Shown: positions 1 to 51,682 of the stretch, in pieces
Position numbering within the stretch: position 1 is the first letter of the stretch
Layout of the letters: each line of letters starts with the position of its first letter
IMG/VR virus record: IMGVR_UViG_2651869781_000017
Span: 1-51,682 of that record
Length of the DNA stretch: 51,682 nucleotides
Source of the DNA: a virus
Taxonomy: Duplodnaviria > Heunggongvirae > Uroviricota > Caudoviricetes
Direction: 5' to 3' (one strand)
Position numbers and translations under genes: made by a program
Notes under the pieces: generated by a model
The model's database searches: none
Seen by the model: only the letters and a program-made list of their open reading frames with translations
What the model was told of the DNA's origin: nothing

Positions 1-1254
1 ATGCTGGAACAAATGGGCATTGCCGCGAAGCAAGCCTCGTATAAATTAGCGCAACTCTCCAGCCGCGAAAAAAATCGTGTGCTGGAAAAAATCGCCGATG
101 AACTGGAAGCACAAAGCGAAAGCATCCTCAACGCTAACGCACAGGATGTTGCAGACGCGCGTGCCAATGGCCTTAGCGAAGCGATGCTTGACCGTCTGGC
201 ACTGACGCCCGCACGGCTGAAAGGCATTGCCGACGATGTGCGCCAGGTGTGCAATCTCGCCGATCCGGTGGGGCAGGTAATCGATGGCGGCGTACTGGAC
301 AGTGGCCTGCGTCTGGAGCGCCGTCGCGTGCCGCTGGGGGTGATTGGCGTGATTTATGAAGCGCGCCCGAACGTGACGGTAGATGTTGCTTCCCTGTGCC
401 TGAAAACCGGTAACGCGGTGATCCTGCGCGGCGGCAAAGAAACCTGTCGCACTAACGCTGCAACGGTAGCGGTGATTCAGGACGCCCTGAAATCCTGCGG
501 CTTACCGGCGGGTGCCGTGCAGGCAATTGATAATCCTGACCGTGCGCTGGTCAGTGAAATGCTGCGTATGGATAAATACATCGACATGCTGATCCCGCGC
601 GGTGGGGCTGGTTTGCATAAACTGTGCCGCGAGCAGTCGACAATTCCGGTGATCACAGGCGGTATAGGCGTATGCCATATTTACGTTGATGAAAGCGCAG
701 AGATCGCTGAAGCCCTGAAAGTAATTGTCAACGCGAAAACTCAGCGTCCGAGCACGTGTAATACGGTAGAAACGTTGCTGGTGAATAAAAACATCGCCGA
801 TAGCTTCCTGCCCGCATTAAGCAAGCAAATGGCGGAAAGCAGCGTGACATTACACGCAGATGTAGCTGCGCTGGCGCAGTTGCAGGCAGGCCCCGCGAAG
901 GTGGTGGCTGTTAAAGCCGAAGAGTATGACGATGAGTTTCTGTCATTAGATTTGAACGTTAAAATCGTCAGCGATCTTGACGATGCCATCGCCCATATTC
1001 GTGAACACGGCACACAACACTCCGATGCGATCCTGACCCGCGATATGCGCAACGCCCAGCGTTTTGTTAACGAAGTGGATTCGTCCGCTGTTTACGTTAA
1101 CGCCTCTACGCGTTTTACCGATGGCGGCCAGTTTGGTCTGGGAGCGGAAGTGGCGGTAAGCACACAAAAACTTCACGCGCGTGGCCCGATGGGGCTGGAA
1201 GCACTGACCACTTACAAGTGGATCGGCATTGGTGATTACACCATTCGTGCGTAA
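1..1254 (+). CDS. proA: gamma-glutamyl phosphate reductase (complete, 417 aa)
   Basis: Full-length ORF; translation matches E. coli ProA end to end as remembered (ends ...[15 protein letters not shown]); followed by thrW as in the E. coli chromosome. Confidence 0.93.
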
Positions 1255-1368
1255 ATAAAACCGGGTGATGCAAAAGTAGCCATTTGATTCACAAGGCCAT
1301 TGACGCATCGCCCGGTTAGTTTTAACCTTGTCCACCGTGATTCACGTTCGTGAACATGTCCTTTCAGG

Positions 1369-1444
1369 GCCGATATAGCTCAGTTGGTAGAGCAGCGCAT
1401 TCGTAATGCGAAGGTCGGAGGTTCGACTCCTCTTATCGGCACCA
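1369..1444 (+). tRNA. thrW: tRNA-Thr (anticodon CGT)
   Basis: 76-nt sequence GCCGATATAGCTCAGTTGGTAGAGCAGCGCATTCGTAATGCG...GGCACCA with cloverleaf-compatible arms and CGT anticodon; immediately 3' of proA. Confidence 0.9.
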
Positions 1445-1445
1445 T
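1399..1445 (+). repeat. attL core: 47-bp direct repeat (3' half of thrW) duplicated at 41393-41439
   Basis: Exact 47-bp match ATTCGTAATGCGAAGGTCGGAGGTTCGACTCCTCTTATCGGCACCAT at both positions; flanking bases differ. Confidence 0.85.
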
Positions 1446-1458
1446 TTAAATCAATGAG

Positions 1459-2619
1459 TTACCTAGTATTTAAGTAAATCACGTTCTCCTCTTGTGCCGT
1501 ATTTGTGCCATTGCGACTTATAATCGCATCGATTTTGCTCGCGTGCTCGGTGAGATGCCCGGCTGAAAGGTGGGCGTATCTTTGAACCATTTCGAGAGTT
1601 TCCCATCCTCCCATCTCTTTAAGTGCAAGAAGAGAGACACCGGACTGAACCAGCCAGCTTGCCCAAGTATGCCTCAGGTCATGGAAGCGGAAGTTGCTAA
1701 TGCCTGCCCGCTTTAACGCTCCCTTCCATGCCTTGTTGCTGTCGGTTCTCATCTTCCTTACCGCTGCTGTTTTTGTTCCGTCGCTTCGGTAGGCAGGTTT
1801 GGTGTGGACAAACACCCATCTCTTATGGAGACCCTGCTGTTTTCTTAATATCTGGCATGCGGTTTCGTTAAGAGGAACTCCGATCGCATTGCCAGCTTTT
1901 GTTTCATCAGGGTGCATCCATGCCATTTTCTTATCCAGATCGACCTGTGACCACTCAAGGTCTGTAACGTTGGAACGGCGAAGGCCTGTCGTGATTGCAA
2001 ACATGACCACAGGGAAGAAATGAGGAGCAATTTCTGCAAACAGGCGCTTCGATTCCTCCTCTGTAAGCCATCTGATTCGTCCATTCTTAACGCGTGGTGT
2101 TGATATTTTTGGCGCCCTGTCAAGCCATCCCCATTCAACAGCCATATTGAGAATAGCGCGAAGTATTGCCAGATGCCGCGTCTTCGTTCCTTTGCTTGCC
2201 AGCTTTGGTTTATACTCCGGCACTGGCTTGCCAAGCCGCAAACACCTGTCCCGGCTCATCTCCCAGTTCAGGCGATGGCGGCGGTTTTCCATCCCGTCTA
2301 CCGCCTCCATTATTTTTTCTGTTGTTATGTCAGAGAGAATGGCTTCTCTGAAGTGCAACATCCAGAACGATATAATGCTCTTGTCATCATCAATGGACTT
2401 CTTATCCGATTTCTCACGCAGCCACCGTATGCAGGCTTCCTTGAATAGCTTTTTCGGTGATTCCCCGAGATTTTTTACTCTCCACGCTTCTGCTTTCAGA
2501 CGATCGTGAAGTTCTTGCGCTTGCCTTTTGTCCGATGTTTCAAGAGAGCGTCTAACTCTTGATCCATCTGGCGCGACGAAATCGCAGTGCCACGTGCCAC
2601 CGCGTAGTTTGATTGACAT
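1459..2619 (-). CDS. int: tyrosine integrase (P22/lambda Int family)
   Basis: 386 aa; N-terminus and C-terminal HDLRHTWAS...RYAHL motifs typical of lambdoid integrases; GGAGG RBS before ATG; adjacent to tRNA att site. Confidence 0.9.
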   Translation of the reverse strand: MSIKLRGGTWHCDFVAPDGSRVRRSLETSDKRQAQELHDRLKAEAWRVKNLGESPKKLFKEACIRWLREKSDKKSIDDDKSIISFWMLHFREAILSDITTEKIMEAVDGMENRRHRLNWEMSRDRCLRLGKPVPEYKPKLASKGTKTRHLAILRAILNMAVEWGWLDRAPKISTPRVKNGRIRWLTEEESKRLFAEIAPHFFPVVMFAITTGLRRSNVTDLEWSQVDLDKKMAWMHPDETKAGNAIGVPLNETACQILRKQQGLHKRWVFVHTKPAYRSDGTKTAAVRKMRTDSNKAWKGALKRAGISNFRFHDLRHTWASWLVQSGVSLLALKEMGGWETLEMVQRYAHLSAGHLTEHASKIDAIISRNGTNTAQEENVIYLNTR

Positions 2620-2843
2620 GCTTTAACCTCCTGCACATCAACCGCATTCACCGCGCTATTGTGTCTCACAGACTTAAGCGCCGCAATGCAGTCTGACTTG
2701 CAAATGCGATATGGGCTTTTAGGTTTATCTGGATTTATCTTTGCTGCCTGAAGTCGTCCACTTCGTATCCACTGCGTGATAGTGCCTTTGTCTACCTTCA
2801 GATACGACGCTGCCTCTTCACGAGTGAAGATTTCTTCTTCCAC
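2496..2843 (-). CDS. xis: excisionase-like HTH protein (GTG start, overlaps int 5' end)
   Basis: 115 aa with excisionase/MerR-type HTH (ASYLKVDKGTITQWIRSGRL); position directly upstream of int. Confidence 0.55.
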   Translation of the reverse strand: MEEEIFTREEAASYLKVDKGTITQWIRSGRLQAAKINPDKPKSPYRICKSDCIAALKSVRHNSAVNAVDVQEVKACQSNYAVARGTAISSRQMDQELDALLKHRTKGKRKNFTIV

Positions 2844-2930
2844 CTGGAATCTCCATTTATTGGATTGGTATTATTGCGGTAGGTCTGGATATCTTGATAA
2901 ATGAAAATGCCTCATCGAGTGTGAGGCGGG

Positions 2931-3275
2931 TTAGTCCTTGCGTAGCTCGCTGATTCTTCTGTAAGTCTCTGGTGCTTTGTTCCCGTACGTCTTCATTTCA
3001 GACTTCAACAGAGCAACGAGTGAATCCCATTCGTTGAGGATTCCTTTGAATGCCGGAACGCGCTTTGCAACCTTGTCGAATGAATCTCTGATTTCTGGAA
3101 TCTGCTCAACAAGTGCAACGCATCGCCGGAAATCGGCTGCGTCATGTGGAGCACCGAAGCTATGACCATAGATATTCTTTTTCAGTCCACATGCGATTGA
3201 GGCAAGAGTTGCGCTACTGATACCGACATCGCTAGTCGATTGCCATTTCAAAACCTTCATAGCCAAATCTGACAT
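2931..3275 (-). CDS. hypothetical protein (ea-region accessory)
   Basis: ORF with GGAGA RBS before the internal ATG (MSDLAMKVLK...); longer ORF reaches 3302. Confidence 0.4.
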   Translation of the reverse strand: MSDLAMKVLKWQSTSDVGISSATLASIACGLKKNIYGHSFGAPHDAADFRRCVALVEQIPEIRDSFDKVAKRVPAFKGILNEWDSLVALLKSEMKTYGNKAPETYRRISELRKD

Positions 3276-3301
3276 TTCTTGTCTCCAATAAAAAACCGCC
3301 A

Positions 3302-3469
3302 TCAGGCGGCTTGGTGTTCTTTCAGTTCTTCAATTCGAATATTGGTTATGTCTGCATGTGCTATCTGCGCCCATATTATCCAGTGGTCATAGCAGTCGTT
3401 GATGTTCTCTGTTTCGATAACCCTGTTGAATGGCTCTCCATTCCATTCTCCTGTGACTCGGAAGTGCAT
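3302..3469 (-). CDS. hypothetical small protein (55 aa)
   Basis: ORF MHFRVTGEWNGEPF... with GGAGA RBS; abuts the neighbouring ORF. Confidence 0.3.
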   Translation of the reverse strand: MHFRVTGEWNGEPFNRVIETENINDCYDHWIIWAQIAHADITNIRIEELKEHQAA

Positions 3470-3549
3470 TTATCATCTCCATAAAACAAAACTCGCCGTA
3501 GCGAGTTCAGATAAAAGAAATCCATCAATTGGTTAGGGTTTTTGTAATT

Positions 3550-3741
3550 CTACGAATTATGTTGTTTTTTAGCTTCAGCTTTCCATTCATCAAAGGCAGT
3601 GTCTTTGTTCATGGTGCTGATATTGATCTTACGGTCAATATCATATACACGCCACTCACCGTTAGGCCTCTCTTCGCATCTAACTAAGTATGAATTGCCA
3701 TTAATATCTATGCGTCTGTCTATTTGCATGAACATTTTCAA
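3550..3741 (-). CDS. hypothetical small protein (63 aa)
   Basis: ORF in co-oriented early-left operon; AT-rich. Confidence 0.3.
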   Translation of the reverse strand: MKMFMQIDRRIDINGNSYLVRCEERPNGEWRVYDIDRKINISTMNKDTAFDEWKAEAKKQHNS

Positions 3742-3852
3742 TTTTCGAATCCTCTTTAATATGCATTTTTTGCTATTTCAGTAGTTTACTATTGATGAGT
3801 CGTTATTATACACACTTCATTAATGCAAGCATCTTTATGCTATGCTACTAAT

Positions 3853-4134
3853 TTAGCAATTGATATTCACCTTTATCGCGTATACCTTTACCGGTTTATC
3901 ACCGAAGTGGGGGTGTGTGATTGTTTTCACTTCATATCCTCCATACGGAACGTTAATTCTGCGGCTGGAATCGTCGCGCTTCGGATATCCCTTTGTGATA
4001 ATCAGGCGGTCATACTTACGATTAACGAGGCGTTTATTCCAGTAGTCATTGCACAGGCGATACTCTTCCGTTTTCTCTCCACGAATTATGGCATCGAAGT
4101 ATTCACCTTTAACGGCTAGTTGCAGGTTAGCCAC
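3853..4134 (-). CDS. ASCH/DUF3850-like small protein
   Basis: 93 aa; N-terminal LQLAVKGEYFDAIIRGEKTEEYR pattern resembles ASCH-fold proteins. Confidence 0.4.
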   Translation of the reverse strand: MANLQLAVKGEYFDAIIRGEKTEEYRLCNDYWNKRLVNRKYDRLIITKGYPKRDDSSRRINVPYGGYEVKTITHPHFGDKPVKVYAIKVNINC

Positions 4135-4996
4135 GGTTAACCTCCTGCGGAGGTTCCGGTAGCGGCATCCAATTGATTACATCGCATTCAGGGATGCTGA
4201 TATCATCACCAAGCCACCCTTGACCTTCAGACCAGCATTGCACGTAATACCCGTATTTTGTGTTCACTACGCACCACTGCGCGTCGTTCGGCGTCCGCTC
4301 ACTACAGCTTATCCAACCATCCGGAGTTACCGGAACTTGCGGAATGGCTGTCTGCTCTCGAACGTCATTAGGCGCTATAGGTTCTGCTGCCAACTGACTG
4401 GCATATTTGTTAATGGTAACGATAAGCTCTTGCTCAGCCTCATCCAGACAATCACCGATACCTCGCCTGTCACCGTCAAAATCATCGAAATCGGCACGAA
4501 TCTTGGCAACCTTCTGGATTGCGGACAACACCTCACTAGGAATTACCGGATAGTTGGTTGACGTTTCCGCGATTTCCCGAAAATTATTGGTTGACGAATT
4601 CTTGTTTTCCCGAAAGTTTCCGGACTGAAGCATGGCGGCGCGGCAGGCGTTCCAGCCTCTCACCTCTGCAATAGCGGCAACAGCATCAACCGCGTACATG
4701 CTAAGAGGATTAGGCATTGGTTTTTCTTCCGGTACTACTGGAACGGGTGGAGCGGCGTAGACCTCAATAATTCCATTATCAATAGGCCATTCTCCATCCT
4801 TGAGGTAGTCACTTGTGCCGTCAACTTGCTGTTCTGCAATGTGGAATGCACCTATTGGTTTTGCTTCCAGCGATGCCAGAGCAATTCGTGCCAGTTCTTC
4901 CGCTTCTTCTGCTGGCAGTACAACGTTGCTACCAGGTCCGTATGTTTCGCGCCACTGTTTGATTGTCAGCAGTCGCTCTTTGGTAATAGTGGTCAT
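4127..4996 (-). CDS. hypothetical protein with C-terminal DUF551-like domain
   Basis: 289 aa; C-terminal DGWISCSERTPND...WMPLPEPP resembles the DUF551 domain common in enterobacterial prophage ea regions. Confidence 0.45.
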   Translation of the reverse strand: MTTITKERLLTIKQWRETYGPGSNVVLPAEEAEELARIALASLEAKPIGAFHIAEQQVDGTSDYLKDGEWPIDNGIIEVYAAPPVPVVPEEKPMPNPLSMYAVDAVAAIAEVRGWNACRAAMLQSGNFRENKNSSTNNFREIAETSTNYPVIPSEVLSAIQKVAKIRADFDDFDGDRRGIGDCLDEAEQELIVTINKYASQLAAEPIAPNDVREQTAIPQVPVTPDGWISCSERTPNDAQWCVVNTKYGYYVQCWSEGQGWLGDDISIPECDVINWMPLPEPPQEVNRG

Positions 4997-4999
4997 GTG

Positions 5000-5149
5000 T
5001 TAGTCCTCTGTAGCAGGTGATACGCCGTAGTTGCATTCTTCATAGAATATGTCTCTGCCTATTTCTTCGGCATCCTCTGGCGTGTCTGCTTCAAACTCAA
5101 CAACCTTGCAATCATTAAATCCTTCGATAGTCACGATGTACTTAGCCAT
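5000..5149 (-). CDS. hypothetical small protein (49 aa)
   Basis: Short ORF tightly packed between flanking genes (4-bp and 2-bp gaps). Confidence 0.25.
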   Translation of the reverse strand: MAKYIVTIEGFNDCKVVEFEADTPEDAEEIGRDIFYEECNYGVSPATED

Positions 5150-5150
5150 A

Positions 5151-5885
5151 TCACTCTCCTTTGATGCGAATGTCAGCGTCAGACATCATATGCAGATACT
5201 CAACTGCATCCTGAACCCATTGACCGCCAATCCCGTAATAGCGATGCGTAATGATGTCGATAGTTACTAACGGGTCTTGTTCGATTAACTTCCGCAGAAA
5301 CTCTTCCAGGTCACCAGTGCAGTGCTTGATGACAGGAGTTTTCCCAGGATGGCGAACAACAAGAAACTGATTTCCGACTTCACGGACTTCGTTGCTTTCC
5401 AGTTCTGCAATGCGCTTCTCTGCGGATTCCAACGCCGCAACCAATTCGTCTACAGTTCCGGCAGCTTGCAGTGCGTAATCGGTAATAGCCATCTCATGAT
5501 CAATTTCAGTACCGTTCTCATTCGTTGAGGTGATAGCAAAATAATCAGAGTCGATTTCGTTATCAGCTAAGTGGCGTAGCGTATCGGCAACAAGCCGGCC
5601 GTTTTCGATTAGCAGCTCCCCTACCGTAAGCGCAATATCCTCGTTCTCCTGGTCGCGGAGTTTTATGTATTGCTGGTTTCTTTCCCGTTCATCCAGCAGC
5701 GCCAGCACGGTTTCTGGTCCGGTCAGAAATTTGAAGGCGTTGAGCGCATCAATATCCACACCGTAATCTTTAAGTTCCTGTTCAGTTAACAAATCATCAT
5801 CAGCTGACAACATTAACAGGCGTTCCATTGCTGGAATTGCACGTTCCGCCGCCTCACGCAGTGCCTGGTAATTAATTTCGCTCAC
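5151..5885 (-). CDS. hypothetical acidic protein (244 aa)
   Basis: ORF in early-left operon; start overlaps upstream gene stop. Confidence 0.45.
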   Translation of the reverse strand: MSEINYQALREAAERAIPAMERLLMLSADDDLLTEQELKDYGVDIDALNAFKFLTGPETVLALLDERERNQQYIKLRDQENEDIALTVGELLIENGRLVADTLRHLADNEIDSDYFAITSTNENGTEIDHEMAITDYALQAAGTVDELVAALESAEKRIAELESNEVREVGNQFLVVRHPGKTPVIKHCTGDLEEFLRKLIEQDPLVTIDIITHRYYGIGGQWVQDAVEYLHMMSDADIRIKGE

Positions 5886-6313
5886 TGGTTGCCTCCTTTG
5901 CGAAGCTGGGCAGCAAAGTCACGGATAGTGTCATCAAGGTCTGGGCACAACAGATGGTCAGCAAACATCTCCACGCCCTGCGCACGTACTTCAGCCAGGA
6001 AAGCATCGGTGGCTGGGGTGTTAAGTGAAAAGTCCTGTCGGCCTGATTTCAGATACGCAATGGCGATCTTTGTTGCTGCACATTCGACAGCGAATTTCTC
6101 TTTTTCAGCAGCCAGCGCCGCGCACTTTGCTTCAAGGTTATCAATCGTGATTCCAGCAGAACGGCACTCCCGCAACGCCGTTTCCAGTTTTGATTCAAGT
6201 TCACCGAACTTACGGACAAGATATTCAGCGTTTGTTTCGTTAACCTTTAAATCTCGTGGGATGCATTTACCTTTCAGAAATCCATCCATCTCAATTAGTG
6301 AGATTTGTTTCAT
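5882..6313 (-). CDS. hypothetical coiled-coil protein (143 aa)
   Basis: ORF with ATGA overlap to the upstream small ORF. Confidence 0.4.
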
Positions 6314-6474
6314 TTCTTCCCACTCCGCAACATCGCATTCAGATATTTGTTTTGATTAACTGATGGAAAAGAATTTCTCTTAAGCAATTCCTCTCTCGAT
6401 GGCATTGGCTTTACGCGTTGGCGAATAATCATTTCTGCCGGAAGAATGCCGGGATTGTATGCAAGTCCTCTCAT
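6310..6474 (-). CDS. hypothetical small protein (54 aa)
   Basis: Short ORF with ATGA-type overlap to downstream gene. Confidence 0.25.
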
Positions 6475-6490
6475 GATTAATTCCTCTTTG

Positions 6491-6805
6491 TTAATTTATT
6501 CGTATGCCTGCTCTTTCTTCATCGAGTTTTTTTAGCTTGTATCTCATAGCCCTTACTGAATAAATTGAGCGGCAGGTTGCAATTGCTATTTCTTCTGCGG
6601 AGAACTTACCGAAAAGTGATACTTCGGCTCTTGTCCAGCGTCTTCCGCGAAGTCGGCTAACAATGTCAGCGCCAATCCTTGTTGCTTTCGCCATTACTGC
6701 TTTTTCAGTCCTTTCCAGTTTTTCAGCGATAACTTCAACTGGCATTGTCGCCGCTACTTCGCGCAAGAAATCGACTTCCCATTTCTCCCATGGAGTCTTT
6801 TTCAT
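6491..6805 (-). CDS. hypothetical protein (104 aa)
   Basis: ORF in recombination-module neighbourhood. Confidence 0.4.
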
Positions 6806-6816
6806 AGGCGATACCG

Positions 6817-7299
6817 TTATTTGATAAGAAGTGAAGGTTTCCCAACCTTGAGTTGAGCGCCGGGGATATTTATTCCTGCTTTTAGTTGGTGCTTGATTGC
6901 CAACTTGTCGGCTTTAATTGTCGTTTCAAACTCAACGTATTCAGGAGGAATGGCGCTTGAGTCGATGATTTCTACAGTTTCTAACGGTTTGCGGATTGTT
7001 ACCTGGTGAATACCTGCTCGAATCTTTTTCTTGCCAACCATTTCAAGCGATGACGCTATATATGATTTGATGCTGTCAATTTTATTTTGAATTACTGCTG
7101 CTCGTTCATTCAGTGACTTTGCCTCTTCCTTGAGGCGTTCAGCATAACCAGATTCATTTTTAATGACGGAAAGAAGTTGCTCTATTTTATCGGTAAATTC
7201 TCCTTCCATGCCTTCTATTGTGTCAGCAATCATCTCTGGTTCTAAATCTGAATCCATCAATTTTGCGTATTCATTGGCAATTTCATACAGTTTGCTCAC
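6817..7299 (-). CDS. Gp157-like protein (recombination-module accessory); probable GTG start
   Basis: About 160 aa helical protein immediately downstream of RecT; GGAGG RBS before GTG at 7299. Confidence 0.4.
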   Translation of the reverse strand: MSKLYEIANEYAKLMDSDLEPEMIADTIEGMEGEFTDKIEQLLSVIKNESGYAERLKEEAKSLNERAAVIQNKIDSIKSYIASSLEMVGKKKIRAGIHQVTIRKPLETVEIIDSSAIPPEYVEFETTIKADKLAIKHQLKAGINIPGAQLKVGKPSLLIK

Positions 7300-8194
7300 T
7301 GGCAACCTCCAGTTTCGCTTTGCATTCTGCATAAATGGCTTGTACGTTCTGCTGCAATTTCATCCCAGATGTCAGGCGATATGCTTCTGCAAAATATCGC
7401 TTCAAATCATCCATGTTTTCAGCCTGAGCCATTTCATCACAAAGAAGTTGTGCTTTATCCGTTATTTCCTGCTGGCGTTTCCGTTCATCTTCGCGGATAT
7501 CTTCCTCTGATTTGTGCGGCATAACTGGTTCAGTCCACACACCTTCTTCTTCGTTTAGTACGTGAATAGCACTATCAAGACGTGATGCCTTAGGCCAATA
7601 CTTGCTTGCACGCTTTACGACCGTCTTTCGCGCCATCTCATTCCAGTGATTTACCCATGGTCCTTTATCGCTGAATGCCGCCTTGCTTGTTTTCCTTACA
7701 GCCTCAATTTCAGCCAGACTCATCTCTTCCGTTAGATAATCACCTGCTGGCGTCTTAACTGTGCAGTAAACGCCAACGATATCACCACGATCACCGAAGG
7801 CGTTGTATTTATGGGTTGGTGCTTTATCAAGCCCGTTTGACTCATAGGTATCGTTAGCATGAACAAGTTTTGCCTGACCCCATGAGATAACACCAGACTC
7901 CATTGCAATATGGAGCAATCCCATATAGCTGATATCAAGGCAAACCATGCCGTCGCGAGGAACCAGATAAGCCAGTTTGCTGGCAGGGTTTAAGGTGATG
8001 CCGATCGCCGCAACATTGATGATGGCGTTCTGTGCGCTGGTTGGATTTGCCAGTGCCGTTTTAGCCAGGTAATCATTTTTCTGGAAATACTGAATTGCAA
8101 ACTGGCTTTCCTTAGCCCATGTCACCGTCTGTTCAGTCAATGCTCCGCAGAATAACTGCTCTTGCTGTTTAACGAATTCAACGATATTGCTCAT
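7283..8194 (-). CDS. recT: RecT-family single-strand annealing recombinase
   Basis: 303 aa; conserved RecT core (AIINVAAIGITLNPASKLAYLVPRDG...) and acidic C-terminus. Confidence 0.8.
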   Translation of the reverse strand: MSNIVEFVKQQEQLFCGALTEQTVTWAKESQFAIQYFQKNDYLAKTALANPTSAQNAIINVAAIGITLNPASKLAYLVPRDGMVCLDISYMGLLHIAMESGVISWGQAKLVHANDTYESNGLDKAPTHKYNAFGDRGDIVGVYCTVKTPAGDYLTEEMSLAEIEAVRKTSKAAFSDKGPWVNHWNEMARKTVVKRASKYWPKASRLDSAIHVLNEEEGVWTEPVMPHKSEEDIREDERKRQQEITDKAQLLCDEMAQAENMDDLKRYFAEAYRLTSGMKLQQNVQAIYAECKAKLEVASEQTV

Positions 8195-8502
8195 GCAGCT
8201 TCTCCATAAATATGTCTGCGTTTGAATATTGCGAAGGCATATTCAGCCTTAACTCTTTCGGTTATTGCATCCCAGAACCATTCAGCGGCTTTTTCCTGAT
8301 AGTTACAGTCATCATCTTCCAGCCAGTCGATAGCGTCCTTAGTGTGTTCATCTGGTTTATATGAGCGAAGCATTTCGCTTATTGGGTCGCAACGTTTGCA
8401 GAGGCGATCAACTTCACTGTTGATTCGTTCGTAATCTTCATCAGTAAAGCTTGCGATTATTTGCGATATTTCACGCTTATCATTCAGAGTCAGAATCATC
8501 AT
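8191..8502 (-). CDS. hypothetical protein (103 aa) in lambda gam-equivalent position
   Basis: ORF directly upstream of recT; function not recognisable from sequence. Confidence 0.4.
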   Translation of the reverse strand: MMILTLNDKREISQIIASFTDEDYERINSEVDRLCKRCDPISEMLRSYKPDEHTKDAIDWLEDDDCNYQEKAAEWFWDAITERVKAEYAFAIFKRRHIYGEAA

Positions 8503-8583
8503 CTTTCTCCTGTTCTTTGTGCTGATTGAGCATTTTGTTCATCTGACGAATGAATTCTTCGTCTGACCAGTTATCTGTAAAAC

Positions 8584-8736
8584 TCATTTCCTGCGATACC
8601 ACGGAAGGTTGATAGCTGATTTCATCGCTTTATTTGCTTCAAGCCACATTTTGGAATCACCAATAAATCTGGCTATTACTGCTTTGTTCTGTGCAGCACG
8701 AAGCATCTGGTGATTGATGGCTATTTCATTGCGCAT
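8584..8736 (-). CDS. small protein in kil-equivalent position (50 aa)
   Basis: Short ORF overlapping cIII 3' end; assignment by position only. Confidence 0.3.
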   Translation of the reverse strand: MRNEIAINHQMLRAAQNKAVIARFIGDSKMWLEANKAMKSAINLPWYRRK

Positions 8737-8852
8737 AATAAGACCTCAACTCTTTTCCATCCGTCACGTAATTTACGGGTGATTCGTTCAAGTAAAGATT
8801 CATTTAATTGGAAGGCACCCATGCGAGCGCCTCCCGCGATTGCGTAAATCAT
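8721..8852 (-). CDS. cIII: CIII-like protease inhibitor (43 aa)
   Basis: Translation MIYAIAGGARMGAFQLNESLLERITRKLRDGWKR... closely matches lambda CIII core (ESLLERITRKLRDGWKRL). Confidence 0.7.
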   Translation of the reverse strand: MIYAIAGGARMGAFQLNESLLERITRKLRDGWKRVEVLLCAMK

Positions 8853-8876
8853 GGGTGGTTCCTTATGTTGGTTTTA

Positions 8877-9845
8877 TTAGTAGGTTATTTTTGTTGCGAA
8901 TACTTCGCCTTTTACGATGGCTGTTATGATATTTTTAGCAACATCTTCTGATGCGCCAACCTTGATAAGGTCAGCAAGTATTTTGTTATTTACTTCTTTC
9001 CGGTGAGCTTTATCCTTTGCTCTACGCTCTTCTTCTTCCTTGATTCTTTTTTCTTCTGCTATTCTGGCTTGCTCTTTTGCTTCAGCCTCGCGCAGGATTC
9101 GTTCTGCCTCCTCCTGTGCTTTACGGCGTTCTGCTTCAATTGCCGCATGCTTTTCTCTTTCAGCTCGTTCTGCTGCCTCTTTTGCTTCGCGCTGTGCTCG
9201 TTGCTCGGCTTCAATGCGTTCACGCTCTGCACGTTCCGCTGCGGCCTTAGCTTCTGCTTCTCGCCTTGCTGCTGCTTCAATTTCGGCTTTTGCCTTTGCT
9301 TCGGCTTCAGCTCTGGCTTTCTCTTCAGCTTCTCTTTTTAAGCGTTCTTCATGCTCTCGCTTTTCCTGCTCAGCTTTGAGTCTTGCCTCTTCTCTTTGGC
9401 GGTCAAATTCGCGATCCATCAAAATCGCTATTTCATGGTCAGACTCAATTTGCTTTGCGAGAGCTTCAGCTGCTGCCTTAGCTTCTTCTTCGGCTTTAAT
9501 CCGCGCCTGTTCTTCCTCATAATCAGTAAGAGGCTGGCGCGCCTTGGCTTTCAGTTCATCAAGGCGATCACGCACTGTCTTGCGGTTGGCATCAATTAGC
9601 TTTGGAATTTCCTTAAGTTCAGCAACAAGGTCTTTGCCAAGACCATCGAGATATGTTTTCGTCTGCGCAACTTTATACGCCAGAGAAGCGATCTCCTTTC
9701 TGCCCTTTGCCGTTGTGATATCAGGCACAAAGGACATAACTTCACGTTCAACCTTTTGGAGAATTTCTTCAATCTGGTCGGCAGACTGAAATACAGTCAT
9801 TGCATTTGCTTTTTCAATAACAACTAAATCTGTTACTTCACTCAT
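8877..9845 (-). CDS. hypothetical protein with long EA/R/K-rich low-complexity coiled-coil region
   Basis: 322 aa; about 110 residues of AEAKAKAEIEAAARREAEAKAAAERAERER-type repeats; GGAGGA RBS. Confidence 0.5.
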   Translation of the reverse strand: MSEVTDLVVIEKANAMTVFQSADQIEEILQKVEREVMSFVPDITTAKGRKEIASLAYKVAQTKTYLDGLGKDLVAELKEIPKLIDANRKTVRDRLDELKAKARQPLTDYEEEQARIKAEEEAKAAAEALAKQIESDHEIAILMDREFDRQREEARLKAEQEKREHEERLKREAEEKARAEAEAKAKAEIEAAARREAEAKAAAERAERERIEAEQRAQREAKEAAERAEREKHAAIEAERRKAQEEAERILREAEAKEQARIAEEKRIKEEEERRAKDKAHRKEVNNKILADLIKVGASEDVAKNIITAIVKGEVFATKITY

Positions 9846-9857
9846 ATATCCTCCGTC

Positions 9858-9885
9858 AAAAAATTGCCCTCACATTGGAGGGCAA
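9858..9885 (-). terminator. intrinsic terminator within early-left operon
   Basis: Perfect 8-bp stem (TTGCCCTC/GAGGGCAA) with 6-nt loop followed by T6 on the minus strand, immediately upstream of the 8877-9845 RBS. Confidence 0.5.
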
Positions 9886-9976
9886 AGAAGATTTCCAATA
9901 ATCAGAACAAGTCGGCTCCTGTTTAGTTACGAGCGACATTGCTCACATAGCAGACTCGCAAATCTGCTATAGGCGC

Positions 9977-10138
9977 TTATTCGCATCGCATGACAACATC
10001 AAATTTTTCGAGATTACTTTGTCGCAACAATCCTTCTTCGACGCGGTCAGCTTTTCTATAATTATCAAATTCGAAATGTTTAATTACTTCTTTCGTTTCT
10101 CGCTCTATAACTTCAACGATGTATTTCTTATTCATCAT
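9977..10138 (-). CDS. hypothetical small protein (53 aa)
   Basis: ORF with ATGA overlap to the upstream gene stop. Confidence 0.3.
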   Translation of the reverse strand: MMNKKYIVEVIERETKEVIKHFEFDNYRKADRVEEGLLRQSNLEKFDVVMRCE

Positions 10139-10425
10139 TCTTCCCAAAGAGCTTTGCTGATTGCTGACTGTGCTTTCGATACTTCATCAGGATAATGGTC
10201 ATTCCAGTTTTGCTTGTATGCCTTGTTTAGCATCGCTTGCAGGGCATTTAAAAGGTCAGGTGCTGCCGCTATTAGATTGGCATCTTCAATGCATTGAACT
10301 TCCTCACAGATTGCAATATACGAACGCCAGCCTGCGCCATTTTCAAGTGAGTCTGCCTGGATGATTTTAATCTCATCGCCATCCATCATTATTTCCCACT
10401 TACCTTCGGTACCTTTAAATTCCAT
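10135..10425 (-). CDS. hypothetical protein (96 aa)
   Basis: ORF in pL operon. Confidence 0.4.
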   Translation of the reverse strand: MEFKGTEGKWEIMMDGDEIKIIQADSLENGAGWRSYIAICEEVQCIEDANLIAAAPDLLNALQAMLNKAYKQNWNDHYPDEVSKAQSAISKALWEE

Positions 10426-10464
10426 GTTAGCCTCTGTTGTTTATGCCAAAAATAAAGGCCACCA

Positions 10465-10716
10465 TCAGGCAGCCTTGTTGTAAATGTTGCAGGTATCAAG
10501 TAAGTAATTAGATGGAGCGCCATAAATTATGAATTCATCGTTTGTCGGGTCCATCTCCATCTCTTGGCCTATTGCCATTCTTGCGTCAGTGTCATCAGCG
10601 GCGAAGCATAAAACAGCCCACGCACCCATTGTTTTAAAAAGAACTGCAATTGGCTGTGGTTTTACTGAATTTGCGTTAGCGCGAAAATCACAAATCGCAC
10701 TTTCATGAAATTCCAT
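10465..10716 (-). CDS. hypothetical protein (83 aa)
   Basis: ORF in pL operon. Confidence 0.4.
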   Translation of the reverse strand: MEFHESAICDFRANANSVKPQPIAVLFKTMGAWAVLCFAADDTDARMAIGQEMEMDPTNDEFIIYGAPSNYLLDTCNIYNKAA

Positions 10717-10724
10717 ATCTCACC

Positions 10725-10889
10725 TCAAATAAGTGGTTTGCCGCGAAAATAAATACGTTCCCACCAAGTTCCGTATCTATCTATCCAGTTACACCAATCA
10801 TCGACACTCCATTTTGTTGTGTCGCATTTTGGCAATTGGCATGAATATCTACCTTCTTTGTAAAGTCGGCGTTTGACTTTCTTGAGCAT
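10725..10889 (-). CDS. hypothetical Cys-rich small protein (54 aa)
   Basis: ORF MLKKVKRRLYKEGRYSCQLPKCDTTKWSVDDWCNW... immediately downstream of N. Confidence 0.3.
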   Translation of the reverse strand: MLKKVKRRLYKEGRYSCQLPKCDTTKWSVDDWCNWIDRYGTWWERIYFRGKPLI

Positions 10890-10897
10890 GGCTCACC

Positions 10898-11203
10898 TCA
10901 ATCGTAATAAGCTGGAATTGATTTTCCGCGTCGCTTCTGGCGGCCTGAGCAGGTCACACCCATTTCACTGCGTGGCTTGCGGTAGTAAATACGGTTCTGT
11001 TTACGCTCAACTTCTTCTGCCTTCTTGCAGCGAAGGCTTCCTAGTGATGCTGCTTTGTCTGCTCTGACGCAACCAGAGAGCTTTAGCGCAATTTTTCGCG
11101 CCAGTCGCTGTTCTTGCATTGCCTGCTCACGTTGAGCCTGTCTGCGTGCTCTGCGGCGATTTCTGGCGTTATCGTCAGCCAGATATGTAATGACTACTGC
11201 CAT
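10898..11203 (-). CDS. N: antitermination protein N (P22 gene 24 equivalent)
   Basis: 101 aa; N-terminal arginine-rich motif; C-terminus ...GVTCSGRQKRRGKSIP matches lambda N ...GITCSGRQKIKGKSIP; GGAGG RBS. Confidence 0.85.
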   Translation of the reverse strand: MAVVITYLADDNARNRRRARRQAQREQAMQEQRLARKIALKLSGCVRADKAASLGSLRCKKAEEVERKQNRIYYRKPRSEMGVTCSGRQKRRGKSIPAYYD

Positions 11204-11310
11204 GTTGACCTCCGATGATTGACTTTGGCGGTGACGCGCCGGGTGCTTATCTTCCGGTTGCCGTCGTGCAGCTGCACTTCACGTCACCCCAAAGCCAACT
11301 ACTCTTTGGT

Positions 11311-11352
11311 TCCCGCATTTCGGCGGGACAATCCCATCAATGTTAAAGAGCC
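11311..11352 (-). promoter_or_regulatory. nutL (boxA GGCTCTTTAA plus boxB hairpin)
   Basis: On minus strand boxA-like GCTCTTTAA followed 14 nt later by hairpin TCCCGC-CGAAAT-GCGGGA, identical to the hairpin at nutR. Confidence 0.7.
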
Positions 11353-11399
11353 TGCCAATCTGTTCCGTTTGGCTTCCAGCGTCCTGCTGATGGCTAAAG

Positions 11400-11484
11400 A
11401 ATACTGTAGGTATTTTATTGTGTAAATACCAAAGGTATTTATTTTTGATGAAATAATGATAAACAAATGAATACAAAGGATATT
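11400..11484. promoter_or_regulatory. OL operator cluster (three AATAC-N5-GTATT sites) with pL
   Basis: Palindromes at 11400-11414, 11425-11439 and 11470-11484 (third has one mismatch); same motif as at OR. Confidence 0.65.
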
Positions 11485-11570
11485 TATTTTTTTGCTGTCT
11501 GCTTGTTCAGTGATTTTTATGCGGGATATGTGAAGTGGATCCCGATAGCTATTGCTGCCGGGATTATGGG

Positions 11571-11939
11571 TTAGTCAGCGAAGGTTAAGACGAGAATTAC
11601 CTTAATGATGTCTGCTACAACAGACACGGCCATAGATAAACCAAAGACGATCCAAGCCACAGTGATGTCTTCACTACCATCGTATAGAGTTCCGTAATCA
11701 CTGGTGTAAGGCGTAAATGTCGCGCCTTGATACAATAGGTATAAGCTTGATCCATAGAGGATAAATGCAGATATCCCTTGTATTGCTATGATCACAAGAA
11801 TCATGAAACGAGCTGATCTATGCGCCCAAGCCTGGCTTATTTTTTCTGATAGAGATTTCGCAATAAAAGCATGCGCTAAGCCGTAAATTGTCGAGATTGC
11901 CAACATCCCAAAAAAGCTTGCTATAGCGGTTCCAACCAT
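11571..11939 (-). CDS. small multi-pass membrane protein co-transcribed with cI (rexB-position cargo)
   Basis: About 122 aa from ATG 11939 (129 aa if the TTG at 11960 overlapping the cI stop is used); four hydrophobic segments; AAGGGG RBS. Confidence 0.6.
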   Translation of the reverse strand: MVGTAIASFFGMLAISTIYGLAHAFIAKSLSEKISQAWAHRSARFMILVIIAIQGISAFILYGSSLYLLYQGATFTPYTSDYGTLYDGSEDITVAWIVFGLSMAVSVVADIIKVILVLTFAD

Positions 11940-11956
11940 AAGCGCCCCTTGCGTGA

Positions 11957-12673
11957 TCAAACCAGCCTTAGTTTTGTCTCAATTGCAACGCCTATAATCT
12001 TGCAGTTTCCATTGATTGGCACGAGAGGCCATGCAGGGTTAAGTCCCTTGAGGTATTTATTTCCGCCGTCGATTATCAGCTTCTTGAATGTTGCTTCGTT
12101 AGAGTCAGAAAGTTTTGCTATGACCAAGCTGCCGTTGATCGCCTCCCTTCCGGTATCGAAAAGAACGAATGTTCCCTCTGGAATGCTTAACCCAACCGGT
12201 GCCGTCATTGAATCACCTTCCACTTTAAGCCAGAACGCATTACCTTGAATATGCGCGTCAGACTCAAGCCAAACATCTATGTCTTTAATGGTGTATGGTT
12301 CGCATGCTTCACACCACGAGCCAGCCTGGATACTGCTTAACACCGGATACCTCTTTCCTGCTCTGTATTCCCCTGCATACCTTACGTTGGCATCGCTCTT
12401 AAGGCTTTCTGCCTGTTCTGCAACCTTGGCAGCAATTGACTGGCTAAAATCAGCAATTGAGACTTGCAACAGTCGTGCAAAACCAGATGCAACCTCAACG
12501 TTTAGCGCGTTTCTGCCATTAAGATAATGCCCTACCGCTCCTTGGGTGATACCCAGTTCATCAGCGATTGAGTATTGGGTTATTCCCAATTCTTTCTTTT
12601 TTGACTCATACAAAGCCTTAAGCCGCTTAGCGTCTTCGAGCTGTTCTGTCGTCAGTGATTTTTTATTTTCCAT
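11957..12673 (-). CDS. cI: CI-type prophage repressor (HTH_XRE plus S24 LexA-like peptidase domain)
   Basis: 238 aa; N-terminal HTH (QYSIADELGITQGAVGHYLNG) and C-terminal S24 self-cleavage domain; divergent from cro across operator region. Confidence 0.88.
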   Translation of the reverse strand: MENKKSLTTEQLEDAKRLKALYESKKKELGITQYSIADELGITQGAVGHYLNGRNALNVEVASGFARLLQVSIADFSQSIAAKVAEQAESLKSDANVRYAGEYRAGKRYPVLSSIQAGSWCEACEPYTIKDIDVWLESDAHIQGNAFWLKVEGDSMTAPVGLSIPEGTFVLFDTGREAINGSLVIAKLSDSNEATFKKLIIDGGNKYLKGLNPAWPLVPINGNCKIIGVAIETKLRLV

Positions 12674-12708
12674 AGCTTAATTCTAATAGCTAAGGTACTT
12701 AAACTAAA

Positions 12709-12748
12709 AATACCCTGAGTATTGATTGCTTTGAATACCTGTAGTATT
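12709..12748. promoter_or_regulatory. OR operators (AATAC-N5-GTATT palindromes) with divergent pRM/pR
   Basis: Sites at 12709-12723 and 12734-12748, 25 bp centre to centre, between the cI and cro starts. Confidence 0.7.
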
Positions 12749-12779
12749 CTTTGTTCATGGTTAATAACGGAGAGTGCAT

Positions 12780-12974
12780 ATGATTCGAATGACACTTGCC
12801 GATTACGCCAAAATCCATGGACAGGCTAAAGCAGCCAGTGACTTTGGTGTAATCCAGTGCGCTATCAGCAAGGCCATTCTGGCAGGCCGTAACATCATGG
12901 TTACGGTAAAGCCTGATGGCAGTGTGATTGGAGAGGAAGTTCGTCCTTTCCCAAGCAACAAGAAAAACAAATAG
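12780..12974 (+). CDS. cro: Cro repressor (lambda Cro fold)
   Basis: 64 aa [33 protein letters not shown]...FPSNKK closely parallels lambda Cro; GGAGAG RBS. Confidence 0.85.
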
Positions 12975-12980
12975 TAACAC

Positions 12981-13024
12981 CGCTCTTTAACAGTCATGGT
13001 CCTCATTCCCGCCGAAATGCGGGA
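12981..13024 (+). promoter_or_regulatory. nutR (boxA CGCTCTTTAA plus boxB hairpin)
   Basis: boxA consensus-like CGCTCTTTA followed 16 nt later by TCCCGC-CGAAAT-GCGGGA hairpin; located between cro and cII. Confidence 0.7.
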
Positions 13025-13082
13025 ATACAACGCGCATAAGTTGATGCGCATAACTTCTTATTTGTTAAGGAAATACTTACAT

Positions 13083-13361
13083 ATGCAACTTACAAGTACT
13101 CGCAAGAAAGCGAATGCAATTACAAGCAACATCCTAAATCGAATTGCTGTACGTGGTCAGCGAAAGGTTGCCGACGCGTTAGGGATTAATGAATCGCAAA
13201 TTTCGCGATGGAAAGACAGCTTTATCCCAAAGATGGCCATGCTTCTGGCTGTACTGGAGTGGGGTGTTGAAGACGAGGAGTTGGCGGAACTGGCTAAGAA
13301 AGTAGCCAGAATGCTGACAAAAGAAAAAGCCCCGAAGAACGGCGAATTCTTCGAGGCCTGA
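13083..13361 (+). CDS. cII: CII transcriptional activator
   Basis: 92 aa; ...SQISRWKDSFIPKMAMLLAVLEWGVEDEE... matches lambda CII (SQISRWKRDWIPKFSMLLAVLEWGV); AAGGAA RBS. Confidence 0.85.
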   Translation: MQLTSTRKKANAITSNILNRIAVRGQRKVADALGINESQISRWKDSFIPKMAMLLAVLEWGVEDEELAELAKKVARMLTKEKAPKNGEFFEA

Positions 13362-13395
13362 TGTAGAAAGACTGGATCAATCCACAGGAGTAATT

Positions 13396-14040
13396 ATGAC
13401 ATACGAAAATGACAAATTCCAGGTTCTGAAGAGCATGAAGGTGCCAGATGATTTTAAATCAAATGGCTTTGTTTATGTGCTTTCGAATGAGTGCATGCCA
13501 GGAATTTATAAGATTGGGATGACTAAGCATTCACCAGAAGTTAGGGCTAAAGAAATTTCAGCCTCTACTGGCGTTCCTAAGCCATTTAAGGTGATAGCAG
13601 CCTTTCATTCAAATAATCCCGCATCAGATGAAAAACTCATTCATAAAGCCTTTGCAAAAGAGAGGCTTAGTGATAATCGAGAGTTTTTCAAGCTTGAAGA
13701 TAATGATCTTTCTGAATCTCTAAATGAAATAAGGGCGCTGGTTGGCCCTGAAAGAAATGGCGAGACGGCAGAATACGCAATTTACGACTCATTCATTTCT
13801 TTTCGCCATGAAAATGAGCTTGATCTTAATGAGGAGCTTATAGAGCAAGGTCTGGGTAGTGTAGTTGGTCATCTTCCTGCGGTGAAAAATTTCCTTATTC
13901 GCGCCGGAATTGCTTACGCGAAGCAACTGATAAGCAAATATAACTCATCGATAGTTATTAATACAGATGGCAGTGTGGTGATGGTTAAGTCTCTTGAAGC
14001 CCAATGCTTTGATGCGGAGGTTGGAAATGAGCCTGGCTGA
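13396..14040 (+). CDS. T5orf172-domain (GIY-YIG-like) protein; moron between cII and O
   Basis: 214 aa; N-terminal GFVYVLSNECMPGIYKIGMTKHSPEVRAKEI...REFFKLE matches the T5orf172/GIY-YIG-like signature; AT-rich compared with flanking genes. Confidence 0.6.
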   Translation: MTYENDKFQVLKSMKVPDDFKSNGFVYVLSNECMPGIYKIGMTKHSPEVRAKEISASTGVPKPFKVIAAFHSNNPASDEKLIHKAFAKERLSDNREFFKLEDNDLSESLNEIRALVGPERNGETAEYAIYDSFISFRHENELDLNEELIEQGLGSVVGHLPAVKNFLIRAGIAYAKQLISKYNSSIVINTDGSVVMVKSLEAQCFDAEVGNEPG

Positions 14041-14893
14041 AGTATTTTACCTGCCGAAGAGTGAACCTGTTGAACAGGAGCGAAGAGTGGCTGATATCGA
14101 TGATGGTTACACCAGATTCGCTAACGAGCTGCTGGAAGCTATCGCAAGTGCCGATTTAACCGCTCGCCAGTTGAAAGTTATGCTGGCCTACGTCCGGAAA
14201 ACATATGGATTCAATAAGAAAACAGATCGAATAGCCGATGAGCAAATTGCTCAGTTAACAGGACTGTCAAGGCAGAATGTTAACAAGGCTAAAAAAGAAC
14301 TGATTTCAATGAATTGCCTGTTTATGGATGGAAATCAAATCGGTGTAAACAGTGAGGTATCTGCGTGGCAATTCAGCAAGTGTCTCCAAGTTAGCAACTT
14401 TGTCTCGAAGTTAGAGACAAAAAATGTCTCCAAATTAGAGACACTCAATGTCTCGAAGTTAGAGACACTCAATGTCTCGAAGTTAGAGACACACAAAAGA
14501 CATTCTTTAAAGACAAAAGAAAATATTAATAAACCCCCTATATCCCCCAAAAAAGTTTCTCAGAAGTTCGACCCGCTAGAAACAGAGTTGCCTGATTGGT
14601 TATCAGCAGAAACATGGTTCTCGTGGGTTACCTATCGCAAGGAGATAGGTAAGTCGATCAAGTCTAAGCAAAGTGTCACTCAGGCTATCAACGTTCTAAG
14701 CAGAAGTCTGGAGAAGGGATATACACCTGAAGAAATTATAAACCAGAGCATCGCCAGTGGTTGGCAGGGGATTTTTGAGCCCAAGACTCCAAAGGGGAAA
14801 TCTCAACCGAGGCCGCAGCATCGAGCTATGCAGGAAAACTTTGCCACTAAAGATTACGGACAAACTGAAATGCCTTCATGGGCGCAGGAGTGA
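14027..14893 (+). CDS. O: replication initiator O (lambda O-like)
   Basis: N-terminal domain resembles lambda O (ADIDDGYTRFANELLEA...RQLKVMLAYVRKTYG); ori iterons lie inside the gene, as in lambda. Confidence 0.8.
   Translation: MSLAEVFYLPKSEPVEQERRVADIDDGYTRFANELLEAIASADLTARQLKVMLAYVRKTYGFNKKTDRIADEQIAQLTGLSRQNVNKAKKELISMNCLFMDGNQIGVNSEVSAWQFSKCLQVSNFVSKLETKNVSKLETLNVSKLETLNVSKLETHKRHSLKTKENINKPPISPKKVSQKFDPLETELPDWLSAETWFSWVTYRKEIGKSIKSKQSVTQAINVLSRSLEKGYTPEEIINQSIASGWQGIFEPKTPKGKSQPRPQHRAMQENFATKDYGQTEMPSWAQE
14381..14560 (+). repeat. phage replication origin: five 22-24 bp iterons (TGTCTCGAAGTTAGAGACA...) plus A/T-rich tract inside O
   Basis: Five tandem iterons, each with internal GTCTC..GAGAC dyad, at 14381-14496, followed by an A-rich segment. 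Confidence 0.75.
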
Positions 14894-14895
14894 AC

Positions 14896-15741
14896 ATGAC
14901 GCTGGATGAAAAGATCTCCCAACTGGAGAAAAAACTTGCAGAATTGAGTTCTCCGCCAATTGCTATCGAGCATACATCTGTAGAAATTGGCACTGGCATC
15001 TGTGAAAAACATGGTGAGTTTGAGCAGCGTAACCGTTACTCGACTGGGCCAATTAAGTTTGCCTCAAGACCTAGCGAATGCCCGGAATGCATGAGAGATG
15101 AGCTTATTCGGCTACAGGCAGAGAAGATTAAAATCGACGAGGAATCACGTAAGCGCAATGTCGAGTTTCTGTTGAATAATCTTGATATTCCTGAACGATT
15201 CAAGGGTTGCACACTACAGAACTACGAGCCAGTCAACGACGATGCAAAGAGAGTGCTCAGGGTGTGTCAGGCATACGCCAGCAAATGGCCTGAGAGGTTA
15301 CAGAAAGGCGGTGGGCTGGTTATGTGTGGAAAGCCTGGTACTGGAAAGAATCATCTTGCACTGGCTATCGCCCGGCACGCAATTACGGAACATCAAAGCT
15401 CAGCTATTTTCACAACGGCGCTGAAAATTGCCAGAGAATATAAATCAACATGGTCGAAAAACTCCACCCGCACAGAGGATGAAGTGATCCGACAGTTCAC
15501 TAAACCTGACCTGCTAATTATCGATGAGGTTGGTGTGCAGTTTGGAAGCGAGGCGGAAAAGATGATCATGTTCGAAATCATCAACACCCGCTACGAGCGC
15601 ATGAAGCCAACAATCCTGATTAGCAACCAGAGCAAAGATGAACTGTCTGCATTCATTGGTGAGCGTGTTATTGACAGGATGAATGATGGCGGCGGGTGCA
15701 CTCTTGCGTTTACATGGGATAGTTACAGGAGCAGATCGTGA
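14896..15741 (+). CDS. DnaC/IstB-like AAA+ helicase loader
   Basis: Walker A GKPGTGKNHLA and Walker B LLIIDEVG; position downstream of O. Confidence 0.75.
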   Translation: MTLDEKISQLEKKLAELSSPPIAIEHTSVEIGTGICEKHGEFEQRNRYSTGPIKFASRPSECPECMRDELIRLQAEKIKIDEESRKRNVEFLLNNLDIPERFKGCTLQNYEPVNDDAKRVLRVCQAYASKWPERLQKGGGLVMCGKPGTGKNHLALAIARHAITEHQSSAIFTTALKIAREYKSTWSKNSTRTEDEVIRQFTKPDLLIIDEVGVQFGSEAEKMIMFEIINTRYERMKPTILISNQSKDELSAFIGERVIDRMNDGGGCTLAFTWDSYRSRS

Positions 15742-16028
15742 CTGGAAAAGAAATCATCCTGGAATATCTGAAAACTCATGAACAATTCTCCCCACATGAA
15801 TTAGCACTGATCACCGGAATACCAAATAACAGAATCGCTCAAGCAGCAAGGCATATGGTGAAACAAGGACATTTGAGTGTTGTTGAGCGTAAGTGGAAGA
15901 CGGTTATTTATGCAAAACGCAAAGTGAAGAAGGAGCCAATTAAAAGAAATCCAGATGGTACGGGGTGGGGATGTGCAAATCCAATGACGGCGTTTATTAA
16001 TAGGGCGCTTATGGAGGTAAGGCAATGA
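15738..16028 (+). CDS. hypothetical protein (96 aa, possible winged-helix)
   Basis: ORF overlapping the upstream gene stop (ATGA-type coupling). Confidence 0.4.
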   Translation: MTGKEIILEYLKTHEQFSPHELALITGIPNNRIAQAARHMVKQGHLSVVERKWKTVIYAKRKVKKEPIKRNPDGTGWGCANPMTAFINRALMEVRQ

Positions 16029-16101
16029 CCATCTACATCACTGAGCTAATAACAGGCCTGCTGGTAATCGCAGGCCTTTTTATTTGGGGGAGAGGGAAGT
16101 C

Positions 16102-16542
16102 ATGAAAAAACTAACCTTTGAAATTCGATCTCCAGCACATCAGCAAAACGCTATTCACGCAGTACAGCAAATCCTTCCAGACCCAACCAAACCAATCGTA
16201 GTAACCATTCAGGAACGCAACCGCAGCTTAGACCAAAACAGGAAGCTATGGGCCTGCTTAGGTGACGTCTCCCGTCAGGTTGAATGGCATGGTCGCTGGC
16301 TGGATGCAGAAAGCTGGAAGTGTGTGTTTACCGCAGCATTAAAGCAGCAGGATGTTGTTCCTAACCTTGCCGGGAATGGCTTTGTGGTAATAGGCCAGTC
16401 AACCAGCAGGATGCGTGTAAGCGAATTTGCGGAGCTATTAGAGCTTATACAGGCATTCGGTACAGAACGTGGCGTTAAGTGGTCAGACGAAGCGCGACTG
16501 GCTCTCGAATGGAAAGCGCGATGGGGAGATCGGGCTGCATGA
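16102..16542 (+). CDS. ninB: NinB (Orf-family recombination mediator)
   Basis: MKKLTFEIRSPAHQQNAIHAVQQILPDPTKP... is essentially lambda NinB as remembered. Confidence 0.85.
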   Translation: MKKLTFEIRSPAHQQNAIHAVQQILPDPTKPIVVTIQERNRSLDQNRKLWACLGDVSRQVEWHGRWLDAESWKCVFTAALKQQDVVPNLAGNGFVVIGQSTSRMRVSEFAELLELIQAFGTERGVKWSDEARLALEWKARWGDRAA

Positions 16543-17066
16543 CTATCAAATCAAATACGCCAGCACACGACAAGGACTGCTGGCAAACGCCGCTTTGGCT
16601 TTTTGATGCACTGGATATTGAGTTTGGATTCTGGCTGGATTCGGCAGCGAGCGACAAAAATGCTCTGTGCGCTCACTGGTTAACTGAGGCCGACGACGCG
16701 CTCAATTCTGAGTGGGTAAGCCACGGTGCAATCTGGAATAACCCACCGTACAGCAATATCAGGCCGTGGGTAGAAAAAGCCGCTGAGCAGTGCATACAAC
16801 AGCGACAGACGGTAGTGATGCTTGTGCCAGAGGATATGTCAGTCGGATGGTTCAGCAAGGCTCTGGAGAGCGTTGACGAAGTTCGCATCATCACTGATGG
16901 ACGGATTAATTTTATCGAACCATCGACGGGGCTGGAGAAGAAGGGAAACAGCAAAGGCTCAATGCTGCTGATTTGGCGACCGTTCATCAGTCCTCGACGG
17001 ATGTTTACTACCGTATCCAAAGCGGCATTGATGGCGATCGGGCAGGGCGTCAGGAGGGCGGCATGA
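16539..17066 (+). CDS. phage DNA N6-adenine methyltransferase
   Basis: NPPY catalytic motif (IWNNPPYSN) and DCWQTP N-terminus typical of phage N6A methylases; ATGA overlap with ninB. Confidence 0.7.
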
Positions 17067-17239
17067 GACGACAGCGACGAAGTATCACCGACATAATCTG
17101 CGAAAACTGCAAATACCTTCCAACGAAACGCTCCAGAAATAAACGCAAGCCAATCCCAAAAGAATCTGACGTAAAAACCTTCAACTACACGGCTCACCTG
17201 TGGGATATCCGGTGGCTAAGACATCGTGCGAGGAAATAA
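17063..17239 (+). CDS. ninE: NinE
   Basis: [23 protein letters not shown]... matches lambda NinE. Confidence 0.75.
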
Positions 17240-17241
17240 CA

Positions 17242-17643
17242 ATGCTTTTAATTCAACCTGGATTTGGCCTTAGCATCAAAAAAGGGCACATGTTTGGCGA
17301 GAAAGAGTCTCAACGAAAAATGGTGTCGATACAGTTGCCATTTATCAGTATTTATTGGCTAAACAGGGAGGCAACAAATTATTGGTATACATGCGCCAGA
17401 GCAGCATTTAACGACCCTGACTGGTTTGTGAAAAACCACCACGCAGTTCGTCAGGCAAAGAGAAAGGCCAATACGACATACATGAAGGCGTATCGAAAAG
17501 CATGGAAAGAACACCGCGATCGATACCAACAAGACATGGAAAAGCTTGAATCAGAAAACATGGAATTAAGACGAAAGCTTGGTGAAGCAAAACGAGACAT
17601 TGATGCTTACAAGCGACTTTTTAATGGTGAAAGCCATGCTTAG
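17242..17643 (+). CDS. hypothetical nin-region protein (133 aa)
   Basis: ORF with GAGGAA RBS 6 nt before the ATG; C-terminal coiled-coil; no recognisable family. Confidence 0.4.
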   Translation: MLLIQPGFGLSIKKGHMFGEKESQRKMVSIQLPFISIYWLNREATNYWYTCARAAFNDPDWFVKNHHAVRQAKRKANTTYMKAYRKAWKEHRDRYQQDMEKLESENMELRRKLGEAKRDIDAYKRLFNGESHA

Positions 17644-17812
17644 TCCATCCCAATCCCTTCAATACCAGAAAGAAAGCGTCGAGCGGGCTTTAACGTGCGC
17701 TAACTGCGGTCAGAAGCTGCATGTGCTGGAAGTTCACGTGTGTGAGCACTGCTGCGCAGAACTGATGAGCGATCCGAATAGCTCAATGTACGAGGAAGAA
17801 GACGATGAATGA
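17636..17812 (+). CDS. ninF: NinF
   Basis: MLSPSQSLQYQKESVERALTCANCGQKLHVLEVHVCEHCCAELMSDPNSSM... matches lambda NinF. Confidence 0.8.
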   Translation: MLSPSQSLQYQKESVERALTCANCGQKLHVLEVHVCEHCCAELMSDPNSSMYEEEDDE

Positions 17813-18527
17813 GTTAATAAATGGCAATGCCATCAAAATGACAAGCATTGAAATCGCTGAGTTGGTTGGTAAGCGTCATGACAATGTGAAACGTACCATC
17901 GAAACGCTGGCTAAAAATGGTGTTATCCGGCTTCCTCAAATTGAGGATTGTGGAAGAATCAATGGGTTAGGCTTAAATCAAAGTTTTTGTGTGTATGTAT
18001 TCGAAGGCGAACAAGGAAAGCGAGACAGTATTGTCGTTGTAGCCCAGTTGTCGCCGGAATTCACCGCTCGTCTTGTTGACCGTTGGCGAGAGCTTGAAGA
18101 AACTGCGGTTAATATCCCAAAAACGCTACCAGAAGCGTTGCGCCTTGCTGCTGACCTTGCTGAGCAGAAAATGCAACTGGAAAACCAGCTCGCAATTGCC
18201 GCACCTAAAGTTGAGTTTGCCGATCGCGTTGGCGAGGCCAGCGGAATTTTGATTGGAAACTTTGCAAAGGTTGTTGGAATTGGTCCAAACAAACCGTTTG
18301 CGTGGATGCGCGATCACAAAATCCTTATTGCTTCAGGTTCCCGGCGCAATGTGCCAATGCAGGAATATATGGATCGCGGCTATTTCACAGTGAAAGAAAC
18401 AGCGTTCAACACAAATCACGGAATACAGATATCGTTCACCACAAAAATCACCGGGCGTGGTCAACAGTGGCTGACCAGAAGGCTGCTCTATAGCGGAATG
18501 CTGAAAGTAACAGGGGAGGCTGCTTAA
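17805..18527 (+). CDS. Rha-family phage regulatory protein / antirepressor-like
   Basis: N-terminal Rha-type motif (MTSIEIAELVGKRHDNVKRTIETL) and antirepressor-type C-terminal region. Confidence 0.6.
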   Translation: MNELINGNAIKMTSIEIAELVGKRHDNVKRTIETLAKNGVIRLPQIEDCGRINGLGLNQSFCVYVFEGEQGKRDSIVVVAQLSPEFTARLVDRWRELEETAVNIPKTLPEALRLAADLAEQKMQLENQLAIAAPKVEFADRVGEASGILIGNFAKVVGIGPNKPFAWMRDHKILIASGSRRNVPMQEYMDRGYFTVKETAFNTNHGIQISFTTKITGRGQQWLTRRLLYSGMLKVTGEAA

Positions 18528-18817
18528 TGGCTAACCTACGCAAAGAAGCACGCGGCAGAGAATGCCAGGTACGTATTTACGGCGTATGCAATGGCAACCC
18601 TGAAACTACAGTTCTGGCACATTACCGGATGGCTGGAATTTGCGGAACGGGAATGAAGCCTGACGACCTGATCGGTGCATGGGCTTGTAGTGCGTGTCAC
18701 GATGAAATCGACCGACGCACCCATAACCTCGACAACAAAGACGCAAGACTTTACCACCTCGAAGGCGTGATCAGAACGCAGGCGATACTGCTGAGGGAGG
18801 GGAAGATTAAGTCATGA
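18527..18817 (+). CDS. DUF1364-like Cys-rich nin-region protein
   Basis: 96 aa with conserved Cys/His positions (CQVRIYGVC, CSACHDEID). Confidence 0.45.
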   Translation: MANLRKEARGRECQVRIYGVCNGNPETTVLAHYRMAGICGTGMKPDDLIGAWACSACHDEIDRRTHNLDNKDARLYHLEGVIRTQAILLREGKIKS

Positions 18818-19176
18818 ACGAATATCAGTTTGTGCTTCCATACCCGCCGTCGGTGAATACCTACTGGCGAAGACGGGGAAGCCAATATTACATAAGCGAT
18901 AAAGGCCAGAAATACCGAAAAGACGTTCAGCAAATCATCCGCCAACTTAAGTTAGACATTTTCACCAAATCACGACTCCGCATCAAAGTCATCGCAGACG
19001 TTCCAGACTCCCGCCGCCGCGACCTCGACAACATCCTGAAAGGTTTACTCGACTCCCTTATCCACGCCGGATTTGCGGAAGACGACGAGCAATTCGATGA
19101 CATTCGCGTAATTCGTGGCGTGAAAGTACCAGGCGGAAGGCTTGGAATAAAAATCACCGAACTGGAGAACGTATGA
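18814..19176 (+). CDS. rusA: RusA Holliday-junction resolvase
   Basis: 120 aa; MNEYQFVLPYPPSVNTYW...DLDNILKGLLDSL is the characteristic RusA signature. Confidence 0.85.
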   Translation: MNEYQFVLPYPPSVNTYWRRRGSQYYISDKGQKYRKDVQQIIRQLKLDIFTKSRLRIKVIADVPDSRRRDLDNILKGLLDSLIHAGFAEDDEQFDDIRVIRGVKVPGGRLGIKITELENV

Positions 19177-19361
19177 ACGCCACAATTCAAACGATACCAG
19201 AGCTTCTTATCCAGACACGAGGCAATCAGACCGAAGTGGCGAGGATTCTTTCCTGCGCAAGAGGAACAGTGCTCAAGTACAACCGAGACAGCAAAGGCGA
19301 GCGTCACGTAATAGTTAACGGCGTCCTGATGGTCACGCCAGGCAAAAAGGGAAGACGATGA
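19173..19361 (+). CDS. ninH: NinH
   Basis: ...GNQTEVARILSCARGTVLKY... matches lambda NinH (GNQTEVARRLKCSRGTVRKY). Confidence 0.75.
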   Translation: MNATIQTIPELLIQTRGNQTEVARILSCARGTVLKYNRDSKGERHVIVNGVLMVTPGKKGRR

Positions 19362-19981
19362 GACTCGAAAGCGTAGCTAAATTTCATTCGCCAAAAAGCC
19401 CGATGATGAGTGACTCACCACGGGCCACGGCTTCTGACTCTCTTTCCGGTACTGATGTGATGGCTGCTATGGGGATGGCGCAATCACAAGCCGGATTCGG
19501 CATGGCTGCATTCTGTGGTAAGCACGAACTCAGCCAGAACGACAAACAAAAGGCTATCAACTATCTGATGCAATTTGCACACAAGGTATCGGGGAAATAC
19601 CGTGGTGTGGCAAAGCTTGAAGGAAATACTAAGGCAAAGGTACTGCAAGTGCTCGCAACATTCGCTTATGCGGATTATTGCCGTAGTGCCGCGACGCCGG
19701 GCGCAAGATGCAGAGATTGCCACGGTACAGGTCGGGCGGTTGATATAGCCAAAACGGAGCAGTGGGGGAGAGTTGTTGAGAAAGAGTGCGGAAGATGCAA
19801 AGGTGTCGGCTATTCAAGAATGCCAGCAAGCGCCGCATATCGCGCTGTAACGATGCTAATCCCAAACCTTACTCAACCCACCTGGTCACGCACTGTTAAG
19901 CCGCTGTATGACGCTCTGGTGGTGCAATGCCACAAAGAAGAGTCAATCGCAGACAACATTTTGAACGCGGTCACACGTTAG
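19358..19981 (+). CDS. Q: late-gene antiterminator Q (lambda type)
   Basis: 207 aa; translation near-identical to lambda Q as remembered. Confidence 0.9.
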   Translation: MRLESVAKFHSPKSPMMSDSPRATASDSLSGTDVMAAMGMAQSQAGFGMAAFCGKHELSQNDKQKAINYLMQFAHKVSGKYRGVAKLEGNTKAKVLQVLATFAYADYCRSAATPGARCRDCHGTGRAVDIAKTEQWGRVVEKECGRCKGVGYSRMPASAAYRAVTMLIPNLTQPTWSRTVKPLYDALVVQCHKEESIADNILNAVTR

Positions 19982-20023
19982 CAGCATGATTGCCACGGAT
20001 GGCAACATATTAACGGCATAATA

Positions 20024-20052
20024 TTGACTTTTTGAATAAAGTTGGGTAAATT
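20024..20052 (+). promoter_or_regulatory. late promoter pR' (-35 TTGACT, 17-bp spacer, -10 TAAATT)
   Basis: Motifs and spacing match lambda pR' directly downstream of Q. Confidence 0.7.
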
Positions 20053-20088
20053 TGACTCAACGATGGATAAATGCACTCGTTAAATAAA

Positions 20089-20116
20089 GCCCTGAGTTAA
20101 TAGCTCGGGGCTTTTT
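20089..20116 (+). terminator. tR'-like intrinsic terminator
   Basis: GCCCTGAG / CTCGGGGC stem (one G-U pair) with 7-nt loop followed by TTTTT. Confidence 0.6.
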
Positions 20117-20414
20117 GCGTTTTAAGCACGACCTTTCTGAAAGCGCATCAAACCAAATACCAGACAGACCAAAATAATCACCTTATCCGCTGTGGCTACG
20201 GTGCGGTGTGCTTTGCATAAAAGAAAACCAGCGCAATGGCTGGCTTCGTGAAAGCGGGTGGCAAGAGGCTGCGCTAACAACCTCCTGCCGTTTTGCCCGT
20301 GCATATCGGTCACGAACAAATCTGATTACTAAACACAGTAGCCTGGATTTGTTCTATCAGTAATCGACCTTATTCCTAATTAAATAGAGCAAATCCCCTT
20401 ATTGGGGGTAAGAC

Positions 20415-20738
20415 ATGAAGATGCCAGAAAAACATGACCTGTTAGCCGCCATTCTCGCGGCAAAGGAACAAGGCATCGGGGCAATCCTTGCGTTTGCAAT
20501 GGCGTACCTTCGCGGCAGATATAATGGCGGTGCGTTTACAAAAACAGTAATCGACGCAACGATGTGCGCCATTATCGCCTGGTTCATTCGTGACCTTCTC
20601 GACTTCGCCGGACTAAGTAGCAATCTCGCTTATATAACGAGCGTGTTTATCGGCTACATCGGTACTGACTCGATTGGTTCGCTTATCAAACGCTTCGCTG
20701 CTAAAAAAGCCGGAGTAGAAGATGGTGGAAATCAATAA
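20415..20738 (+). CDS. S: holin S (class I; dual start S107/S105)
   Basis: [31 protein letters not shown]... is lambda S; upstream DNA also lambda-like. Confidence 0.92.
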
Positions 20739-21198
20739 TCAACGTAAGGCGTTCCTCGATATGCTGGCGTGGTCAGAGGGGACAGATAACGGACGTCAGA
20801 AAACCAGAAATCATGGTTATGACGTCATTGTTGGCGGAGAGCTATTTACTGATTACTCCGATCACCCTCGCAAACTTGTCACGCTAAACCCCAAACTCAA
20901 ATCAACAGCAGCCGGACGTTACCAGCTTCTTTCCCGTTGGTGGGATGCCTATCGTAAGCAGCTTGGCCTGAAAGACTTCTCTCCCAAAAGCCAGGACGCT
21001 GTGGCATTGCAGCAGATTAAAGAGCGTGGCGCTTTACCGATGATTGATCGCGGTGATATCCGTCAGGCTATCGATCGTTGCAGTAATATCTGGGCTTCAC
21101 TGCCGGGCGCTGGTTATGGTCAGTTCGAGCATAAGGCTGACAGCCTGATTGCAAAATTCAAAGAAGCAGGCGGAACGGTCAGAGAGATTGAGGTATGA
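20722..21198 (+). CDS. R: endolysin R (lytic transglycosylase)
   Basis: 158 aa; matches lambda R ([24 protein letters not shown]...). Confidence 0.92.
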
Positions 21199-21662
21199 GC
21201 AGAGTCACCGCGATTATCTCCGCTCTGGTTATCTGCATCATCGTCTGTCTGTCATGGGCTGTTAATCATTACCGTGATAACGCCATCGCCTACAAAGAGC
21301 AGCGAGATAAAAAAGTCAGTGAGCTGAAGCAGGCGACCGCCACCATTACTGACATGCAGCAACGCCAGCGTGCTGCTGATGTACTCGATGCTAAATACAC
21401 GAAGGAGTTAGCTGATGCGAAAGCTGAAAATGATGCTCTTCGTCGCAAGCTTGATAATGGTGGCAGGGTGCTCGTCAAAGGAAAATGCCCTGTGCCATCC
21501 TCAGCCGAAACCTCCGGCGCCTCCGGCATGGGCAATGATGCCACCGTCGAACTCTCTCCAGTTGCTGGACGAAACGTTCTCGGTGTCCGGGACGGAATTA
21601 TCCGCGACCAAACAGCACTGAGAACGCTTCAGGAATACATCAGGACGCAATGCCTTCGATGA
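21195..21662 (+). CDS. Rz: i-spanin Rz
   Basis: 155 aa; N-terminal TM plus coiled-coil; matches lambda Rz. Confidence 0.88.
21415..21621 (+). CDS. Rz1: o-spanin Rz1 (lipoprotein embedded in +1 frame of Rz)
   Basis: Lipobox (VAGC) and proline-rich segment PPAPPAW; embedded within Rz as in lambda. Confidence 0.8.
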
Positions 21663-22109
21663 TAGCGATAATTTTACTCATCATCCTTCACATCTGGCTC
21701 TGTAGACAGGGTGGTGATCACTTCTGGAGTGAATCCAGATTAAACATCTCATTGCTGATGCTTGAAGTTGAGCATCTGGCGCGCGGTAAGGGGCTGCGTT
21801 GAGATAAGAGCCAGTTCATTACAAAGCCTATCTACGGGTGGGCTTGATAATGAAACCGGAATTTATTCTGGGCAACCAGTTACGGCAGTACAGCGAAACA
21901 ACCCAAGCCAGTAAGTGGGGAAATAACACTGGCAGCCACTGAAAGATGAACCTCCTGCCTTATGGCAAAAAAGATTCTTTGTGGTGGCGGACTGATGGAA
22001 AGACATCGGTTATTGCAGAGACCATTCAATGAGTGGTCTCGACAATGGCTTATACCCTACACGGGATAACCTAACTGATATCCCTTTTAACGGATAAACG
22101 GAGCCAACA

Positions 22110-22352
22110 ATGGCAGAGATTATTCCCATGACTGAAGAACAGAAATTCCAGTTAGAGATTTACAAGCTGGTAATGAACCAGAACGCAGCCGCAGAAGAAG
22201 CATTTCAGTTCATTGGCACTGACGAACTGAAGCTTGAGCTATTCAAAATTCACTTCCAGTCAGGCGGAGCTAATTCGGATATCACGATCCGCACATTCGA
22301 AGCGGTGCGTAAATCTAAGGAAGCGTTAGACCTGTTCACTACCGGAGCATGA
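22110..22352 (+). CDS. hypothetical protein (80 aa)
   Basis: ORF between lysis and packaging modules. Confidence 0.4.
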   Translation: MAEIIPMTEEQKFQLEIYKLVMNQNAAAEEAFQFIGTDELKLELFKIHFQSGGANSDITIRTFEAVRKSKEALDLFTTGA

Positions 22353-22353
22353 T

Positions 22354-22533
22354 GTGAGCCGCGTAATCAATTTGGGTAAGGAGAAGAAATTCCCAATTAC
22401 TCAAGAGCTATACGAGCGACTGGAAAGCGTCATTCATGATTACGATGGTGAAATCAGTTTATGCGAGGCGATTGGCACACTCGAATTGCTGAAGCAGTCA
22501 CTGATTGAAAGCGCGAAAGAGTCATCAGCCTGA
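22354..22533 (+). CDS. hypothetical small protein (59 aa, GTG start)
   Basis: ORF abutting the upstream stop; below the ORF-track length cutoff. Confidence 0.3.
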   Translation: MSRVINLGKEKKFPITQELYERLESVIHDYDGEISLCEAIGTLELLKQSLIESAKESSA

Positions 22534-22550
22534 AATAACAAATAAGTGAG

Positions 22551-23045
22551 ATGAATATGGCAGCACCAAAGGGCAACCGATTTTGGGAGGCCCGCAGTAG
22601 TCATGGGCGAAATCCTAAATTCGAATCGCCTGAGGCGCTGTGGGCTGCTTGTTGTGAATACTTCGAGTGGGTGGAAGCTAACCCGCTATGGGAGATGAAG
22701 GCGTTCTCGTATCAGGGGGAAGTGATACAAGAGCCTATCGCCAAGATGCGAGCGATGACCATTACCGGTCTCACTCTGTTCATTGATGTGACGCTTGAAA
22801 CATGGCGCACATATCGCCTGAGAGAAGATTTATCTGAAGTCGTTACGCGAGCAGAGCAGGTCATCTACGATCAGAAATTCTCTGGCGCAGCCGCTGACCT
22901 TCTCAACGCTAACATCATCGCCCGTGATTTGGGCCTCAAAGAGCAGTCGCAAGTTGAAGACGTGACACCTGATAAGGGAGATCGCGATAAGCGACGCTCT
23001 CGTATCAAGGAGCTATTCAACCGTGGAACTGGACGCGATTCTTGA
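22551..23045 (+). CDS. terminase small subunit (P22 gp3-like)
   Basis: Translation from second ATG (22557) reads [29 protein letters not shown]..., as remembered for P22 gp3. Confidence 0.85.
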
Positions 23046-24519
23046 TAACCTGAGCGACGAAGAGCAAATCGAGTTGCTCGAGCTACTCGAAGAAGAAGAG
23101 AACTACCGGAACACACACCTGCTATATGAATTTACGCCATACAGCAAACAGCGTGAGTTCATCGACGCCGGGCATGACTATCCAGAGCGCTGTTTTATGG
23201 CTGGTAACCAGCTTGGTAAGTCATTTACTGGTGCTGCTGAAGTCGCGTTTCACCTTACCGGGCGTTATCCGGGAACAAAAGGCTATCCTGCAGATGGTAA
23301 ATATGGTGGGGAGTGGAAAGGTAAGCGTTTCTATGAGCCTGTTGTCTTCTGGATTGGCGGCGAGACAAACGAGACTGTAACCAAAACGACTCAACGCATC
23401 CTGTGCGGTCGTATCGAAGAGAATGATGAGCCTGGCTACGGTTCCATACCGAAAGAGGACATTATTAGCTGGAAGAAGTCTCCTTTCTTTCCGAACCTTG
23501 TTGATCACCTTCTGGTTAAGCATCACACGGCTGATGGCGTTGAAGATGGCATTTCAATCTGCTACTTCAAGCCATACTCGCAAGGCCGCGCTCGCTGGCA
23601 GGGTGACACAATCCACGGCGTGTGGTTTGACGAAGAGCCACCATACAGCATTTATGGCGAAGGGCTTACCCGTACCAACAAATACGGTCAATTCTCAATT
23701 CTGACGTTTACCCCGCTGATGGGGATGTCTGACGTTGTTACCAAGTTCCTGAAGAATCCAAGCAAGTCGCAGAAAGTGGTCAACATGACCATCTACGACG
23801 CTGAGCACTACACCGACGAGCAGAAAGAGCAAATCATCGCATCCTATCCCGAGCATGAAAGAGAGGCGCGTGCTCGCGGTATTCCTACGATGGGTAGCGG
23901 TCGAATCTTCCAGATACCGGAAGAGACGATTAAGTGTCAGCCGTTCGAGTGTCCTGATCACTTCTACGTCATCAATGCAATGGACTTCGGATGGGATCAC
24001 CCACAGGCACATATCCAGCTTTGGTGGGATAAAGACGAGGACGTGATTTATCTTTCTCGCGTCTGGAAGGCCAAACAGAAGAAGGCGACAGAGGCATGGA
24101 GTGCTGTTAAAGCATGGAGCAAAAACACCCCTACGGCTTGGCCTCATGACGGGCATCAGCACGAAAAGGGAGGCGGCGCTCAGCTCAAGGAACAATACGC
24201 CGAAGCTGGGTTCGACATGTTGCCAGATCATGCAACATGGCCTGATGGAGGTAATGCGGTCGAACCCGGGATAGCAGAGATACGCGACATGATGCTCGAC
24301 GGTCGTTTCAAGGTATTTAACACCTGCGAGCCATTCTTTGAAGAGTTTCGTCTGTATCACCGCGATGAGAACGGGAAGATCGTCAAGCTAAATGACGACA
24401 TCCTTTCTGCTGTTCGCTATGGCTACATGATGAGGCGTTTTGCAATACAGATGCGAGACATCAAAGATCCTAAAGAGATTGATTACTCAAGCTACAACAT
24501 ACCTTGCGGAGTTGGATGA
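23023..24519 (+). CDS. terminase large subunit (P22 gp2-like)
   Basis: 498 aa; size and synteny; overlaps terS 3' end. Confidence 0.88.
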
Positions 24520-26720
24520 TGGCTGATGATAGAAAGATGACTGACTGGCATCGCAAGGTGCTGTGCAACTTTGATAATGCCTGGTCAGCAACGAAGGATA
24601 TGCGTGAGCAGATTATTGAGGCTCAACGTTTCGTCCGGGTGTCCGGCGCACAGTGGGAAGGCAGCACAAACGCTGGTTACTCATTTGATGAAGGCAGGTT
24701 TGAGCATTACCCGCGCTTTGAACTGAATAAGATTGCCCGTGAATGTGATCGCATCATTGGCGAGTATCGACAGAATCGCATCAGCGTTAAATTCAGGCCT
24801 AAGGACGATAAGGCATCGGAAGCGTTAGCCGAAAAGATGAACGGCAAATTCCGCGCTGACTATCAGGAAACATCCGGTGGCGAAGCGTGTGATAACGCAT
24901 TTGATGATGCTGTAACGGGCGGATTCGGTTGTTTCCGCATGTGTGCCGATTACGAAGATGAAATGGATCCGAGTAACGAGCAGCGACGCATCAGCCTTCT
25001 TCCTGTTTACGACCCAGCGACATGCGTCTTCTTCGATCAGGACAGCAAGCAATATGACCGTTCTGATGCTATGTGGGCTATGGAAATGTTCTCCATGACG
25101 CCTAAAGCGTTCGAGGCTGAATACCCTGATTCCATCGCGGCAAGCCTTTCTCGTGATGACACTGGCACTCAATATGACTGGTCAACGCCAGATGCCATCT
25201 ATGTTGGACGCTACTACGAAGTCCGCATAGAGAAGGTGAAGCTCACAGCATGGCGTAACCCTGTCAGCGGAGAAACGGCAATCTATGATGAAGAGCAAAT
25301 CAAAGATATTGTCGACGAGCTGACCGATGGTGCATTCGAACTGATTGGCGAGCGAACGGTGAAGAAACGCCGAGTTTATTGCGGTCTTCTGTCTGGCGCT
25401 GAATGGCTGGAAGAACCGAAGCGTATTCCGGGCGAACATATTCCTCTCATCCCGGTATATGGGCGTCGTTCATTTGTTGATAATCAGGAGCGAATCGAAG
25501 GCCACGCAGCAAAAGCGATGGATGCACAGCGTCTTGAGAACCTGATGGTTTCCATGATTGCAGATAATGCTACTCAGGCTGGCGGTGATGGCATTCCTAT
25601 CGTGGATGTTGATTTCATTCCCGGTCCATTAATGAATCACTGGGCAGAGAGGAATAAGAAAAGACCTGCAGTTCTTCCCATGACCAGCAAGAAGGACAAA
25701 AACGGAACGGTCATTTCAGAGGCTCAGGTTGCTGGCTGGACACCTCCGACACAAATGCCTCCTGCTCTTGCCGGGCTATTGCAGTACACCGGAACGGCTA
25801 TTCAGCAAATTACAGGTGCGTCGCAGCTTGAGAACATGCCGAGCAACGTCGCTACCGATACCGTTGATAGCATCTTTAACCGGATGGACACGCAGTCCTA
25901 TATCTACATGGACAACATGGCTAAATCCATGCGCCGTGCTGGCGTCGTGTGGCTTTCTATGGCTCGTGAAGTCTATGGCAGCGATACGCCAATGCGCATC
26001 GTTAATGAGGATGGCAGCGATGACGTGGCGCTGATGACTGGTGAAGTGGTTGACCGTCAGACAGGGAAGGTTATCGCGCTTAACGACCTTTCGCAGGGTA
26101 ACTATGAAGTGACTGTCGATGTCGGTCAGTCGTTCGCTACTCGCCGTGATGCAACGGTTAAGTCGTTGCTTTCCATGCTGGCACTTATCCCGCCAGGAAC
26201 GCCGAAGCATGACCTTGTATCGTCGATGATTCTCGACAATATGGACGGCGAAGGGATGGACGACCTTAAAGAATACAACCGCAATCAGTTGCTTCTGTCT
26301 GGCGTTATTAAGCCGAGAACACCAGAAGAACAGCAGATGGTTGAGCAGGCGAAACAACAACAGGCCAGTCAGCCGGATCCGGCTATGGTTGCTGCGCAAG
26401 GTCAGCTTCTTGCTGGTCAGGCTGAATTGCAGAAAGCGCAGAACGAACAGGCAGCCATTCAGGTTAAAGCATTCCAGGCACAGACTGATGCTCAGGTTGC
26501 AGCGGCAAATGTTGTGAAAATCCTCGCATCTGCCGATAGCCAGCAGAAATCTGATATCCGCGAGGCTCTGAAACTGCTCGGACAGTTCCAGCAACAGCAA
26601 GGAGACAATGCCCGTGCTGATGCGGAGCTTGTCCTGAAAAGTCAGGCACAGGGCCATGCGCAGCGCATGGACATCAGCAGCATCCTGCAAAAATCAACTC
26701 AGCAACAACCACAGCAGTAA
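24504..26720 (+). CDS. portal protein (P22 gp1-like)
   Basis: 738 aa; C-terminal QQ-rich barrel segment (...PDPAMVAAQGQLLAGQAELQKAQNEQ...) parallels P22 portal. Confidence 0.88.
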   Translation: MRSWMMADDRKMTDWHRKVLCNFDNAWSATKDMREQIIEAQRFVRVSGAQWEGSTNAGYSFDEGRFEHYPRFELNKIARECDRIIGEYRQNRISVKFRPKDDKASEALAEKMNGKFRADYQETSGGEACDNAFDDAVTGGFGCFRMCADYEDEMDPSNEQRRISLLPVYDPATCVFFDQDSKQYDRSDAMWAMEMFSMTPKAFEAEYPDSIAASLSRDDTGTQYDWSTPDAIYVGRYYEVRIEKVKLTAWRNPVSGETAIYDEEQIKDIVDELTDGAFELIGERTVKKRRVYCGLLSGAEWLEEPKRIPGEHIPLIPVYGRRSFVDNQERIEGHAAKAMDAQRLENLMVSMIADNATQAGGDGIPIVDVDFIPGPLMNHWAERNKKRPAVLPMTSKKDKNGTVISEAQVAGWTPPTQMPPALAGLLQYTGTAIQQITGASQLENMPSNVATDTVDSIFNRMDTQSYIYMDNMAKSMRRAGVVWLSMAREVYGSDTPMRIVNEDGSDDVALMTGEVVDRQTGKVIALNDLSQGNYEVTVDVGQSFATRRDATVKSLLSMLALIPPGTPKHDLVSSMILDNMDGEGMDDLKEYNRNQLLLSGVIKPRTPEEQQMVEQAKQQQASQPDPAMVAAQGQLLAGQAELQKAQNEQAAIQVKAFQAQTDAQVAAANVVKILASADSQQKSDIREALKLLGQFQQQQGDNARADAELVLKSQAQGHAQRMDISSILQKSTQQQPQQ

Positions 26721-26810
26721 TTAACCCATAACGTGCAATGGCTGTCTTTATGAGGCCTGGCACCCTATTGCCTTCCGATGGGCTGAACATCGAGTAAACA
26801 GGGGTAACAA

Positions 26811-27704
26811 ATGGACCAGATGGCAGAAAACACACCAGAAGTTGAAATCGAAACCGACGCGTCAGAGCAGATTCCTGATGATGTCGAACTGGCTGAAGAA
26901 GTCGAAACAGAAGATGGCAGTGAGTCCTCCGGCAATGATGCAGAGGAAGCTACTGAAACTGATGACGACGAATCAGAACAGGAATTCTACTTTGGTGACG
27001 AAAAGCTGGATTCGCCAACCAGCGAAGATGGCGCAGAGCATGGACTGGTAAAACACCTGCGCAAGACGATTAAAGAGAAAGACCGTGAGCTGAAAGAGCT
27101 GATGCGTCAGTCTCAGAAACCCGTCGAGCAGCAGCCGGTAATCACTCAACCACCGCGAATGCCAAAACTGGATGATGAGGACATCGGTTTCGATGAAGAA
27201 ATCTACCAGCAACGCATGGCTAAGTGGGCAGAGGATAACGGCAAGTACCAGCAACAGGAGATGGCTCGCAAGCAGAAGGAGCAGGAGCTTCAGGCTGCCT
27301 ATCAAGAGCGATTATCCAAATATCAGCAACGTGTTAAGGCTCTCAAAGTTCCTGGCTATCAGGAAGCTGAGCAGGCCGTACTCGAGGAAATCCCCATCGA
27401 GACACAAAACGCGATCCTGTTTGAGTCAGAGAAGCCGGAAATCGTTGTTCTGGCACTCGGTCGCAACGATGAACTGCGCAAGCAACTGGCAGAAGCTACC
27501 AACCCCGTAGCAATTGGTCGTCTGCTGGAACGTATCGAATCGAAGGCCAGAATCATGCCAAAAGCAAAAACCACGGCAGCCACAACCCCGACAGTTAAGG
27601 GGAGCAACGGCGCAGTAATCAACAACCTCGTCAAATTGAAAGCCAAGGCGCTGGAAACTGGTGACTGGACGCCGTATTTCGCCGCTAAAAAGGCAAAAAA
27701 ATAA
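26811..27704 (+). CDS. scaffolding protein (P22 gp8-like)
   Basis: 297 aa, highly charged helical protein between portal and coat. Confidence 0.8.
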   Translation: MDQMAENTPEVEIETDASEQIPDDVELAEEVETEDGSESSGNDAEEATETDDDESEQEFYFGDEKLDSPTSEDGAEHGLVKHLRKTIKEKDRELKELMRQSQKPVEQQPVITQPPRMPKLDDEDIGFDEEIYQQRMAKWAEDNGKYQQQEMARKQKEQELQAAYQERLSKYQQRVKALKVPGYQEAEQAVLEEIPIETQNAILFESEKPEIVVLALGRNDELRKQLAEATNPVAIGRLLERIESKARIMPKAKTTAATTPTVKGSNGAVINNLVKLKAKALETGDWTPYFAAKKAKK

Positions 27705-27722
27705 CCTATCGGAGCATTAAGC

Positions 27723-28976
27723 ATGGCTAACCAATTAGCAAAAGACCTTGAAATCATGTTCGAAAACTACGTTGAAGGCTTTGAGGCCGCCTGCGTAGTT
27801 TCCCGTAACGCTAAAAAATTCCGTCCCGGTGATACAGCAATGCAGCGAGCAGGTGATGTTCTGTATCGTCCGCAGCATTACCACATGAACATTGAGGAAG
27901 GCCTAGACCTCAGCGGCAAAACGCCAACAGCACTGGTTCAGCGCCTTGTTCCTTCTGTGTTCAAGGGGCCGAAAAACATTCTGTACACTCTGGATGCGCG
28001 TGAAATGCGTGACCCGGAACATAAAACTGAAGCTGGTCGCGCCGCAGGTATGCGCCTTGCTGCACAGATTGACTCTGACCTGATTTCCATGGTTACGCAG
28101 CGTGCTACTAACGTGATCACGATGGCTGACTCAACCACAGGTTCACAGGGCCGTGATTTGTGGAACTGTGCGGCAGGTATTGATGCCACCATGACGGCGA
28201 TTGGTGTACCTCAGGGTATCAACCGTCGCTCTTTCTGGAACCCCTTCAACTACAAAGACCTTGCTGGCGAGCTTGGTCACCGTGCCTATGCTCAGGGCGC
28301 AACCCTGACAGCATACGAAAAAGCGCAAATCCCTCCGGTTGCGTCCTTCGATAGCTACAAGACCGATATTTCTGGTCGTGTTCCGAAGGGTACAGCAACT
28401 TCCATTACGCTGGCAGCAGCACCTGCGCACAAGGTTGAAGCCAAAGATGCTAACGATATGCCAGTGGATAACCGACAGGGGACCATTACGGTATCTGCTG
28501 AAGGTTTGCAGGTTGGCGATGCGTTTACCATCGCAGGGGTGAATTCTGTACACCAGATCACCAAAGATACCACCGGGCAGCCGCAGGTATTCCGCGTTCT
28601 GGCAGTAAGCGGAACGACAGTAACTATCTCCCCGAAAATTCTGCCGCCTGACAACGCGGATGTCGCCAGCCGACCATATGCAAACGTTGATGCTAATGCG
28701 GCAAGTAGCGCAGCAATCACCATTCTCAACAAAAATGCCGCACCGGCTAACCTGTTCTGGGCTGATGGTTCTGTTGAACTGATGTACGGCAAGCTGGCGT
28801 TCCCAACTGGTCAGGGTCCACAGGTAATGACAGCAACCACCGAGCAGGGCGCTACGCTGATCATGTCTTACGCCTTCGACCACATCAAAGGTGTAACCAC
28901 TGCGCGTTTCACCACCCTGTACGGTTGCTCTGTACTTGTTCCTGAATATACGGGCATCGTTATTGCCGGGCAGTAA
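27723..28976 (+). CDS. major coat protein (P22 gp5-like)
   Basis: 417 aa; position and conserved blocks (e.g. NLFWADGS versus P22 NVFWADD). Confidence 0.85.
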   Translation: MANQLAKDLEIMFENYVEGFEAACVVSRNAKKFRPGDTAMQRAGDVLYRPQHYHMNIEEGLDLSGKTPTALVQRLVPSVFKGPKNILYTLDAREMRDPEHKTEAGRAAGMRLAAQIDSDLISMVTQRATNVITMADSTTGSQGRDLWNCAAGIDATMTAIGVPQGINRRSFWNPFNYKDLAGELGHRAYAQGATLTAYEKAQIPPVASFDSYKTDISGRVPKGTATSITLAAAPAHKVEAKDANDMPVDNRQGTITVSAEGLQVGDAFTIAGVNSVHQITKDTTGQPQVFRVLAVSGTTVTISPKILPPDNADVASRPYANVDANAASSAAITILNKNAAPANLFWADGSVELMYGKLAFPTGQGPQVMTATTEQGATLIMSYAFDHIKGVTTARFTTLYGCSVLVPEYTGIVIAGQ

Positions 28977-29017
28977 TTTTGGTGGGGCTTCGGCCCCATT
29001 TTTATTGGGAGAAGACA

Positions 29018-29206
29018 ATGGCACGAACAATGCTCTATAAGCCTGGCAACATGATCACCTGTGGTCAGTTTGCTGTCGATTACATCATTGTTGATGACGA
29101 AGAAGTTAAATCTCACCTGAAAAAAGGCTGGGTAAAAACTCCTGAAGAAACCGCAACGAAGCATAAAGTGGCTAAGGCGGAAGAAGATGGCGAAAACGAA
29201 GGGTGA
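29018..29206 (+). CDS. hypothetical small protein (62 aa) after coat gene
   Basis: ORF with GGGAGAAG RBS before ATG at 29018. Confidence 0.35.
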   Translation: MARTMLYKPGNMITCGQFAVDYIIVDDEEVKSHLKKGWVKTPEETATKHKVAKAEEDGENEG

Positions 29207-29648
29207 TCTCGTTCTTAAGGCTTTACGAAAAGCCGGGCTGTATTCCAATGCCACGTTGACAGATGCCGACCCTCAGGCAATTGAAGATGCCATTAATGAC
29301 CTCGAAGACATGATGGCAGCATGGCAGGCTAAAGGTATCGAGCTTGGATATCAGTTTGCTGATACAGGTAACGGCATCATGCCGTTACCTGACGATGATT
29401 CAGGTATCCCTGCATGGGCAAATGATGGCGTCGCTTTGAAGCTCGCTGTGCAAGTGTGCATGGATAACGTCATTCAGCCGTCAGACGCTCTCCTTACCGC
29501 TGCTGACAGTGCATATCAAACAATCTGTATCGCTTTAACCAAAATACCACCACTTGAGCGGCGAAATGACATGCCTCGCGGTAGTGGTAACAAAAGCGCG
29601 TTTACGTGGAATCGGTTTTACATCGAGAAAGATGATCCGAGTACGTGA
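29187..29648 (+). CDS. head-to-tail adaptor / tail accessory factor (gp4-like)
   Basis: 153 aa; position immediately before gp10-like gene. Confidence 0.65.
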   Translation: MAKTKGDLVLKALRKAGLYSNATLTDADPQAIEDAINDLEDMMAAWQAKGIELGYQFADTGNGIMPLPDDDSGIPAWANDGVALKLAVQVCMDNVIQPSDALLTAADSAYQTICIALTKIPPLERRNDMPRGSGNKSAFTWNRFYIEKDDPST

Positions 29649-29657
29649 GGTGAATAA

Positions 29658-31076
29658 ATGCCGATTCAGCAACTTCCGCTTATGAAAGGTGTCGGCAAAG
29701 ACTTCCGAAACGCCGACTATATCGACTATCTGCCAGTGAATATGCTGGCTACACCCAAAGAAATTCTCAACAGCAGCGGATATCTTCGCTCATTCCCGGG
29801 CATTGCCAAACGCTCTGATGTGAACGGTGTATCGCGCGGCGTCGAGTACAACATGGCGCAGAGTGCTGTTTATCGCGTGTGTGGTGGCAAACTGTACAAA
29901 GGAGAAAGCGAGGTTGGTGATGTCGCCGGAAGTGGTCGTGTATCAATGGCGCATGGTCGGACATCACAGGCGGTAGGCGTTAATGGTCAACTGGTCGAGT
30001 ATCGCTATGATGGTACGGTTAAAGCCGTCTCAAACTGGCCTACAGACAGTGGATTCACTCAGTATGAGTTAGGTTCAGTTCGCGACATTACGCGCTTACG
30101 TGGGCGTTATGCGTGGTCAAAAGACGGAACTGATTCATGGTTTATCACTGACCTTGAAGACGAATCGCATCCTGACCGTTACAGTGCACAATATCGCGCA
30201 GAATCGCAGCCGGACGGCATCATCGGCATCGGAACATGGCGAGATTTCATCGTCTGCTTTGGTTCATCGACGATTGAATATTTCTCCCTGACTGGTGCAA
30301 CCACTGTTGGTGCCGCGTTGTATGTCGCACAGCCATCGCTGATGGTGCAAAAAGGCATCGCCGGAACTTACTGCAAAACGCCGTTTGCTGATTCTTATGC
30401 ATTCATCAGCAATCCGGCAACAGGTGCGCCGTCTGTATACATCATCGGTTCCGGTCAGGTATCACCAATCGCCAGCGCGAGCATTGAGAAAATACTACGC
30501 TCCTACACTGCTGATGAACTGGCTGATGGTGTGATGGAATCGTTGCGGTTTGATGCGCATGAGCTGCTGATTATTCACCTGCCGCGCCACGTCCTCGTAT
30601 ACGACGCATCTTCAAGATCCAATGGTCCGCAATGGTGTGTGCTGAAAACAGGCCTGTATGACGATGTGTACCGCGCTATCGACTTCATTTACGAAGGCAA
30701 TCAGATAACGTGCGGAGATAAGCTGGAGTCCGTGACCGGGAAATTGCAGTTCGATATCAGCAGCCAGTACGACAAGCAGCAGGAACACCTGCTGTTTACT
30801 CCGTTGTTCAAAGCGGATAACGCCAGAGTATTTGACTTTGAGGTTGAATCGTCAACTGGCGTTGCGCAGTATGCTGACCGCCTTTTTCTCTCTGCAACCA
30901 CTGACGGCATCAATTACGGGCGTGAGCAGATGATTGAGCAGAATGAACCGTTCGTTTACGACAAACGCGTTTTGTGGAAGCGTGTCGGGCGCATCAGGAA
31001 AAATGTCGGTTTCAAATTGCGCGTTATCACGAAGTCACCTGTCACTCTGTCAGGTTGCCAGATAAGGATTGAGTAA
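29658..31076 (+). CDS. tail hub protein (gp10-like)
   Basis: 472 aa, same length as P22 gp10; synteny. Confidence 0.75.
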
Positions 31077-31777
31077 TGGCTGATTCGAATCTCAATACAC
31101 CTGTTATTGTGCAGGCGACGCGGCTCGATACATCAATCCTTCCACGCAATATATTCAGCCAGTCTTACCTGCTGTATGTCATTAATCAGGGGGCTGATGT
31201 CGGCGCAATTGCCGGGAAGGCAAATCAGGCTGGTCAGGGCGCTTACGATGCTCAGGTGAAAAACGATGAACAGGACGTCGAACTGGCAGATCACGATTCA
31301 AGAATCACCGCAAACACAAAAGCGATAAATCTCCTTGAGGTCAGGTTAACAACCGCCGAAGGGAAGATAGTCGTACTGCGTAGCGATGTTGATTACTTGC
31401 TGGATGAGGTTATCGATATTCAGGCGCATCTGGTCACTGTTGACCAAAGACTGGATGACGTAGAAAACGATGTCTCTGGCATTAAGAGTGATTACGTATC
31501 GAAAACCGTAACCGAATTGCAGTCTCTTGCGTCACCGCTGGATGTAAAAACATCATATTCAGTTGATGGAATTCAGGTTGTTGGAGCAAGAAATACCGGA
31601 TGGACTGCAGCCACAGGTACACCTCTTCTTGGCTCATTCAACGCTAACCAGTCATACACGGTCGGCACTACGTACACACAATCCGAAGTCGCAGCTATCG
31701 CTACAGGTTTGGAGCAGGCGCGGCAGCGTATTCTGGCGCTTGAAACAGCACTTAGATTACATGGGCTGATTGACTGA
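31076..31777 (+). CDS. tail needle (gp26-like)
   Basis: 233 aa; N-terminus [36 protein letters not shown]... matches P22 gp26. Confidence 0.85.
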
Positions 31778-32232
31778 TGATTACATTCAAACCAACACGA
31801 AACATCGACCTGATAGAAGCCGTGGGAAATCACCCCGACATTATCGCTGGTAGCAACAACGGTGATGGATACGACTACAAGCCTGAATGCCGTTACTTTG
31901 AGGTTAACGTGCACGGTCAGTTTGGCGGCATTGTTTACTATCAGGAGATTCAGCCGCTTACATTCGATTGCCACGCCATGTACCTGCCAGAGGTTCGTGG
32001 ATTCAGCAAGGAAATCGGGCTGGCGTTCTGGCGATACATTCTGACTAACACCACCGTTCAGTGCGTCACATCGTTCGCTGCACGCAAATTCCGCCACGGT
32101 CAGATGTATTGCGCAATGATTGGCCTTAATCGTGTAGGAACCATCAAGAAATACTTCAAAGGCGTGGATGACGTGACGTTTTACAGCGCCACACGCGAAG
32201 AACTAATCGACTTCCTGAATCACGGGAGATAG
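31777..32232 (+). CDS. gp14-like virion protein
   Basis: 151 aa; synteny between needle and ejection proteins. Confidence 0.55.
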   Translation: MITFKPTRNIDLIEAVGNHPDIIAGSNNGDGYDYKPECRYFEVNVHGQFGGIVYYQEIQPLTFDCHAMYLPEVRGFSKEIGLAFWRYILTNTTVQCVTSFAARKFRHGQMYCAMIGLNRVGTIKKYFKGVDDVTFYSATREELIDFLNHGR

Positions 32233-32234
32233 CC

Positions 32235-32930
32235 ATGTTATATGCATTTAAGCTGGGCAGAAAACTGCGCGGCGAGGAACCTTATTGCCCTGAAAAAGGC
32301 GGGAAAGGTGGCAGCTCTGATAAAAGCGCAAAGTATGCCGCAGAAGCTCAGAAGTATGCAGCAGACCTGCAAAATCAGCAGTTCAACACCATCATGAATA
32401 ACCTAAAGCCGTTTACTCCTCTGGCTGATAAGTATGTCGGCAGCCTCGAGAACTTATCGTCTCTGGAAGGGCAAGGTCAGGCACTTAACCAGTATTACAA
32501 CTCTCAGCAGTACAAAGATCTTGCTGGTCAGGCTCGCTATCAGAGTCTGGCGGCAGCGGAAGCAACAGGTGGATTGGGTTCCACCGCAACCGGTAATCAG
32601 TTAGCAACAATCGCACCAACGCTTGGTCAGCAGTGGCTGTCTGGTCAGATGAACAACTACCAGAATCTGGCAAACATTGGTCTTGGCGCACTGCAAGGTC
32701 AGGCAAACGCCGGGCAGACATATGCCAACAACATGAGTCAGATTTCGCAGCAAAGTGCGGCTCTTGCAGCGGCAAATGCCAACAGACCATCAGCAATGCA
32801 ATCTGCTATTGGCGGAGGTGCGTCTGGTGCTATTGCTGGGGCTGGACTTGCGAAATTAATTGGTTCATCAACTCCGTGGGGTGCTGGTATCGGTGCTGGT
32901 ATCGGTCTGCTTGGTTCACTGCTTTATTAA
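32235..32930 (+). CDS. ejection protein (gp7-like)
   Basis: 231 aa; Q/A/G-rich; synteny. Confidence 0.7.
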   Translation: MLYAFKLGRKLRGEEPYCPEKGGKGGSSDKSAKYAAEAQKYAADLQNQQFNTIMNNLKPFTPLADKYVGSLENLSSLEGQGQALNQYYNSQQYKDLAGQARYQSLAAAEATGGLGSTATGNQLATIAPTLGQQWLSGQMNNYQNLANIGLGALQGQANAGQTYANNMSQISQQSAALAAANANRPSAMQSAIGGGASGAIAGAGLAKLIGSSTPWGAGIGAGIGLLGSLLY

Positions 32931-32939
32931 GGGGTAATC

Positions 32940-34271
32940 ATGGCTACGTGGCAACAGGGTATTAATTCTGGTGGTTTTCTTGCTGGCATCGGTACGCAAA
33001 ATGAGAATGCGCCAAAGGCAAGCGACATTAACGCAACGCTTGGCCTGATCCGCGAAAACAATGAACTGGCTCGCTCAGGTGCAAATAACGTTGGTCTGAC
33101 CGCGTTACGTGGTCTGGCTGGAGTTGCTGATATTTACAATCAGGAACAGCAACAGAAAGCTATTAGTGCGTTCAATAAGGTTCACGCTGATGCATGGGCT
33201 TCTGGTGATCCATCTGGACTATTTAAGTTTGCCCAGGAAAATCCAGCGTTTGTTGCACAGGCACAACAGGCGTTTTCCGGTCTTAATGAGCAGCAACGCA
33301 ACGATATGGGCGAGTTAGCCATGAGGGCTAACGTCGCTCTTTCTCAGGGACCGGAAGCCTACAGTAAATTCATTACTGACAACAAGGACGGGTTAAATCG
33401 TGTGGGTGCGAATGCTGACTGGATGATTCAGACAGGTATTCAGAATCCAGAGCAGCTATCACACATGCTGACTACTATGACGCTAGGGGCTGTTGGTCCG
33501 GATAAAATGCTGGATTATCAGGATAAGATGGTTGGTCGCCAACTAGAGAAAGGGAGATTGGATGAAAGCATCCGTCAGGCTGATATGGAGAATGCGAGAG
33601 GATGGGCAAATATCCAGAACGCTCAACTAGACAGGGCTCAGCGGGCACAAATGCATAATGATAACGTAGCCCTGAAGTTGCAGGAATTAGGGATGAAACA
33701 ACAGGAAAGCGGAAAGATTGACCCAAAACTTGTTCGAGATCTGAATAGTGATATTAATGGGTTCTCAAAGAATTATTCTGCAATGCGCAGTGCTTCTGAC
33801 AACCTACAAGCCCTTGGGAAGCGCAACACTCCAGCCGCGCAGTTGGGAATGATTTTCAACTATATGAAATCGCTGGATCCGCAATCTGTGGTACGCGAAG
33901 GTGAGCAAGTGCAGGTAAAACGCACTGATGGAATATTCGGCACACTTGGTAACTATGTTAGCCAATTATCTAACGGCAAGATGCTGAATAATGAGCAAGT
34001 CCAGGACTTAATCAACACCTCAAAACTGATGGCAAATACTGAAGGCCAAAAGTTTAATCAGCAAATGGATGATTATCTTTCAACTTATGGAGATTCTCTC
34101 CCCAGCGGACTAACTAAGCAATTGCAATCCAGAAAAGCCAAGCTGTATGAAGATATTCAGCAGCCTGCACAACAACAGAGCAATAACCAACAACCGACAA
34201 ATACCCAACAGCAGCAGAGTCAATCCGGATCATATACCTCAAAATCAGGCATTCAATTTACGGTGGAATGA
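32940..34271 (+). CDS. ejection protein (gp20-like)
   Basis: 443 aa; synteny. Confidence 0.7.
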
Positions 34272-36394
34272 TGAAAGTAACTGCAAACGGTAAGACATTT
34301 ACCTTCCCTGACGGTACGAGCACGGAAGATATTGGCTCCGCCATTGATGAGTATTTTGCTGGTCAGGCTGTTCAGCAACAAACAGTTAATCAGGCCAATA
34401 ATGAACAAGCACGTGAAGAACCATCATTGATGCAACAAGCTGGCGATTGGCTCACTGGTGGTCAAAGTGCAGGGCAAATTGCAGAACAGGCTGGTCGTGG
34501 TCTGGTAAACATACCATTTGACGTATTGCAGGGTGGCGCAAGTCTGATTAATGCAATCAGTCAGGGGCTTGGTGGGCCAAAAGTATTGGATGATGTCTAT
34601 CGTCCAGTCGATCGACCGACAGACCCTTACGCGCAAGCCGGTGAAACAATTGGTGGGTATCTCCTGCCAATTGGCACAGCGGCAAAAGCTGCTGGAGCGC
34701 CAGCAAAGCTCGCTGGAGATATCGGTTCCGCAGGAAACATGATTGCAGGTTCTCTTGCTGATGCTGCAAATCAGGAGGGCGACTTTGCACAAAATGCTGC
34801 CATTAACGGTGGTATCAATATTGGTGCTCAAGGCGTTCTTTCAGGTGTCGGGCGCGTTATTGCGCCAAGGGTTTCACAGGCTCTTGGTGGTGCAGCACTG
34901 AATTCTGCTAATGATGTTTCCAGGATGGCAAAGTCAGGTGCTGGGCGTCGGTCAATTGCCAGTCAGGCCGCTAATGTGTCCGAAGATGTAGCAAAAGCGG
35001 CTGAGTCTGCTGGAATTGATATAAACGCATTAACACCAGGAATGCGATCTGGAAGTCGTGGAATTGCACAAGCTGAAGGCGCATTGGCATCAACACCAGG
35101 AATTGTTCAGGACGCCCATCAGGCAGCATTTAACGAAATATCATCAAAGTTAAGTCGAAACCTTGATGAATTTGGGGCCGCATCTGGAACGGCATCAGAA
35201 AAAAGTGCGGCTATAAAACAAAGGATTCTTCAAAATCTTGATCAGATGAAGGATGCCGAGCGCGCGGCATGGGATGACGTGCGGTCAACAATGCCAAATC
35301 AAAAAGCAAGAATGCTAAATGGTAATGCCGTTATTCAGGCAGAGCGATCTGCTGGCATACCACTTACTCCTGAAATGAAACAGTTTGTTCAGGCAAACAA
35401 TCAAGGTGGAGTAACATTTGATGGCATGAAAGCATGGAGAGCGAAATTTGCTGATGCGGAGCAAAAATATAAGCGTAGCGGAGAGGCAAATGCGGCAAGG
35501 AGAGCAGGGGAAATACGCCGGGCAATTACTGATGATATGCGCACAATGGCGGAAAACGGCGGATTTCTTGATGACTGGCAGAAAGCTAATGATCTGTCTA
35601 AAGCGAGGTTATCAGCACAAGAGAGTGCAGAGTCTGTTTTCGGGCGTGATTTGGCAACAGATGCACTGATTACGAATGGAGTAAAATCCCTTCAATCATC
35701 GTCAGCTAAAGGTCTTAATGGTCCTGCTGGGTTCCATTCTATGATCCGCGCGCTGCCAGAATCAGAGCGTGTTCCTGCTATATCATCAATGTTGCAAGAT
35801 GCTATCTCGCATGGTGTACGTGGTGGCAAAGCTGATGCAGCAGGAATTAACCATATCGCAGGGATACTTACCCCACAAAATGTAAAAGCCATTAGCAGAT
35901 ATTCCTCAGATCTCGGAAGAATTGCTGATGCATATGGCACTCTTGCAAGAGCGGCAGTGAAACCTCAGCAGTATATTGAAAGAACAGGGAGAACTGCCAA
36001 TGTACTACGCGATCTGGATGCTGGTTTATCCAACGTCACATCAACAGTGTTAAATGCAATTGCCAACTCAACATCAGGTGCCATTGTTGGTGGCGCTGGA
36101 GGGGGTATTGCAGGCGCTGCCGCGGGTGCTTTAGTTGGCGCCGGGTTAAAAGGTGCTGTATCTAAAATTGCCACCACGCGTAGCGGTCGATATGCGATAG
36201 AGAAAGCAGTTCAGGAAGCCACGAAAGCAGTAAGAGCTGGCGGAAGTAAAGAAGCATTAGCGGCGGCGGAACGCAGATTTATGGCAAATAAAGCCGCCGT
36301 AAAAGCAATACGTGATGCAGTTGGAAACGAAGAGTTCAATCGCTTAGCGAGGGCTGGCATTGTAGCGTCGCTAAGCGGAATAGCACAGGAGTAA
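34268..36394 (+). CDS. ejection protein (gp16-like), enlarged (708 aa)
   Basis: Synteny; Ala/Gly-rich; about 100 aa longer than P22 gp16 as remembered. Confidence 0.7.
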
Positions 36395-36718
36395 TTAATC
36401 ATCCATGGATGGATTGAGCTTATCTCGTGTTGATGTGGCGATTTGTCCTACATTCCTAAGCCAAGATTTCAAATCCTTGATATTGTCATTGATTTCATGA
36501 ATATCTTCTTTTTTTAGTCTGTTAATATTATTCTCAATAATTTCAATGGATTGCTCAATATCAGATATAGTGAATGATAGTTTGTTCTTCTCATCTTTTA
36601 TTGAGTTTTTAAGTGCTTCGTTCTCAGTCTTGAGGTCAGATATCTTTTGTTTTAAAGATGCCAGTTGGTACTGAACCACAATGAGTGCGATAGCTATCAC
36701 GATAACTGTTGTATACAC
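36395..36718 (-). CDS. N-terminally anchored membrane coiled-coil protein (107 aa), AT-rich cargo gene
   Basis: N-terminal TM (YTTVIVIAIALIVVQY) followed by K/E/N-rich coiled coil; GC far below prophage average. Confidence 0.55.
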   Translation of the reverse strand: MYTTVIVIAIALIVVQYQLASLKQKISDLKTENEALKNSIKDEKNKLSFTISDIEQSIEIIENNINRLKKEDIHEINDNIKDLKSWLRNVGQIATSTRDKLNPSMDD

Positions 36719-36739
36719 ACAAATCTCCTTAGTTAGTAG

Positions 36740-37075
36740 CTATTTGGTAACCAAGGCAATAAACAGCGGAGCAAGGATTGCAGATATCATGAGGGCGATA
36801 AGCCACTTCTGATTCTCGTCCATCTTATCTGCTAGGCGACGCTCCATTCCGTGCATGTCGCCACGGATGCCAATCAACTCTTTTCTAGTTTCTGATATTA
36901 GCTTTTCTTGGTTGGCGGCAATCGTTTCAATGCGGGTCATTCTACTGTTCATATCTGATCCTCCTCCATTGCCACCTCCATGTGCTGGCTCTTCTGAGTC
37001 TTCAATTCCGATGGGGGCAAATTCGCTATTCGGAAAAGGATTGTCAGCATCGTAAGCCAACTTCAACTTAGACAT
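36740..37075 (-). CDS. tail-anchored membrane protein (111 aa) with Gly-rich N-terminal region
   Basis: C-terminal TM (WLIALMISAILAPLFIALV); start overlaps the stop of the upstream Zn-ribbon gene. Confidence 0.55.
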   Translation of the reverse strand: MSKLKLAYDADNPFPNSEFAPIGIEDSEEPAHGGGNGGGSDMNSRMTRIETIAANQEKLISETRKELIGIRGDMHGMERRLADKMDENQKWLIALMISAILAPLFIALVTK

Positions 37076-37433
37076 TGCTGTTTTTCTCCCTTAGATACCA
37101 GCTTAACACAACACCTGTGTTGTACTGCATAATGTATCCGCAATGCTTGCAAATTACATGATAAGAGTAATTTATTGGGTTGAATGATTCATCTTCGTTT
37201 TTTATATATTCACCATAATGGGCATGCCTACCCATGATGTCTTTTCCATTATCCTGATTTACAAATTGAACTTGAGGGACAACCATTTCAGACTGCCCGC
37301 ACATTGGGCATTCGTCTGGAACACCTTTAGCTCTCAAGAAAGAGTCGAGAACCTTTGTAGTTATAGACGATAGCGCCTTGCGATATTCAGCCTCTCGCAG
37401 TTGATCGTCTGAGTATCCTGAATTGTCACTCAT
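37068..37433 (-). CDS. zinc-ribbon protein (121 aa; CPMC...CKHC)
   Basis: Two CxxC pairs; ATGA overlap with mnt stop implies translational coupling. Confidence 0.55.
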   Translation of the reverse strand: MSDNSGYSDDQLREAEYRKALSSITTKVLDSFLRAKGVPDECPMCGQSEMVVPQVQFVNQDNGKDIMGRHAHYGEYIKNEDESFNPINYSYHVICKHCGYIMQYNTGVVLSWYLREKNSNV

Positions 37434-37681
37434 TTTTCATCCTTACCATACATGGTCTTTAGCGTCTCAACATCGCGTTCAAGATCTATCAATCGTGATG
37501 CTATAGTTGCAAGGTCTAGTGCTTGAATGTGTTTATTTTTTTCGGTCCACGCTTCAAGTGCCGCGACCATCTCAGCATTTAATGAACGAGAATTAGCCTC
37601 AGCCAGTTCAATAAGACGTTCCTTTATCTCTACAGGAAGCCTCAGATTCACTTGAGGGTTTTTGTACTTACGATCAGACAT
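37430..37681 (-). CDS. mnt: Mnt-like ribbon-helix-helix repressor
   Basis: 83 aa; N-terminal RHH (VNLRLPVEIKERLIELAEANSRSLNAEM) parallels P22 Mnt; divergent from arc-ant. Confidence 0.75.
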   Translation of the reverse strand: MSDRKYKNPQVNLRLPVEIKERLIELAEANSRSLNAEMVAALEAWTEKNKHIQALDLATIASRLIDLERDVETLKTMYGKDEK

Positions 37682-37786
37682 CGGCGCATCCTGAATAATT
37701 TTTTACCACAGGATATGTAGGTATCTATTGACTATCAATGCGTACCTAAATACTATGTATGCGTACCACACACAACGGAGGATGCA

Positions 37787-37927
37787 ATGAAGGTAAAAAC
37801 ACTGCGTATGCCAGAGAAGCTAGAAAAAATTCTTGAAGAAAAAGCAAAGGAAGAGTGCCGCTCATTCAGCGCAGAAGTAATTAAACGGGTGCTGGACAGC
37901 CTGAGGAGAGAGGGGATAACGGTGTGA
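37787..37927 (+). CDS. arc: Arc-like ribbon-helix-helix repressor (46 aa)
   Basis: MKVKTLRMPEKLEKILEEKAKEECRSFSAEVIKRVL...; small RHH directly upstream of ant. Confidence 0.7.
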   Translation: MKVKTLRMPEKLEKILEEKAKEECRSFSAEVIKRVLDSLRREGITV

Positions 37928-38025
37928 TTCGCTTGGATGCGGCAAAGAAATCAAAACAGTGAAGCCCCAACTGCGGGAACAGTCAGGGCTTCGGTATCGT
38001 AAAACCACGCATAGGAATTAACGAC

Positions 38026-38949
38026 ATGAAAAGTATAGCAACAGCAGTATCTACTATCAATGTACCATTCCACGGCGCAGAGCTTTATGTTGTCAATCAC
38101 AACGGCGAACCGTATACCCCAATGAAACCTATCGTTGAGGGAATGGGGCTAGACTGGAAATCTCAACATAAGAAGATTTCTCAACGCTTCTCGAAGGGTA
38201 TGGTGGAAATCACCATACCTTCTGCCGGTGGGGTGCAAGCCATGATTTGTATGGCTTTACGAAAATTGGCAGCTTGGTTGAACAGCATCAGTCCTAACAA
38301 AGTCCGCCCTGAAATCCGCGACAAGGTAATCCAGTATCAGGAAGAGTGTGACGATGTGCTCTACGACTACTGGACTAAAGGCCATGTAGTTAACCCACGC
38401 AAAGCTAAAAAGGCGTTGCCGGGTAAAATCACCACTGAACAGCAGGAAGCCATTAAACAACTCGTCATGAGTCGCGGTCAGTCTCTGCCAAAAGAAAAAC
38501 AGGCTAAGGCGATGATCACCATGTGGTCGTCACTGAAATCCCATTTTGGATGTTCGTACAAAGAAATCAGTGAGGAGCAGTTTACCGAAGCACTATCACT
38601 TGCAGCTAGAGTTCCACTTGAAGGTGAGTTCATTGGCAAACAAGAGAAGAAAACCAACGAGCTTTCTGCAAAAGAAGCAAACAGCCTTGTATGGTTATGG
38701 GATTATGCCAACCGTTCGCAGGCATTATTCCGCGAACTGTATCCGGCGCTAAAACAAATTCAATCGAACTATTCCGGCAGATGTCATGACTGCGGTTATG
38801 AGTTCTCCCGTATTATCGATATGGCGAGAGATGTTTTAATCAACCATACACGAGATGTTGATATTAATGAGCCAGACGGACCAACGAATCTTTCCGCATG
38901 GATGAGACTTAAGAATAAAGAATTACCTCCTTCAGTACATAACTACTGA
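38026..38949 (+). CDS. ant: antirepressor Ant
   Basis: 307 aa; AntA-type N-terminal domain; immI position downstream of arc. Confidence 0.7.
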   Translation: MKSIATAVSTINVPFHGAELYVVNHNGEPYTPMKPIVEGMGLDWKSQHKKISQRFSKGMVEITIPSAGGVQAMICMALRKLAAWLNSISPNKVRPEIRDKVIQYQEECDDVLYDYWTKGHVVNPRKAKKALPGKITTEQQEAIKQLVMSRGQSLPKEKQAKAMITMWSSLKSHFGCSYKEISEEQFTEALSLAARVPLEGEFIGKQEKKTNELSAKEANSLVWLWDYANRSQALFRELYPALKQIQSNYSGRCHDCGYEFSRIIDMARDVLINHTRDVDINEPDGPTNLSAWMRLKNKELPPSVHNY

Positions 38950-39049
38950 CAGATAACCAACGCAACGACCCAGCTTCGGCTGGGTTTTTTTATGCCCAAA
39001 ATTCACCGTAGCCATGCTGCGGCGATTCCTTGTATCTGGAGCAAATTAA

Positions 39050-41179
39050 ATGACAGATATCACCGCAAATGTTGTGGTAAGCATGCCTTCGCAACTCTTC
39101 ACTATGGCTCGTTCTTTTAAAGCCGTAGCTAATGGCAAAATTTATATCGGAAAAATTGACACTGACCCGGTAAATCCAGGAAACCAGATCCAGGTTTATG
39201 TGGAGAACGAAGATGGCTCTCATGTTCCTGTTTCGCAACCAATCATCATTAACGCTGCCGGATATCCGGTATATAACGGACAGATTGCCAAATTCGTTAC
39301 CGTGCAAGGCCATTCTATGGCTGTTTATGATGCATATGGTGCGCAGCAGTTTTATTTTCCTAATGTGTTGAAGTATGATCCTGATCAGTTTAGTTTGAAG
39401 CTATCCATGCCTGATGGGGCAGGTGAAATTGGATATCAATATAGAAATAATGTTACATCTTCTTACCGAAGAGTAAACGACAAGCTTGATGAGCATGTCA
39501 GTATTCTGGATTTTCATAGAAATGTTGATGGTGGGTTAATCCTTCCTGCACAGAATGTTGATAGTAGACCATTCTTTGAGCGAGCACTTGTATACATTGA
39601 ATCAATAGGCGGTGGCACTATTTATGTACCGGCTGGAAAATACTATTTAAATTCATACAGTGAAATAGGGATCATAGGCACTGTCTTTAATGCAATATTG
39701 CCACTTTGCGATAATGTTAAAATTTTATTGGATACAGCGGCAGAAATAGTTGTCGGTACTTTTTTTGATGACAAGCCTTTCCAGTTGTTTTTTGGTTCTT
39801 CGCCTTTGAAACCAAATCTTGTAGACGCTGTAAATAATGTTGTCATAGAAGGTGGTACAATTAGCTTTAGTGGTTATAGCAGTATGATGAGAACAGCACC
39901 ACTAAACAGAATTGCATTGCAGACAGGAAATATAGATAATCTTCGCATATCAAATGTTACCTTTCGTGATGGTGACTTAACAAACGCTTTAGCGATAGGA
40001 TACAAAAATCTAGGCAAATATGCAGTTGTTGAGAATTGCAACTTTATTGACCTTATTCAGAACGGAATGAATAACGATCATAGTAGTATCTACCTTAATG
40101 CGTCACACTCTACAATTAATAATTGCAACTTTATTTCCACGATAGATAAAGGAAGGAAGATCGCTTGTGCTGTTGAGTTGCATAAATCTTTCAATAGTTG
40201 GATTGGTGGTAATGTTGATGGCTATACACGTGGTGCTTTTATAAACGCTATTGATACTGAATCATCTCTTGTAGAAAACACCAGAATTGAATCAGTTACC
40301 GCTAGAATACTACACCAGTTTGTAGCGTACTCGTTCGGTTCTAATGGGGTTATAAGAAATAGTCTTGTTTCAGGAAATAATGTAACAACTCTTGCGAGAA
40401 GTTCATCCGATACAGATCCTTCAGAATTTGGACCTTGCAGTCTCTGCGGTTGGGTGTCATATGGTAGTTTTGCAAATGCAGAAGGCCTAAATATCGTAGT
40501 TGAAAATAATACATACATTGTTGATGAATCAGTACAAGATTCATATAGTTGCGTATTTTATGCAATCGCAAATGTTTCAGGTGTTACTGTTCGTAGAAAC
40601 AGTGTTGGAGCGAGAACTTTTTTCTACAACCCAACCCCATCACTAAATCTTTACAATTGCCATTTTTATGAAAACAGGTTTGAGGAATCGTATGTACAGA
40701 GCGGTTCAGAAAGATTTTTATATGATCTTAACTGTAATCGTATTTCTCAAAGCACTTTCGAAGCATTTGTTCCAATAAAAACAACTGCACTGACAGGAGT
40801 TATGAGGATTGACCCATCTACGCTCGGTCCGCAGAATCGTTTTGTTGTCGATACTCAGAATACAGATAATATTGAACACCCATTTATTACAAATTTGCCA
40901 GGTTTGCTCGGGCAGGATGGTACAACTTACTCATATCCGCAAAAATGCGATGTCAACATCGGAGTTGGTTCTACACCTGTCCTATCTGTGATAAGTCCGG
41001 AAATAAGCACTGTAGACAGAGGACAGATTCTTAACAACGCGAACCTTCCATCTGGTTATGTCGCTCCGTCGTCGTTAATGAAGTACGATTCTACGCTTAC
41101 AGGAGCTGGTGTCACAGTATCAGGGACGCCATCCGGTAATTATCATGACGTGAGGATTCTACTGATAAGAGAACGTTAG
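39050..41179 (+). CDS. tailspike protein (P22-type N-terminal head-binding domain plus distinct receptor-binding domain)
   Basis: N-terminal 110 aa [34 protein letters not shown]...VLKYDPDQ matches P22 gp9 head-binding domain; rest diverges. Confidence 0.88.
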
Positions 41180-41392
41180 ATAGGTCTTGCGCAGGGACGC
41201 GCAAATCATTCGGGATTGCAAGGCTTTGTGCTCTTCTGTTGATGTGTGTCTACATGTTTGAAGATCGTTGTGCCGTATTTGTGACATACACATGACAACA
41301 TCATGCATCAACTTTCTGTTTGTGCCATCAACTATAGCTTAGTGAATGCGGTTAATGCTTGCTAAAACAGATAGTTATGATTGGTGCTACAT

Positions 41393-41439
41393 ATTCGTAA
41401 TGCGAAGGTCGGAGGTTCGACTCCTCTTATCGGCACCAT
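41393..41439 (+). repeat. attR: duplicated 3' 47 bp of thrW
   Basis: Exact copy of 1399-1445; lacks the tRNA 5' half so it is not a functional tRNA. Confidence 0.85.
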
Positions 41440-42263
41440 CAAGAAAATCAATAACTTAGCTTAACTTCTCTAAGAAATTGTATCTTCTGTTATCACTTAC
41501 AAACGCCTATACGTTGTTATGGGCTTTTGGTAGTTTAACACGTATGGGCGAGTAGTTCCCAGGCTCAACCTCGTAACAAGTTCCTTTGAAGCTGGAAGAC
41601 GTGCCACCGTCTCTAAACCTTCTACCAAAACTCTTAGCAAGATGTTCCACACCTGGCGCGGTGTCCAATGATGCTACACGTCGTGAGACGTTGCAGAGGA
41701 TAAACAGGCTAAATGATGGGAAGAGTTTTAAGTGCAATAGTGGATTAAAGCCCACCTCTTCAAAACCTAACTTGATCGGGAAAGAATCAAGCTCTAGCAC
41801 GGTTTCGTCCACCGGAGTACAACGGGTGCCTGATAAGAGAAGAACTGCTAAGACTTCATAGCTTTTGTGAAAAAGCCCTTTTTAGTGGATACGCCTACGG
41901 CGCTTATTTTTTGGTATAACCATCAAAGGCGCTTTATGGCTCCTATTGTCTTGAAAATGTATCTTTACTTGTATTGTGTTTTATGCGTAGTCTCCCTGTG
42001 TAGTATGTAACTTGTTAATTTTCATATGAATACAGAGGCACACGATGAAAAACATTGCAGCTATCAAACGTAATAACCGCAAGATTCACGCTCGTAAGTT
42101 CCTGTCTACGCCAGAGGGAAAAGCCTGGCTAGAGCGTAAACAGCGAGAGAACGAAGAAAGAAAACTCCTTAGTGAGTTGAAATGGCTTAAGGATTGAATC
42201 ACCAGTAGGCGCATAACACATCCAGCGATCAAAGATGTGTTTATGCGCCTGATAGTGAAATTA

Positions 42264-42422
42264 TTAAAGTTTTTTAGTTAATGTAGCCATTGCATGAACG
42301 ATGATCGCTAGTGAATCGATTTTATCTCGAGGGGTAAAATAGATGAGGTATATGATGGTAACAATTACAGCTAAAGTAATTGTGGTTCTGCAGGTTTTTA
42401 AAATGGATGAGATAAAGCGCAT
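42264..42422 (-). CDS. small hydrophobic protein (52 aa)
   Basis: ORF with G-rich RBS; single hydrophobic helix (TITLAVIVTIIYLIYF). Confidence 0.3.
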   Translation of the reverse strand: MRFISSILKTCRTTITLAVIVTIIYLIYFTPRDKIDSLAIIVHAMATLTKKL

Positions 42423-42748
42423 AGATACCCCCTATTGATTTAACAATAGCAAAGTATCATTTATTTTTTATTGCACGCAACATGCAAATTTTCACATATA
42501 ATAGTTTACTATTCACTTTGTATGGTGTCAACAAGATGATGTGTTGTTTTGTTTGATTTGTTCAAGATAATGTTTCATTTTCTCATCTATATAACTTGTG
42601 TTTTAGATAATTTCACTAATTGTAAAAGTTACGTATTGCTTAATAGCTACCTTTTTATCTGAAATCGGCGCAGACGTGATCAATGTTTAACGCGAAGATC
42701 AGCGGCGTCAGGTCCACGCAGCGACAATTCTCAAATATCAAGGAGGCA

Positions 42749-43288
42749 TTACGCCTCCTCTTCTTCCTTCTTGATACGTTGCACCGTTGAAGGAGCAACA
42801 TTAAAGCTCTCGGCGGTTTTACGCACTGACAGGCCATCAGAAAGGGCTTTCTTTATACCTTCTCGATCCACTGCTTTTCCATTACCACGTTTTGTAGGAT
42901 TGACGGCTTGCGCTTCTCGTTTACGTTCTAACATCAGTTCACGTTCACACGTTGCAACTGCCGACAACATCGTAAGCATCATCTTTCCCATCGCGCTTGT
43001 AATGTCTGCAATGATTCCTTCTTTGTGAAATCGAACAATTACACCTCGATTATTAAGTTGTTCAACTAAAGCAAGGATGTCTAAGGTGTTACGTCCTAAA
43101 CGGTCGAGAGAGTGCACGTGTAAGGTGTCGCCTTCTCTCAGATAGGCTAAACACGCTTGTAAGCCTGGGCGGTTAGTGTCTTTACCAGACAGCTTATCTT
43201 CAAAGACTTTATCGAGAGTTACTCCTGCAAGCTGGCGATCAGTGTTCTGATCTACAGTGCTCACACGCTTATAACCGATATTGCTCAT
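42749..43288 (-). CDS. small serine recombinase (resolvase/invertase family)
   Basis: 179 aa; catalytic N-terminus GYKRVSTVDQNTDRQ, LDRLGRN motif, C-terminal HTH. Confidence 0.85.
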   Translation of the reverse strand: MSNIGYKRVSTVDQNTDRQLAGVTLDKVFEDKLSGKDTNRPGLQACLAYLREGDTLHVHSLDRLGRNTLDILALVEQLNNRGVIVRFHKEGIIADITSAMGKMMLTMLSAVATCERELMLERKREAQAVNPTKRGNGKAVDREGIKKALSDGLSVRKTAESFNVAPSTVQRIKKEEEEA

Positions 43289-43940
43289 AAAATCCTCTTA
43301 ATGTGTCGATTTGGCACTACTTCAATGCAAATGAGTATACCGTATTCATTTGGTCTGTTTCAAGCCTTATGGGTACGGAATATTACACGATTTAGCTGTA
43401 TTCATTTGGTATGCCTAATGGATACACAGGGGGATAGATTAAATGTTGTTCTGTTTATACAGGTTTATTTGTTAGATCAACAATTTGGCATTTCTAAACA
43501 GATGTTTGAACGTTGCCAAATGTCTTGACAACACAAGAAAAGGGCTTGCTATGCCACGCATTACACGAAATAAGGCTATAAAAACAAAATAAATTTTAAA
43601 ATTTGCACAAACGAGAGAACTCATTCGACAAATAATAGATTAATTTTTAGCCAACAATTTATGATGGTGCTCTGTAAGCCGCACTACACAAGGATTTGCG
43701 AAAGTGATGTAAAAGTGAAGAAAGTGAGAATTGCCCTTTTAAGCTACTTTTTCATTGAATTTTTAGTATGGAATTACACAGGGAATAGAGAGCATTATTC
43801 TATGATTTACACAGGGAATATAGGGGGATTATGGCACACACATAGAAAGGCATTACACAGAGTGCTATGTGACAAATGGATGTAACGAGAGGTTACATTC
43901 AGCTATCTGAAATGCTCTCTGTAAGAAAGTTGGTAGTAAC

Positions 43941-44052
43941 GGTAGGTCACTGTGAACTAGGGGGGGTAGTTCACTATGAGCTAGGGGGGTAGTTCACTAT
44001 GAGCTAGGGGGTAGGTCACTGTGAACTAGGGGGTAGGTCACTGTGAACTACA
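43941..44052 (+). repeat. five tandem 22-24 bp iterons (GGTAGGTCACTGTGAACTAGGG family)
   Basis: Five direct repeats in two sequence variants, followed by an A/T-rich tract with a (TA)n run near 44100-44127. Confidence 0.8.
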
Positions 44053-45152
44053 ATAAGACTATTAATAAAACTATATTAGATTATTAATTAGATCATAATA
44101 ATAATATTCTTTATATCTATATATATATATATGATCTTTTGCCTTTCGGCGTTAGCTCCACTCTCTGGCAAGCAGCCTTACTCCGCTACCTTTCGGGCTA
44201 CGTTGGCTGGCCTCGTTCCGCTCACACCGAAAGCAAAGCGTTACTTTCTTCGTGTAACTATCGTTGGCGATAACGCCCACGAAGAAATACTATTGCGCTG
44301 TGCGCAGTAAGAGTAATCACCTAACCAATCATACTGATTGCTTACGTGTTAACTCTATCTCTCTACCTCGTAATTACCCTCCTACACTTAATAACTCTCG
44401 TTATTCTCTGTAGTTGTGTAATTACTCGAAGAGAGAGCGGCTAAAGCTCAATTACACTCTGCTTTCCTCGTGTAATTTCACTAAGCCTCAATACAATTCC
44501 ACTTCCTACATTCTGTAGTCGTGTAATTGTTTTCGGTGGAAAAGCCAGAGGCGACACCGAAAGAGAATTCTGATCTTATTAATCTTATCTATCTTAGTTA
44601 ATCTTCTTACTTACTTTATCTACTTTATTATTAATAATAGCTTTATAAGCTCTCTGTAGCTCTCTGACGCAAGAAACAGCATTCAGGAAGGGAATCACCT
44701 TAGAAAAGTGTTCTTTGCGTCATAATGTGTTTTATGAAGGATTCAGAGGTGTTTCATAACAGGAGTGTATAGAGGATACTTTAATTAATTAAAAATAAGG
44801 GGTCTAAATGCTTCTCTAACAGCATTAAGCAGGGTAGGGAATGGAAACGCATTGCCTACATATATAAGCTCACTACAGGGCTTTACAGAGCGTTTTATAA
44901 AGTGACTCTCTATCTTATATCTACCATTACCTTTTCATATACCTAACAAATACAAAATAAGCCCCTTAAATAAGCCTCTGGCGAGCTAAACAGCCATTAG
45001 ATAAGGGAATGTATTGCTTTTATCAAAATCTCGTTAGAACGCGTTTTAGAGCGTTTTAGCGGATAATGAAGAATAGCACTACACAGAAGAGCACGAATTG
45101 CTAAGAAAAAATGTAAGTGCATGAAAAAGATCAGATTTTTTGTGAAAAGGTA

Positions 45153-45181
45153 TTGACAAATGTTTCTTTATATGTAATAAT
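45153..45181 (+). promoter_or_regulatory. sigma70-like promoter (TTGACA, 17 bp, AATAAT) upstream of 45292 operon
   Basis: Consensus -35 with 17-bp spacer to an A/T -10 hexamer. Confidence 0.45.
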
Positions 45182-45291
45182 AGGTATTAGAGGGACAGAA
45201 AAACATTCTTCTCTAAATAATCAAAATCAATGCACTTTGAAGCCGTCAGGCTTGCAAGGTGTTTTTCTTTTAACTGAATAAGGAGTTTTTT

Positions 45292-45480
45292 ATGAAATGG
45301 TTTACACCGGAACACGTCGTCGCGGCATTTAAAAAAGGTGAGCTAACACGCCACCAAGTAGTAATGAATCGTAATATGGCAAGGAGTCGAGGTTATCCAG
45401 AGCGTGAAAAATGTTTCGATGCAGCACTAAAAATTATTGATGAACTAAGAAAAAATGAAAAAGAATCTGAAACAGAGTAA
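45292..45480 (+). CDS. hypothetical small protein (62 aa)
   Basis: ORF with AGGAG RBS. Confidence 0.4.
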   Translation: MKWFTPEHVVAAFKKGELTRHQVVMNRNMARSRGYPEREKCFDAALKIIDELRKNEKESETE

Positions 45481-45499
45481 AGAATAGAAGGAGAAAACT

Positions 45500-45667
45500 A
45501 TGAGCGAAACTAAGAAACCAATTCCGCGCACTTACCTACACGTTGACCCTGAAATCTTCAAGGTTTTATTTGCTGAAGCCAAGAAAAGGCAAATTATGGT
45601 CAGTGATTTGATGTTAGAAATCATTACTGAAGCAGCAGAGAACATCAAACAAAAAAAGGGTAAGTGA
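45500..45667 (+). CDS. putative ribbon-helix-helix DNA-binding protein (55 aa)
   Basis: Beta-strand then two helices pattern (RTYLHVDPEIFKVLFAEAKKRQIMVSDLMLEII); GGAG RBS. Confidence 0.4.
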   Translation: MSETKKPIPRTYLHVDPEIFKVLFAEAKKRQIMVSDLMLEIITEAAENIKQKKGK

Positions 45668-45718
45668 TCCTCATTCACTTTAGTAGCGCATTAAGCGTGA
45701 TTTATAAGGAGATTTTTA

Positions 45719-46411
45719 ATGATTAATCAACTAACTTTTACAAAACACTATGACACGTTTGATAATGTATCAAAGATTTATTCTGATAAATTCCCTCAAG
45801 GAAAAGATTTAGATCTATTACATATTGTGCTTTATTTTCGATTCCTTAGTTATCAGGAAAACAACCTTAATTGTTATGAAAGTCACGAAACATTAGCTAA
45901 GATTTTTAAGTCTTCAGCGTCAACAATTAAACGTAAGATAAACGATCTTAAAGAGATGGGATTATTAGAAACATCCCCACATCCTGATCCGTATATTTCA
46001 TCTTTGATTTACAATGCTCTCCCTCTCACAGATGCACATATTACTCCCCCAGGAGAATCATCACTCTCTGATCTTTCTGAGGCAGAAGAAGCACAGGAAC
46101 AACCTAAAGGCCATAAACAGCCTTCTTTTGATGTTCTTGATGATGATTGGGATACGCCTTTACCCTGGGAGACGGAAGAAACACCTGTTTCATCAAGTGA
46201 AAAGGTAGCTAATGATAATGAGGAGGATGTGTTAGAGAATTTTGCCTCTCTTATCATCCAGGAGAAGACTACAAGAACAGGAGGGGCATCATTTATTGAG
46301 TTTGCAAATTCACTAGCTTATAGACACGGGCTAAAACGACCAAATGGTATTGAGGCATATTTTTCTAAGCATTACCCAAATGTGTATGAAGACTTTGATA
46401 TTCCATTTTAA
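45719..46411 (+). CDS. hypothetical protein with N-terminal HTH and acidic linker (possible replication or regulatory protein)
   Basis: 230 aa; HTH-like segment (HETLAKIFKSSASTIKRKINDLKEMGLL); AGGAG RBS. Confidence 0.4.
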   Translation: MINQLTFTKHYDTFDNVSKIYSDKFPQGKDLDLLHIVLYFRFLSYQENNLNCYESHETLAKIFKSSASTIKRKINDLKEMGLLETSPHPDPYISSLIYNALPLTDAHITPPGESSLSDLSEAEEAQEQPKGHKQPSFDVLDDDWDTPLPWETEETPVSSSEKVANDNEEDVLENFASLIIQEKTTRTGGASFIEFANSLAYRHGLKRPNGIEAYFSKHYPNVYEDFDIPF

Positions 46412-46422
46412 TAAGGAGGGTT

Positions 46423-46701
46423 ATGATTCAATATTTAGTAAAAAATCAAGTAGACAGAATTCAGTGTAATGACACAGGAAAACGCATCTACGAAACACTT
46501 GCTTACCTCTATAAAGGAAAGCCAACACCGCTAAAATATAGCGATGTGTTACACCGAGCAGGGTGCTCTGAAGATGGTTTAAAATTCTGGCTGAAACAGC
46601 TATCAAATTTCGGTGTTATAGAGATTAAAGAATTATCTTTCTCTACATTCAATCTCAAAAGACTGGATAAAGAAATAGTATTCATCTATTCCACTCTCTA
46701 A
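46423..46701 (+). CDS. hypothetical protein (92 aa), possible winged-helix
   Basis: ORF with GGAGGG RBS. Confidence 0.35.
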   Translation: MIQYLVKNQVDRIQCNDTGKRIYETLAYLYKGKPTPLKYSDVLHRAGCSEDGLKFWLKQLSNFGVIEIKELSFSTFNLKRLDKEIVFIYSTL

Positions 46702-46833
46702 AATCTCTCTATGTAATTAAAATATAAAAGGAAAACATTATTATGATAGTAGCTATGTATTGGTTATTGTTCTTTCTCACGTTAGAAACATATTTCGGGG
46801 TGTTTTCCTTTAAAAGAAAAGGAAAAGTAAATA

Positions 46834-47241
46834 ATGGCAAAAAGAAAAAACAACGTTGTTAAGAAAATCGGTGATTCAGCTTCTCTTCTAAGTAAACCTA
46901 AATCTATTCTAAGACGTAAAGACTTTAAAGAGCTAGTTACGCTCTCCAAGCAAAATAGCGCCCCTGGCGAATGGAAAACAGAGATCATAGAACATTCTCC
47001 CTCTGTGCCTTGTGGAGATGAATTTAACGCCTTACAAGAAATCTTATCTTCAACACCTGGCGTATTCTGGAAACCTAGAAAAAGAAAAGAGTATATTGTT
47101 GATAGCTCTGATTTACGCAAATACCAGATTTTAGGATTTGAAGACTATAACCACTACGTTGGTTATCTCGCCACCAATGGCCTAAATAATTTAGTTCCTG
47201 AATTCCATTTAGATAATGATGATCACTATGGAGACTTTTAA
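46834..47241 (+). CDS. hypothetical basic protein (135 aa)
   Basis: ORF with AAGGAAAAG RBS. Confidence 0.35.
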   Translation: MAKRKNNVVKKIGDSASLLSKPKSILRRKDFKELVTLSKQNSAPGEWKTEIIEHSPSVPCGDEFNALQEILSSTPGVFWKPRKRKEYIVDSSDLRKYQILGFEDYNHYVGYLATNGLNNLVPEFHLDNDDHYGDF

Positions 47242-47242
47242 T

Positions 47243-47578
47243 ATGAACAAAAACACGTATGACACAATTTATTCACTAATTAATTATTATGAGGATGATT
47301 ACCTCCTGCCTTTAAACCGTGCTGAACTTGAAGCACACAAAAACTCCACGCCAGCGGCACTAAATGAGGCGTTTAAACACTGGGATTTAGCTGTGAATGC
47401 CTTTGAGATGCTCTGTAAGCGTGTAGAGATGCTCTGTAAGCGTGAAAACGCATACCTGACAGCCGATCAGATATGGGAGCTATCAAACTGGATAGAAGAT
47501 ATTGAATCTGATGTTCGCTATGTGGGAGATGGCCTTATCGAACTCGCTCAACGCTTAGCTGTTATCACAGAAGAATAA
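47243..47578 (+). CDS. hypothetical protein (111 aa) containing a 21-bp tandem duplication
   Basis: ORF contains in-frame direct repeat GAGATGCTCTGTAAGCGTG x2 (EMLCKRVEMLCKRE). Confidence 0.35.
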   Translation: MNKNTYDTIYSLINYYEDDYLLPLNRAELEAHKNSTPAALNEAFKHWDLAVNAFEMLCKRVEMLCKRENAYLTADQIWELSNWIEDIESDVRYVGDGLIELAQRLAVITEE

Positions 47579-47607
47579 AAAAAGCAACAAAAAAGTTGTA
47601 AAATATC

Positions 47608-47636
47608 TTGACATTTCATCTATTGTATGTTAATAT
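47608..47636 (+). promoter_or_regulatory. near-consensus sigma70 promoter (TTGACA, 17 bp, TAATAT)
   Basis: Exact -35 consensus, 17-bp spacer, strong -10; upstream of 47922-49540 gene block. Confidence 0.55.
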
Positions 47637-47921
47637 AATTATATAGGGTGATTATTTTTCCTTTATTGGTTCGATATTAAAAATTCTTCTTGTCGTTAAA
47701 GGGGAGTAAAATCTCCGCTCCCCGCTTCTCCTCCTCCTTAAGTGTCATTATTACCTCTTTTTTCCTTTGTTATGCATACATCTTGGAGTATGCATAACAT
47801 AGGGTAATTACATAGGTACAAGTTAATAAAAGGCGGCTCTAAATGCTGCCTTTTATTTTGCCCGTTATACAACTTAAAAGTTGTATTTCTTACTTTAAAC
47901 AAGGTAACAAGGTTTATATAA

Positions 47922-48134
47922 ATGTTGTTCTTAAATGATAAAGAGCAAATCATCAAGTATCGCGATGAAATGCTAAAGATCAATCCACAAATTACCGAAA
48001 TGGTAGCTAAATACGCTGGGTGTTCTGTCGAGGAAGTAGAAAGATGTGTTGAAAAATATTTTTCTCCTTCTTCTCCGTCTACACCTTCCCTTAATGAATT
48101 AATCAAATTAAAAGCTAAGGAGATTACTAAATGA
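47922..48134 (+). CDS. hypothetical protein (70 aa)
   Basis: ORF; stop overlaps next gene start. Confidence 0.35.
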   Translation: MLFLNDKEQIIKYRDEMLKINPQITEMVAKYAGCSVEEVERCVEKYFSPSSPSTPSLNELIKLKAKEITK

Positions 48135-48493
48135 TTATTGATTTAGACACTCTGTTTCCAGTTCGAAAGACTTTCACAGATATTGTAAGTTATTGTACTG
48201 ATCCGTTTGCCTCTGTAGAAAACAAGGTTTTTGCTTCTCTTCCTGCTGATGTTGAATGCGGAGACTTGATCACCAGCACTGGCGCTAAATATGTATCAGG
48301 AGATGATATCTATGTTGTTATGAGTGAATTTGTAACGGCTGGAGACAACAAGCCTGTAGATGTGCTACGTAGCAATGCTGGTCTTGTCTGCATCAAAGCT
48401 GATGCGCTGAATGCTGTAAGTGAAGCAGCAAAAACAGCATTAATTAAAAAAGGCTTCCAGCTTGAAGGCTTCCACTCTGTTTTCACTTCTTAA
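48131..48493 (+). CDS. hypothetical protein (120 aa), possible virion accessory or decoration protein
   Basis: ORF immediately upstream of capsid-like gene. Confidence 0.3.
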   Translation: MIIDLDTLFPVRKTFTDIVSYCTDPFASVENKVFASLPADVECGDLITSTGAKYVSGDDIYVVMSEFVTAGDNKPVDVLRSNAGLVCIKADALNAVSEAAKTALIKKGFQLEGFHSVFTS

Positions 48494-48511
48494 TAAAAGG
48501 AATAATAATAA

Positions 48512-49540
48512 ATGATTCTAGGTAATGATTACGTTGATTTAGCTCCTTTGTTCTCTGCGCATAGCACTAGAAACTATCTGCTTTCTACTCTCGACTTCAC
48601 TGATCCGGTGGGCGTTAGTTCTCATAAAGTAGCTGTTTCCCAGCTTGTCGAAAGCAACGAATCTCTCTTTAACAAAGAGACAAGCCGTTTTAGTTCTGAA
48701 CACAATGTTACTAAGCGAGAACAAGGTAAAGAATGGCTGATTGAAATCCCTTACTTCCTGCGTGAAGATGTGATCCGTCCTTCTGATGTTCAAGGCAAAC
48801 GTAAACCTGGCACTGATTTTCAGGAAACACTCACTGATATTTATGCTGACTATGTTGCTAAACACCACGTAGCGTATCAGCGCACTAAAGAAAGCGTATT
48901 GGCTGCATCTCTGTTTAGCGGTAAAACTTACACGCCTAAAACTGATGATGTGTTAATTGAGTGGGGCAAGCTGTTTAACGTATCAGCTATGAAAGCCACT
49001 GTGAACGCTTCCAGCACTGACACCACGAAGATTTTTAAAGAATTTGATCAGATTGCTACTGACATTATCGAGAAAGCACAAAGCCAGGCGGCTGCTGTAG
49101 AGCGTATTGTTGTTTTCTGTAAGCCGGAAGCCTTCTCTGCAATTCGATTCTCTGCGGGTATGGCAAACGCATTCCAGTATGTAAGCCCACTGGAAGAAGG
49201 GAACGTTGTGTATCAGCGTCGTGACCTGCTACCAGGAGTGACAGCGTTCACTATTCCAGGAACTAACATTGATGTTATTAAACTGGTAGATCCGCTACAC
49301 CTTGCACATATGACCGCTGACGCTGTAGCCGTGCCTAAATTCGCTAAAGGCTCTAACGTCTACCAGGCCATCTATGGGGCGGCTTCCAGCACCTTTGAAC
49401 TGATCAATGCCGCTCCTGCTGAGGTTTACAGCTACAGCTATGAATCTTCTCGTGGTGATGCTGTTAACGTTGTTACAGAGAATAGCCAGATGGTTGTAAA
49501 CCACGGTGTAGGCTTCTCCGTTCAAATCACTGTTAAATAA
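48512..49540 (+). CDS. putative major capsid protein (possible T7 gp10-like, HK97 fold)
   Basis: 342 aa; local resemblance to T7 gp10A (ours RIVVFCKPEAFSAI versus T7 RVFYCDPDSYSAI) and similar length; from memory only. Confidence 0.4.
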   Translation: MILGNDYVDLAPLFSAHSTRNYLLSTLDFTDPVGVSSHKVAVSQLVESNESLFNKETSRFSSEHNVTKREQGKEWLIEIPYFLREDVIRPSDVQGKRKPGTDFQETLTDIYADYVAKHHVAYQRTKESVLAASLFSGKTYTPKTDDVLIEWGKLFNVSAMKATVNASSTDTTKIFKEFDQIATDIIEKAQSQAAAVERIVVFCKPEAFSAIRFSAGMANAFQYVSPLEEGNVVYQRRDLLPGVTAFTIPGTNIDVIKLVDPLHLAHMTADAVAVPKFAKGSNVYQAIYGAASSTFELINAAPAEVYSYSYESSRGDAVNVVTENSQMVVNHGVGFSVQITVK

Positions 49541-49625
49541 TATTTAACGTGTAATAGAGGCGTGGCGTGTATTCACGCTTCGCCTTTTTTTTATTTATTT
49601 TTAAATTTTGAGAGGTGATTAAAAT

Positions 49626-49829
49626 ATGGAAGTGATTCTGAAATCAAAAAATGGTGTCCACGTACATTTAGATGCTAATGATTCTAGAGGCTTGTTAAAT
49701 CTGAAATATCTATGTTCTCTCTTAGATGTTCCATATGAAGGAGTAAAAGCCCGTATGTTCAGACTAAACGAGAGTATTGATCAGGCTCTACACCATTTCT
49801 TAAGTAAAGAAGGTGGTAAAAATGATTAA
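49626..49829 (+). CDS. hypothetical small protein (67 aa)
   Basis: ORF between capsid-like gene and large downstream ORF. Confidence 0.3.
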   Translation: MEVILKSKNGVHVHLDANDSRGLLNLKYLCSLLDVPYEGVKARMFRLNESIDQALHHFLSKEGGKND

Positions 49830-49843
49830 TAAGGGGATTTTAA

Positions 49844-51682
49844 ATGTTAGAAATTAACACTTCTAAAATTAAGAACACAGTTACATTTAGTGTAGATAAA
49901 GACAGCTTGAAAAAAGCGAAAGACTCTATTACAGGCTTAAAGGAATTCGCAGAAAATATCAAGCCTGCTAAATTAAGATTTGATACTGTCACTAAAGGCT
50001 ATAAGAAAGCACAAAGTGAAGTAGATAAGATTGCTCAACAGAAAGCGAAAAACGAAAAACAGAATCAAAGAGCACAAGCTGCCGCAGCAAGAGCACAGGC
50101 AAGGCAACAGCAACAAATAGCAGCACGTAAGGAGAAAGCTGAACTAAAGCTTTTAGACGTTGGATCAAGCATTAGTGCAATGCACCGTCTTTCTGTAGCT
50201 GAACAATACAAAGCTATTGCACAGGCTAGAGAGATAGCAAAACAATATGAGCAAGGGGCTATCTCGCTTGCACGTATGAATAGCCAGATGAAACGCTTAC
50301 AACAGCAACAACGTAAGATTAATGGCAACAGAAAAGCTCAATTAGCCCCCGTTAAGGGAGGATCAGGGAATTCCGCCACTATGGGCGCTCTGTTATTTGG
50401 AGGCGCTACGGCGGCTGCTGGCGTGATGGCTGTAAGTAAAACCGCCGAGTTTGTTAGTAAAAGTTTCGCTAACGCAGAGACACAAGGAGAATTAATCCAA
50501 CGTGCAAGGCTTGGCGGTGTAGACGTTAACCAGATGTATAACATTACAGAATGGGCGTATAAAAACGGCGTTGACTCTATGATGGGTGATCAAGGGGCTA
50601 GAAAATACCTGGATCAGATGAAAGATGTTAGGGAACGTGCTACCAAATCTTATGACGAGGCTGAATATGTAGTTGATAAGAAAACAGGGAAAGGCATATG
50701 GAAAGGCGGTGATAACGGTATTAATGAACTTCTAAACATCGGTGTTATTAACAAAAGCGACCTTAAAAAATTTGCTGATAATCCAGCCGGATTAATTTCT
50801 AAGGCTGTTAATGGAATGATGAAAAAAGGGTTTTCAGATTCTCAAATTGGACAACGTTTAGAAGACCTGGGCGATGATTTGATGCTTACGTCAAAATATT
50901 GGCAACGTTCCGTTAAAGATGTACAAGAAAGTATTAATCAGCAAAAAGCCTCTGGAAAATGGCTAACAGAAACACAGCAAGACTCTATCGTTAAATTCAG
51001 AGAACTAAACAGACAGCTTTCGCAGCTTTCTGATGCAAGACAAGTAGCATTTGTAGACGGGTTTATGAAATCTCTCGATCCAAAAGTAACGGAAGAGTTT
51101 TTGAAAAACCTTTCTAATCTCACTCCGTATTTTACGAAGCTGGGAGAAGCTACAGGAAGTCTCTTTGAAGCTATTATGAAGATTGTAAACTGGTTTAATC
51201 GTAATGATGATAAGACAGAGGCTATTCAGAAAAATTTAGGTGATGCACCGCCATTAAGCAATGAAGGAATGAAACAGAATCTTTCTAATCTCGTTCCTGA
51301 CCAATATAAAGGCGCTGGCACTGCAACAACTACACCTGATAATAGTCATTCTCTCTTTAACACGATTAAGGGATTGCTTTTCGATGATAAATCTTCTGTG
51401 TCAGATGTAAAAATGTCAGTCAGCGAAGCACCGATAACCAATCTCAAACAGGGTGCTTTAAATAATCTTGCAATGACAACTCCGGCTTATAATTTATCTC
51501 CTGTATTCAATCTGAATCCGACATTTGAAGTGGTAACGGAGGTTCCGCTTACTATTAATTCTGACACGTCCAGATTAAGCGATTATGTGGATTTTACAGC
51601 GAGAGCAAGTCGGGATAGCTTCTTGAAATCATTAACATTAACCAGCTTATCAGGACAATCTAACGGCGGGGAATTCCCGCCA
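49844..51682 (+). CDS. large coiled-coil protein, 3'-truncated by window end (at least 613 aa)
   Basis: Open frame from ATG 49844 to window end with no stop (absent from ORF track because no stop); Q/A/R-rich coiled coil then Gly/Ala hydrophobic segment. Confidence 0.5.
   Translation, partial: MLEINTSKIKNTVTFSVDKDSLKKAKDSITGLKEFAENIKPAKLRFDTVTKGYKKAQSEVDKIAQQKAKNEKQNQRAQAAAARAQARQQQQIAARKEKAELKLLDVGSSISAMHRLSVAEQYKAIAQAREIAKQYEQGAISLARMNSQMKRLQQQQRKINGNRKAQLAPVKGGSGNSATMGALLFGGATAAAGVMAVSKTAEFVSKSFANAETQGELIQRARLGGVDVNQMYNITEWAYKNGVDSMMGDQGARKYLDQMKDVRERATKSYDEAEYVVDKKTGKGIWKGGDNGINELLNIGVINKSDLKKFADNPAGLISKAVNGMMKKGFSDSQIGQRLEDLGDDLMLTSKYWQRSVKDVQESINQQKASGKWLTETQQDSIVKFRELNRQLSQLSDARQVAFVDGFMKSLDPKVTEEFLKNLSNLTPYFTKLGEATGSLFEAIMKIVNWFNRNDDKTEAIQKNLGDAPPLSNEGMKQNLSNLVPDQYKGAGTATTTPDNSHSLFNTIKGLLFDDKSSVSDVKMSVSEAPITNLKQGALNNLAMTTPAYNLSPVFNLNPTFEVVTEVPLTINSDTSRLSDYVDFTARASRDSFLKSLTLTSLSGQSNGGEFPP

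Follow-up and report, generated by a model that had tools for sequence, protein, structure and literature searches.

The region from 43941 to 45291 of the window (the whole 51,682-nucleotide stretch of DNA analysed here) can be read, tentatively, as the cis-acting replication and control region of an integrative element of about 12.3 kb, in which a row of hairpins would provide priming or loading signals and the Rep operon would be attenuated. This reading is built on the comparison of related sequences, which brings out the pairing of the iterons with Rep, the conservation of the hairpins, and the predicted promoter and terminator of the operon. It is completed by three proposals: the hairpins would work as DNA and not as RNA, they would provide for priming or loading, and the Rep operon would be switched by antitermination. 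The coordinates of the features are collected in Table 1.

The element lies downstream of a P22-like prophage. Of 5426 complete E. coli genomes, 726 (about one in eight) contain it, and it occurs in at least seven further genera of the Enterobacterales. The element is integrated at a tRNA gene as a small island that carries its own replicon and a partial virion gene set devoid of terminase. The only element proteins with Pfam or PHROG matches are a serine recombinase, an initiator-like HTH protein, a lambda-E-like major capsid protein (MCP), a tape-measure-like protein, a Dit protein and a tyrosine integrase. P4-like elements, PICI and capsid-forming PICI (cfPICI) are likewise small integrative islands at tRNA genes, with their own replicon and some virion genes. 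However, Pfam and PHROG scans of the element proteins detected neither a terminase nor a portal, and none of the hallmarks of the P4-like, PICI, cfPICI or PLE families (Psu/Sid/Delta, alpha primase, AlpA, Pri-Rep, portal, protease, TerS/HNH). The element also differs from known satellites by combining its lambda-E-like capsid protein with tape-measure-like and Dit-like proteins related to those of phi92/rV5-type virulent myoviruses, the tape-measure-like protein being 34-37% identical to its counterpart in phi92/rV5-like phages. A literature search for a described satellite of such a kind found none. The element is phage-satellite-like and apparently undescribed. A second structured, gene-free gap is present in it at 47579-47921.

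The segment 43941-44133 is well supported, by comparison between loci, as a theta replication origin of the iteron type. The original prediction had described here a typical theta-type origin made of five iterons of 22-24 bp and an A/T plus (TA)n tract. Both components were recovered: the iterons are tandem GGTAGGTCACTGTGAACTAGGGGG-like units, spaced by 24/23/22/22 bp and in helical phase (TRF: period 22, 4.8 copies, 90% match), and the A+T tract contains about ten TA units, (TA)10.5 at 44112-44132. Iterons followed by an A+T tract are found in every relative examined. The assignment as an origin comes from the co-variation of Rep and iterons. Five types of Rep N-terminus correspond one-to-one to five iteron families beside the A+T tract, at about 25 loci and without exception, and this pairing is seen in both element lineages with the two parts 1.7 kb apart. 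In particular, wherever Rep is of type I (12/12 loci), type A iterons adjoin the A+T tract, and different iterons accompany the remaining Rep types. The N-terminal specificity part of Rep, encoded at about 45730-46113, is replaced together with the iterons in relatives. Rep matched Pfam HTH_36 at 2.8e-5, just under the cut-off, and searches of PDB and NCBIfam with Rep and with the 55-aa and 62-aa proteins gave no significant match. The left flank of the origin holds one orphan foreign (type E) iteron near 43880-43900 and remains about 96% identical in relatives whose recombinase cassette (42195-43416) and iterons have both been replaced.

This origin was compared with the iteron-regulated origins of R6K (gamma ori/pi), F (oriS/RepE), pSC101 and P1 and, among satellites, with the SaPI/PICI ori and the PLE RepA origin. 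Helical-phase repeats of 22-24 bp, an A+T tract, a nearby winged-helix initiator and the co-variation of initiator and repeats are common to the window and to iteron-regulated theta origins. The window differs from them in several ways. Its specificity parts form a split cassette, exchanged across a conserved 1.7 kb spacer, and some relatives stack two or three foreign, non-cognate iteron arrays. Its Rep is encoded 1.7 kb away, behind its own promoter and then a terminator, and the iterons therefore cannot be the operator of Rep. Finally, the word typical of the original prediction applies only in part, because 43289-45291 contains no DnaA box (neither TTWTNCACA nor TTATCCACA with up to one mismatch) and no IHF consensus (WATCAANNNNTTR); a scan of the region for 13-mer motifs gave no convincing site either. 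DnaA-box-like sequences do occur in two relatives (L118 and L120). The ATTACACR motifs of the left flank were considered as DnaA boxes and rejected, since they match at 5-8 of nine positions (by hand). The absence of any ORF of 60 codons or more, noted in the original prediction, was confirmed up to 45291, the longest ones in 43993-45291 encoding 59 aa (44131-44310) and 54 aa (45117-45281). The 59-aa ORF was rejected as a gene, its length varying from 46 to 77 aa in relatives with single-base indels inside.

Table 1. Features of the origin, hairpin module and Rep operon, in window coordinates.
Feature	Position	Strand	Remarks
Conserved left flank of origin	43416-43940		ATTACACR motifs (+) at 43561, 43774, 43807, 43853
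Iterons, type A, five copies	43941-44055	+	Proposed binding sites of type I Rep (45719-46411)
A+T-rich tract, proposed DNA-unwinding element	44052-44133		89% A+T; GATC sites at 44091 and 44133
Hairpin cluster, eight contiguous stem-loops	44137-44562		Predicted fold, conserved
Stem-loops 1-4 of cluster	44137-44238, 44245-44287, 44291-44309, 44310-44356		Predicted fold
Stem-loops 5-8 of cluster	44358-44436, 44437-44489, 44493-44530, 44531-44562		Predicted fold
Core common to the type 2 module of the sister lineage	44217-44307		Two blocks flanking a variable hairpin
Second A+T-rich tract	44566-44650		80% A+T; 9-bp and 17-bp tandem units
Further stem-loops	44665-44722, 44723-44827, 44834-44859		Predicted; still in the slowly evolving part
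Partial upstream box copy AAGCTCACTACAGGGCTTTACAGAGCGTTTTA	44866-44897	+	Direct repeat D3, 72% identity to 45027-45058
Conserved box CGTTAGAACGCGTTTTAGAGCGTTTTAGCGG, 31-33 nt	45027-45062	+	Three units of about 10 bp; about 95 bp upstream of the -35 hexamer
Predicted strong sigma-70 promoter	45153-45181	+	TTGACA, 17 bp, TG-AATAAT; scores 11/12
Predicted leader RNA	45187-45271	+	5' hairpin 45187-45216, terminator hairpin 45232-45262, U-run 45262-45271
Rep, replication initiator candidate, 230 aa	45719-46411	+	Winged helix; PHROG 270 'replication initiation protein', 2e-9

The hairpin module starts 4 bp past the A+T tract. The complementary CCTTTCGG (44141 and 44189) and CCGAAAG (44227 and 44557) segments that had been proposed to fold do pair in the predicted structure, where they close stem-loops 1 and 8. 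The fold z of 44134-44565 is -7.0 on the + strand and -8.3 on the - strand, and it peaks at -9.1 in the 300-nt window from 44189, compared with values near 0 for coding controls, such as +0.8 in the MCP gene. This signal needs the whole cluster, 44130-44265 folded alone as DNA giving a z of only -1.1 and -1.8. The second A+T-rich tract, whose tandem copy number differs among relatives, is followed by the further stem-loops, where 300-nt windows over 44665-44859 have a z of -2.8 to -3.6. As the distance from the module to the first gene varies, folds were compared across relatives by a sliding scan.

A conserved secondary structure of the large cluster is supported by compensatory changes in homologues. 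In the structure predicted from the window alone, 84% of cells stay paired in the Enterobacter and Klebsiella homologues, which are about 69% identical. Pairs changed on both sides across genera number 16, against 1-6 in slid controls, and the covariation score was matched by 0 of 500 shuffles, in a test that comprises about three independent lineages and a structure derived from one of the aligned sequences. Basal stems persist while loops and apical extensions vary, and a strongly self-complementary stretch is present beside the iterons in 11/11 relatives examined, even where the sequence is unrelated. No other non-coding DNA of the element is as conserved as the module. The cluster has a pairwise divergence of 0.013, versus 0.035 at codon positions 1+2 and 0.13 at the four-fold sites of seven neighbouring genes, a neutral yardstick that mosaic recombination may inflate. 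Synonymous sites in the neighbourhood evolve about ten times faster than the module, and codon positions 1+2 also outpace it. Such constraint is uncommon in bacterial non-coding DNA and marks a function not yet named.

The sister lineage carries a 'type 2' module that cannot be aligned to that of the window outside of two core blocks, CCGCTCACACCGAA (44217-44230) and AAATACTATTGCGCTGTGCGCAG (44285-44307). Among 115 loci, only members of this element family have both blocks together. The core block TTGCGCTGTGCGCAG has 77 matches in IMG/VR, which is about the chance expectation, and only in family members is it accompanied by the second block. Compensatory changes are observed within the type 2 module, for example TAGGG(A/C)TA...TA(T/G)CCCTTA, and one of its hairpins has a rewritten sequence and the same shape in L027. 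In L027 and L021 its long-range inverted repeat is disrupted with no compensating change, and the type 2 module shows no depletion of G-U pairs. Genes downstream of Rep co-vary with the module type, and lineage-specific forms of the module travel with the structural genes, not with Rep. The first gene and the 55-aa gene were each considered as setting the module type and were rejected for want of co-variation.

The right part of the region carries the predicted control signals of an operon encoding the 62-aa protein, the 55-aa protein and Rep. Its promoter is the best site in 42600-45800 and the sole strong one, and its -35 sequence TTGACAAA is unchanged in seven divergent relatives. The stretch 45232-45271 is a predicted intrinsic terminator or attenuator in the 5' leader, well supported by its pattern of variation: the two arms do not vary, unlike the loop (GTCA/CAA/CAACAA/CAAGA), and in relatives a C-to-T change gives a G-U pair (L051) or a paired deletion keeps the stem (L021). 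An RBS (45281) and an ATG (45292) lie downstream of this terminator. Upstream of the promoter stands a 31-nt box whose counterpart, with 94-97% identity, lies between genes in T5-like phages (three genera) and in Stephanstirmvirinae phages. Plasmids of SSU5-like size carry the box too, it occurs at 706 places on E. coli plasmids, and variants of it are found at the corresponding position in relatives from Enterobacter, Klebsiella and Serratia. The partial copy at 44866-44897 matches the second box copy of plasmid p14EC017b. When the region was compared with the phage and plasmid collections by megablast and blastn, only this box matched outside the element family; a literature search with the literal box sequence gave no match.

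Several known systems resemble parts of this arrangement. The intergenic region of the Ff phages (M13/f1) is a gene-free segment of several hundred bases in which consecutive hairpins act as DNA, as packaging signal and origins. The Ff phages are, however, single-stranded DNA phages with rolling-circle replication, whereas the element has iterons, a capsid protein of the double-stranded DNA phage type, and no HUH/rolling-circle initiator. Hairpin DNA beside an unwinding region, as seen here, is also a property of ssi/primosome-assembly sites (ColE1 pas, RSF1010 ssiA/ssiB, the R1 G-site, pHW126-like ssi). Such sites function in the folded single strand, so that their structure is conserved more than their sequence between lineages. 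The known ssi sites have one or two hairpins of 40-120 nt, whereas the window module has eight contiguous ones over 430 nt with nearly every base fixed within a lineage, and its ssi role is putative. This extent and near-total base conservation go far beyond known ssi needs and count against priming or loading. No similarity of the window to known ssi/pas sites (phiX174, G4 or ABC type) was found in plasmid or phage collections. Plasmids offer precedents: L049 (IncX4) and L050 display iterons and DnaA boxes, then a ColE1-like primosome-assembly sequence, then the same 31-nt box; this primosome-assembly sequence is absent from the window. In pHW126-like plasmids, ssi-CR-iteron replication modules have been described (bioRxiv 10.1101/2022.12.05.519187). 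Repeat region 3 of T5, or injection-stop region, is a gene-free stretch of about 1.2 kb with repeats, inverted repeats and palindromes (Davison, bioRxiv 10.1101/866236). It shares with the window the 31-nt box, nearly base for base, and a gene-free length of about 1.2 kb, but it has paired DnaA boxes and no iterons, nothing aligns beyond the box, and its own function is unsettled.

Other functions can be considered for the module. One or more structured ncRNAs had been suggested for the region, and this is well supported for the short leader transcript with its conserved intrinsic terminator, while nothing marks the large cluster as RNA. A long structured ncRNA, or several, encoded from 44137 to about 44860 (a primer or regulator similar to ColE1 RNA II/RNA I, an immunity RNA similar to P4 CI, or a new large RNA), could start at a weak promoter inside the A+T tract (TATGAT, 44130-44135) or be transcribed from the right. 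The very strong fold z on both strands, the compensatory changes across genera and within the type 2 module, a divergence far under the synonymous rate and the persistence of basal stems under varying loops and apical extensions all fit such an RNA. It is nevertheless unlikely. Promoter-like sites are fewer than the shuffle expectation, none convincing faces the module, and the strong one at 45153 is directed away from it; the module has no closing terminator on the + strand; and a search of 43289-45320 against Rfam 15 returned no match at gathering score or with E up to 5, save three at chance level. Moreover, 105 of the 106 pairs in the window are Watson-Crick and a single one is G-U, G-U pairs in the cluster amount to 3-6% compared with 10-15% in shuffles, and homologues have no excess of G-T over A-C, so that no strand is preferred, a situation unusual for a selected RNA. 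Given the lack of a good promoter, of an Rfam match, of more than a trace of G-U and of any strand asymmetry, the hairpins presumably act as DNA rather than RNA. A DNA-level alternative to a replication function is a packaging signal (pac or cos) recognised by the terminase of a helper phage. The element encodes capsid, tape-measure-like and Dit-like proteins and no terminase or portal was found, and a cis packaging site must therefore exist somewhere in it; the module would be a candidate as its most conserved non-coding DNA, in forms that follow the structural genes rather than Rep. This proposal is distinctly improbable, since known pac/cos sites are much shorter, the gap at 47579-47921 is an equally good candidate, the two core blocks co-occur in this element family only, and no similarity to any phage of a 50,697-record collection was seen besides the 31-nt box. 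In addition, a role in replication is suggested by the position of the module, directly next to the unwinding element in every relative.

The recurring motifs lead to another alternative. Those noted in the original prediction are indeed present (CTTTCTTCGTGTAACT at 44244, CTTTCCTCGTGTAATT at 44462, TCTGTAGTTGTGTAATT at 44407 and TCTGTAGTCGTGTAATT at 44512). The core YGTGTAAYT has five copies in the 51.7 kb window, all within 43772-44528, for a whole-window expectation of 1.5, and a count of five was reached in 1 of 100 shuffles; TCGTGTAA/TTACACGA occurs five times in 43289-45291 and is absent from the other 49.7 kb. The YGTGYAAT motifs, enriched 13-fold and clustered, are oriented + to the left of the iterons and - to their right, a layout repeated in the type 2 lineage with ATTGCACA/TGTGCAAT. 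They might form a protein-binding array, that is, an operator, a handcuffing array or a partition centromere, bound by one of the element proteins that co-vary with the module type (92 aa or 135 aa) or by a host factor; the co-variation of the module type with genes downstream of Rep would agree with this. That link may reflect only two clonal lineages, however, and the motif recurrence is partly explained by inverted repeats, because, of the four copies on the right, three belong to the arms of predicted stem-loops. The motif becomes GTGCAAT in relatives. A binding array would not need its spacers and loops to be conserved, yet here they equal the motifs in conservation. The regulator-binding array initially suggested is retained for its true enrichment and weakened by the stem-loop arms and the motif change. 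The 55-aa protein proposed as an RHH binder was not confirmed, sequence searches revealing no DNA-binding fold. A centromere-like partition site is improbable, the search for a partition ATPase gene having given nothing (no ParA/ParM-type protein among the element proteins scanned against Pfam and PHROGs); the element also integrates. Taken as a whole, a protein-binding array is very unlikely. Binding of the array by the recombinase was rejected separately, the array being kept in relatives without this recombinase.

The replication and control reading would work as follows. Rep would bind the five iterons and open the adjacent A+T/(TA)n tract. Once single-stranded, the near-perfect inverted repeats of 44137-44562, and the looser ones up to about 44860, would fold into a row of hairpins serving as priming or helicase/replisome-loading signals, like the ssi/primosome-assembly sites located by plasmid origins, for the replisome of the host or that of a helper phage. 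With the box upstream of a strong, constitutive-looking promoter, most transcripts would end at the leader terminator, thereby keeping the Rep operon, hence replication, at a low level until the terminator is overridden, presumably when a helper infects. A bolder proposal, with a low probability, is that the module of 430-730 nt is a new large cis element, constrained in sequence and structure and acting as single-stranded DNA or RNA, by which a widespread and so far undescribed group of Enterobacterales satellites captures the replication or packaging machinery of virulent phi92/rV5-like or T5-like helpers, the 31-nt box sensing these helpers.

An element so frequent among complete E. coli genomes, and for which no description was found, deserves attention for several reasons. 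Its five Rep/iteron pairs, swapped as a split cassette into two lineages, constitute a natural experiment on initiator-origin specificity, and the stacked foreign iteron arrays bear on incompatibility and cross-replication between competing satellites. The 31-nt box connects the unexplained repeat region of T5 with other phages and with many plasmid origin regions. Should the hairpin module recruit a replisome or a terminase, it could reveal the means by which virulent phages are exploited by a satellite, and could provide a compact cis element for engineering transducing particles.

The five iterons and the adjoining A/T plus (TA)n tract of the original prediction were both recovered, and no open reading frame of 60 codons or more was found before 45292; the longest, of 59 aa (44131-44310), varies among relatives between 46 and 77 aa, with single-base indels inside it. 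For relatives among IMG/VR loci, E. coli genomes and one Escherichia sp. genome, alignment to the window is at 89-98% on the flanks of two short divergent patches: the iterons (~43950-44085) and the gene for Rep, the candidate initiator, over its 5' third (~45730-46113). The two patches are exchanged jointly. Five iteron families and five Rep N-terminal types could be read from them. Each Rep type is always paired with one iteron family nearest the A+T tract: type I with family A (GGTAGGTCACTGTGAACTAGGGG, 12 loci), type II with B (GATACCCCTATCAA, 1 locus), type III with C (CCTAGGAAATGAGTTCC, 2 loci), type IV with D (CCCCCACAGAATTCTGTTA, 8 loci) and type V with E (GTAACGATATGTTACAT, 2 loci). 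Joint change of Rep type and iteron family is a classical hallmark of initiators and the sites they bind, and this one-to-one pairing makes the origin reading strong even ahead of experiment: 43941-44133, together with Rep, very probably constitutes a replication origin. The predicted "typical theta-type origin" is thereby supported as an origin and is atypical in two respects, since neither a DnaA box nor an IHF consensus was found anywhere in 43289-45291, and the Rep gene lies 1.7 kb from its putative binding sites. Given this distance, specificity is swapped as a split cassette over a conserved spacer. The iteron origin itself is of a known kind; the split-cassette exchange of initiator and iterons is a new feature.

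In some copies of the element (comparison loci L001, 9606-10116; L007, 1755-2370; L008, 5008-5435), two or three iteron arrays belonging to different families stand in tandem, each with its own A+T tract, but a single Rep type is encoded; in the window, an orphan iteron of type E remains near 43880-43900. Stacked or orphan iterons may bear on incompatibility or cross-replication among related elements.

Coordinates of features in the window and, where an L-number is given, in comparison loci
Feature	Position	Detail
P22-like prophage integrase	1459-2619	
P22-like prophage sar RNA (antisense)	37958-38024	76.6 bits
P22-like prophage tailspike-like ORF	39050-41179	
Serine recombinase	42749-43288	minus strand
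Five iterons	43941-44055	spacing 24/23/22/22 bp
A+T tract	44052-44133	89% A+T, contains (TA)10
Hairpin cluster	44137-44562	divergence 0.013
Whole module	44137-44862	divergence 0.016
Promoter-proximal part	44863-45291	divergence 0.055
Predicted stem	44245-44287	CTTTCTTCGTG with CACGAAGAAA
Predicted stem	within 44358-44436	GTAATTAC with GTAATTAC
Predicted stem	within 44437-44489	AATTACAC with GTGTAATT
Conserved block	44965-45062	
Promoter	45153-45181	11-of-12 score, invariant -35 sequence TTGACAAA
Leader with 5' hairpin	downstream of 45153-45181	
Terminator hairpin, then U-run	45232-45262	
Near-consensus promoter	47609-47640	TTGACA...TATAAT, in gap 47579-47921
Major capsid protein	48512-49540	lambda-E-like
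Box, L017	1501-1531	CCGCTTAGAATGCGTTTTAGAGCGTTTTAGCGG-like, 31-33 nt; also in L023, L024, L025
Box, L018	1287-1325 and 1501-1529	
Box, plasmid L049	2500-2533	
Box, plasmid L050	2311-2350 and 2503-2535	

The A+T tract is followed by a hairpin-rich module. When base pairs may span at most 110 nt, the predicted fold of 44137-44562 is a row of eight stem-loops, nearly abutting one another. The recurring motifs of the original prediction are arms of these stems; YGTGTAAYT is found at five sites in the 51.7 kb, where 1.5 are expected, always inside 43772-44528, and the complementary CCTTTCGG/CCGAAAG segments were confirmed, forming the closing parts of predicted stems. Self-complementarity of the cluster against shuffles reaches z = -7.0 on the plus strand and -8.3 on the minus strand, and a 300-nt segment at 44189 reaches z = -9.1, as compared with about +0.7 to -1.9 for coding segments of the same element. 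Among eleven family members, the mean fold z is -1.9 in gene-free windows versus -0.71 in downstream windows (Mann-Whitney p = 7e-11, the windows overlapping), and all eleven peak in structure beside their own iterons, including where the sequence is unrelated.

Mean pairwise divergence among 14 distinct copies of the window's lineage (the measure used in the table) is 0.035 at codon positions 1+2 of seven neighbouring genes. The module falls below these coding positions, which makes it the most constrained part of the element; the four-fold degenerate sites of the same genes give 0.13, a yardstick possibly inflated by mosaic recombination. An eight-hairpin module evolving slower than the surrounding protein-coding positions is a new feature. 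In a sister lineage (L013, L014, L020-L022, L027, L041, L045 and L126), a type 2 module of similar length is unalignable with the type 1 module of the window except for two blocks, CCGCTCACAMCGAA then AAATAnTnTTGCGCTGTGCGCAG, kept in order and spacing, between which the hairpin differs in sequence. Type 2 is as hairpin-rich as type 1 (z = -8.6); it contains a compensatory change, TAGGGATA...TATCCC to TAGGGCTA...TAGCCC in L020, and a two-tier hairpin whose bases are rewritten one by one in L027 with its shape retained. The type 1 module also occurs, at ~69% identity, in relatives from Enterobacter and Klebsiella. When a structure predicted solely from the window sequence was scored on a sequence-only alignment, 84% of cells were paired versus 30-40% with partners slid by one to three columns, both-sided changes were counted in 16 pairs (1-6 in the slid controls), and the covariation score was matched by 0 of 500 shuffles. 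Selection on the structure itself is suggested with moderate confidence, across about three independent lineages and with the structure taken from one aligned row.

Module type changes in step with the genes that directly follow Rep (46423-47241 in the window, 8428-9170 in L020), one set encoding 92-aa MIQYLVKN and 135-aa MAKRKNNV proteins and the other 89-aa MxYNITIG and 127-aa MGRKKKNN proteins, and the Rep/iteron cassette lying between is swapped freely. The 92-aa protein looks like a winged helix and the 135-aa protein has a basic N-terminus, which makes the two candidate partners of the module.

Watson-Crick pairs make up 105 of the 106 pairs in the window structure, the G-U share is 3-6% versus 10-15% in shuffles, and G-T and A-C mismatches are equally frequent in diverged homologues, so that neither strand is favoured. 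A structured ncRNA had been proposed here; an Rfam check of the module found nothing, and a promoter scan revealed no good promoter directed into it. Pairing pattern, strand symmetry, missing promoter and missing Rfam match together point to inverted repeats selected at the DNA level, which would be usable as hairpins on both strands once the A+T tract is opened. A long structured RNA, transcribed from one strand, fits less well and is still the first of the rival explanations, ahead of a packaging signal and, in third place, a protein-binding array. No partition ATPase turned up among the island proteins scanned, so the centromere-like partition site also proposed is unlikely.

The final 330-410 bp of the gene-free region (from ~44880-44962 to 45291) are the sole part common to all 725 matching genomes, at 75-95% identity, and an alignment of seven divergent copies displays a conserved block, a promoter, a leader and a terminator. 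The terminator arms are invariant and the loop varies in length and sequence; a C-to-T change in L051 gives a G-U, and L021 lacks one base from each arm. From this arm conservation and the promoter, the Rep operon likely has a strong promoter whose output is restrained by an attenuator. This design recurs ahead of the capsid genes in the gene-free gap 47579-47921, where a promoter is followed by ~280 nt of hairpins, some terminator-like (AAAAGGCGGC...GCTGCCTTTTATTTT; z = -5.4, and -4 to -9 for the equivalent gap in relatives). This promoter-then-terminator layout on both operons is a new feature. The first gene after the leader terminator (45292-45480) encodes a 62-aa protein that hits the NCBIfam "RNA-binding regulator" model far under its cut-off (E = 0.015, 15.6 bits), only a lead to a possible actor on the leader.

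Within the conserved block, CGTTAGAACGCGTTTTAGAGCGTTTTAGCGG (45032-45062) matches, at 94-97% identity, a box located between genes in several unrelated replicons. In Tequintavirus phages it lies in the terminal repeat, ~60 bp left of paired DnaA boxes, the T5 repeat region being that of Davison (bioRxiv 10.1101/866236), and the T5-like phages carrying it span three genera. It is also present in the left terminal repeat of Myunavirus My1 (at least two copies), in Sugarlandvirus KPN4, in two Stephanstirmvirinae Klebsiella phages and in Salmonella and Citrobacter plasmids of ~110 kb. Looser copies occur at 706 places on E. coli plasmids, where the box adjoins origin regions; in an IncX4 plasmid and in p14EC017b, the order is rep, iterons, DnaA box(es), a ColE1-like primosome-assembly sequence and the box. 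An IncX4 plasmid (L049, 2300-2540) and a second, unrelated E. coli plasmid (L050, 2110-2350) have in common a ~250-nt module after iterons and DnaA boxes, running from a ColE1-like primosome-assembly sequence through four clustered GATC sites to the box. Relatives of the element in Enterobacter, Klebsiella and Serratia have variants at the same relative position, and the window holds a partial second copy (44866-44897). The box is built of three ~10-bp units, which suggests binding by a protein along one helix face. A literature search with the literal sequence gave no match; a box common to phage and plasmid origin regions is a new feature of this element.

The window starts with proA, tRNA-Thr (1369-1441) and a P22-like prophage (1459-41300) integrated at this tRNA gene, directly upstream of the island, a second, separate element starting at ~41393-41441; both therefore stand in tandem at one attachment site. 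The island spans 41393-51682 and continues past the window end (7140-19750 in L001); annotated E. coli copies are ~12.3 kb long and inserted at thrW (L001) or within srsR (L002). It encodes in order a 50-aa ORF, a small recombinase, ~2 kb of gene-free DNA, two small genes, the 230-aa winged-helix protein (Rep), which has PHROG hits to replication initiators, then several small genes, the major capsid protein, a 610-aa tape-measure-like protein, a Dit-like protein and a tyrosine integrase; neither terminase nor portal was found in it. The gene-free region is matched in 726 of 5426 complete E. coli genomes (13%), nearly always on the chromosome, and capsid homologues extend the family to at least seven other genera (Citrobacter, Enterobacter, Klebsiella, Cronobacter, Dryocola, Serratia and Sodalis). 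As the tape-measure-like protein is 34-37% identical to its counterpart in phi92/rV5-like virulent myoviruses, the island reads as a phage-satellite-like element. No description of the island was found in a literature search, and taken whole it has the look of a satellite family not yet described. Its recombinase cassette (42195-43416) is exchangeable: the window has a serine recombinase, many relatives have a small tyrosine recombinase of XerD-like type instead, and others lack the cassette. A minus-strand promoter (43363-43334) and direct repeats GTATTCATTTGG (43342 and 43398), plausibly the resolution site of the recombinase, lie just upstream of the gene.

In the proposed mechanism, Rep would bind the iterons and melt the A+T/(TA)n tract, a step that comparison supports well. 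The hairpin block beside the tract would then fold when single-stranded, and the folded hairpins might recruit host or helper functions for priming or helicase loading, a tentative role suggested by their position, DNA-like pairing, conservation and plasmid precedents. Promoter and leader terminator, both supported as elements, would keep Rep scarce until something, probably a helper, relieves termination, a switch that is presumed. Taken as a whole, an origin with hairpin priming or loading and an attenuated Rep operon falls just short of an even chance. Four new features, namely the slow-evolving hairpins, the split cassette, the promoter-terminator operons and the widely found box, make this element worth experiments.

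Follow-up and report, generated by a model that had tools for sequence, protein, structure and literature searches.

In phage lambda, late control operates through the promoter PR', the 6S RNA (194 nt), the terminator tR' and the antiterminator Q. In the satellite P4, immunity depends on the PLE leader, premature termination and the CI RNA (Rfam C4, RF01695), a terminated leader that acts in trans. Two other arrangements combine a non-coding RNA with termination: the put RNA of HK022, about 70 nt long with two defined stem-loops, mediates processive antitermination in cis, and in type III toxin-antitoxin loci (ToxIN) a promoter, a non-coding RNA, a leaky terminator and the protein genes follow one another, an order that sets the RNA-to-protein ratio.

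Here we describe an intergenic control region (positions 47579-47921) in a 51,682-nt stretch of Escherichia coli chromosome, hereafter the window, which lies directly upstream of the capsid genes of an AT-rich island. Judged by its sequence, the region is closest to the lambdoid PR'/6S RNA/tR' module in architecture and to P4 RNA immunity in biology, and is a member of neither family, since the island has no Q-family gene and its RNA has no C4/CI RNA match or target repeats; it may nonetheless act in a comparable way. With the lambdoid module it shares a strong sigma70 promoter directly upstream of structural or late genes, a short non-coding transcript (a predicted ~215 nt against the 194 nt of lambda) and an intrinsic terminator which, by its position, would have to be read through for the capsid gene to be expressed. 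Unlike that module, the island leader is lineage-specific, being large and highly structured in relatives, and operator-like sites flank the unit.

Regarding Q, a Pfam scan that covered ten ORFs of the island, located between 45292 and 49829, gave no Antiterm (PF03589) or other antiterminator domain, whereas the Q protein of the prophage resident in the window scored 1.3e-57 in the same library. For p120a, the gene just upstream of the island promoter, Pfam gave no match, and this gene is variable between lineages. The prophage Q gene is itself closely followed by a lambda-type PR' with a qut-like sequence (TTGACT...TAAATTTGACTCAACGATGG, 20025-20110) and by a terminator about 60 nt further downstream. 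A hijack of this resident Q was considered and rejected, because the island promoter bears no resemblance to the prophage PR'/qut. The hexamer GATTAT, at about +7 to +12 of the island transcript, matches a -10-like pause hexamer at four of six positions and by inspection is not conserved in the other lineages.

The likeness to P4 immunity lies in an E. coli satellite whose structured leader is predicted to yield a small RNA, in control by termination and in a lineage-specific content; the controlled genes differ, being capsid genes here and early and replication genes in P4. Rfam 15 scans of the window and its relatives returned no C4/CI RNA (RF01695), and a repeat search combined with RNAduplex, both internally and for the leader, found no significant complementarity of the P4 seqA/seqB/seqC type. 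As with HK022 put, a structured RNA sits just downstream of a promoter and upstream of terminators in a phage-like element, but no similarity was detected and Rfam was blank. The order of promoter, non-coding RNA, terminator and protein genes is also that of ToxIN; unlike ToxIN, the island RNA contains no tandem repeats and the downstream genes form a capsid module instead of encoding an endoribonuclease.

The island and its capsid module

The window begins with proA (1-1254) and the tRNA-Thr gene thrW (1369-1444), and continues with a P22-like prophage that carries the lambda-type Q gene (19358-19981), a sar RNA (37958-38024) and a tailspike. The island (34-42% GC, ~12 kb overall) extends from about 41.2 kb to the window end. 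In other E. coli genomes thrW directly adjoins the island, which is carried by 308 of 5426 complete E. coli genomes. Its main features outside the control region are the following.

42749-43288, minus strand: small serine recombinase of the resolvase/invertase family
43941-44050: iteron array, 4.8 tandem copies of the 22-nt iteron GGTAGGTCACTGTGAACTAGGGG, then AT-rich sequence with a (TA)n run
45153 (45153-45291): second strong promoter, here the early promoter, TTGACA-17-TGT-AATAAT, 11/12
47922-48134, plus strand: p70, first gene of the capsid module, with an N-terminus conserved in lineage C
48512-49540: major capsid protein (Pfam Phage_cap_E, 4.7e-14)

The recombinase matches gamma-delta resolvase (E = 4e-29) and a DNA-invertase chain in the PDB (4e-26), and is a candidate for island integration, resolution or inversion; repeated GTATTCATTTGGT motifs occur immediately 5' of its start (42749-43450). 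The iteron array and the sequence following it (43941-44135) form a probable replication origin, situated in an ORF-poor region of ~2 kb (43300-45290) where TTACACAGGGAATA-like motifs are also repeated, at ~43770-43860. After the early promoter come small genes and a Rep-like HTH_36 protein, then the control region, and then the capsid module in the order p70, p120b, the Phage_cap_E major capsid protein, p67 and a tape-measure-like protein. Complete copies of the island also encode a protein annotated as 'phage baseplate protein'. Two further details of the gene content are a perfect 21-nt tandem duplication within p120a (47405-47444), which gives rise to the repeated peptide EMLCKRV, and a strong intrinsic terminator (49556-49595) directly 3' of the capsid gene and 5' of p67 and the tape-measure-like gene.

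Several island proteins are related to those of phage phi92. Identity to phi92 gp135 is 60% for the baseplate-annotated protein, to gp134 53% for the N-terminus of the tape-measure-like protein (along an 87-bp stretch its gene has 85% nucleotide identity with many phi92/rV5-like phages), and to gp124 22% for the capsid protein. On account of this relatedness, the island is probably a satellite of phi92-like myoviruses (Justusliebigvirus). Furthermore, the 55-residue p55 matches inny_185, from the phi92-like phage inny, at every one of 53 aligned residues (100% identity), and the segment 45488-46057 (also L110:2501-3125) shows 97-99% DNA identity to the phi92-like phages inny and muut; together these matches point to a recent exchange between island and phage. 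No portal or terminase was seen in the island, either in the window (41200-51682) or in a related locus (L002:14206-27821). In the literature searched, no description of the island family or of its RNA turned up, and the family, borne by Enterobacterales, is apparently undescribed.

The promoter, the predicted leader RNA and the terminator

The control region contains a promoter, a predicted folded transcript and a terminator, together with two small palindromes, O1 and O2, placed upstream and downstream of this unit. Its features are, in order:

47585-47600, no strand assigned: O1, operator-like, CAAC-AAAAAA-GTTG(TA), centred at about -51.5 from the presumed start, shortly before the -35 hexamer
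47608-47636, plus strand: late promoter, -35 TTGACA (47608-47613), 17-nt spacer, -10 TAATAT (47631-47636), with a TG at 47628-47629 that makes an extended -10
47643-47859, plus strand: predicted non-coding transcript or leader (type A RNA, ~215-220 nt), both ends deduced from the sequence
47701-47723, plus strand: hairpin 1, GGGGAG(U)...(G)CUCCCC, -12.2 kcal/mol, within the minimum-energy fold
47724-47739, plus strand: pyrimidine tract GCUUCUCCUCCUCCUU, which includes CCUCCUUA, directly after hairpin 1
47764-47803, plus strand: large hairpin, 16-nt arms (47764-47779 and 47788-47803) complementary at 15 of 16 positions, 12 nt of them perfect, 8-nt loop
47825-47859, plus strand: intrinsic terminator, stem AAUAAAAGGCGGC/GCUGCCUUUUAUU, 7-nt loop, U-rich tail, -17.4 kcal/mol
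47867-47886, no strand assigned: O2 or 5'-UTR hairpin, ATACAACTT-AA-AAGTTGTAT, 9-bp arms around a central AA, core CAAC-TTAAAA-GTTG
47898-47913, plus strand: tandem AACAAGGT, two copies, including the weak Shine-Dalgarno AAGG of p70; one substitution among 26 type A sequences

With a score of 10/12 the late promoter is the best site between 46500 and 49000, and an equal or better score on either strand arises in about 1% of dinucleotide shuffles of 47579-47921. Promoter-like sites scoring at least 9/12 are not enriched in the whole region (8 found, 7.3 expected). An A/T-rich, UP-element-like tract (47576-47607) precedes the -35 hexamer. Both hexamers are invariant in the 26 distinct sequences of the window's own lineage (type A, see below), and lineages B, C, D and E have an equivalent promoter at the corresponding place. 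Between the terminator and p70 no promoter candidate was found in the window.

No plus-strand ORF of at least 40 codons exists within 47579-47921, and the indels that separate relatives, located in linkers, measure 1, 3, 9-10 and 17 nt, sizes which argue that the region is non-coding. The RNA would begin at A47643-A47645 (AUAGGGU...) and end in the U tract past the terminator stem. Its predicted folding energy is -65.9 kcal/mol, far below that of shuffled sequences (z = -6.3). The pyrimidine tract contains in CCUCCUUA a sequence that we take to be identical to the 3' end of 16S rRNA, and CCUCC-type tracts are present in the RNAs of lineages C and D as well.

The large hairpin has a predicted RNA energy of -19.7 kcal/mol, and a perfect inverted repeat of at least 12 nt is rare in shuffled sequence (P ~0.001). 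Each arm contains the self-complementary octamer TATGCATA, which occurs within 47400-48100 in these two copies only. The sole variant of the hairpin among the 26 type A sequences, A47790G, is found in about half of them; it keeps a U-G pair in the plus-strand RNA, yet breaks the symmetry of the DNA and destroys the second TATGCATA. This favours an RNA hairpin as the explanation of the large palindrome.

The terminator is a GC-rich hairpin, GGCGGC-UCUAAAU-GCUGCC with one G-U pair, whose arms are extended to 13 nt (47825-47837 and 47845-47857) by pairing between an A tract and a T tract, and which is followed by TTTTATTTT (the tail may also be given as UUUUAUUUU). It thus has the GC-rich stem, the short loop and the 3' U tract on the transcribed strand by which intrinsic terminators are recognized in sequence. 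A consensus terminator scan with a strict tail rule did not list the hairpin at 47825-47859; in our reading, too few T residues are left for that rule once the stem has been extended by its A/T pairs. Type A sequences share an identical stem and differ in the loop alone (C47839T). A GC-rich hairpin with a U tract lies 40-90 nt before the p70 ATG in every lineage (about 60 nt in the window, where the ATG is at 47922), with stems that differ in sequence from one lineage to another.

An initial annotation of this locus had proposed a near-perfect sigma70 promoter at 47608-47636, a GGCGGC/GCTGCC hairpin with a T-rich tail, and a regulatory role for this stretch ahead of the capsid-like genes. The promoter is borne out by its score, by the shuffles (P ~0.01) and by its conservation across lineages, the hairpin is present and behaves in the comparisons as a conserved intrinsic terminator would, and the regulatory role is supported, with the region lying immediately before the capsid genes. 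The perfect 10-bp palindrome of the same annotation also exists, but is part of the longer repeat with 16-nt arms described above. All four features reported there are thus present and jointly exceed chance, and the interpretation given to them is partly supported.

Searches for known relatives or partners of the RNA gave the following results. At the gathering threshold, Rfam 15 had no match for the window or for the related loci L003-L009; at an E-value threshold, 47400-48100 and L005:5700-6420 gave chance-level matches only, so that none of the forms covered by these scans (A, B and C) corresponds to an Rfam family. ARAGORN found no tRNA- or tmRNA-like element. Mimicry of helper phages, or an antisense relation to them, was rejected after a blastn comparison of 50,697 phage records with types A, B and C, which returned nothing or noise, and so was pairing in trans with the island early leader or with ribosome-binding sites, for which RNAduplex gave no significant duplex in comparison with shuffles. 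The only direct repeat in the window RNA, AUAGGGUGAUUA / AUAGGGUAAUUA, is without a good complement.

The early promoter shows an equal layout: a leader of ~85 nt, a terminator-like hairpin (GCACUUUGAAGCC-GUCA-GGCUUGCAAGGUGU with a U tract) and then p62 (45292). Promoter, leader and terminator thus constitute the general design of the island. The sequence of the early hairpin is conserved in A, B and C, even where promoter and leader differ.

Five lineages and their predicted RNAs

About 100 related loci, gathered through the capsid protein, have a conserved gene order, and their capsid proteins are 55-99% identical to that of the window. By the interval before p70 these loci group into five lineages, A to E. 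Its size differs, with an RNA of ~220 nt in A, 550-610 nt in C and ~340 nt in D, and ~1 kb of non-coding DNA in each of B and E, where an additional terminator-like hairpin lies upstream of the final one. All five share the same layout, namely the upstream gene, a strong sigma70 promoter directly behind it, an ORF-free stretch with GC-rich hairpins, a terminator, an inverted repeat and p70. The RNA would start with (A)UAGGG in A, B, C and D, and with GUGGGG in E.

The evidence for structure is strong for the type C RNA, from loci of Buttiauxella, Kluyvera, Citrobacter, Scandinavium and metagenomes. RNAalifold predicted 61 pairs in ten helices, 22 of the pairs with compensatory changes. In this alignment 95.7% of cells are paired, compared with 44-49% in controls with slid partners, and 23 pairs show double changes, compared with 4-9 after sliding; none of 500 shuffles attained the observed value on four of the five measures. 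By this covariation, the long form seen in type C is indeed a structured RNA. Among its features (L005:5775-6324 and others) are a 5' hairpin with a T-loop-like loop, AUUCGAAUC, as well as GNRA and UUCG tetraloops, and a hairpin loop displays CCUCC. In type D there is a compensatory change from A-U to G-C.

Homology between the window RNA and the long type C RNA was rejected: a covariance model of the type C 5' domain detected nothing in the window RNA or in types B, D and E, so that the covariation evidence from type C is not directly transferable to type A. What is detectably common to the lineages is the promoter, the 5' AUAGGG, short motifs and the architecture, and not a homologous RNA. 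The large palindrome of the window is absent from all other lineages, whose different hairpins covary as RNA.

Within type A, the alignment of 26 distinct sequences varies too little for a structure test, and its two wobble-compatible changes would arise by chance with P of roughly 0.1-0.25. These two changes (A47790G and A47869G) and the fixed G-U of the terminator are all G-U pairs in the plus-strand RNA, and would be A-C mismatches on the minus strand. The stems are otherwise invariant, and such variation as exists is in keeping with RNA. Purifying selection on the region is evident from the low sequence diversity, since pi is 0.033 in the RNA, 0.022 in the promoter and 0.009 in the 61 nt past the terminator, against 0.05-0.19 at third codon positions of the flanking genes.

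Type D has a further element past its terminator. Here TATAAATA, the T4 late-promoter consensus, is conserved (L100:1866-1900 and 11 other loci) ~20 nt 5' of the Shine-Dalgarno sequence that serves the p70-like gene, and because of this position it may constitute a separate, helper-dependent promoter. Type B and the window instead have TATATAAATG across the start codon. A T4-type late promoter past the terminator of the window was rejected, as TATAAATG overlaps the start codon and cannot serve p70; such an element is well placed only in type D. For phage rV5, sigma70-like promoters have been reported throughout, along with a different late motif (PMC3606486).

Operator-like sites and the proposed control of the capsid genes

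O2, taken alone, is not significant (shuffles yield an inverted repeat of at least 9 nt with P ~0.05). It becomes so through its second copy and through conservation in other lineages. Indeed, O1 is a 16-nt direct repeat of 47870-47885 with 14 of 16 positions identical; the two account for two of the five occurrences of CAACN6GTTG in the window, where 0.79 are expected, and in type A loci AACWWAAAAGTT is found only at O1 and O2, with further copies at the equivalent positions of some type C loci. The pattern NAAC-N6(AT-rich)-GTTN, counted over 30 representative loci, has 25 matches in ~5.4 kb of promoter and post-terminator segments and another 25 in the remaining 263 kb, where ten of them are start-codon context. 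For (T/C)AAC-N6-GTT(A/G) the enrichment at these promoters is roughly 80-fold. In type A and in one type C promoter class the motif begins 23 nt upstream of the -35 hexamer; lineage E and four further type C promoter classes have TAAC-N6-GTTA within the spacer between -35 and -10, the classical position for a repressor. Moreover, the flanks of both copies co-vary between lineages, with AAAAGTTGTA present twice in A and AAAAGTTAAT twice in the loci L088 and L029, and the segment that contains O2 (47861-47921) is the most conserved of the region (pi = 0.009).

The O motif is therefore probably an operator. The small palindrome of the initial annotation belongs to this operator-like class; its arms measure 9 bp, and the second copy, O1, had been missed. 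O2 may in addition act as an RNA hairpin in the 5'-UTR, since A47869G, carried by 20 of the 26 type A sequences, gives a G-U pair on the plus strand. Regarding the protein that would bind the operators, Pfam, PHROGs and PDB sequence searches with p55, p62 and p92 were uninformative, those of the PDB yielding nothing significant. The idea that the motif is a phi92 late-gene element was rejected, as phi92 45-94 kb and the segment of phage inny both lack it.

On balance, we lean towards reading the region as the late control region of the capsid module of a satellite-like island, in which a repressible promoter is combined with a structured leader gated by a terminator. Transcription would start near 47643 from the extended -10 sigma70 promoter with its A/T-rich upstream tract, and the first ~215 nt would form a folded non-coding leader comprising hairpin 1, the CU-rich tract and the large hairpin. 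The majority of transcripts would end at 47825-47859 and so yield a separate small RNA, and only those polymerases that read through would reach p70, p120b and the capsid gene. The same terminator would also block read-through from the upstream early operon, as no terminator lies between p120a and the late promoter. Termination might be relieved by leakiness or by an antiterminator encoded by the island or its helper. O1 and O2 bracket the unit, and one dimeric DNA-binding protein would most likely bind both, repressing or otherwise controlling the promoter, perhaps by looping the DNA. A role in cis is favoured by the invariant position of the unit, by the equal design of the early operon and by the failure to find another promoter for p70. 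Helper- or induction-dependence, which the initial annotation had considered, is plausible in view of the links between the island and phi92-like phages. The regulated switch of palindromes proposed there is retained as far as the small palindrome may be an operator; the features had been treated as separate protein sites, and the transcription unit of a structured RNA had been missed.

The leading alternative, to which we give a distinctly lower but still appreciable probability, is a stand-alone small-RNA gene, whose ~215-nt product would act in trans, either on helper or island mRNAs through the CU-rich, anti-Shine-Dalgarno-like tract or as a protein decoy, with the terminator serving just to end this gene and the capsid genes expressed by incidental read-through or from an unrecognised promoter. 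The unit indeed has its own strong promoter and its own terminator, its predicted fold is stable (z = -6.3), and the long forms of other lineages, with ten helices and strong covariation, go far beyond the needs of an attenuator. CCUCCUUA, presumably the 16S rRNA 3' end, and the loop-exposed CCUCC of type C would suit such a role, and a lineage-specific content fits an arms race or a specificity determinant. Nevertheless, no significant complementarity to the island early leader or to any island ribosome-binding site was detected, the phage records contained no similarity or antisense match, and the RNA is not conserved across lineages; the invariant position immediately 5' of the capsid module, for which no other promoter is evident, speaks for a role in cis. 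This alternative overlaps the preferred reading, in which the terminated leader could act in trans too, as the P4 CI RNA does. Since its lineage-specific content exceeds what a simple attenuator requires, our analysis suggests an additional role for the RNA itself.

The initial annotation taken literally, with every palindrome a DNA operator for a protein and the transcribed sequence devoid of any RNA role, seems to us improbable. The small palindrome is of an operator-like class and the two identical 8-bp palindromes (TATGCATA) stand 18 bp apart. The variant A47790G, however, destroys the second TATGCATA in about half of the type A sequences and preserves the pairing of the RNA, the octamer is confined to these two copies within 47400-48100, and the other lineages lack the large palindrome and have in its place hairpins that covary as RNA.

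Still less credence can be given to O1 and O2 as crossover sites between which the island serine recombinase would excise, invert or swap a cassette, excision joining the early operon to the capsid genes. The arms of O2, 9 bp in inverted orientation around a central AA, presumably resemble the layout of the hix or gix sites of DNA invertases; as direct repeats O1 and O2 bracket a cassette whose content differs completely between lineages and whose flanking motif is kept; and the island encodes a protein of the resolvase/invertase family. Against this, a synthetic deletion-junction query, for which 30 of the 308 E. coli genome matches were listed (two of the 30 not full-length), found the cassette kept in all 28 full-length matches listed (two pieces, ~590 bp), so that excision at O1/O2 was rejected for want of a deletion junction among the matches listed. 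A native 1-kb query was collinear in all matches listed, the sole two-piece match covering an annotated IS1 transposase. In other lineages, moreover, the motif lies inside the promoter spacer instead of flanking a cassette, and the recombinase gene lies at a distance of 4.3 kb.

That the features came together by chance in AT-rich intergenic DNA, in which matches resembling promoters or terminators are frequent (8 promoter-like sites for 7.3 expected) and a 9-bp palindrome alone has P ~0.05, is scarcely credible, being contradicted by the conservation of the architecture in ~100 loci and five lineages and by purifying selection (pi 0.009-0.033 against 0.05-0.19 at third codon positions), as well as opposed by the inverted repeat (P ~0.001) and the promoter (P ~0.01).

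Beyond the reading of the region as late control of the capsid module, we propose tentatively, and as a possibility that we rate well short of even, that the RNAs of this cassette (about 220 nt in the window, 340-610 nt in relatives) are an undescribed, lineage-variable structured class and the specificity determinant of a new family of satellites of phi92-like virulent myoviruses, as a helper-sensing antitermination switch or as a trans-acting anti-helper RNA, whose timing would be set by the TAAC-N6-GTTA operator pair. If these proposals are true, the region would represent the regulatory core of an apparently undescribed island family with its own phi92-like capsid, tape-measure and baseplate-type genes, and would show how a satellite of virulent phages times its structural genes. 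In turn, the very few families of large structured RNAs known from enterobacterial mobile elements would gain a new one, with clear covariation.

Follow-up and report, generated by a model that had tools for sequence, protein, structure and literature searches.

A candidate satellite of phi92-type lytic phages carrying a major capsid protein homologue and tail-core genes at thrW

The 342-residue capsid-like protein encoded near the end of IMGVR_UViG_2651869781_000017 (51,682 nucleotides, analyzed over its whole length and referred to below as the window) is part of an integrated element of approximately 12.5 kb, which we consider most likely to be a phage satellite of large lytic Stephanstirmvirinae of the phi92, phAPEC8, and inny type (probability roughly 0.6). 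On the best reading of the data, it represents a PLE-like satellite family with its own major capsid protein (MCP) and tail core that would be mobilized by such a phage. We give about even odds to a fuller version, in which an abundant enterobacterial satellite family provides its own capsid, capsid partner, and tail core, obtains the rest of the virion from a phi92/phAPEC8-type helper, and is engaged in an arms race with bivalent nucleases that capture Rep domains; the element would then be the E. coli counterpart of the PLE-ICP1 pair, and its hybrid head-and-tail hijacking would be new among described satellites. A literature search in which subscription journals were only partly covered found no description of the element or of any Stephanstirmvirinae satellite.

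The capsid gene and the hairpin that follows it are located as follows:
48512..49540, + strand: MCP homologue gene (342 aa), identified by PF03864, PHROG 29, PDB sequence matches, an HK97 fold search, and a family HMM
49557..49581, + strand: intrinsic-terminator-like hairpin 3' of the MCP gene

The MCP open reading frame begins with ATG and is preceded by an AAGGA Shine-Dalgarno sequence. Its product matches the Pfam family PF03864 (Phage_cap_E, E=4.7e-14) over residues 19-341 and profile positions 14-329 of 329, with a score of 52.6 bits against a curated cut-off of 22.9, and the same Pfam assignment is precomputed for all 23 of the 23 MCP family members aligned. PHROG 29 ("major head protein") matches with E=4.4e-15. 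The best single-sequence PDB match is the solved capsid protein of Pakpunavirus P7-1 (9zbi, E=1.4e-10), and the solved phi92 gp124 protein is matched over its full length (E=1e-6, or E=1e-26 with the MCP family HMM). In the AlphaFold model of the protein (pTM 0.63) the spine helix (residues 107-136) and the A/P core are confident. A Foldseek search of the PDB with this model, a check proposed in an earlier note on this DNA, returned HK97-fold capsids only; the 25 top matches (E<=1e-3) are all phage capsid proteins, lambda gpE among them. Altogether, these results confirm the capsid-like nature that the note had ascribed to the protein, which is a genuine HK97-fold MCP of the lambda-E family (PF03864). 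The T7 gp10 family to which the note had tentatively assigned it is not supported: T7-type capsids gave no Pfam, PHROG, or PDB sequence match, and T7 gp10 (3j7w) appears in the fold search only at rank 34 (E=4e-3, TM 0.28), a match that, as judged from the predicted model, reflects nothing but the generic HK97 fold. By sequence similarity, the lineage of the protein is that of the phi92 gp124 and Pakpunavirus capsids. Because its identity to the MCPs of phi92-type Stephanstirmvirinae is only about 22% and its best PDB match comes from a Pseudomonas Pakpunavirus, the capsid lineage of the helper is less certain than its tail lineage.

The left end of the element contains the following features:
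41414..41438, + strand: attL, the thrW 3'-end repeat, which doubles as attR of the P22-like prophage lying upstream (25-mer identical to 1420-1444)
41439..42748, no strand: variable left arm (cargo region) with small ORFs only
42749..43288, - strand: small serine recombinase of the resolvase/invertase type (179 aa), assigned from the matches of its SF-468 orthologue

The element is inserted into the 3' end of thrW by site-specific recombination. No copy of the 25-mer shared by 41414-41438 and 1420-1444 is expected by chance (0 expected), and in sister loci a 20-22 nt core of the same repeat is found again just past the integrase gene. In the thrW loci of three strains, 20-22 nt direct repeats enclose 12.4-13.5 kb, and at tRNA-Gly, the integration site used elsewhere, the element is likewise bounded by another repeat and another integrase, so that direct repeats of a tRNA 3' end lie at both ends. 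The element carries genes for its own tyrosine integrase and for a small recombinase between these ends, along with a Rep-like protein, an iteron origin, and the conserved late block. MCP, the tape measure protein (TMP), and the integrase are the only ORFs longer than 300 aa, and Pfam and PHROG scans of all ORFs, together with ORF sizes, revealed no portal, terminase, scaffold, sheath, or tube gene in the element. The statement in the earlier note that packaging genes are missing therefore holds for the element but not for the window, where TerS, TerL, portal, scaffold, and coat genes lie at 22.5-29 kb. These are part of a distinct, P22-like prophage that lies between the thrW repeats at 1420-1444 and 41414-41438, and the search of the wider locus for portal and terminase genes that the note had suggested found them only there. 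This arrangement bears on the idea that the capsid gene is of the T7 gp10 family or serves the neighboring P22-like prophage, which we regard as the least credible of all explanations. A shared HK97 fold and the physical proximity of element and prophage speak for it. Nevertheless, sequence and profile similarity to T7 gp10 is absent, the prophage has its own 417-aa coat protein, which is unrelated to the element MCP and encoded outside the att boundaries of the element, and in other strains the element is present at thrW without a prophage or adjoining a lambda-like prophage.

The left arm is 98% identical to that of variants L001, L005, and L007 up to approximately 42195-42308 and diverges thereafter; in other variants the cargo differs and includes, for example, a Dam methylase or YecR. 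The SF-468 orthologue of the small serine recombinase matches PF00239 (Resolvase, E=6e-34) and PHROG 125 (DNA invertase, E=2e-55), and a small tyrosine recombinase takes its place in Klebsiella, Serratia, and Sodalis. We considered that the small recombinase and the adjacent gene-free gap might form an invertible switch and discarded this idea since the search for flanking inverted repeats gave nothing convincing and an iteron origin accounts better for the gap. Rfam detected no known RNA in the element other than the tRNA fragment at attL. The element lies in a composite thrW/vat island region, next to an intact prophage.

The early region, up to the start of the structural operon, comprises:
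43941..44132, no strand: putative replication origin, consisting of an array of five 22-24 nt iterons in tandem (43941-44055) and, after it, an AT-rich tract (44080-44132)
45153..45181, + strand: sigma-70-like promoter of the early operon (TTGACA-17-AATAAT, TG extended, 11/12), a consensus match only
45292..45480, + strand: 62-aa early ORF with no family match
45500..45667, + strand: 55-aa early ORF with an identical protein in the lytic phages inny and muut
45719..46411, + strand: Rep-like initiator (230 aa) with an N-terminal HTH_36 DNA-binding domain
46423..47578, + strand: three early/middle ORFs (92, 135, and 120 aa)
47608..47859, + strand: promoter-like site (47608-47636) and, further downstream, a stable hairpin with a U-run (47830-47859), directly before the structural operon

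The Rep-like protein matches the replication initiation proteins of PHROG 270 (E=2e-9) and HTH_36 (E=3e-5). In other variants, the same gene-free gap contains iteron arrays of a different sequence that co-vary with the Rep type, which shows that the replicons are modular. The 92-, 135-, and 120-aa ORFs had no significant Pfam, PHROG, or PADLOC match, and PADLOC found no known defense protein among the small ORFs of the element. The promoter-like site at 47608-47636 (TTGACA-17-TAATAT with TG) and the hairpin at 47830-47859 (-18.1 kcal/mol, z=-5.9) could form a terminator-gated control of the late operon. A search of the gap preceding the structural operon for k-mers of 9 nt or longer shared by five or more of the seven variants found none.

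The late block has a fixed order (an ORF of approximately 70 aa, one of approximately 120 aa, MCP, one of approximately 65 aa, TMP, and sometimes a tail-tube initiator), and apart from MCP it contains in the window:
47922..48134, + strand: ORF of ~70 aa, first gene of the structural block, position kept in 7/7 variants at 22-29% identity
48131..48493, + strand: ORF of ~120 aa, always directly 5' of MCP, where phi92 has its decoration gene gp123
49626..49829, + strand: ORF of ~67 aa directly upstream of TMP, in the position of a tail assembly chaperone, position kept in all variants
49844..51682, + strand: TMP gene, 613 codons read, the ORF running past the end of the window

The earlier note had described the capsid gene as flanked by small unknown ORFs, which is correct, and by a coiled-coil giant, which is the 613-aa TMP and not really giant. 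TMP matches PHROG 16051 (E=1e-53) and is 27% identical to the TMP of phiWec188 over its full length (E=3e-56), and the TMP family HMM detects phi92 gp134 with E=1e-98. Its first 25 residues or so are nearly identical to those of the phi92 protein, while the remainder is approximately 30% identical, which implies that both proteins have a partner in common. At the position of the TAA stop codon of the SF-468 TMP gene, the window reads GAA. Element TMPs measure 609-613 aa and those of the phages 651-659 aa, from which a slightly shorter tail is predicted. The tube initiator, present in many variants and missing from some, matches phi92 gp135 (family HMM, E=7e-72) and is 50-62% identical to Phapecoctavirus and Justusliebigvirus proteins. 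Thus, the structural genes of the element are homologous to phi92 gp124, gp134, and gp135, and the late block is collinear with that of phi92/phAPEC8-type (Stephanstirmvirinae) lytic myoviruses. In contrast to these phages, the element is missing the eight genes between MCP and TMP (neck, sheath, tube, and chaperone) and the rest of the approximately 147-148-kb phage genome, and the shared proteins are highly diverged (22% identity for MCP and 27-36% for TMP). In the best explanation of these data, TMP would belong to the same hijacking module as MCP.

The small ORFs of the block are assigned by their position. The family HMM of the 120-aa ORF has its best matches, which are weak (E~0.3), in the decoration proteins of phi92 (gp123) and phiWec188; hhalign aligned it with the decoration protein in the C-terminal 30 aa only (E=0.03), and both families carry a C-terminal "VFTS" motif. 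A profile search against the PDB returned nothing relevant for this ORF, and its AlphaFold model (pLDDT 43) was unusable. By position, it is possibly a decoration protein. The 67-aa ORF, for which no phage homologue was detected, is a putative chaperone.

The element is widespread. Of 5426 complete E. coli genomes, 554 (~10%) carry it, and strains SF-468 and PSS-10 are among its carriers. The same architecture is shared by elements of E. coli, Klebsiella, Serratia, and Sodalis whose MCP identity falls to as little as 37%, and MCP genes were also detected in Citrobacter, Enterobacter, Cronobacter, Kluyvera, Buttiauxella, and Scandinavium. All genes of the structural block are under purifying selection (dN/dS 0.04-0.23), with values of 0.13 for the 70-aa ORF, 0.10-0.23 for the 120-aa ORF, 0.05-0.12 for MCP, and 0.04 for the 67-aa ORF. 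MCP divergence among variants is very wide (16-77%) while their TMPs are similar, and in variant L007 MCP (16%) and its 120-aa partner (22%) diverge together. A decaying prophage remnant that has lost portal, terminase, and most tail genes, which corresponds to the second possibility raised in the earlier note, is in our judgment very improbable. The proximity of phage-derived structural genes to an intact prophage in a composite island region would fit such a remnant, but Stephanstirmvirinae are lytic phages that lack an integrase module, all genes of the element are intact and constrained, the identical minimal set is found again in many genera and, with intact att repeats, at two tRNA sites, and both an iteron origin and Rep belong to the element itself.

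The satellite-type element that the earlier note had suggested is supported by these same features. The att repeats, the integrase, and the Rep protein with its iterons are those expected of satellites in general, and the three to four structural genes make up an incomplete virion set; the structural homology to a single lytic lineage, together with the nuclease chimeras in which that lineage mimics Rep, adds strong although indirect support. We infer dependence on such a helper from this homology, from recent DNA exchange with the same lineage, and from the chimeras, which resemble Odn. The exchange is apparent in the region of the 55-aa ORF, which is 98.3% identical over 230 bp to phage inny and encodes a protein with 100% amino-acid identity that is found in only 2 phages (inny and muut) among 50,697 records. 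Furthermore, three phi92-type phages (inny, muut, and Mt1B1_P17) encode chimeras in which Rep-like DNA-binding domains, 75-99% identical to those of different element Rep variants, are joined to a T5orf172-type nuclease domain. In inny gp184, the DNA-binding domains of Rep(L005) (88%) and Rep(L006) (75%) precede a MUG113/T5orf172 domain; Mt1B1_P17 QNJ49226 combines the domains of Rep(L007) (99%) and Rep(L006) (75%), and muut gp154 contains a third combination. At the DNA level, chimeras and elements share 625 bp at 95.5% and 261 bp at 90.8% identity. No close chimera was found for the Rep type of the window itself, for which the best match is 34%. The Odn protein of ICP1 binds and cuts PLE origins (PMC8263062), and inny gp184, muut gp154, and QNJ49226 are built as Odn is, with an N-terminal origin-binding domain of the satellite Rep type and a nuclease domain of the T5orf172/GIY-YIG type. 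Each phage chimera has two tandem Rep-derived domains at 75-99% identity (42% in Odn), and unlike in Odn the first domain is swapped between phages. By analogy, the chimeras would be active nucleases and the Rep domains presumably passed from elements to phages.

If the element is a satellite of these phages, infection by the helper would induce it to excise and to replicate from its own origin, and the late block would be expressed, perhaps through transcription past the terminator that precedes it. The helper would then supply portal, scaffold/protease, terminase, tube, sheath, and baseplate, and the element MCP would either build a capsid sized for approximately 12.5 kb or, as the SaPIbov5 protein Ccm does, redirect helper capsids to a small size. 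TMP and the tube initiator would replace those of the helper and produce chimeric tails, as in PLE with ICP1, so that the element would spread and the phage would suffer interference, to which phages may have responded with Odn-like nucleases built from captured Rep DNA-binding domains. The Ccm-like route, in which MCP co-assembles with the helper MCP (at pentamers, for instance) and thereby forces small capsids, seems to us a somewhat unlikely variant. Ccm, an MCP homologue that redirects assembly to small capsids (PMC8569155), is 24% identical to the helper capsid protein, a value close to the approximately 22% found here with phi92-type MCPs, and it sits at the pentamers of T=4 shells; the element, moreover, has no scaffold, protease, or portal. 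However, the co-evolving partner of about 120 aa that always lies beside MCP is better suited to an all-element shell with an accessory protein, and the extent of MCP divergence among variants with similar TMPs is hard to reconcile with a tight fit to one helper MCP.

We also considered that the element is a non-transmissible anti-phage island, an explanation that we judge unlikely. The capsid, TMP, and tube-initiator homologues would then be dominant-negative decoys that poison phi92-type assembly, and integrase and Rep would only maintain or amplify the island. Defenses that target assembly exist, namely Tab (PMC10884400), Tai (PMC11364771), and Rta, and homologues with 22-30% identity could co-assemble poorly. 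In addition, we found no small terminase in the element and no mimic of a helper pac or cos site in the window by blastn against positions 1-50 and 100-147 kb of inny and the structural regions of phi92 and phiWec188; the comparison with two-thirds of the inny genome gave no match outside the genes named above, and the search for helper cis sites yielded a 43-mer common to only some variants. The IMG/VR matches are long contigs of 19-76 kb, most of them called as prophages in isolate genomes, and free genomes of approximately 12.5 kb are not among them. These negative results count against the satellite reading as well. On the other hand, decoys would not need a full-length and strongly constrained MCP and TMP or a TMP N-terminus like that of the helper, the element moves among tRNA sites and genera with cognate integrases, its size fits that of known satellites, and PADLOC recognized no defense protein in it. 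Since known satellites join interference with transfer, this explanation is partly nested within the satellite reading.

Among known systems, the satellite reading places the element closest to PLE, the satellite of ICP1, a likeness that is functional and architectural only. Both are integrated elements of approximately 12-18 kb that exploit, or in our case would exploit, a large lytic myovirus, have modular Rep/origin replicons, and carry divergent copies of the helper TMP and of a baseplate-proximal tail protein. For PLE, identity to the ICP1 counterparts is 20% for TMP and 41% for BhuB; for the element, identity to the phage proteins is 27-36% for TMP and 50-62% for the tube initiator. In PLE, the TMP, the tail assembly chaperone, and the baseplate hub are all satellite-encoded, and the tails made are chimeric (PMC12987554). 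In both cases the helper lineage carries a chimeric nuclease with a satellite Rep DNA-binding domain and a T5orf172 domain. The element differs from PLE in its integrase, which is a tyrosine recombinase, in its Enterobacterales hosts (PLE hosts are Vibrio, and PLEs are reported to be specific to a few Vibrio species), and in its capsid-protein homologue, whereas PLE uses an external scaffold to remodel the coat protein of ICP1 (title of PDB 8g1r; PMC10945586). With SaPIbov5, the element shares the lack of portal and terminase and an HK97 MCP homologue approximately 22-24% identical to that of the helper. SaPIbov5, though, has a Gram-positive host (Staphylococcus aureus), a temperate siphovirus helper, and a PICI backbone, and Ccm carries a delta domain and has no accompanying tail genes, while the element MCP comes with tail genes. 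Like the element, cf-PICIs are enterobacterial and have their own capsid protein, other virion parts being stolen (or, for the element, presumably so). They encode a full head and packaging set (TerS, TerL, portal, protease, head-tail adaptor, and connector) and an int-alpA-primase left arm, both missing in the element, which unlike them must obtain portal and terminase from the helper and provides the tail-core proteins itself.

If the satellite reading is correct, the element unites two strategies that have been separate so far, the capsid-protein homologue of Ccm and the tail-core substitution of PLE, and would make E. coli a tractable system for studying how a satellite exploits a virulent phage, work that until now has largely been done in Vibrio (PLE and PICMI). 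The chimeras would constitute a second, independent set of origin-directed anti-satellite nucleases with two swappable specificity domains, and the generality of the "guns for hire" idea of domain capture would become directly testable. Because phi92/phAPEC8-type phages are frequent candidates for therapy and biocontrol, the element could alter their efficacy and host range on ExPEC/APEC strains. In ExPEC/APEC strains, the element lies beside the vat island.

The element also departs from the satellite classes as they are formally defined. The PICI core set of SatelliteFinder consists of an integrase, an alpA/merR/stl regulator, a primase-replicase, a capsid morphogenesis gene, and a small terminase; Pfam and PHROG scans of all ORFs found the integrase but no match to alpA, primase, or terS, and the TMP and tube initiator genes are forbidden components. 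The cf-PICI definition comprises 11 core components (including TerL, portal, head-tail adaptor, connector, and protease) and forbids tail genes; the element has only the capsid protein and the integrase among them, no ORF of portal or TerL size, and the forbidden tail genes. Because tail genes are treated as forbidden, satellite finders would exclude by design a common satellite family carried by approximately one in ten complete E. coli genomes. The psu-delta-sid operon, alpA, epsilon, and the alpha primase of P4-like satellites were not detected in the element, and in strain CUVET24-CCU22 a genuine P4-like element (psu, ogr/delta) lies in tandem with it and is clearly distinct.

The 342-aa ORF at 48512..49540 encodes a bona fide major capsid protein (MCP). 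Its hit to Pfam PF03864 (Phage_cap_E, the lambda gpE family) spans the entire profile (E=4.7e-14). It also matches PHROG 29, 'major head protein', and, among solved capsid proteins, that of Pakpunavirus P7-1 (9zbi) and phi92 gp124 (aligned over 5-338). An AlphaFold model built on the family alignment (pTM 0.63, spine helix and A/P core confident) was used for a fold search of the PDB, as an earlier note had proposed, and retrieved HK97-fold capsids only: PhiTE, the ICP1 coat, Bas63 and Sf14 came at the top, lambda gpE was 15th and T7 gp10 34th (TM 0.28). The capsid assignment made in that note is thus confirmed, but the family is that of lambda gpE and not T7 gp10. Almost certainly, the gene belongs to a conserved mobile element and encodes a functional homologue of capsid proteins.

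The window is E. coli chromosome that opens with proA, followed by thrW (tRNA-Thr CGU, 1369-1444) and these features:

1445-41438: complete P22-like prophage at thrW, with exact 25-nt thrW 3'-end repeats at 1420-1444 and 41414-41438
1459..2619, minus strand: prophage integrase
22551: prophage TerS
23023: prophage TerL
24504: prophage portal
26811: prophage scaffold
27723: prophage coat protein, 417 aa
39050..41179: prophage tailspike
42749-43288, minus strand: small recombinase (serine resolvase/invertase type in E. coli)
48512..49540, plus strand: MCP, 342 aa, with a plausible ribosome-binding site
49844 to beyond 51682, plus strand: tape measure protein (TMP; PHROG 16051, E=1e-53)

The capsid gene lies past the prophage attR, inside a low-GC segment (36-40% GC). 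This segment is an element separate from the P22-like prophage, in tandem after its attR, and its right end falls beyond the window. By Pfam and PHROG scans and ORF sizes, no gene of the element is similar to, or big enough for, a portal, terminase, scaffold/protease, sheath or tube protein. The earlier statement that the capsid gene stands without portal, scaffold and terminase therefore holds for the element, although the window does contain these genes, in the separate prophage. The long ORF downstream, previously described as a coiled-coil giant, is indeed present and is the TMP. The TAA stop codon of the TMP in strain SF-468 is GAA in the window (51671-51682), so that the ORF stays open (…GGEFPP) up to the window end; should the sequence beyond match SF-468, the protein would gain only 4 residues. 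The prophage itself has a low-GC insert (36395-38949) between a 708-aa protein (34268..36394) and the tailspike, which contains four small ORFs on the minus strand (36395..37681) plus a 307-aa ORF on the plus strand (38026..38949) and may be moron or defence cargo.

In complete genomes, the TMP is followed by a 237-aa protein and then a tyrosine integrase. Searches with the 237-aa protein gave Phi92_gp135 (E=2e-79), 'tube initiator' proteins from other myoviruses and Pfam Dit_like. Just past the integrase the tRNA 3' end recurs. In three strains, the repeat at thrW is 20-21 nt long and the elements measure 12.4-13.2 kb, and an O26:H11 strain carries a variant with a different integrase bounded by a 22-nt tRNA-Gly repeat. 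The conserved order is:

Left: attL, variable cargo, small recombinase (minus strand), 1-2 kb gene-free gap, two small ORFs
Middle: Rep-like HTH protein (Rep), small ORFs, second gap
Right: ~70-aa ORF, ~120-aa ORF, MCP, ~65-aa ORF, TMP
End: tube initiator (some variants only), integrase (minus strand), attR

At the position of the small recombinase, the loci of Klebsiella, Serratia and Sodalis carry a tyrosine recombinase of ~185-205 aa (L008 2968-3585, L011 3138-3689 and L012 3576-4133), a non-homologous replacement. The small recombinase may resolve multimers or assist excision. The first gap of the window contains five ~23-nt iterons in tandem, plus an AT-rich tract (43941-44132), and in other variants this position is taken by iteron arrays that differ in sequence. 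These arrays and the Rep-like protein (PHROG 270; HTH_36/DUF6945) jointly indicate a putative modular iteron replicon. The N-terminal 139 aa of Rep (45719-46411) are 100% identical across >100 protein clusters (90% identity clustering), so that variation falls in the acidic, low-complexity C-terminal stretch of ~90 residues. In the second gap, a strong sigma-70-like promoter is followed ~190 nt on by a stable hairpin with a U-run directly before the structural genes, a layout that would fit a putative terminator-gated late operon.

Of 5426 complete E. coli genomes, 554 yielded a match to the MCP-TMP module, and roughly half of these 554 match at 60-80% nucleotide identity only. MCP homologues occur in Klebsiella, Citrobacter, Enterobacter, Cronobacter, Kluyvera, Buttiauxella and Scandinavium (56-65% identity) and in Serratia and Sodalis (37-41%), and gene order in Klebsiella, Serratia and Sodalis is as in E. 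coli. dN/dS was 0.05-0.12 for MCP, 0.16-0.22 for TMP, 0.09-0.12 for the tube initiator and 0.04-0.23 for the small ORFs, and all genes of the structural block are thus under purifying selection. A decaying prophage remnant, the degraded prophage considered earlier, is excluded by this conserved cross-genus family, its shared gene order and the selection on its structural block. The modules of the element are mosaic: the MCP of the thrW variant L007 is 16% identical to that of the window (hhalign homology probability 97%) and had no match in Pfam or phage tblastn, while its TMP is 63% identical, and the tRNA-Gly variant (L006) has the opposite pattern. A 9.4-kb contig in a 'Bacillota bacterium' MAG (JAEWTL010000083.1, L022), with an MCP 73% identical to that of the window, most likely stems from E. 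coli and was mis-binned.

The sole phage relatives of the TMP are ~145-150 kb lytic myoviruses of the Stephanstirmvirinae (phi92, phAPEC8 type, Justusliebigvirus, Phapecoctavirus; 27-37% identity). The tube initiator is 50-62% identical to its counterparts in these phages and the MCP ~22% over its full length, and family HMMs support all three relationships (MCP versus gp124, E=1e-26; TMP, E=1e-98 to 1e-114; tube initiator, E=1e-67 to 1e-72). Because the order in phi92 is decoration gp123, MCP gp124, eight neck/sheath/tube/chaperone genes, TMP gp134 and gp135, the structural block of the element is a collinear subset. The ~120-aa ORF occupies the position of the decoration gene and has a C-terminal 'VFTS' motif in common with the decoration protein, at non-significant homology. 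Over its first ~25 residues, the TMP is near-identical to that of phi92 (DNA 84-85% identical) and the remainder has diverged, which suggests that this N-terminus contacts a helper-supplied partner. The left arm of some variants (L001 18479-18521, L007 2952-2994), but not of the window's element, contains the 43-nt sequence GCTAGATTGCGAGAGGTGCTTAACGCGATTTTCAGCGCCCCCC, 95% identical to non-coding DNA of phage inny (record 138625-138667; L016 38625-38667), which may be a shared cis-acting site.

DNA has also been exchanged with phages in the early region. Positions 45488-45717 of the window (230 bp, with a 55-aa early ORF inside) share 98.3% identity with DNA of the lytic phages inny and muut; among 50,697 phage records, only these 2 have the gene. 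Next to it, inny encodes a chimera, and two other phages have similar proteins:

L003 4233-5336: inny gp184
L013 1414-2400: Mt1B1_P17 QNJ49226
L014 1228-2226: muut gp154

In gp184, residues 1-140 share 88% identity with the N-terminal DNA-binding domain of Rep from the PSS-10 variant (L005), residues 160-267 share 75% with that domain of the tRNA-Gly variant, and a MUG113/T5orf172 nuclease-type domain forms the C-terminus; the corresponding nucleotide alignments cover 625 bp (95.5% identity) and 261 bp (90.8%). The first domain in Mt1B1_P17 (Phapecoctavirus) is 99% identical to Rep of the L007 variant, that of muut differs again, and the second domain is common to the three phages. The chimeras thus carry two Rep-derived domains in tandem, 75-99% identical to Reps of different variants, with the first swapped between phages. 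Other phages match in the nuclease domain only, and the window's own Rep type had no close phage mimic. ICP1 Odn joins a T5orf172 nuclease domain to an N-terminal domain 42% identical to PLE RepA; it binds PLE origins, cuts them and is considered a driver of replicon swapping in PLEs (PMC8263062). The chimeras have this same architecture, satellite Rep domain plus T5orf172-type domain, and look like putative bivalent Odn-like anti-satellite nucleases. From this we infer that phages of the inny/muut/Mt1B1_P17 type encounter the elements inside infected cells, to the phages' detriment.

The integrase, att repeats, replicon and few virion genes agree with the satellite-type element suggested in the earlier note; that it is a phage satellite we infer with a probability of about 60%. 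The main rival, a purely defensive decoy island, is plausible and partly nested in the satellite model. As a satellite, the element would excise upon infection by a Stephanstirmvirinae helper, replicate from its iteron origin and express its late block, and the helper would give portal, scaffold, terminase, tube, sheath and baseplate. MCP and its co-evolving ~120-aa partner would produce capsids sized for ~12.5 kb, MCP either forming the shell itself or redirecting the helper MCP as SaPIbov5 Ccm does (Ccm is 24% identical to the helper capsid protein and sits at the pentamers of T=4 shells), and the TMP and tube initiator would take the place of those of the helper. PLEs were shown in 2026 to assemble chimeric tails, with a TMP, tail assembly chaperone and baseplate hub 20%, 20% and 41% identical to those of ICP1 (PMC12987554). 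By analogy, the element would work most like a PLE, although homology between them was undetected and the capsid-protein homologue is the element's addition. Lacking alpA, primase, terS, portal, TerL and psu-delta-sid, it falls outside the PICI, cf-PICI and P4-like definitions. In the part of the literature that was covered, neither the element nor any satellite of Stephanstirmvirinae is described, and we rate it as a probable new family among phage satellites.

At thrW of strain CUVET24-CCU22, a P4-like satellite (integrase, reverse transcriptase, psu, ogr/delta and an Icd-like gene) directly follows the element attR (L007 14070-21373), which makes thrW a stacking site for several satellites and prophages. 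In SF-468 (L001 11524-16983 and 30872-35653), one flank encodes a 592-aa AAA + dCMP-deaminase-domain protein and a DUF4365 protein, candidate defence genes, and the other is a vat (vacuolating autotransporter toxin) island, placing the element in the so-called thrW/vat pathogenicity island region.
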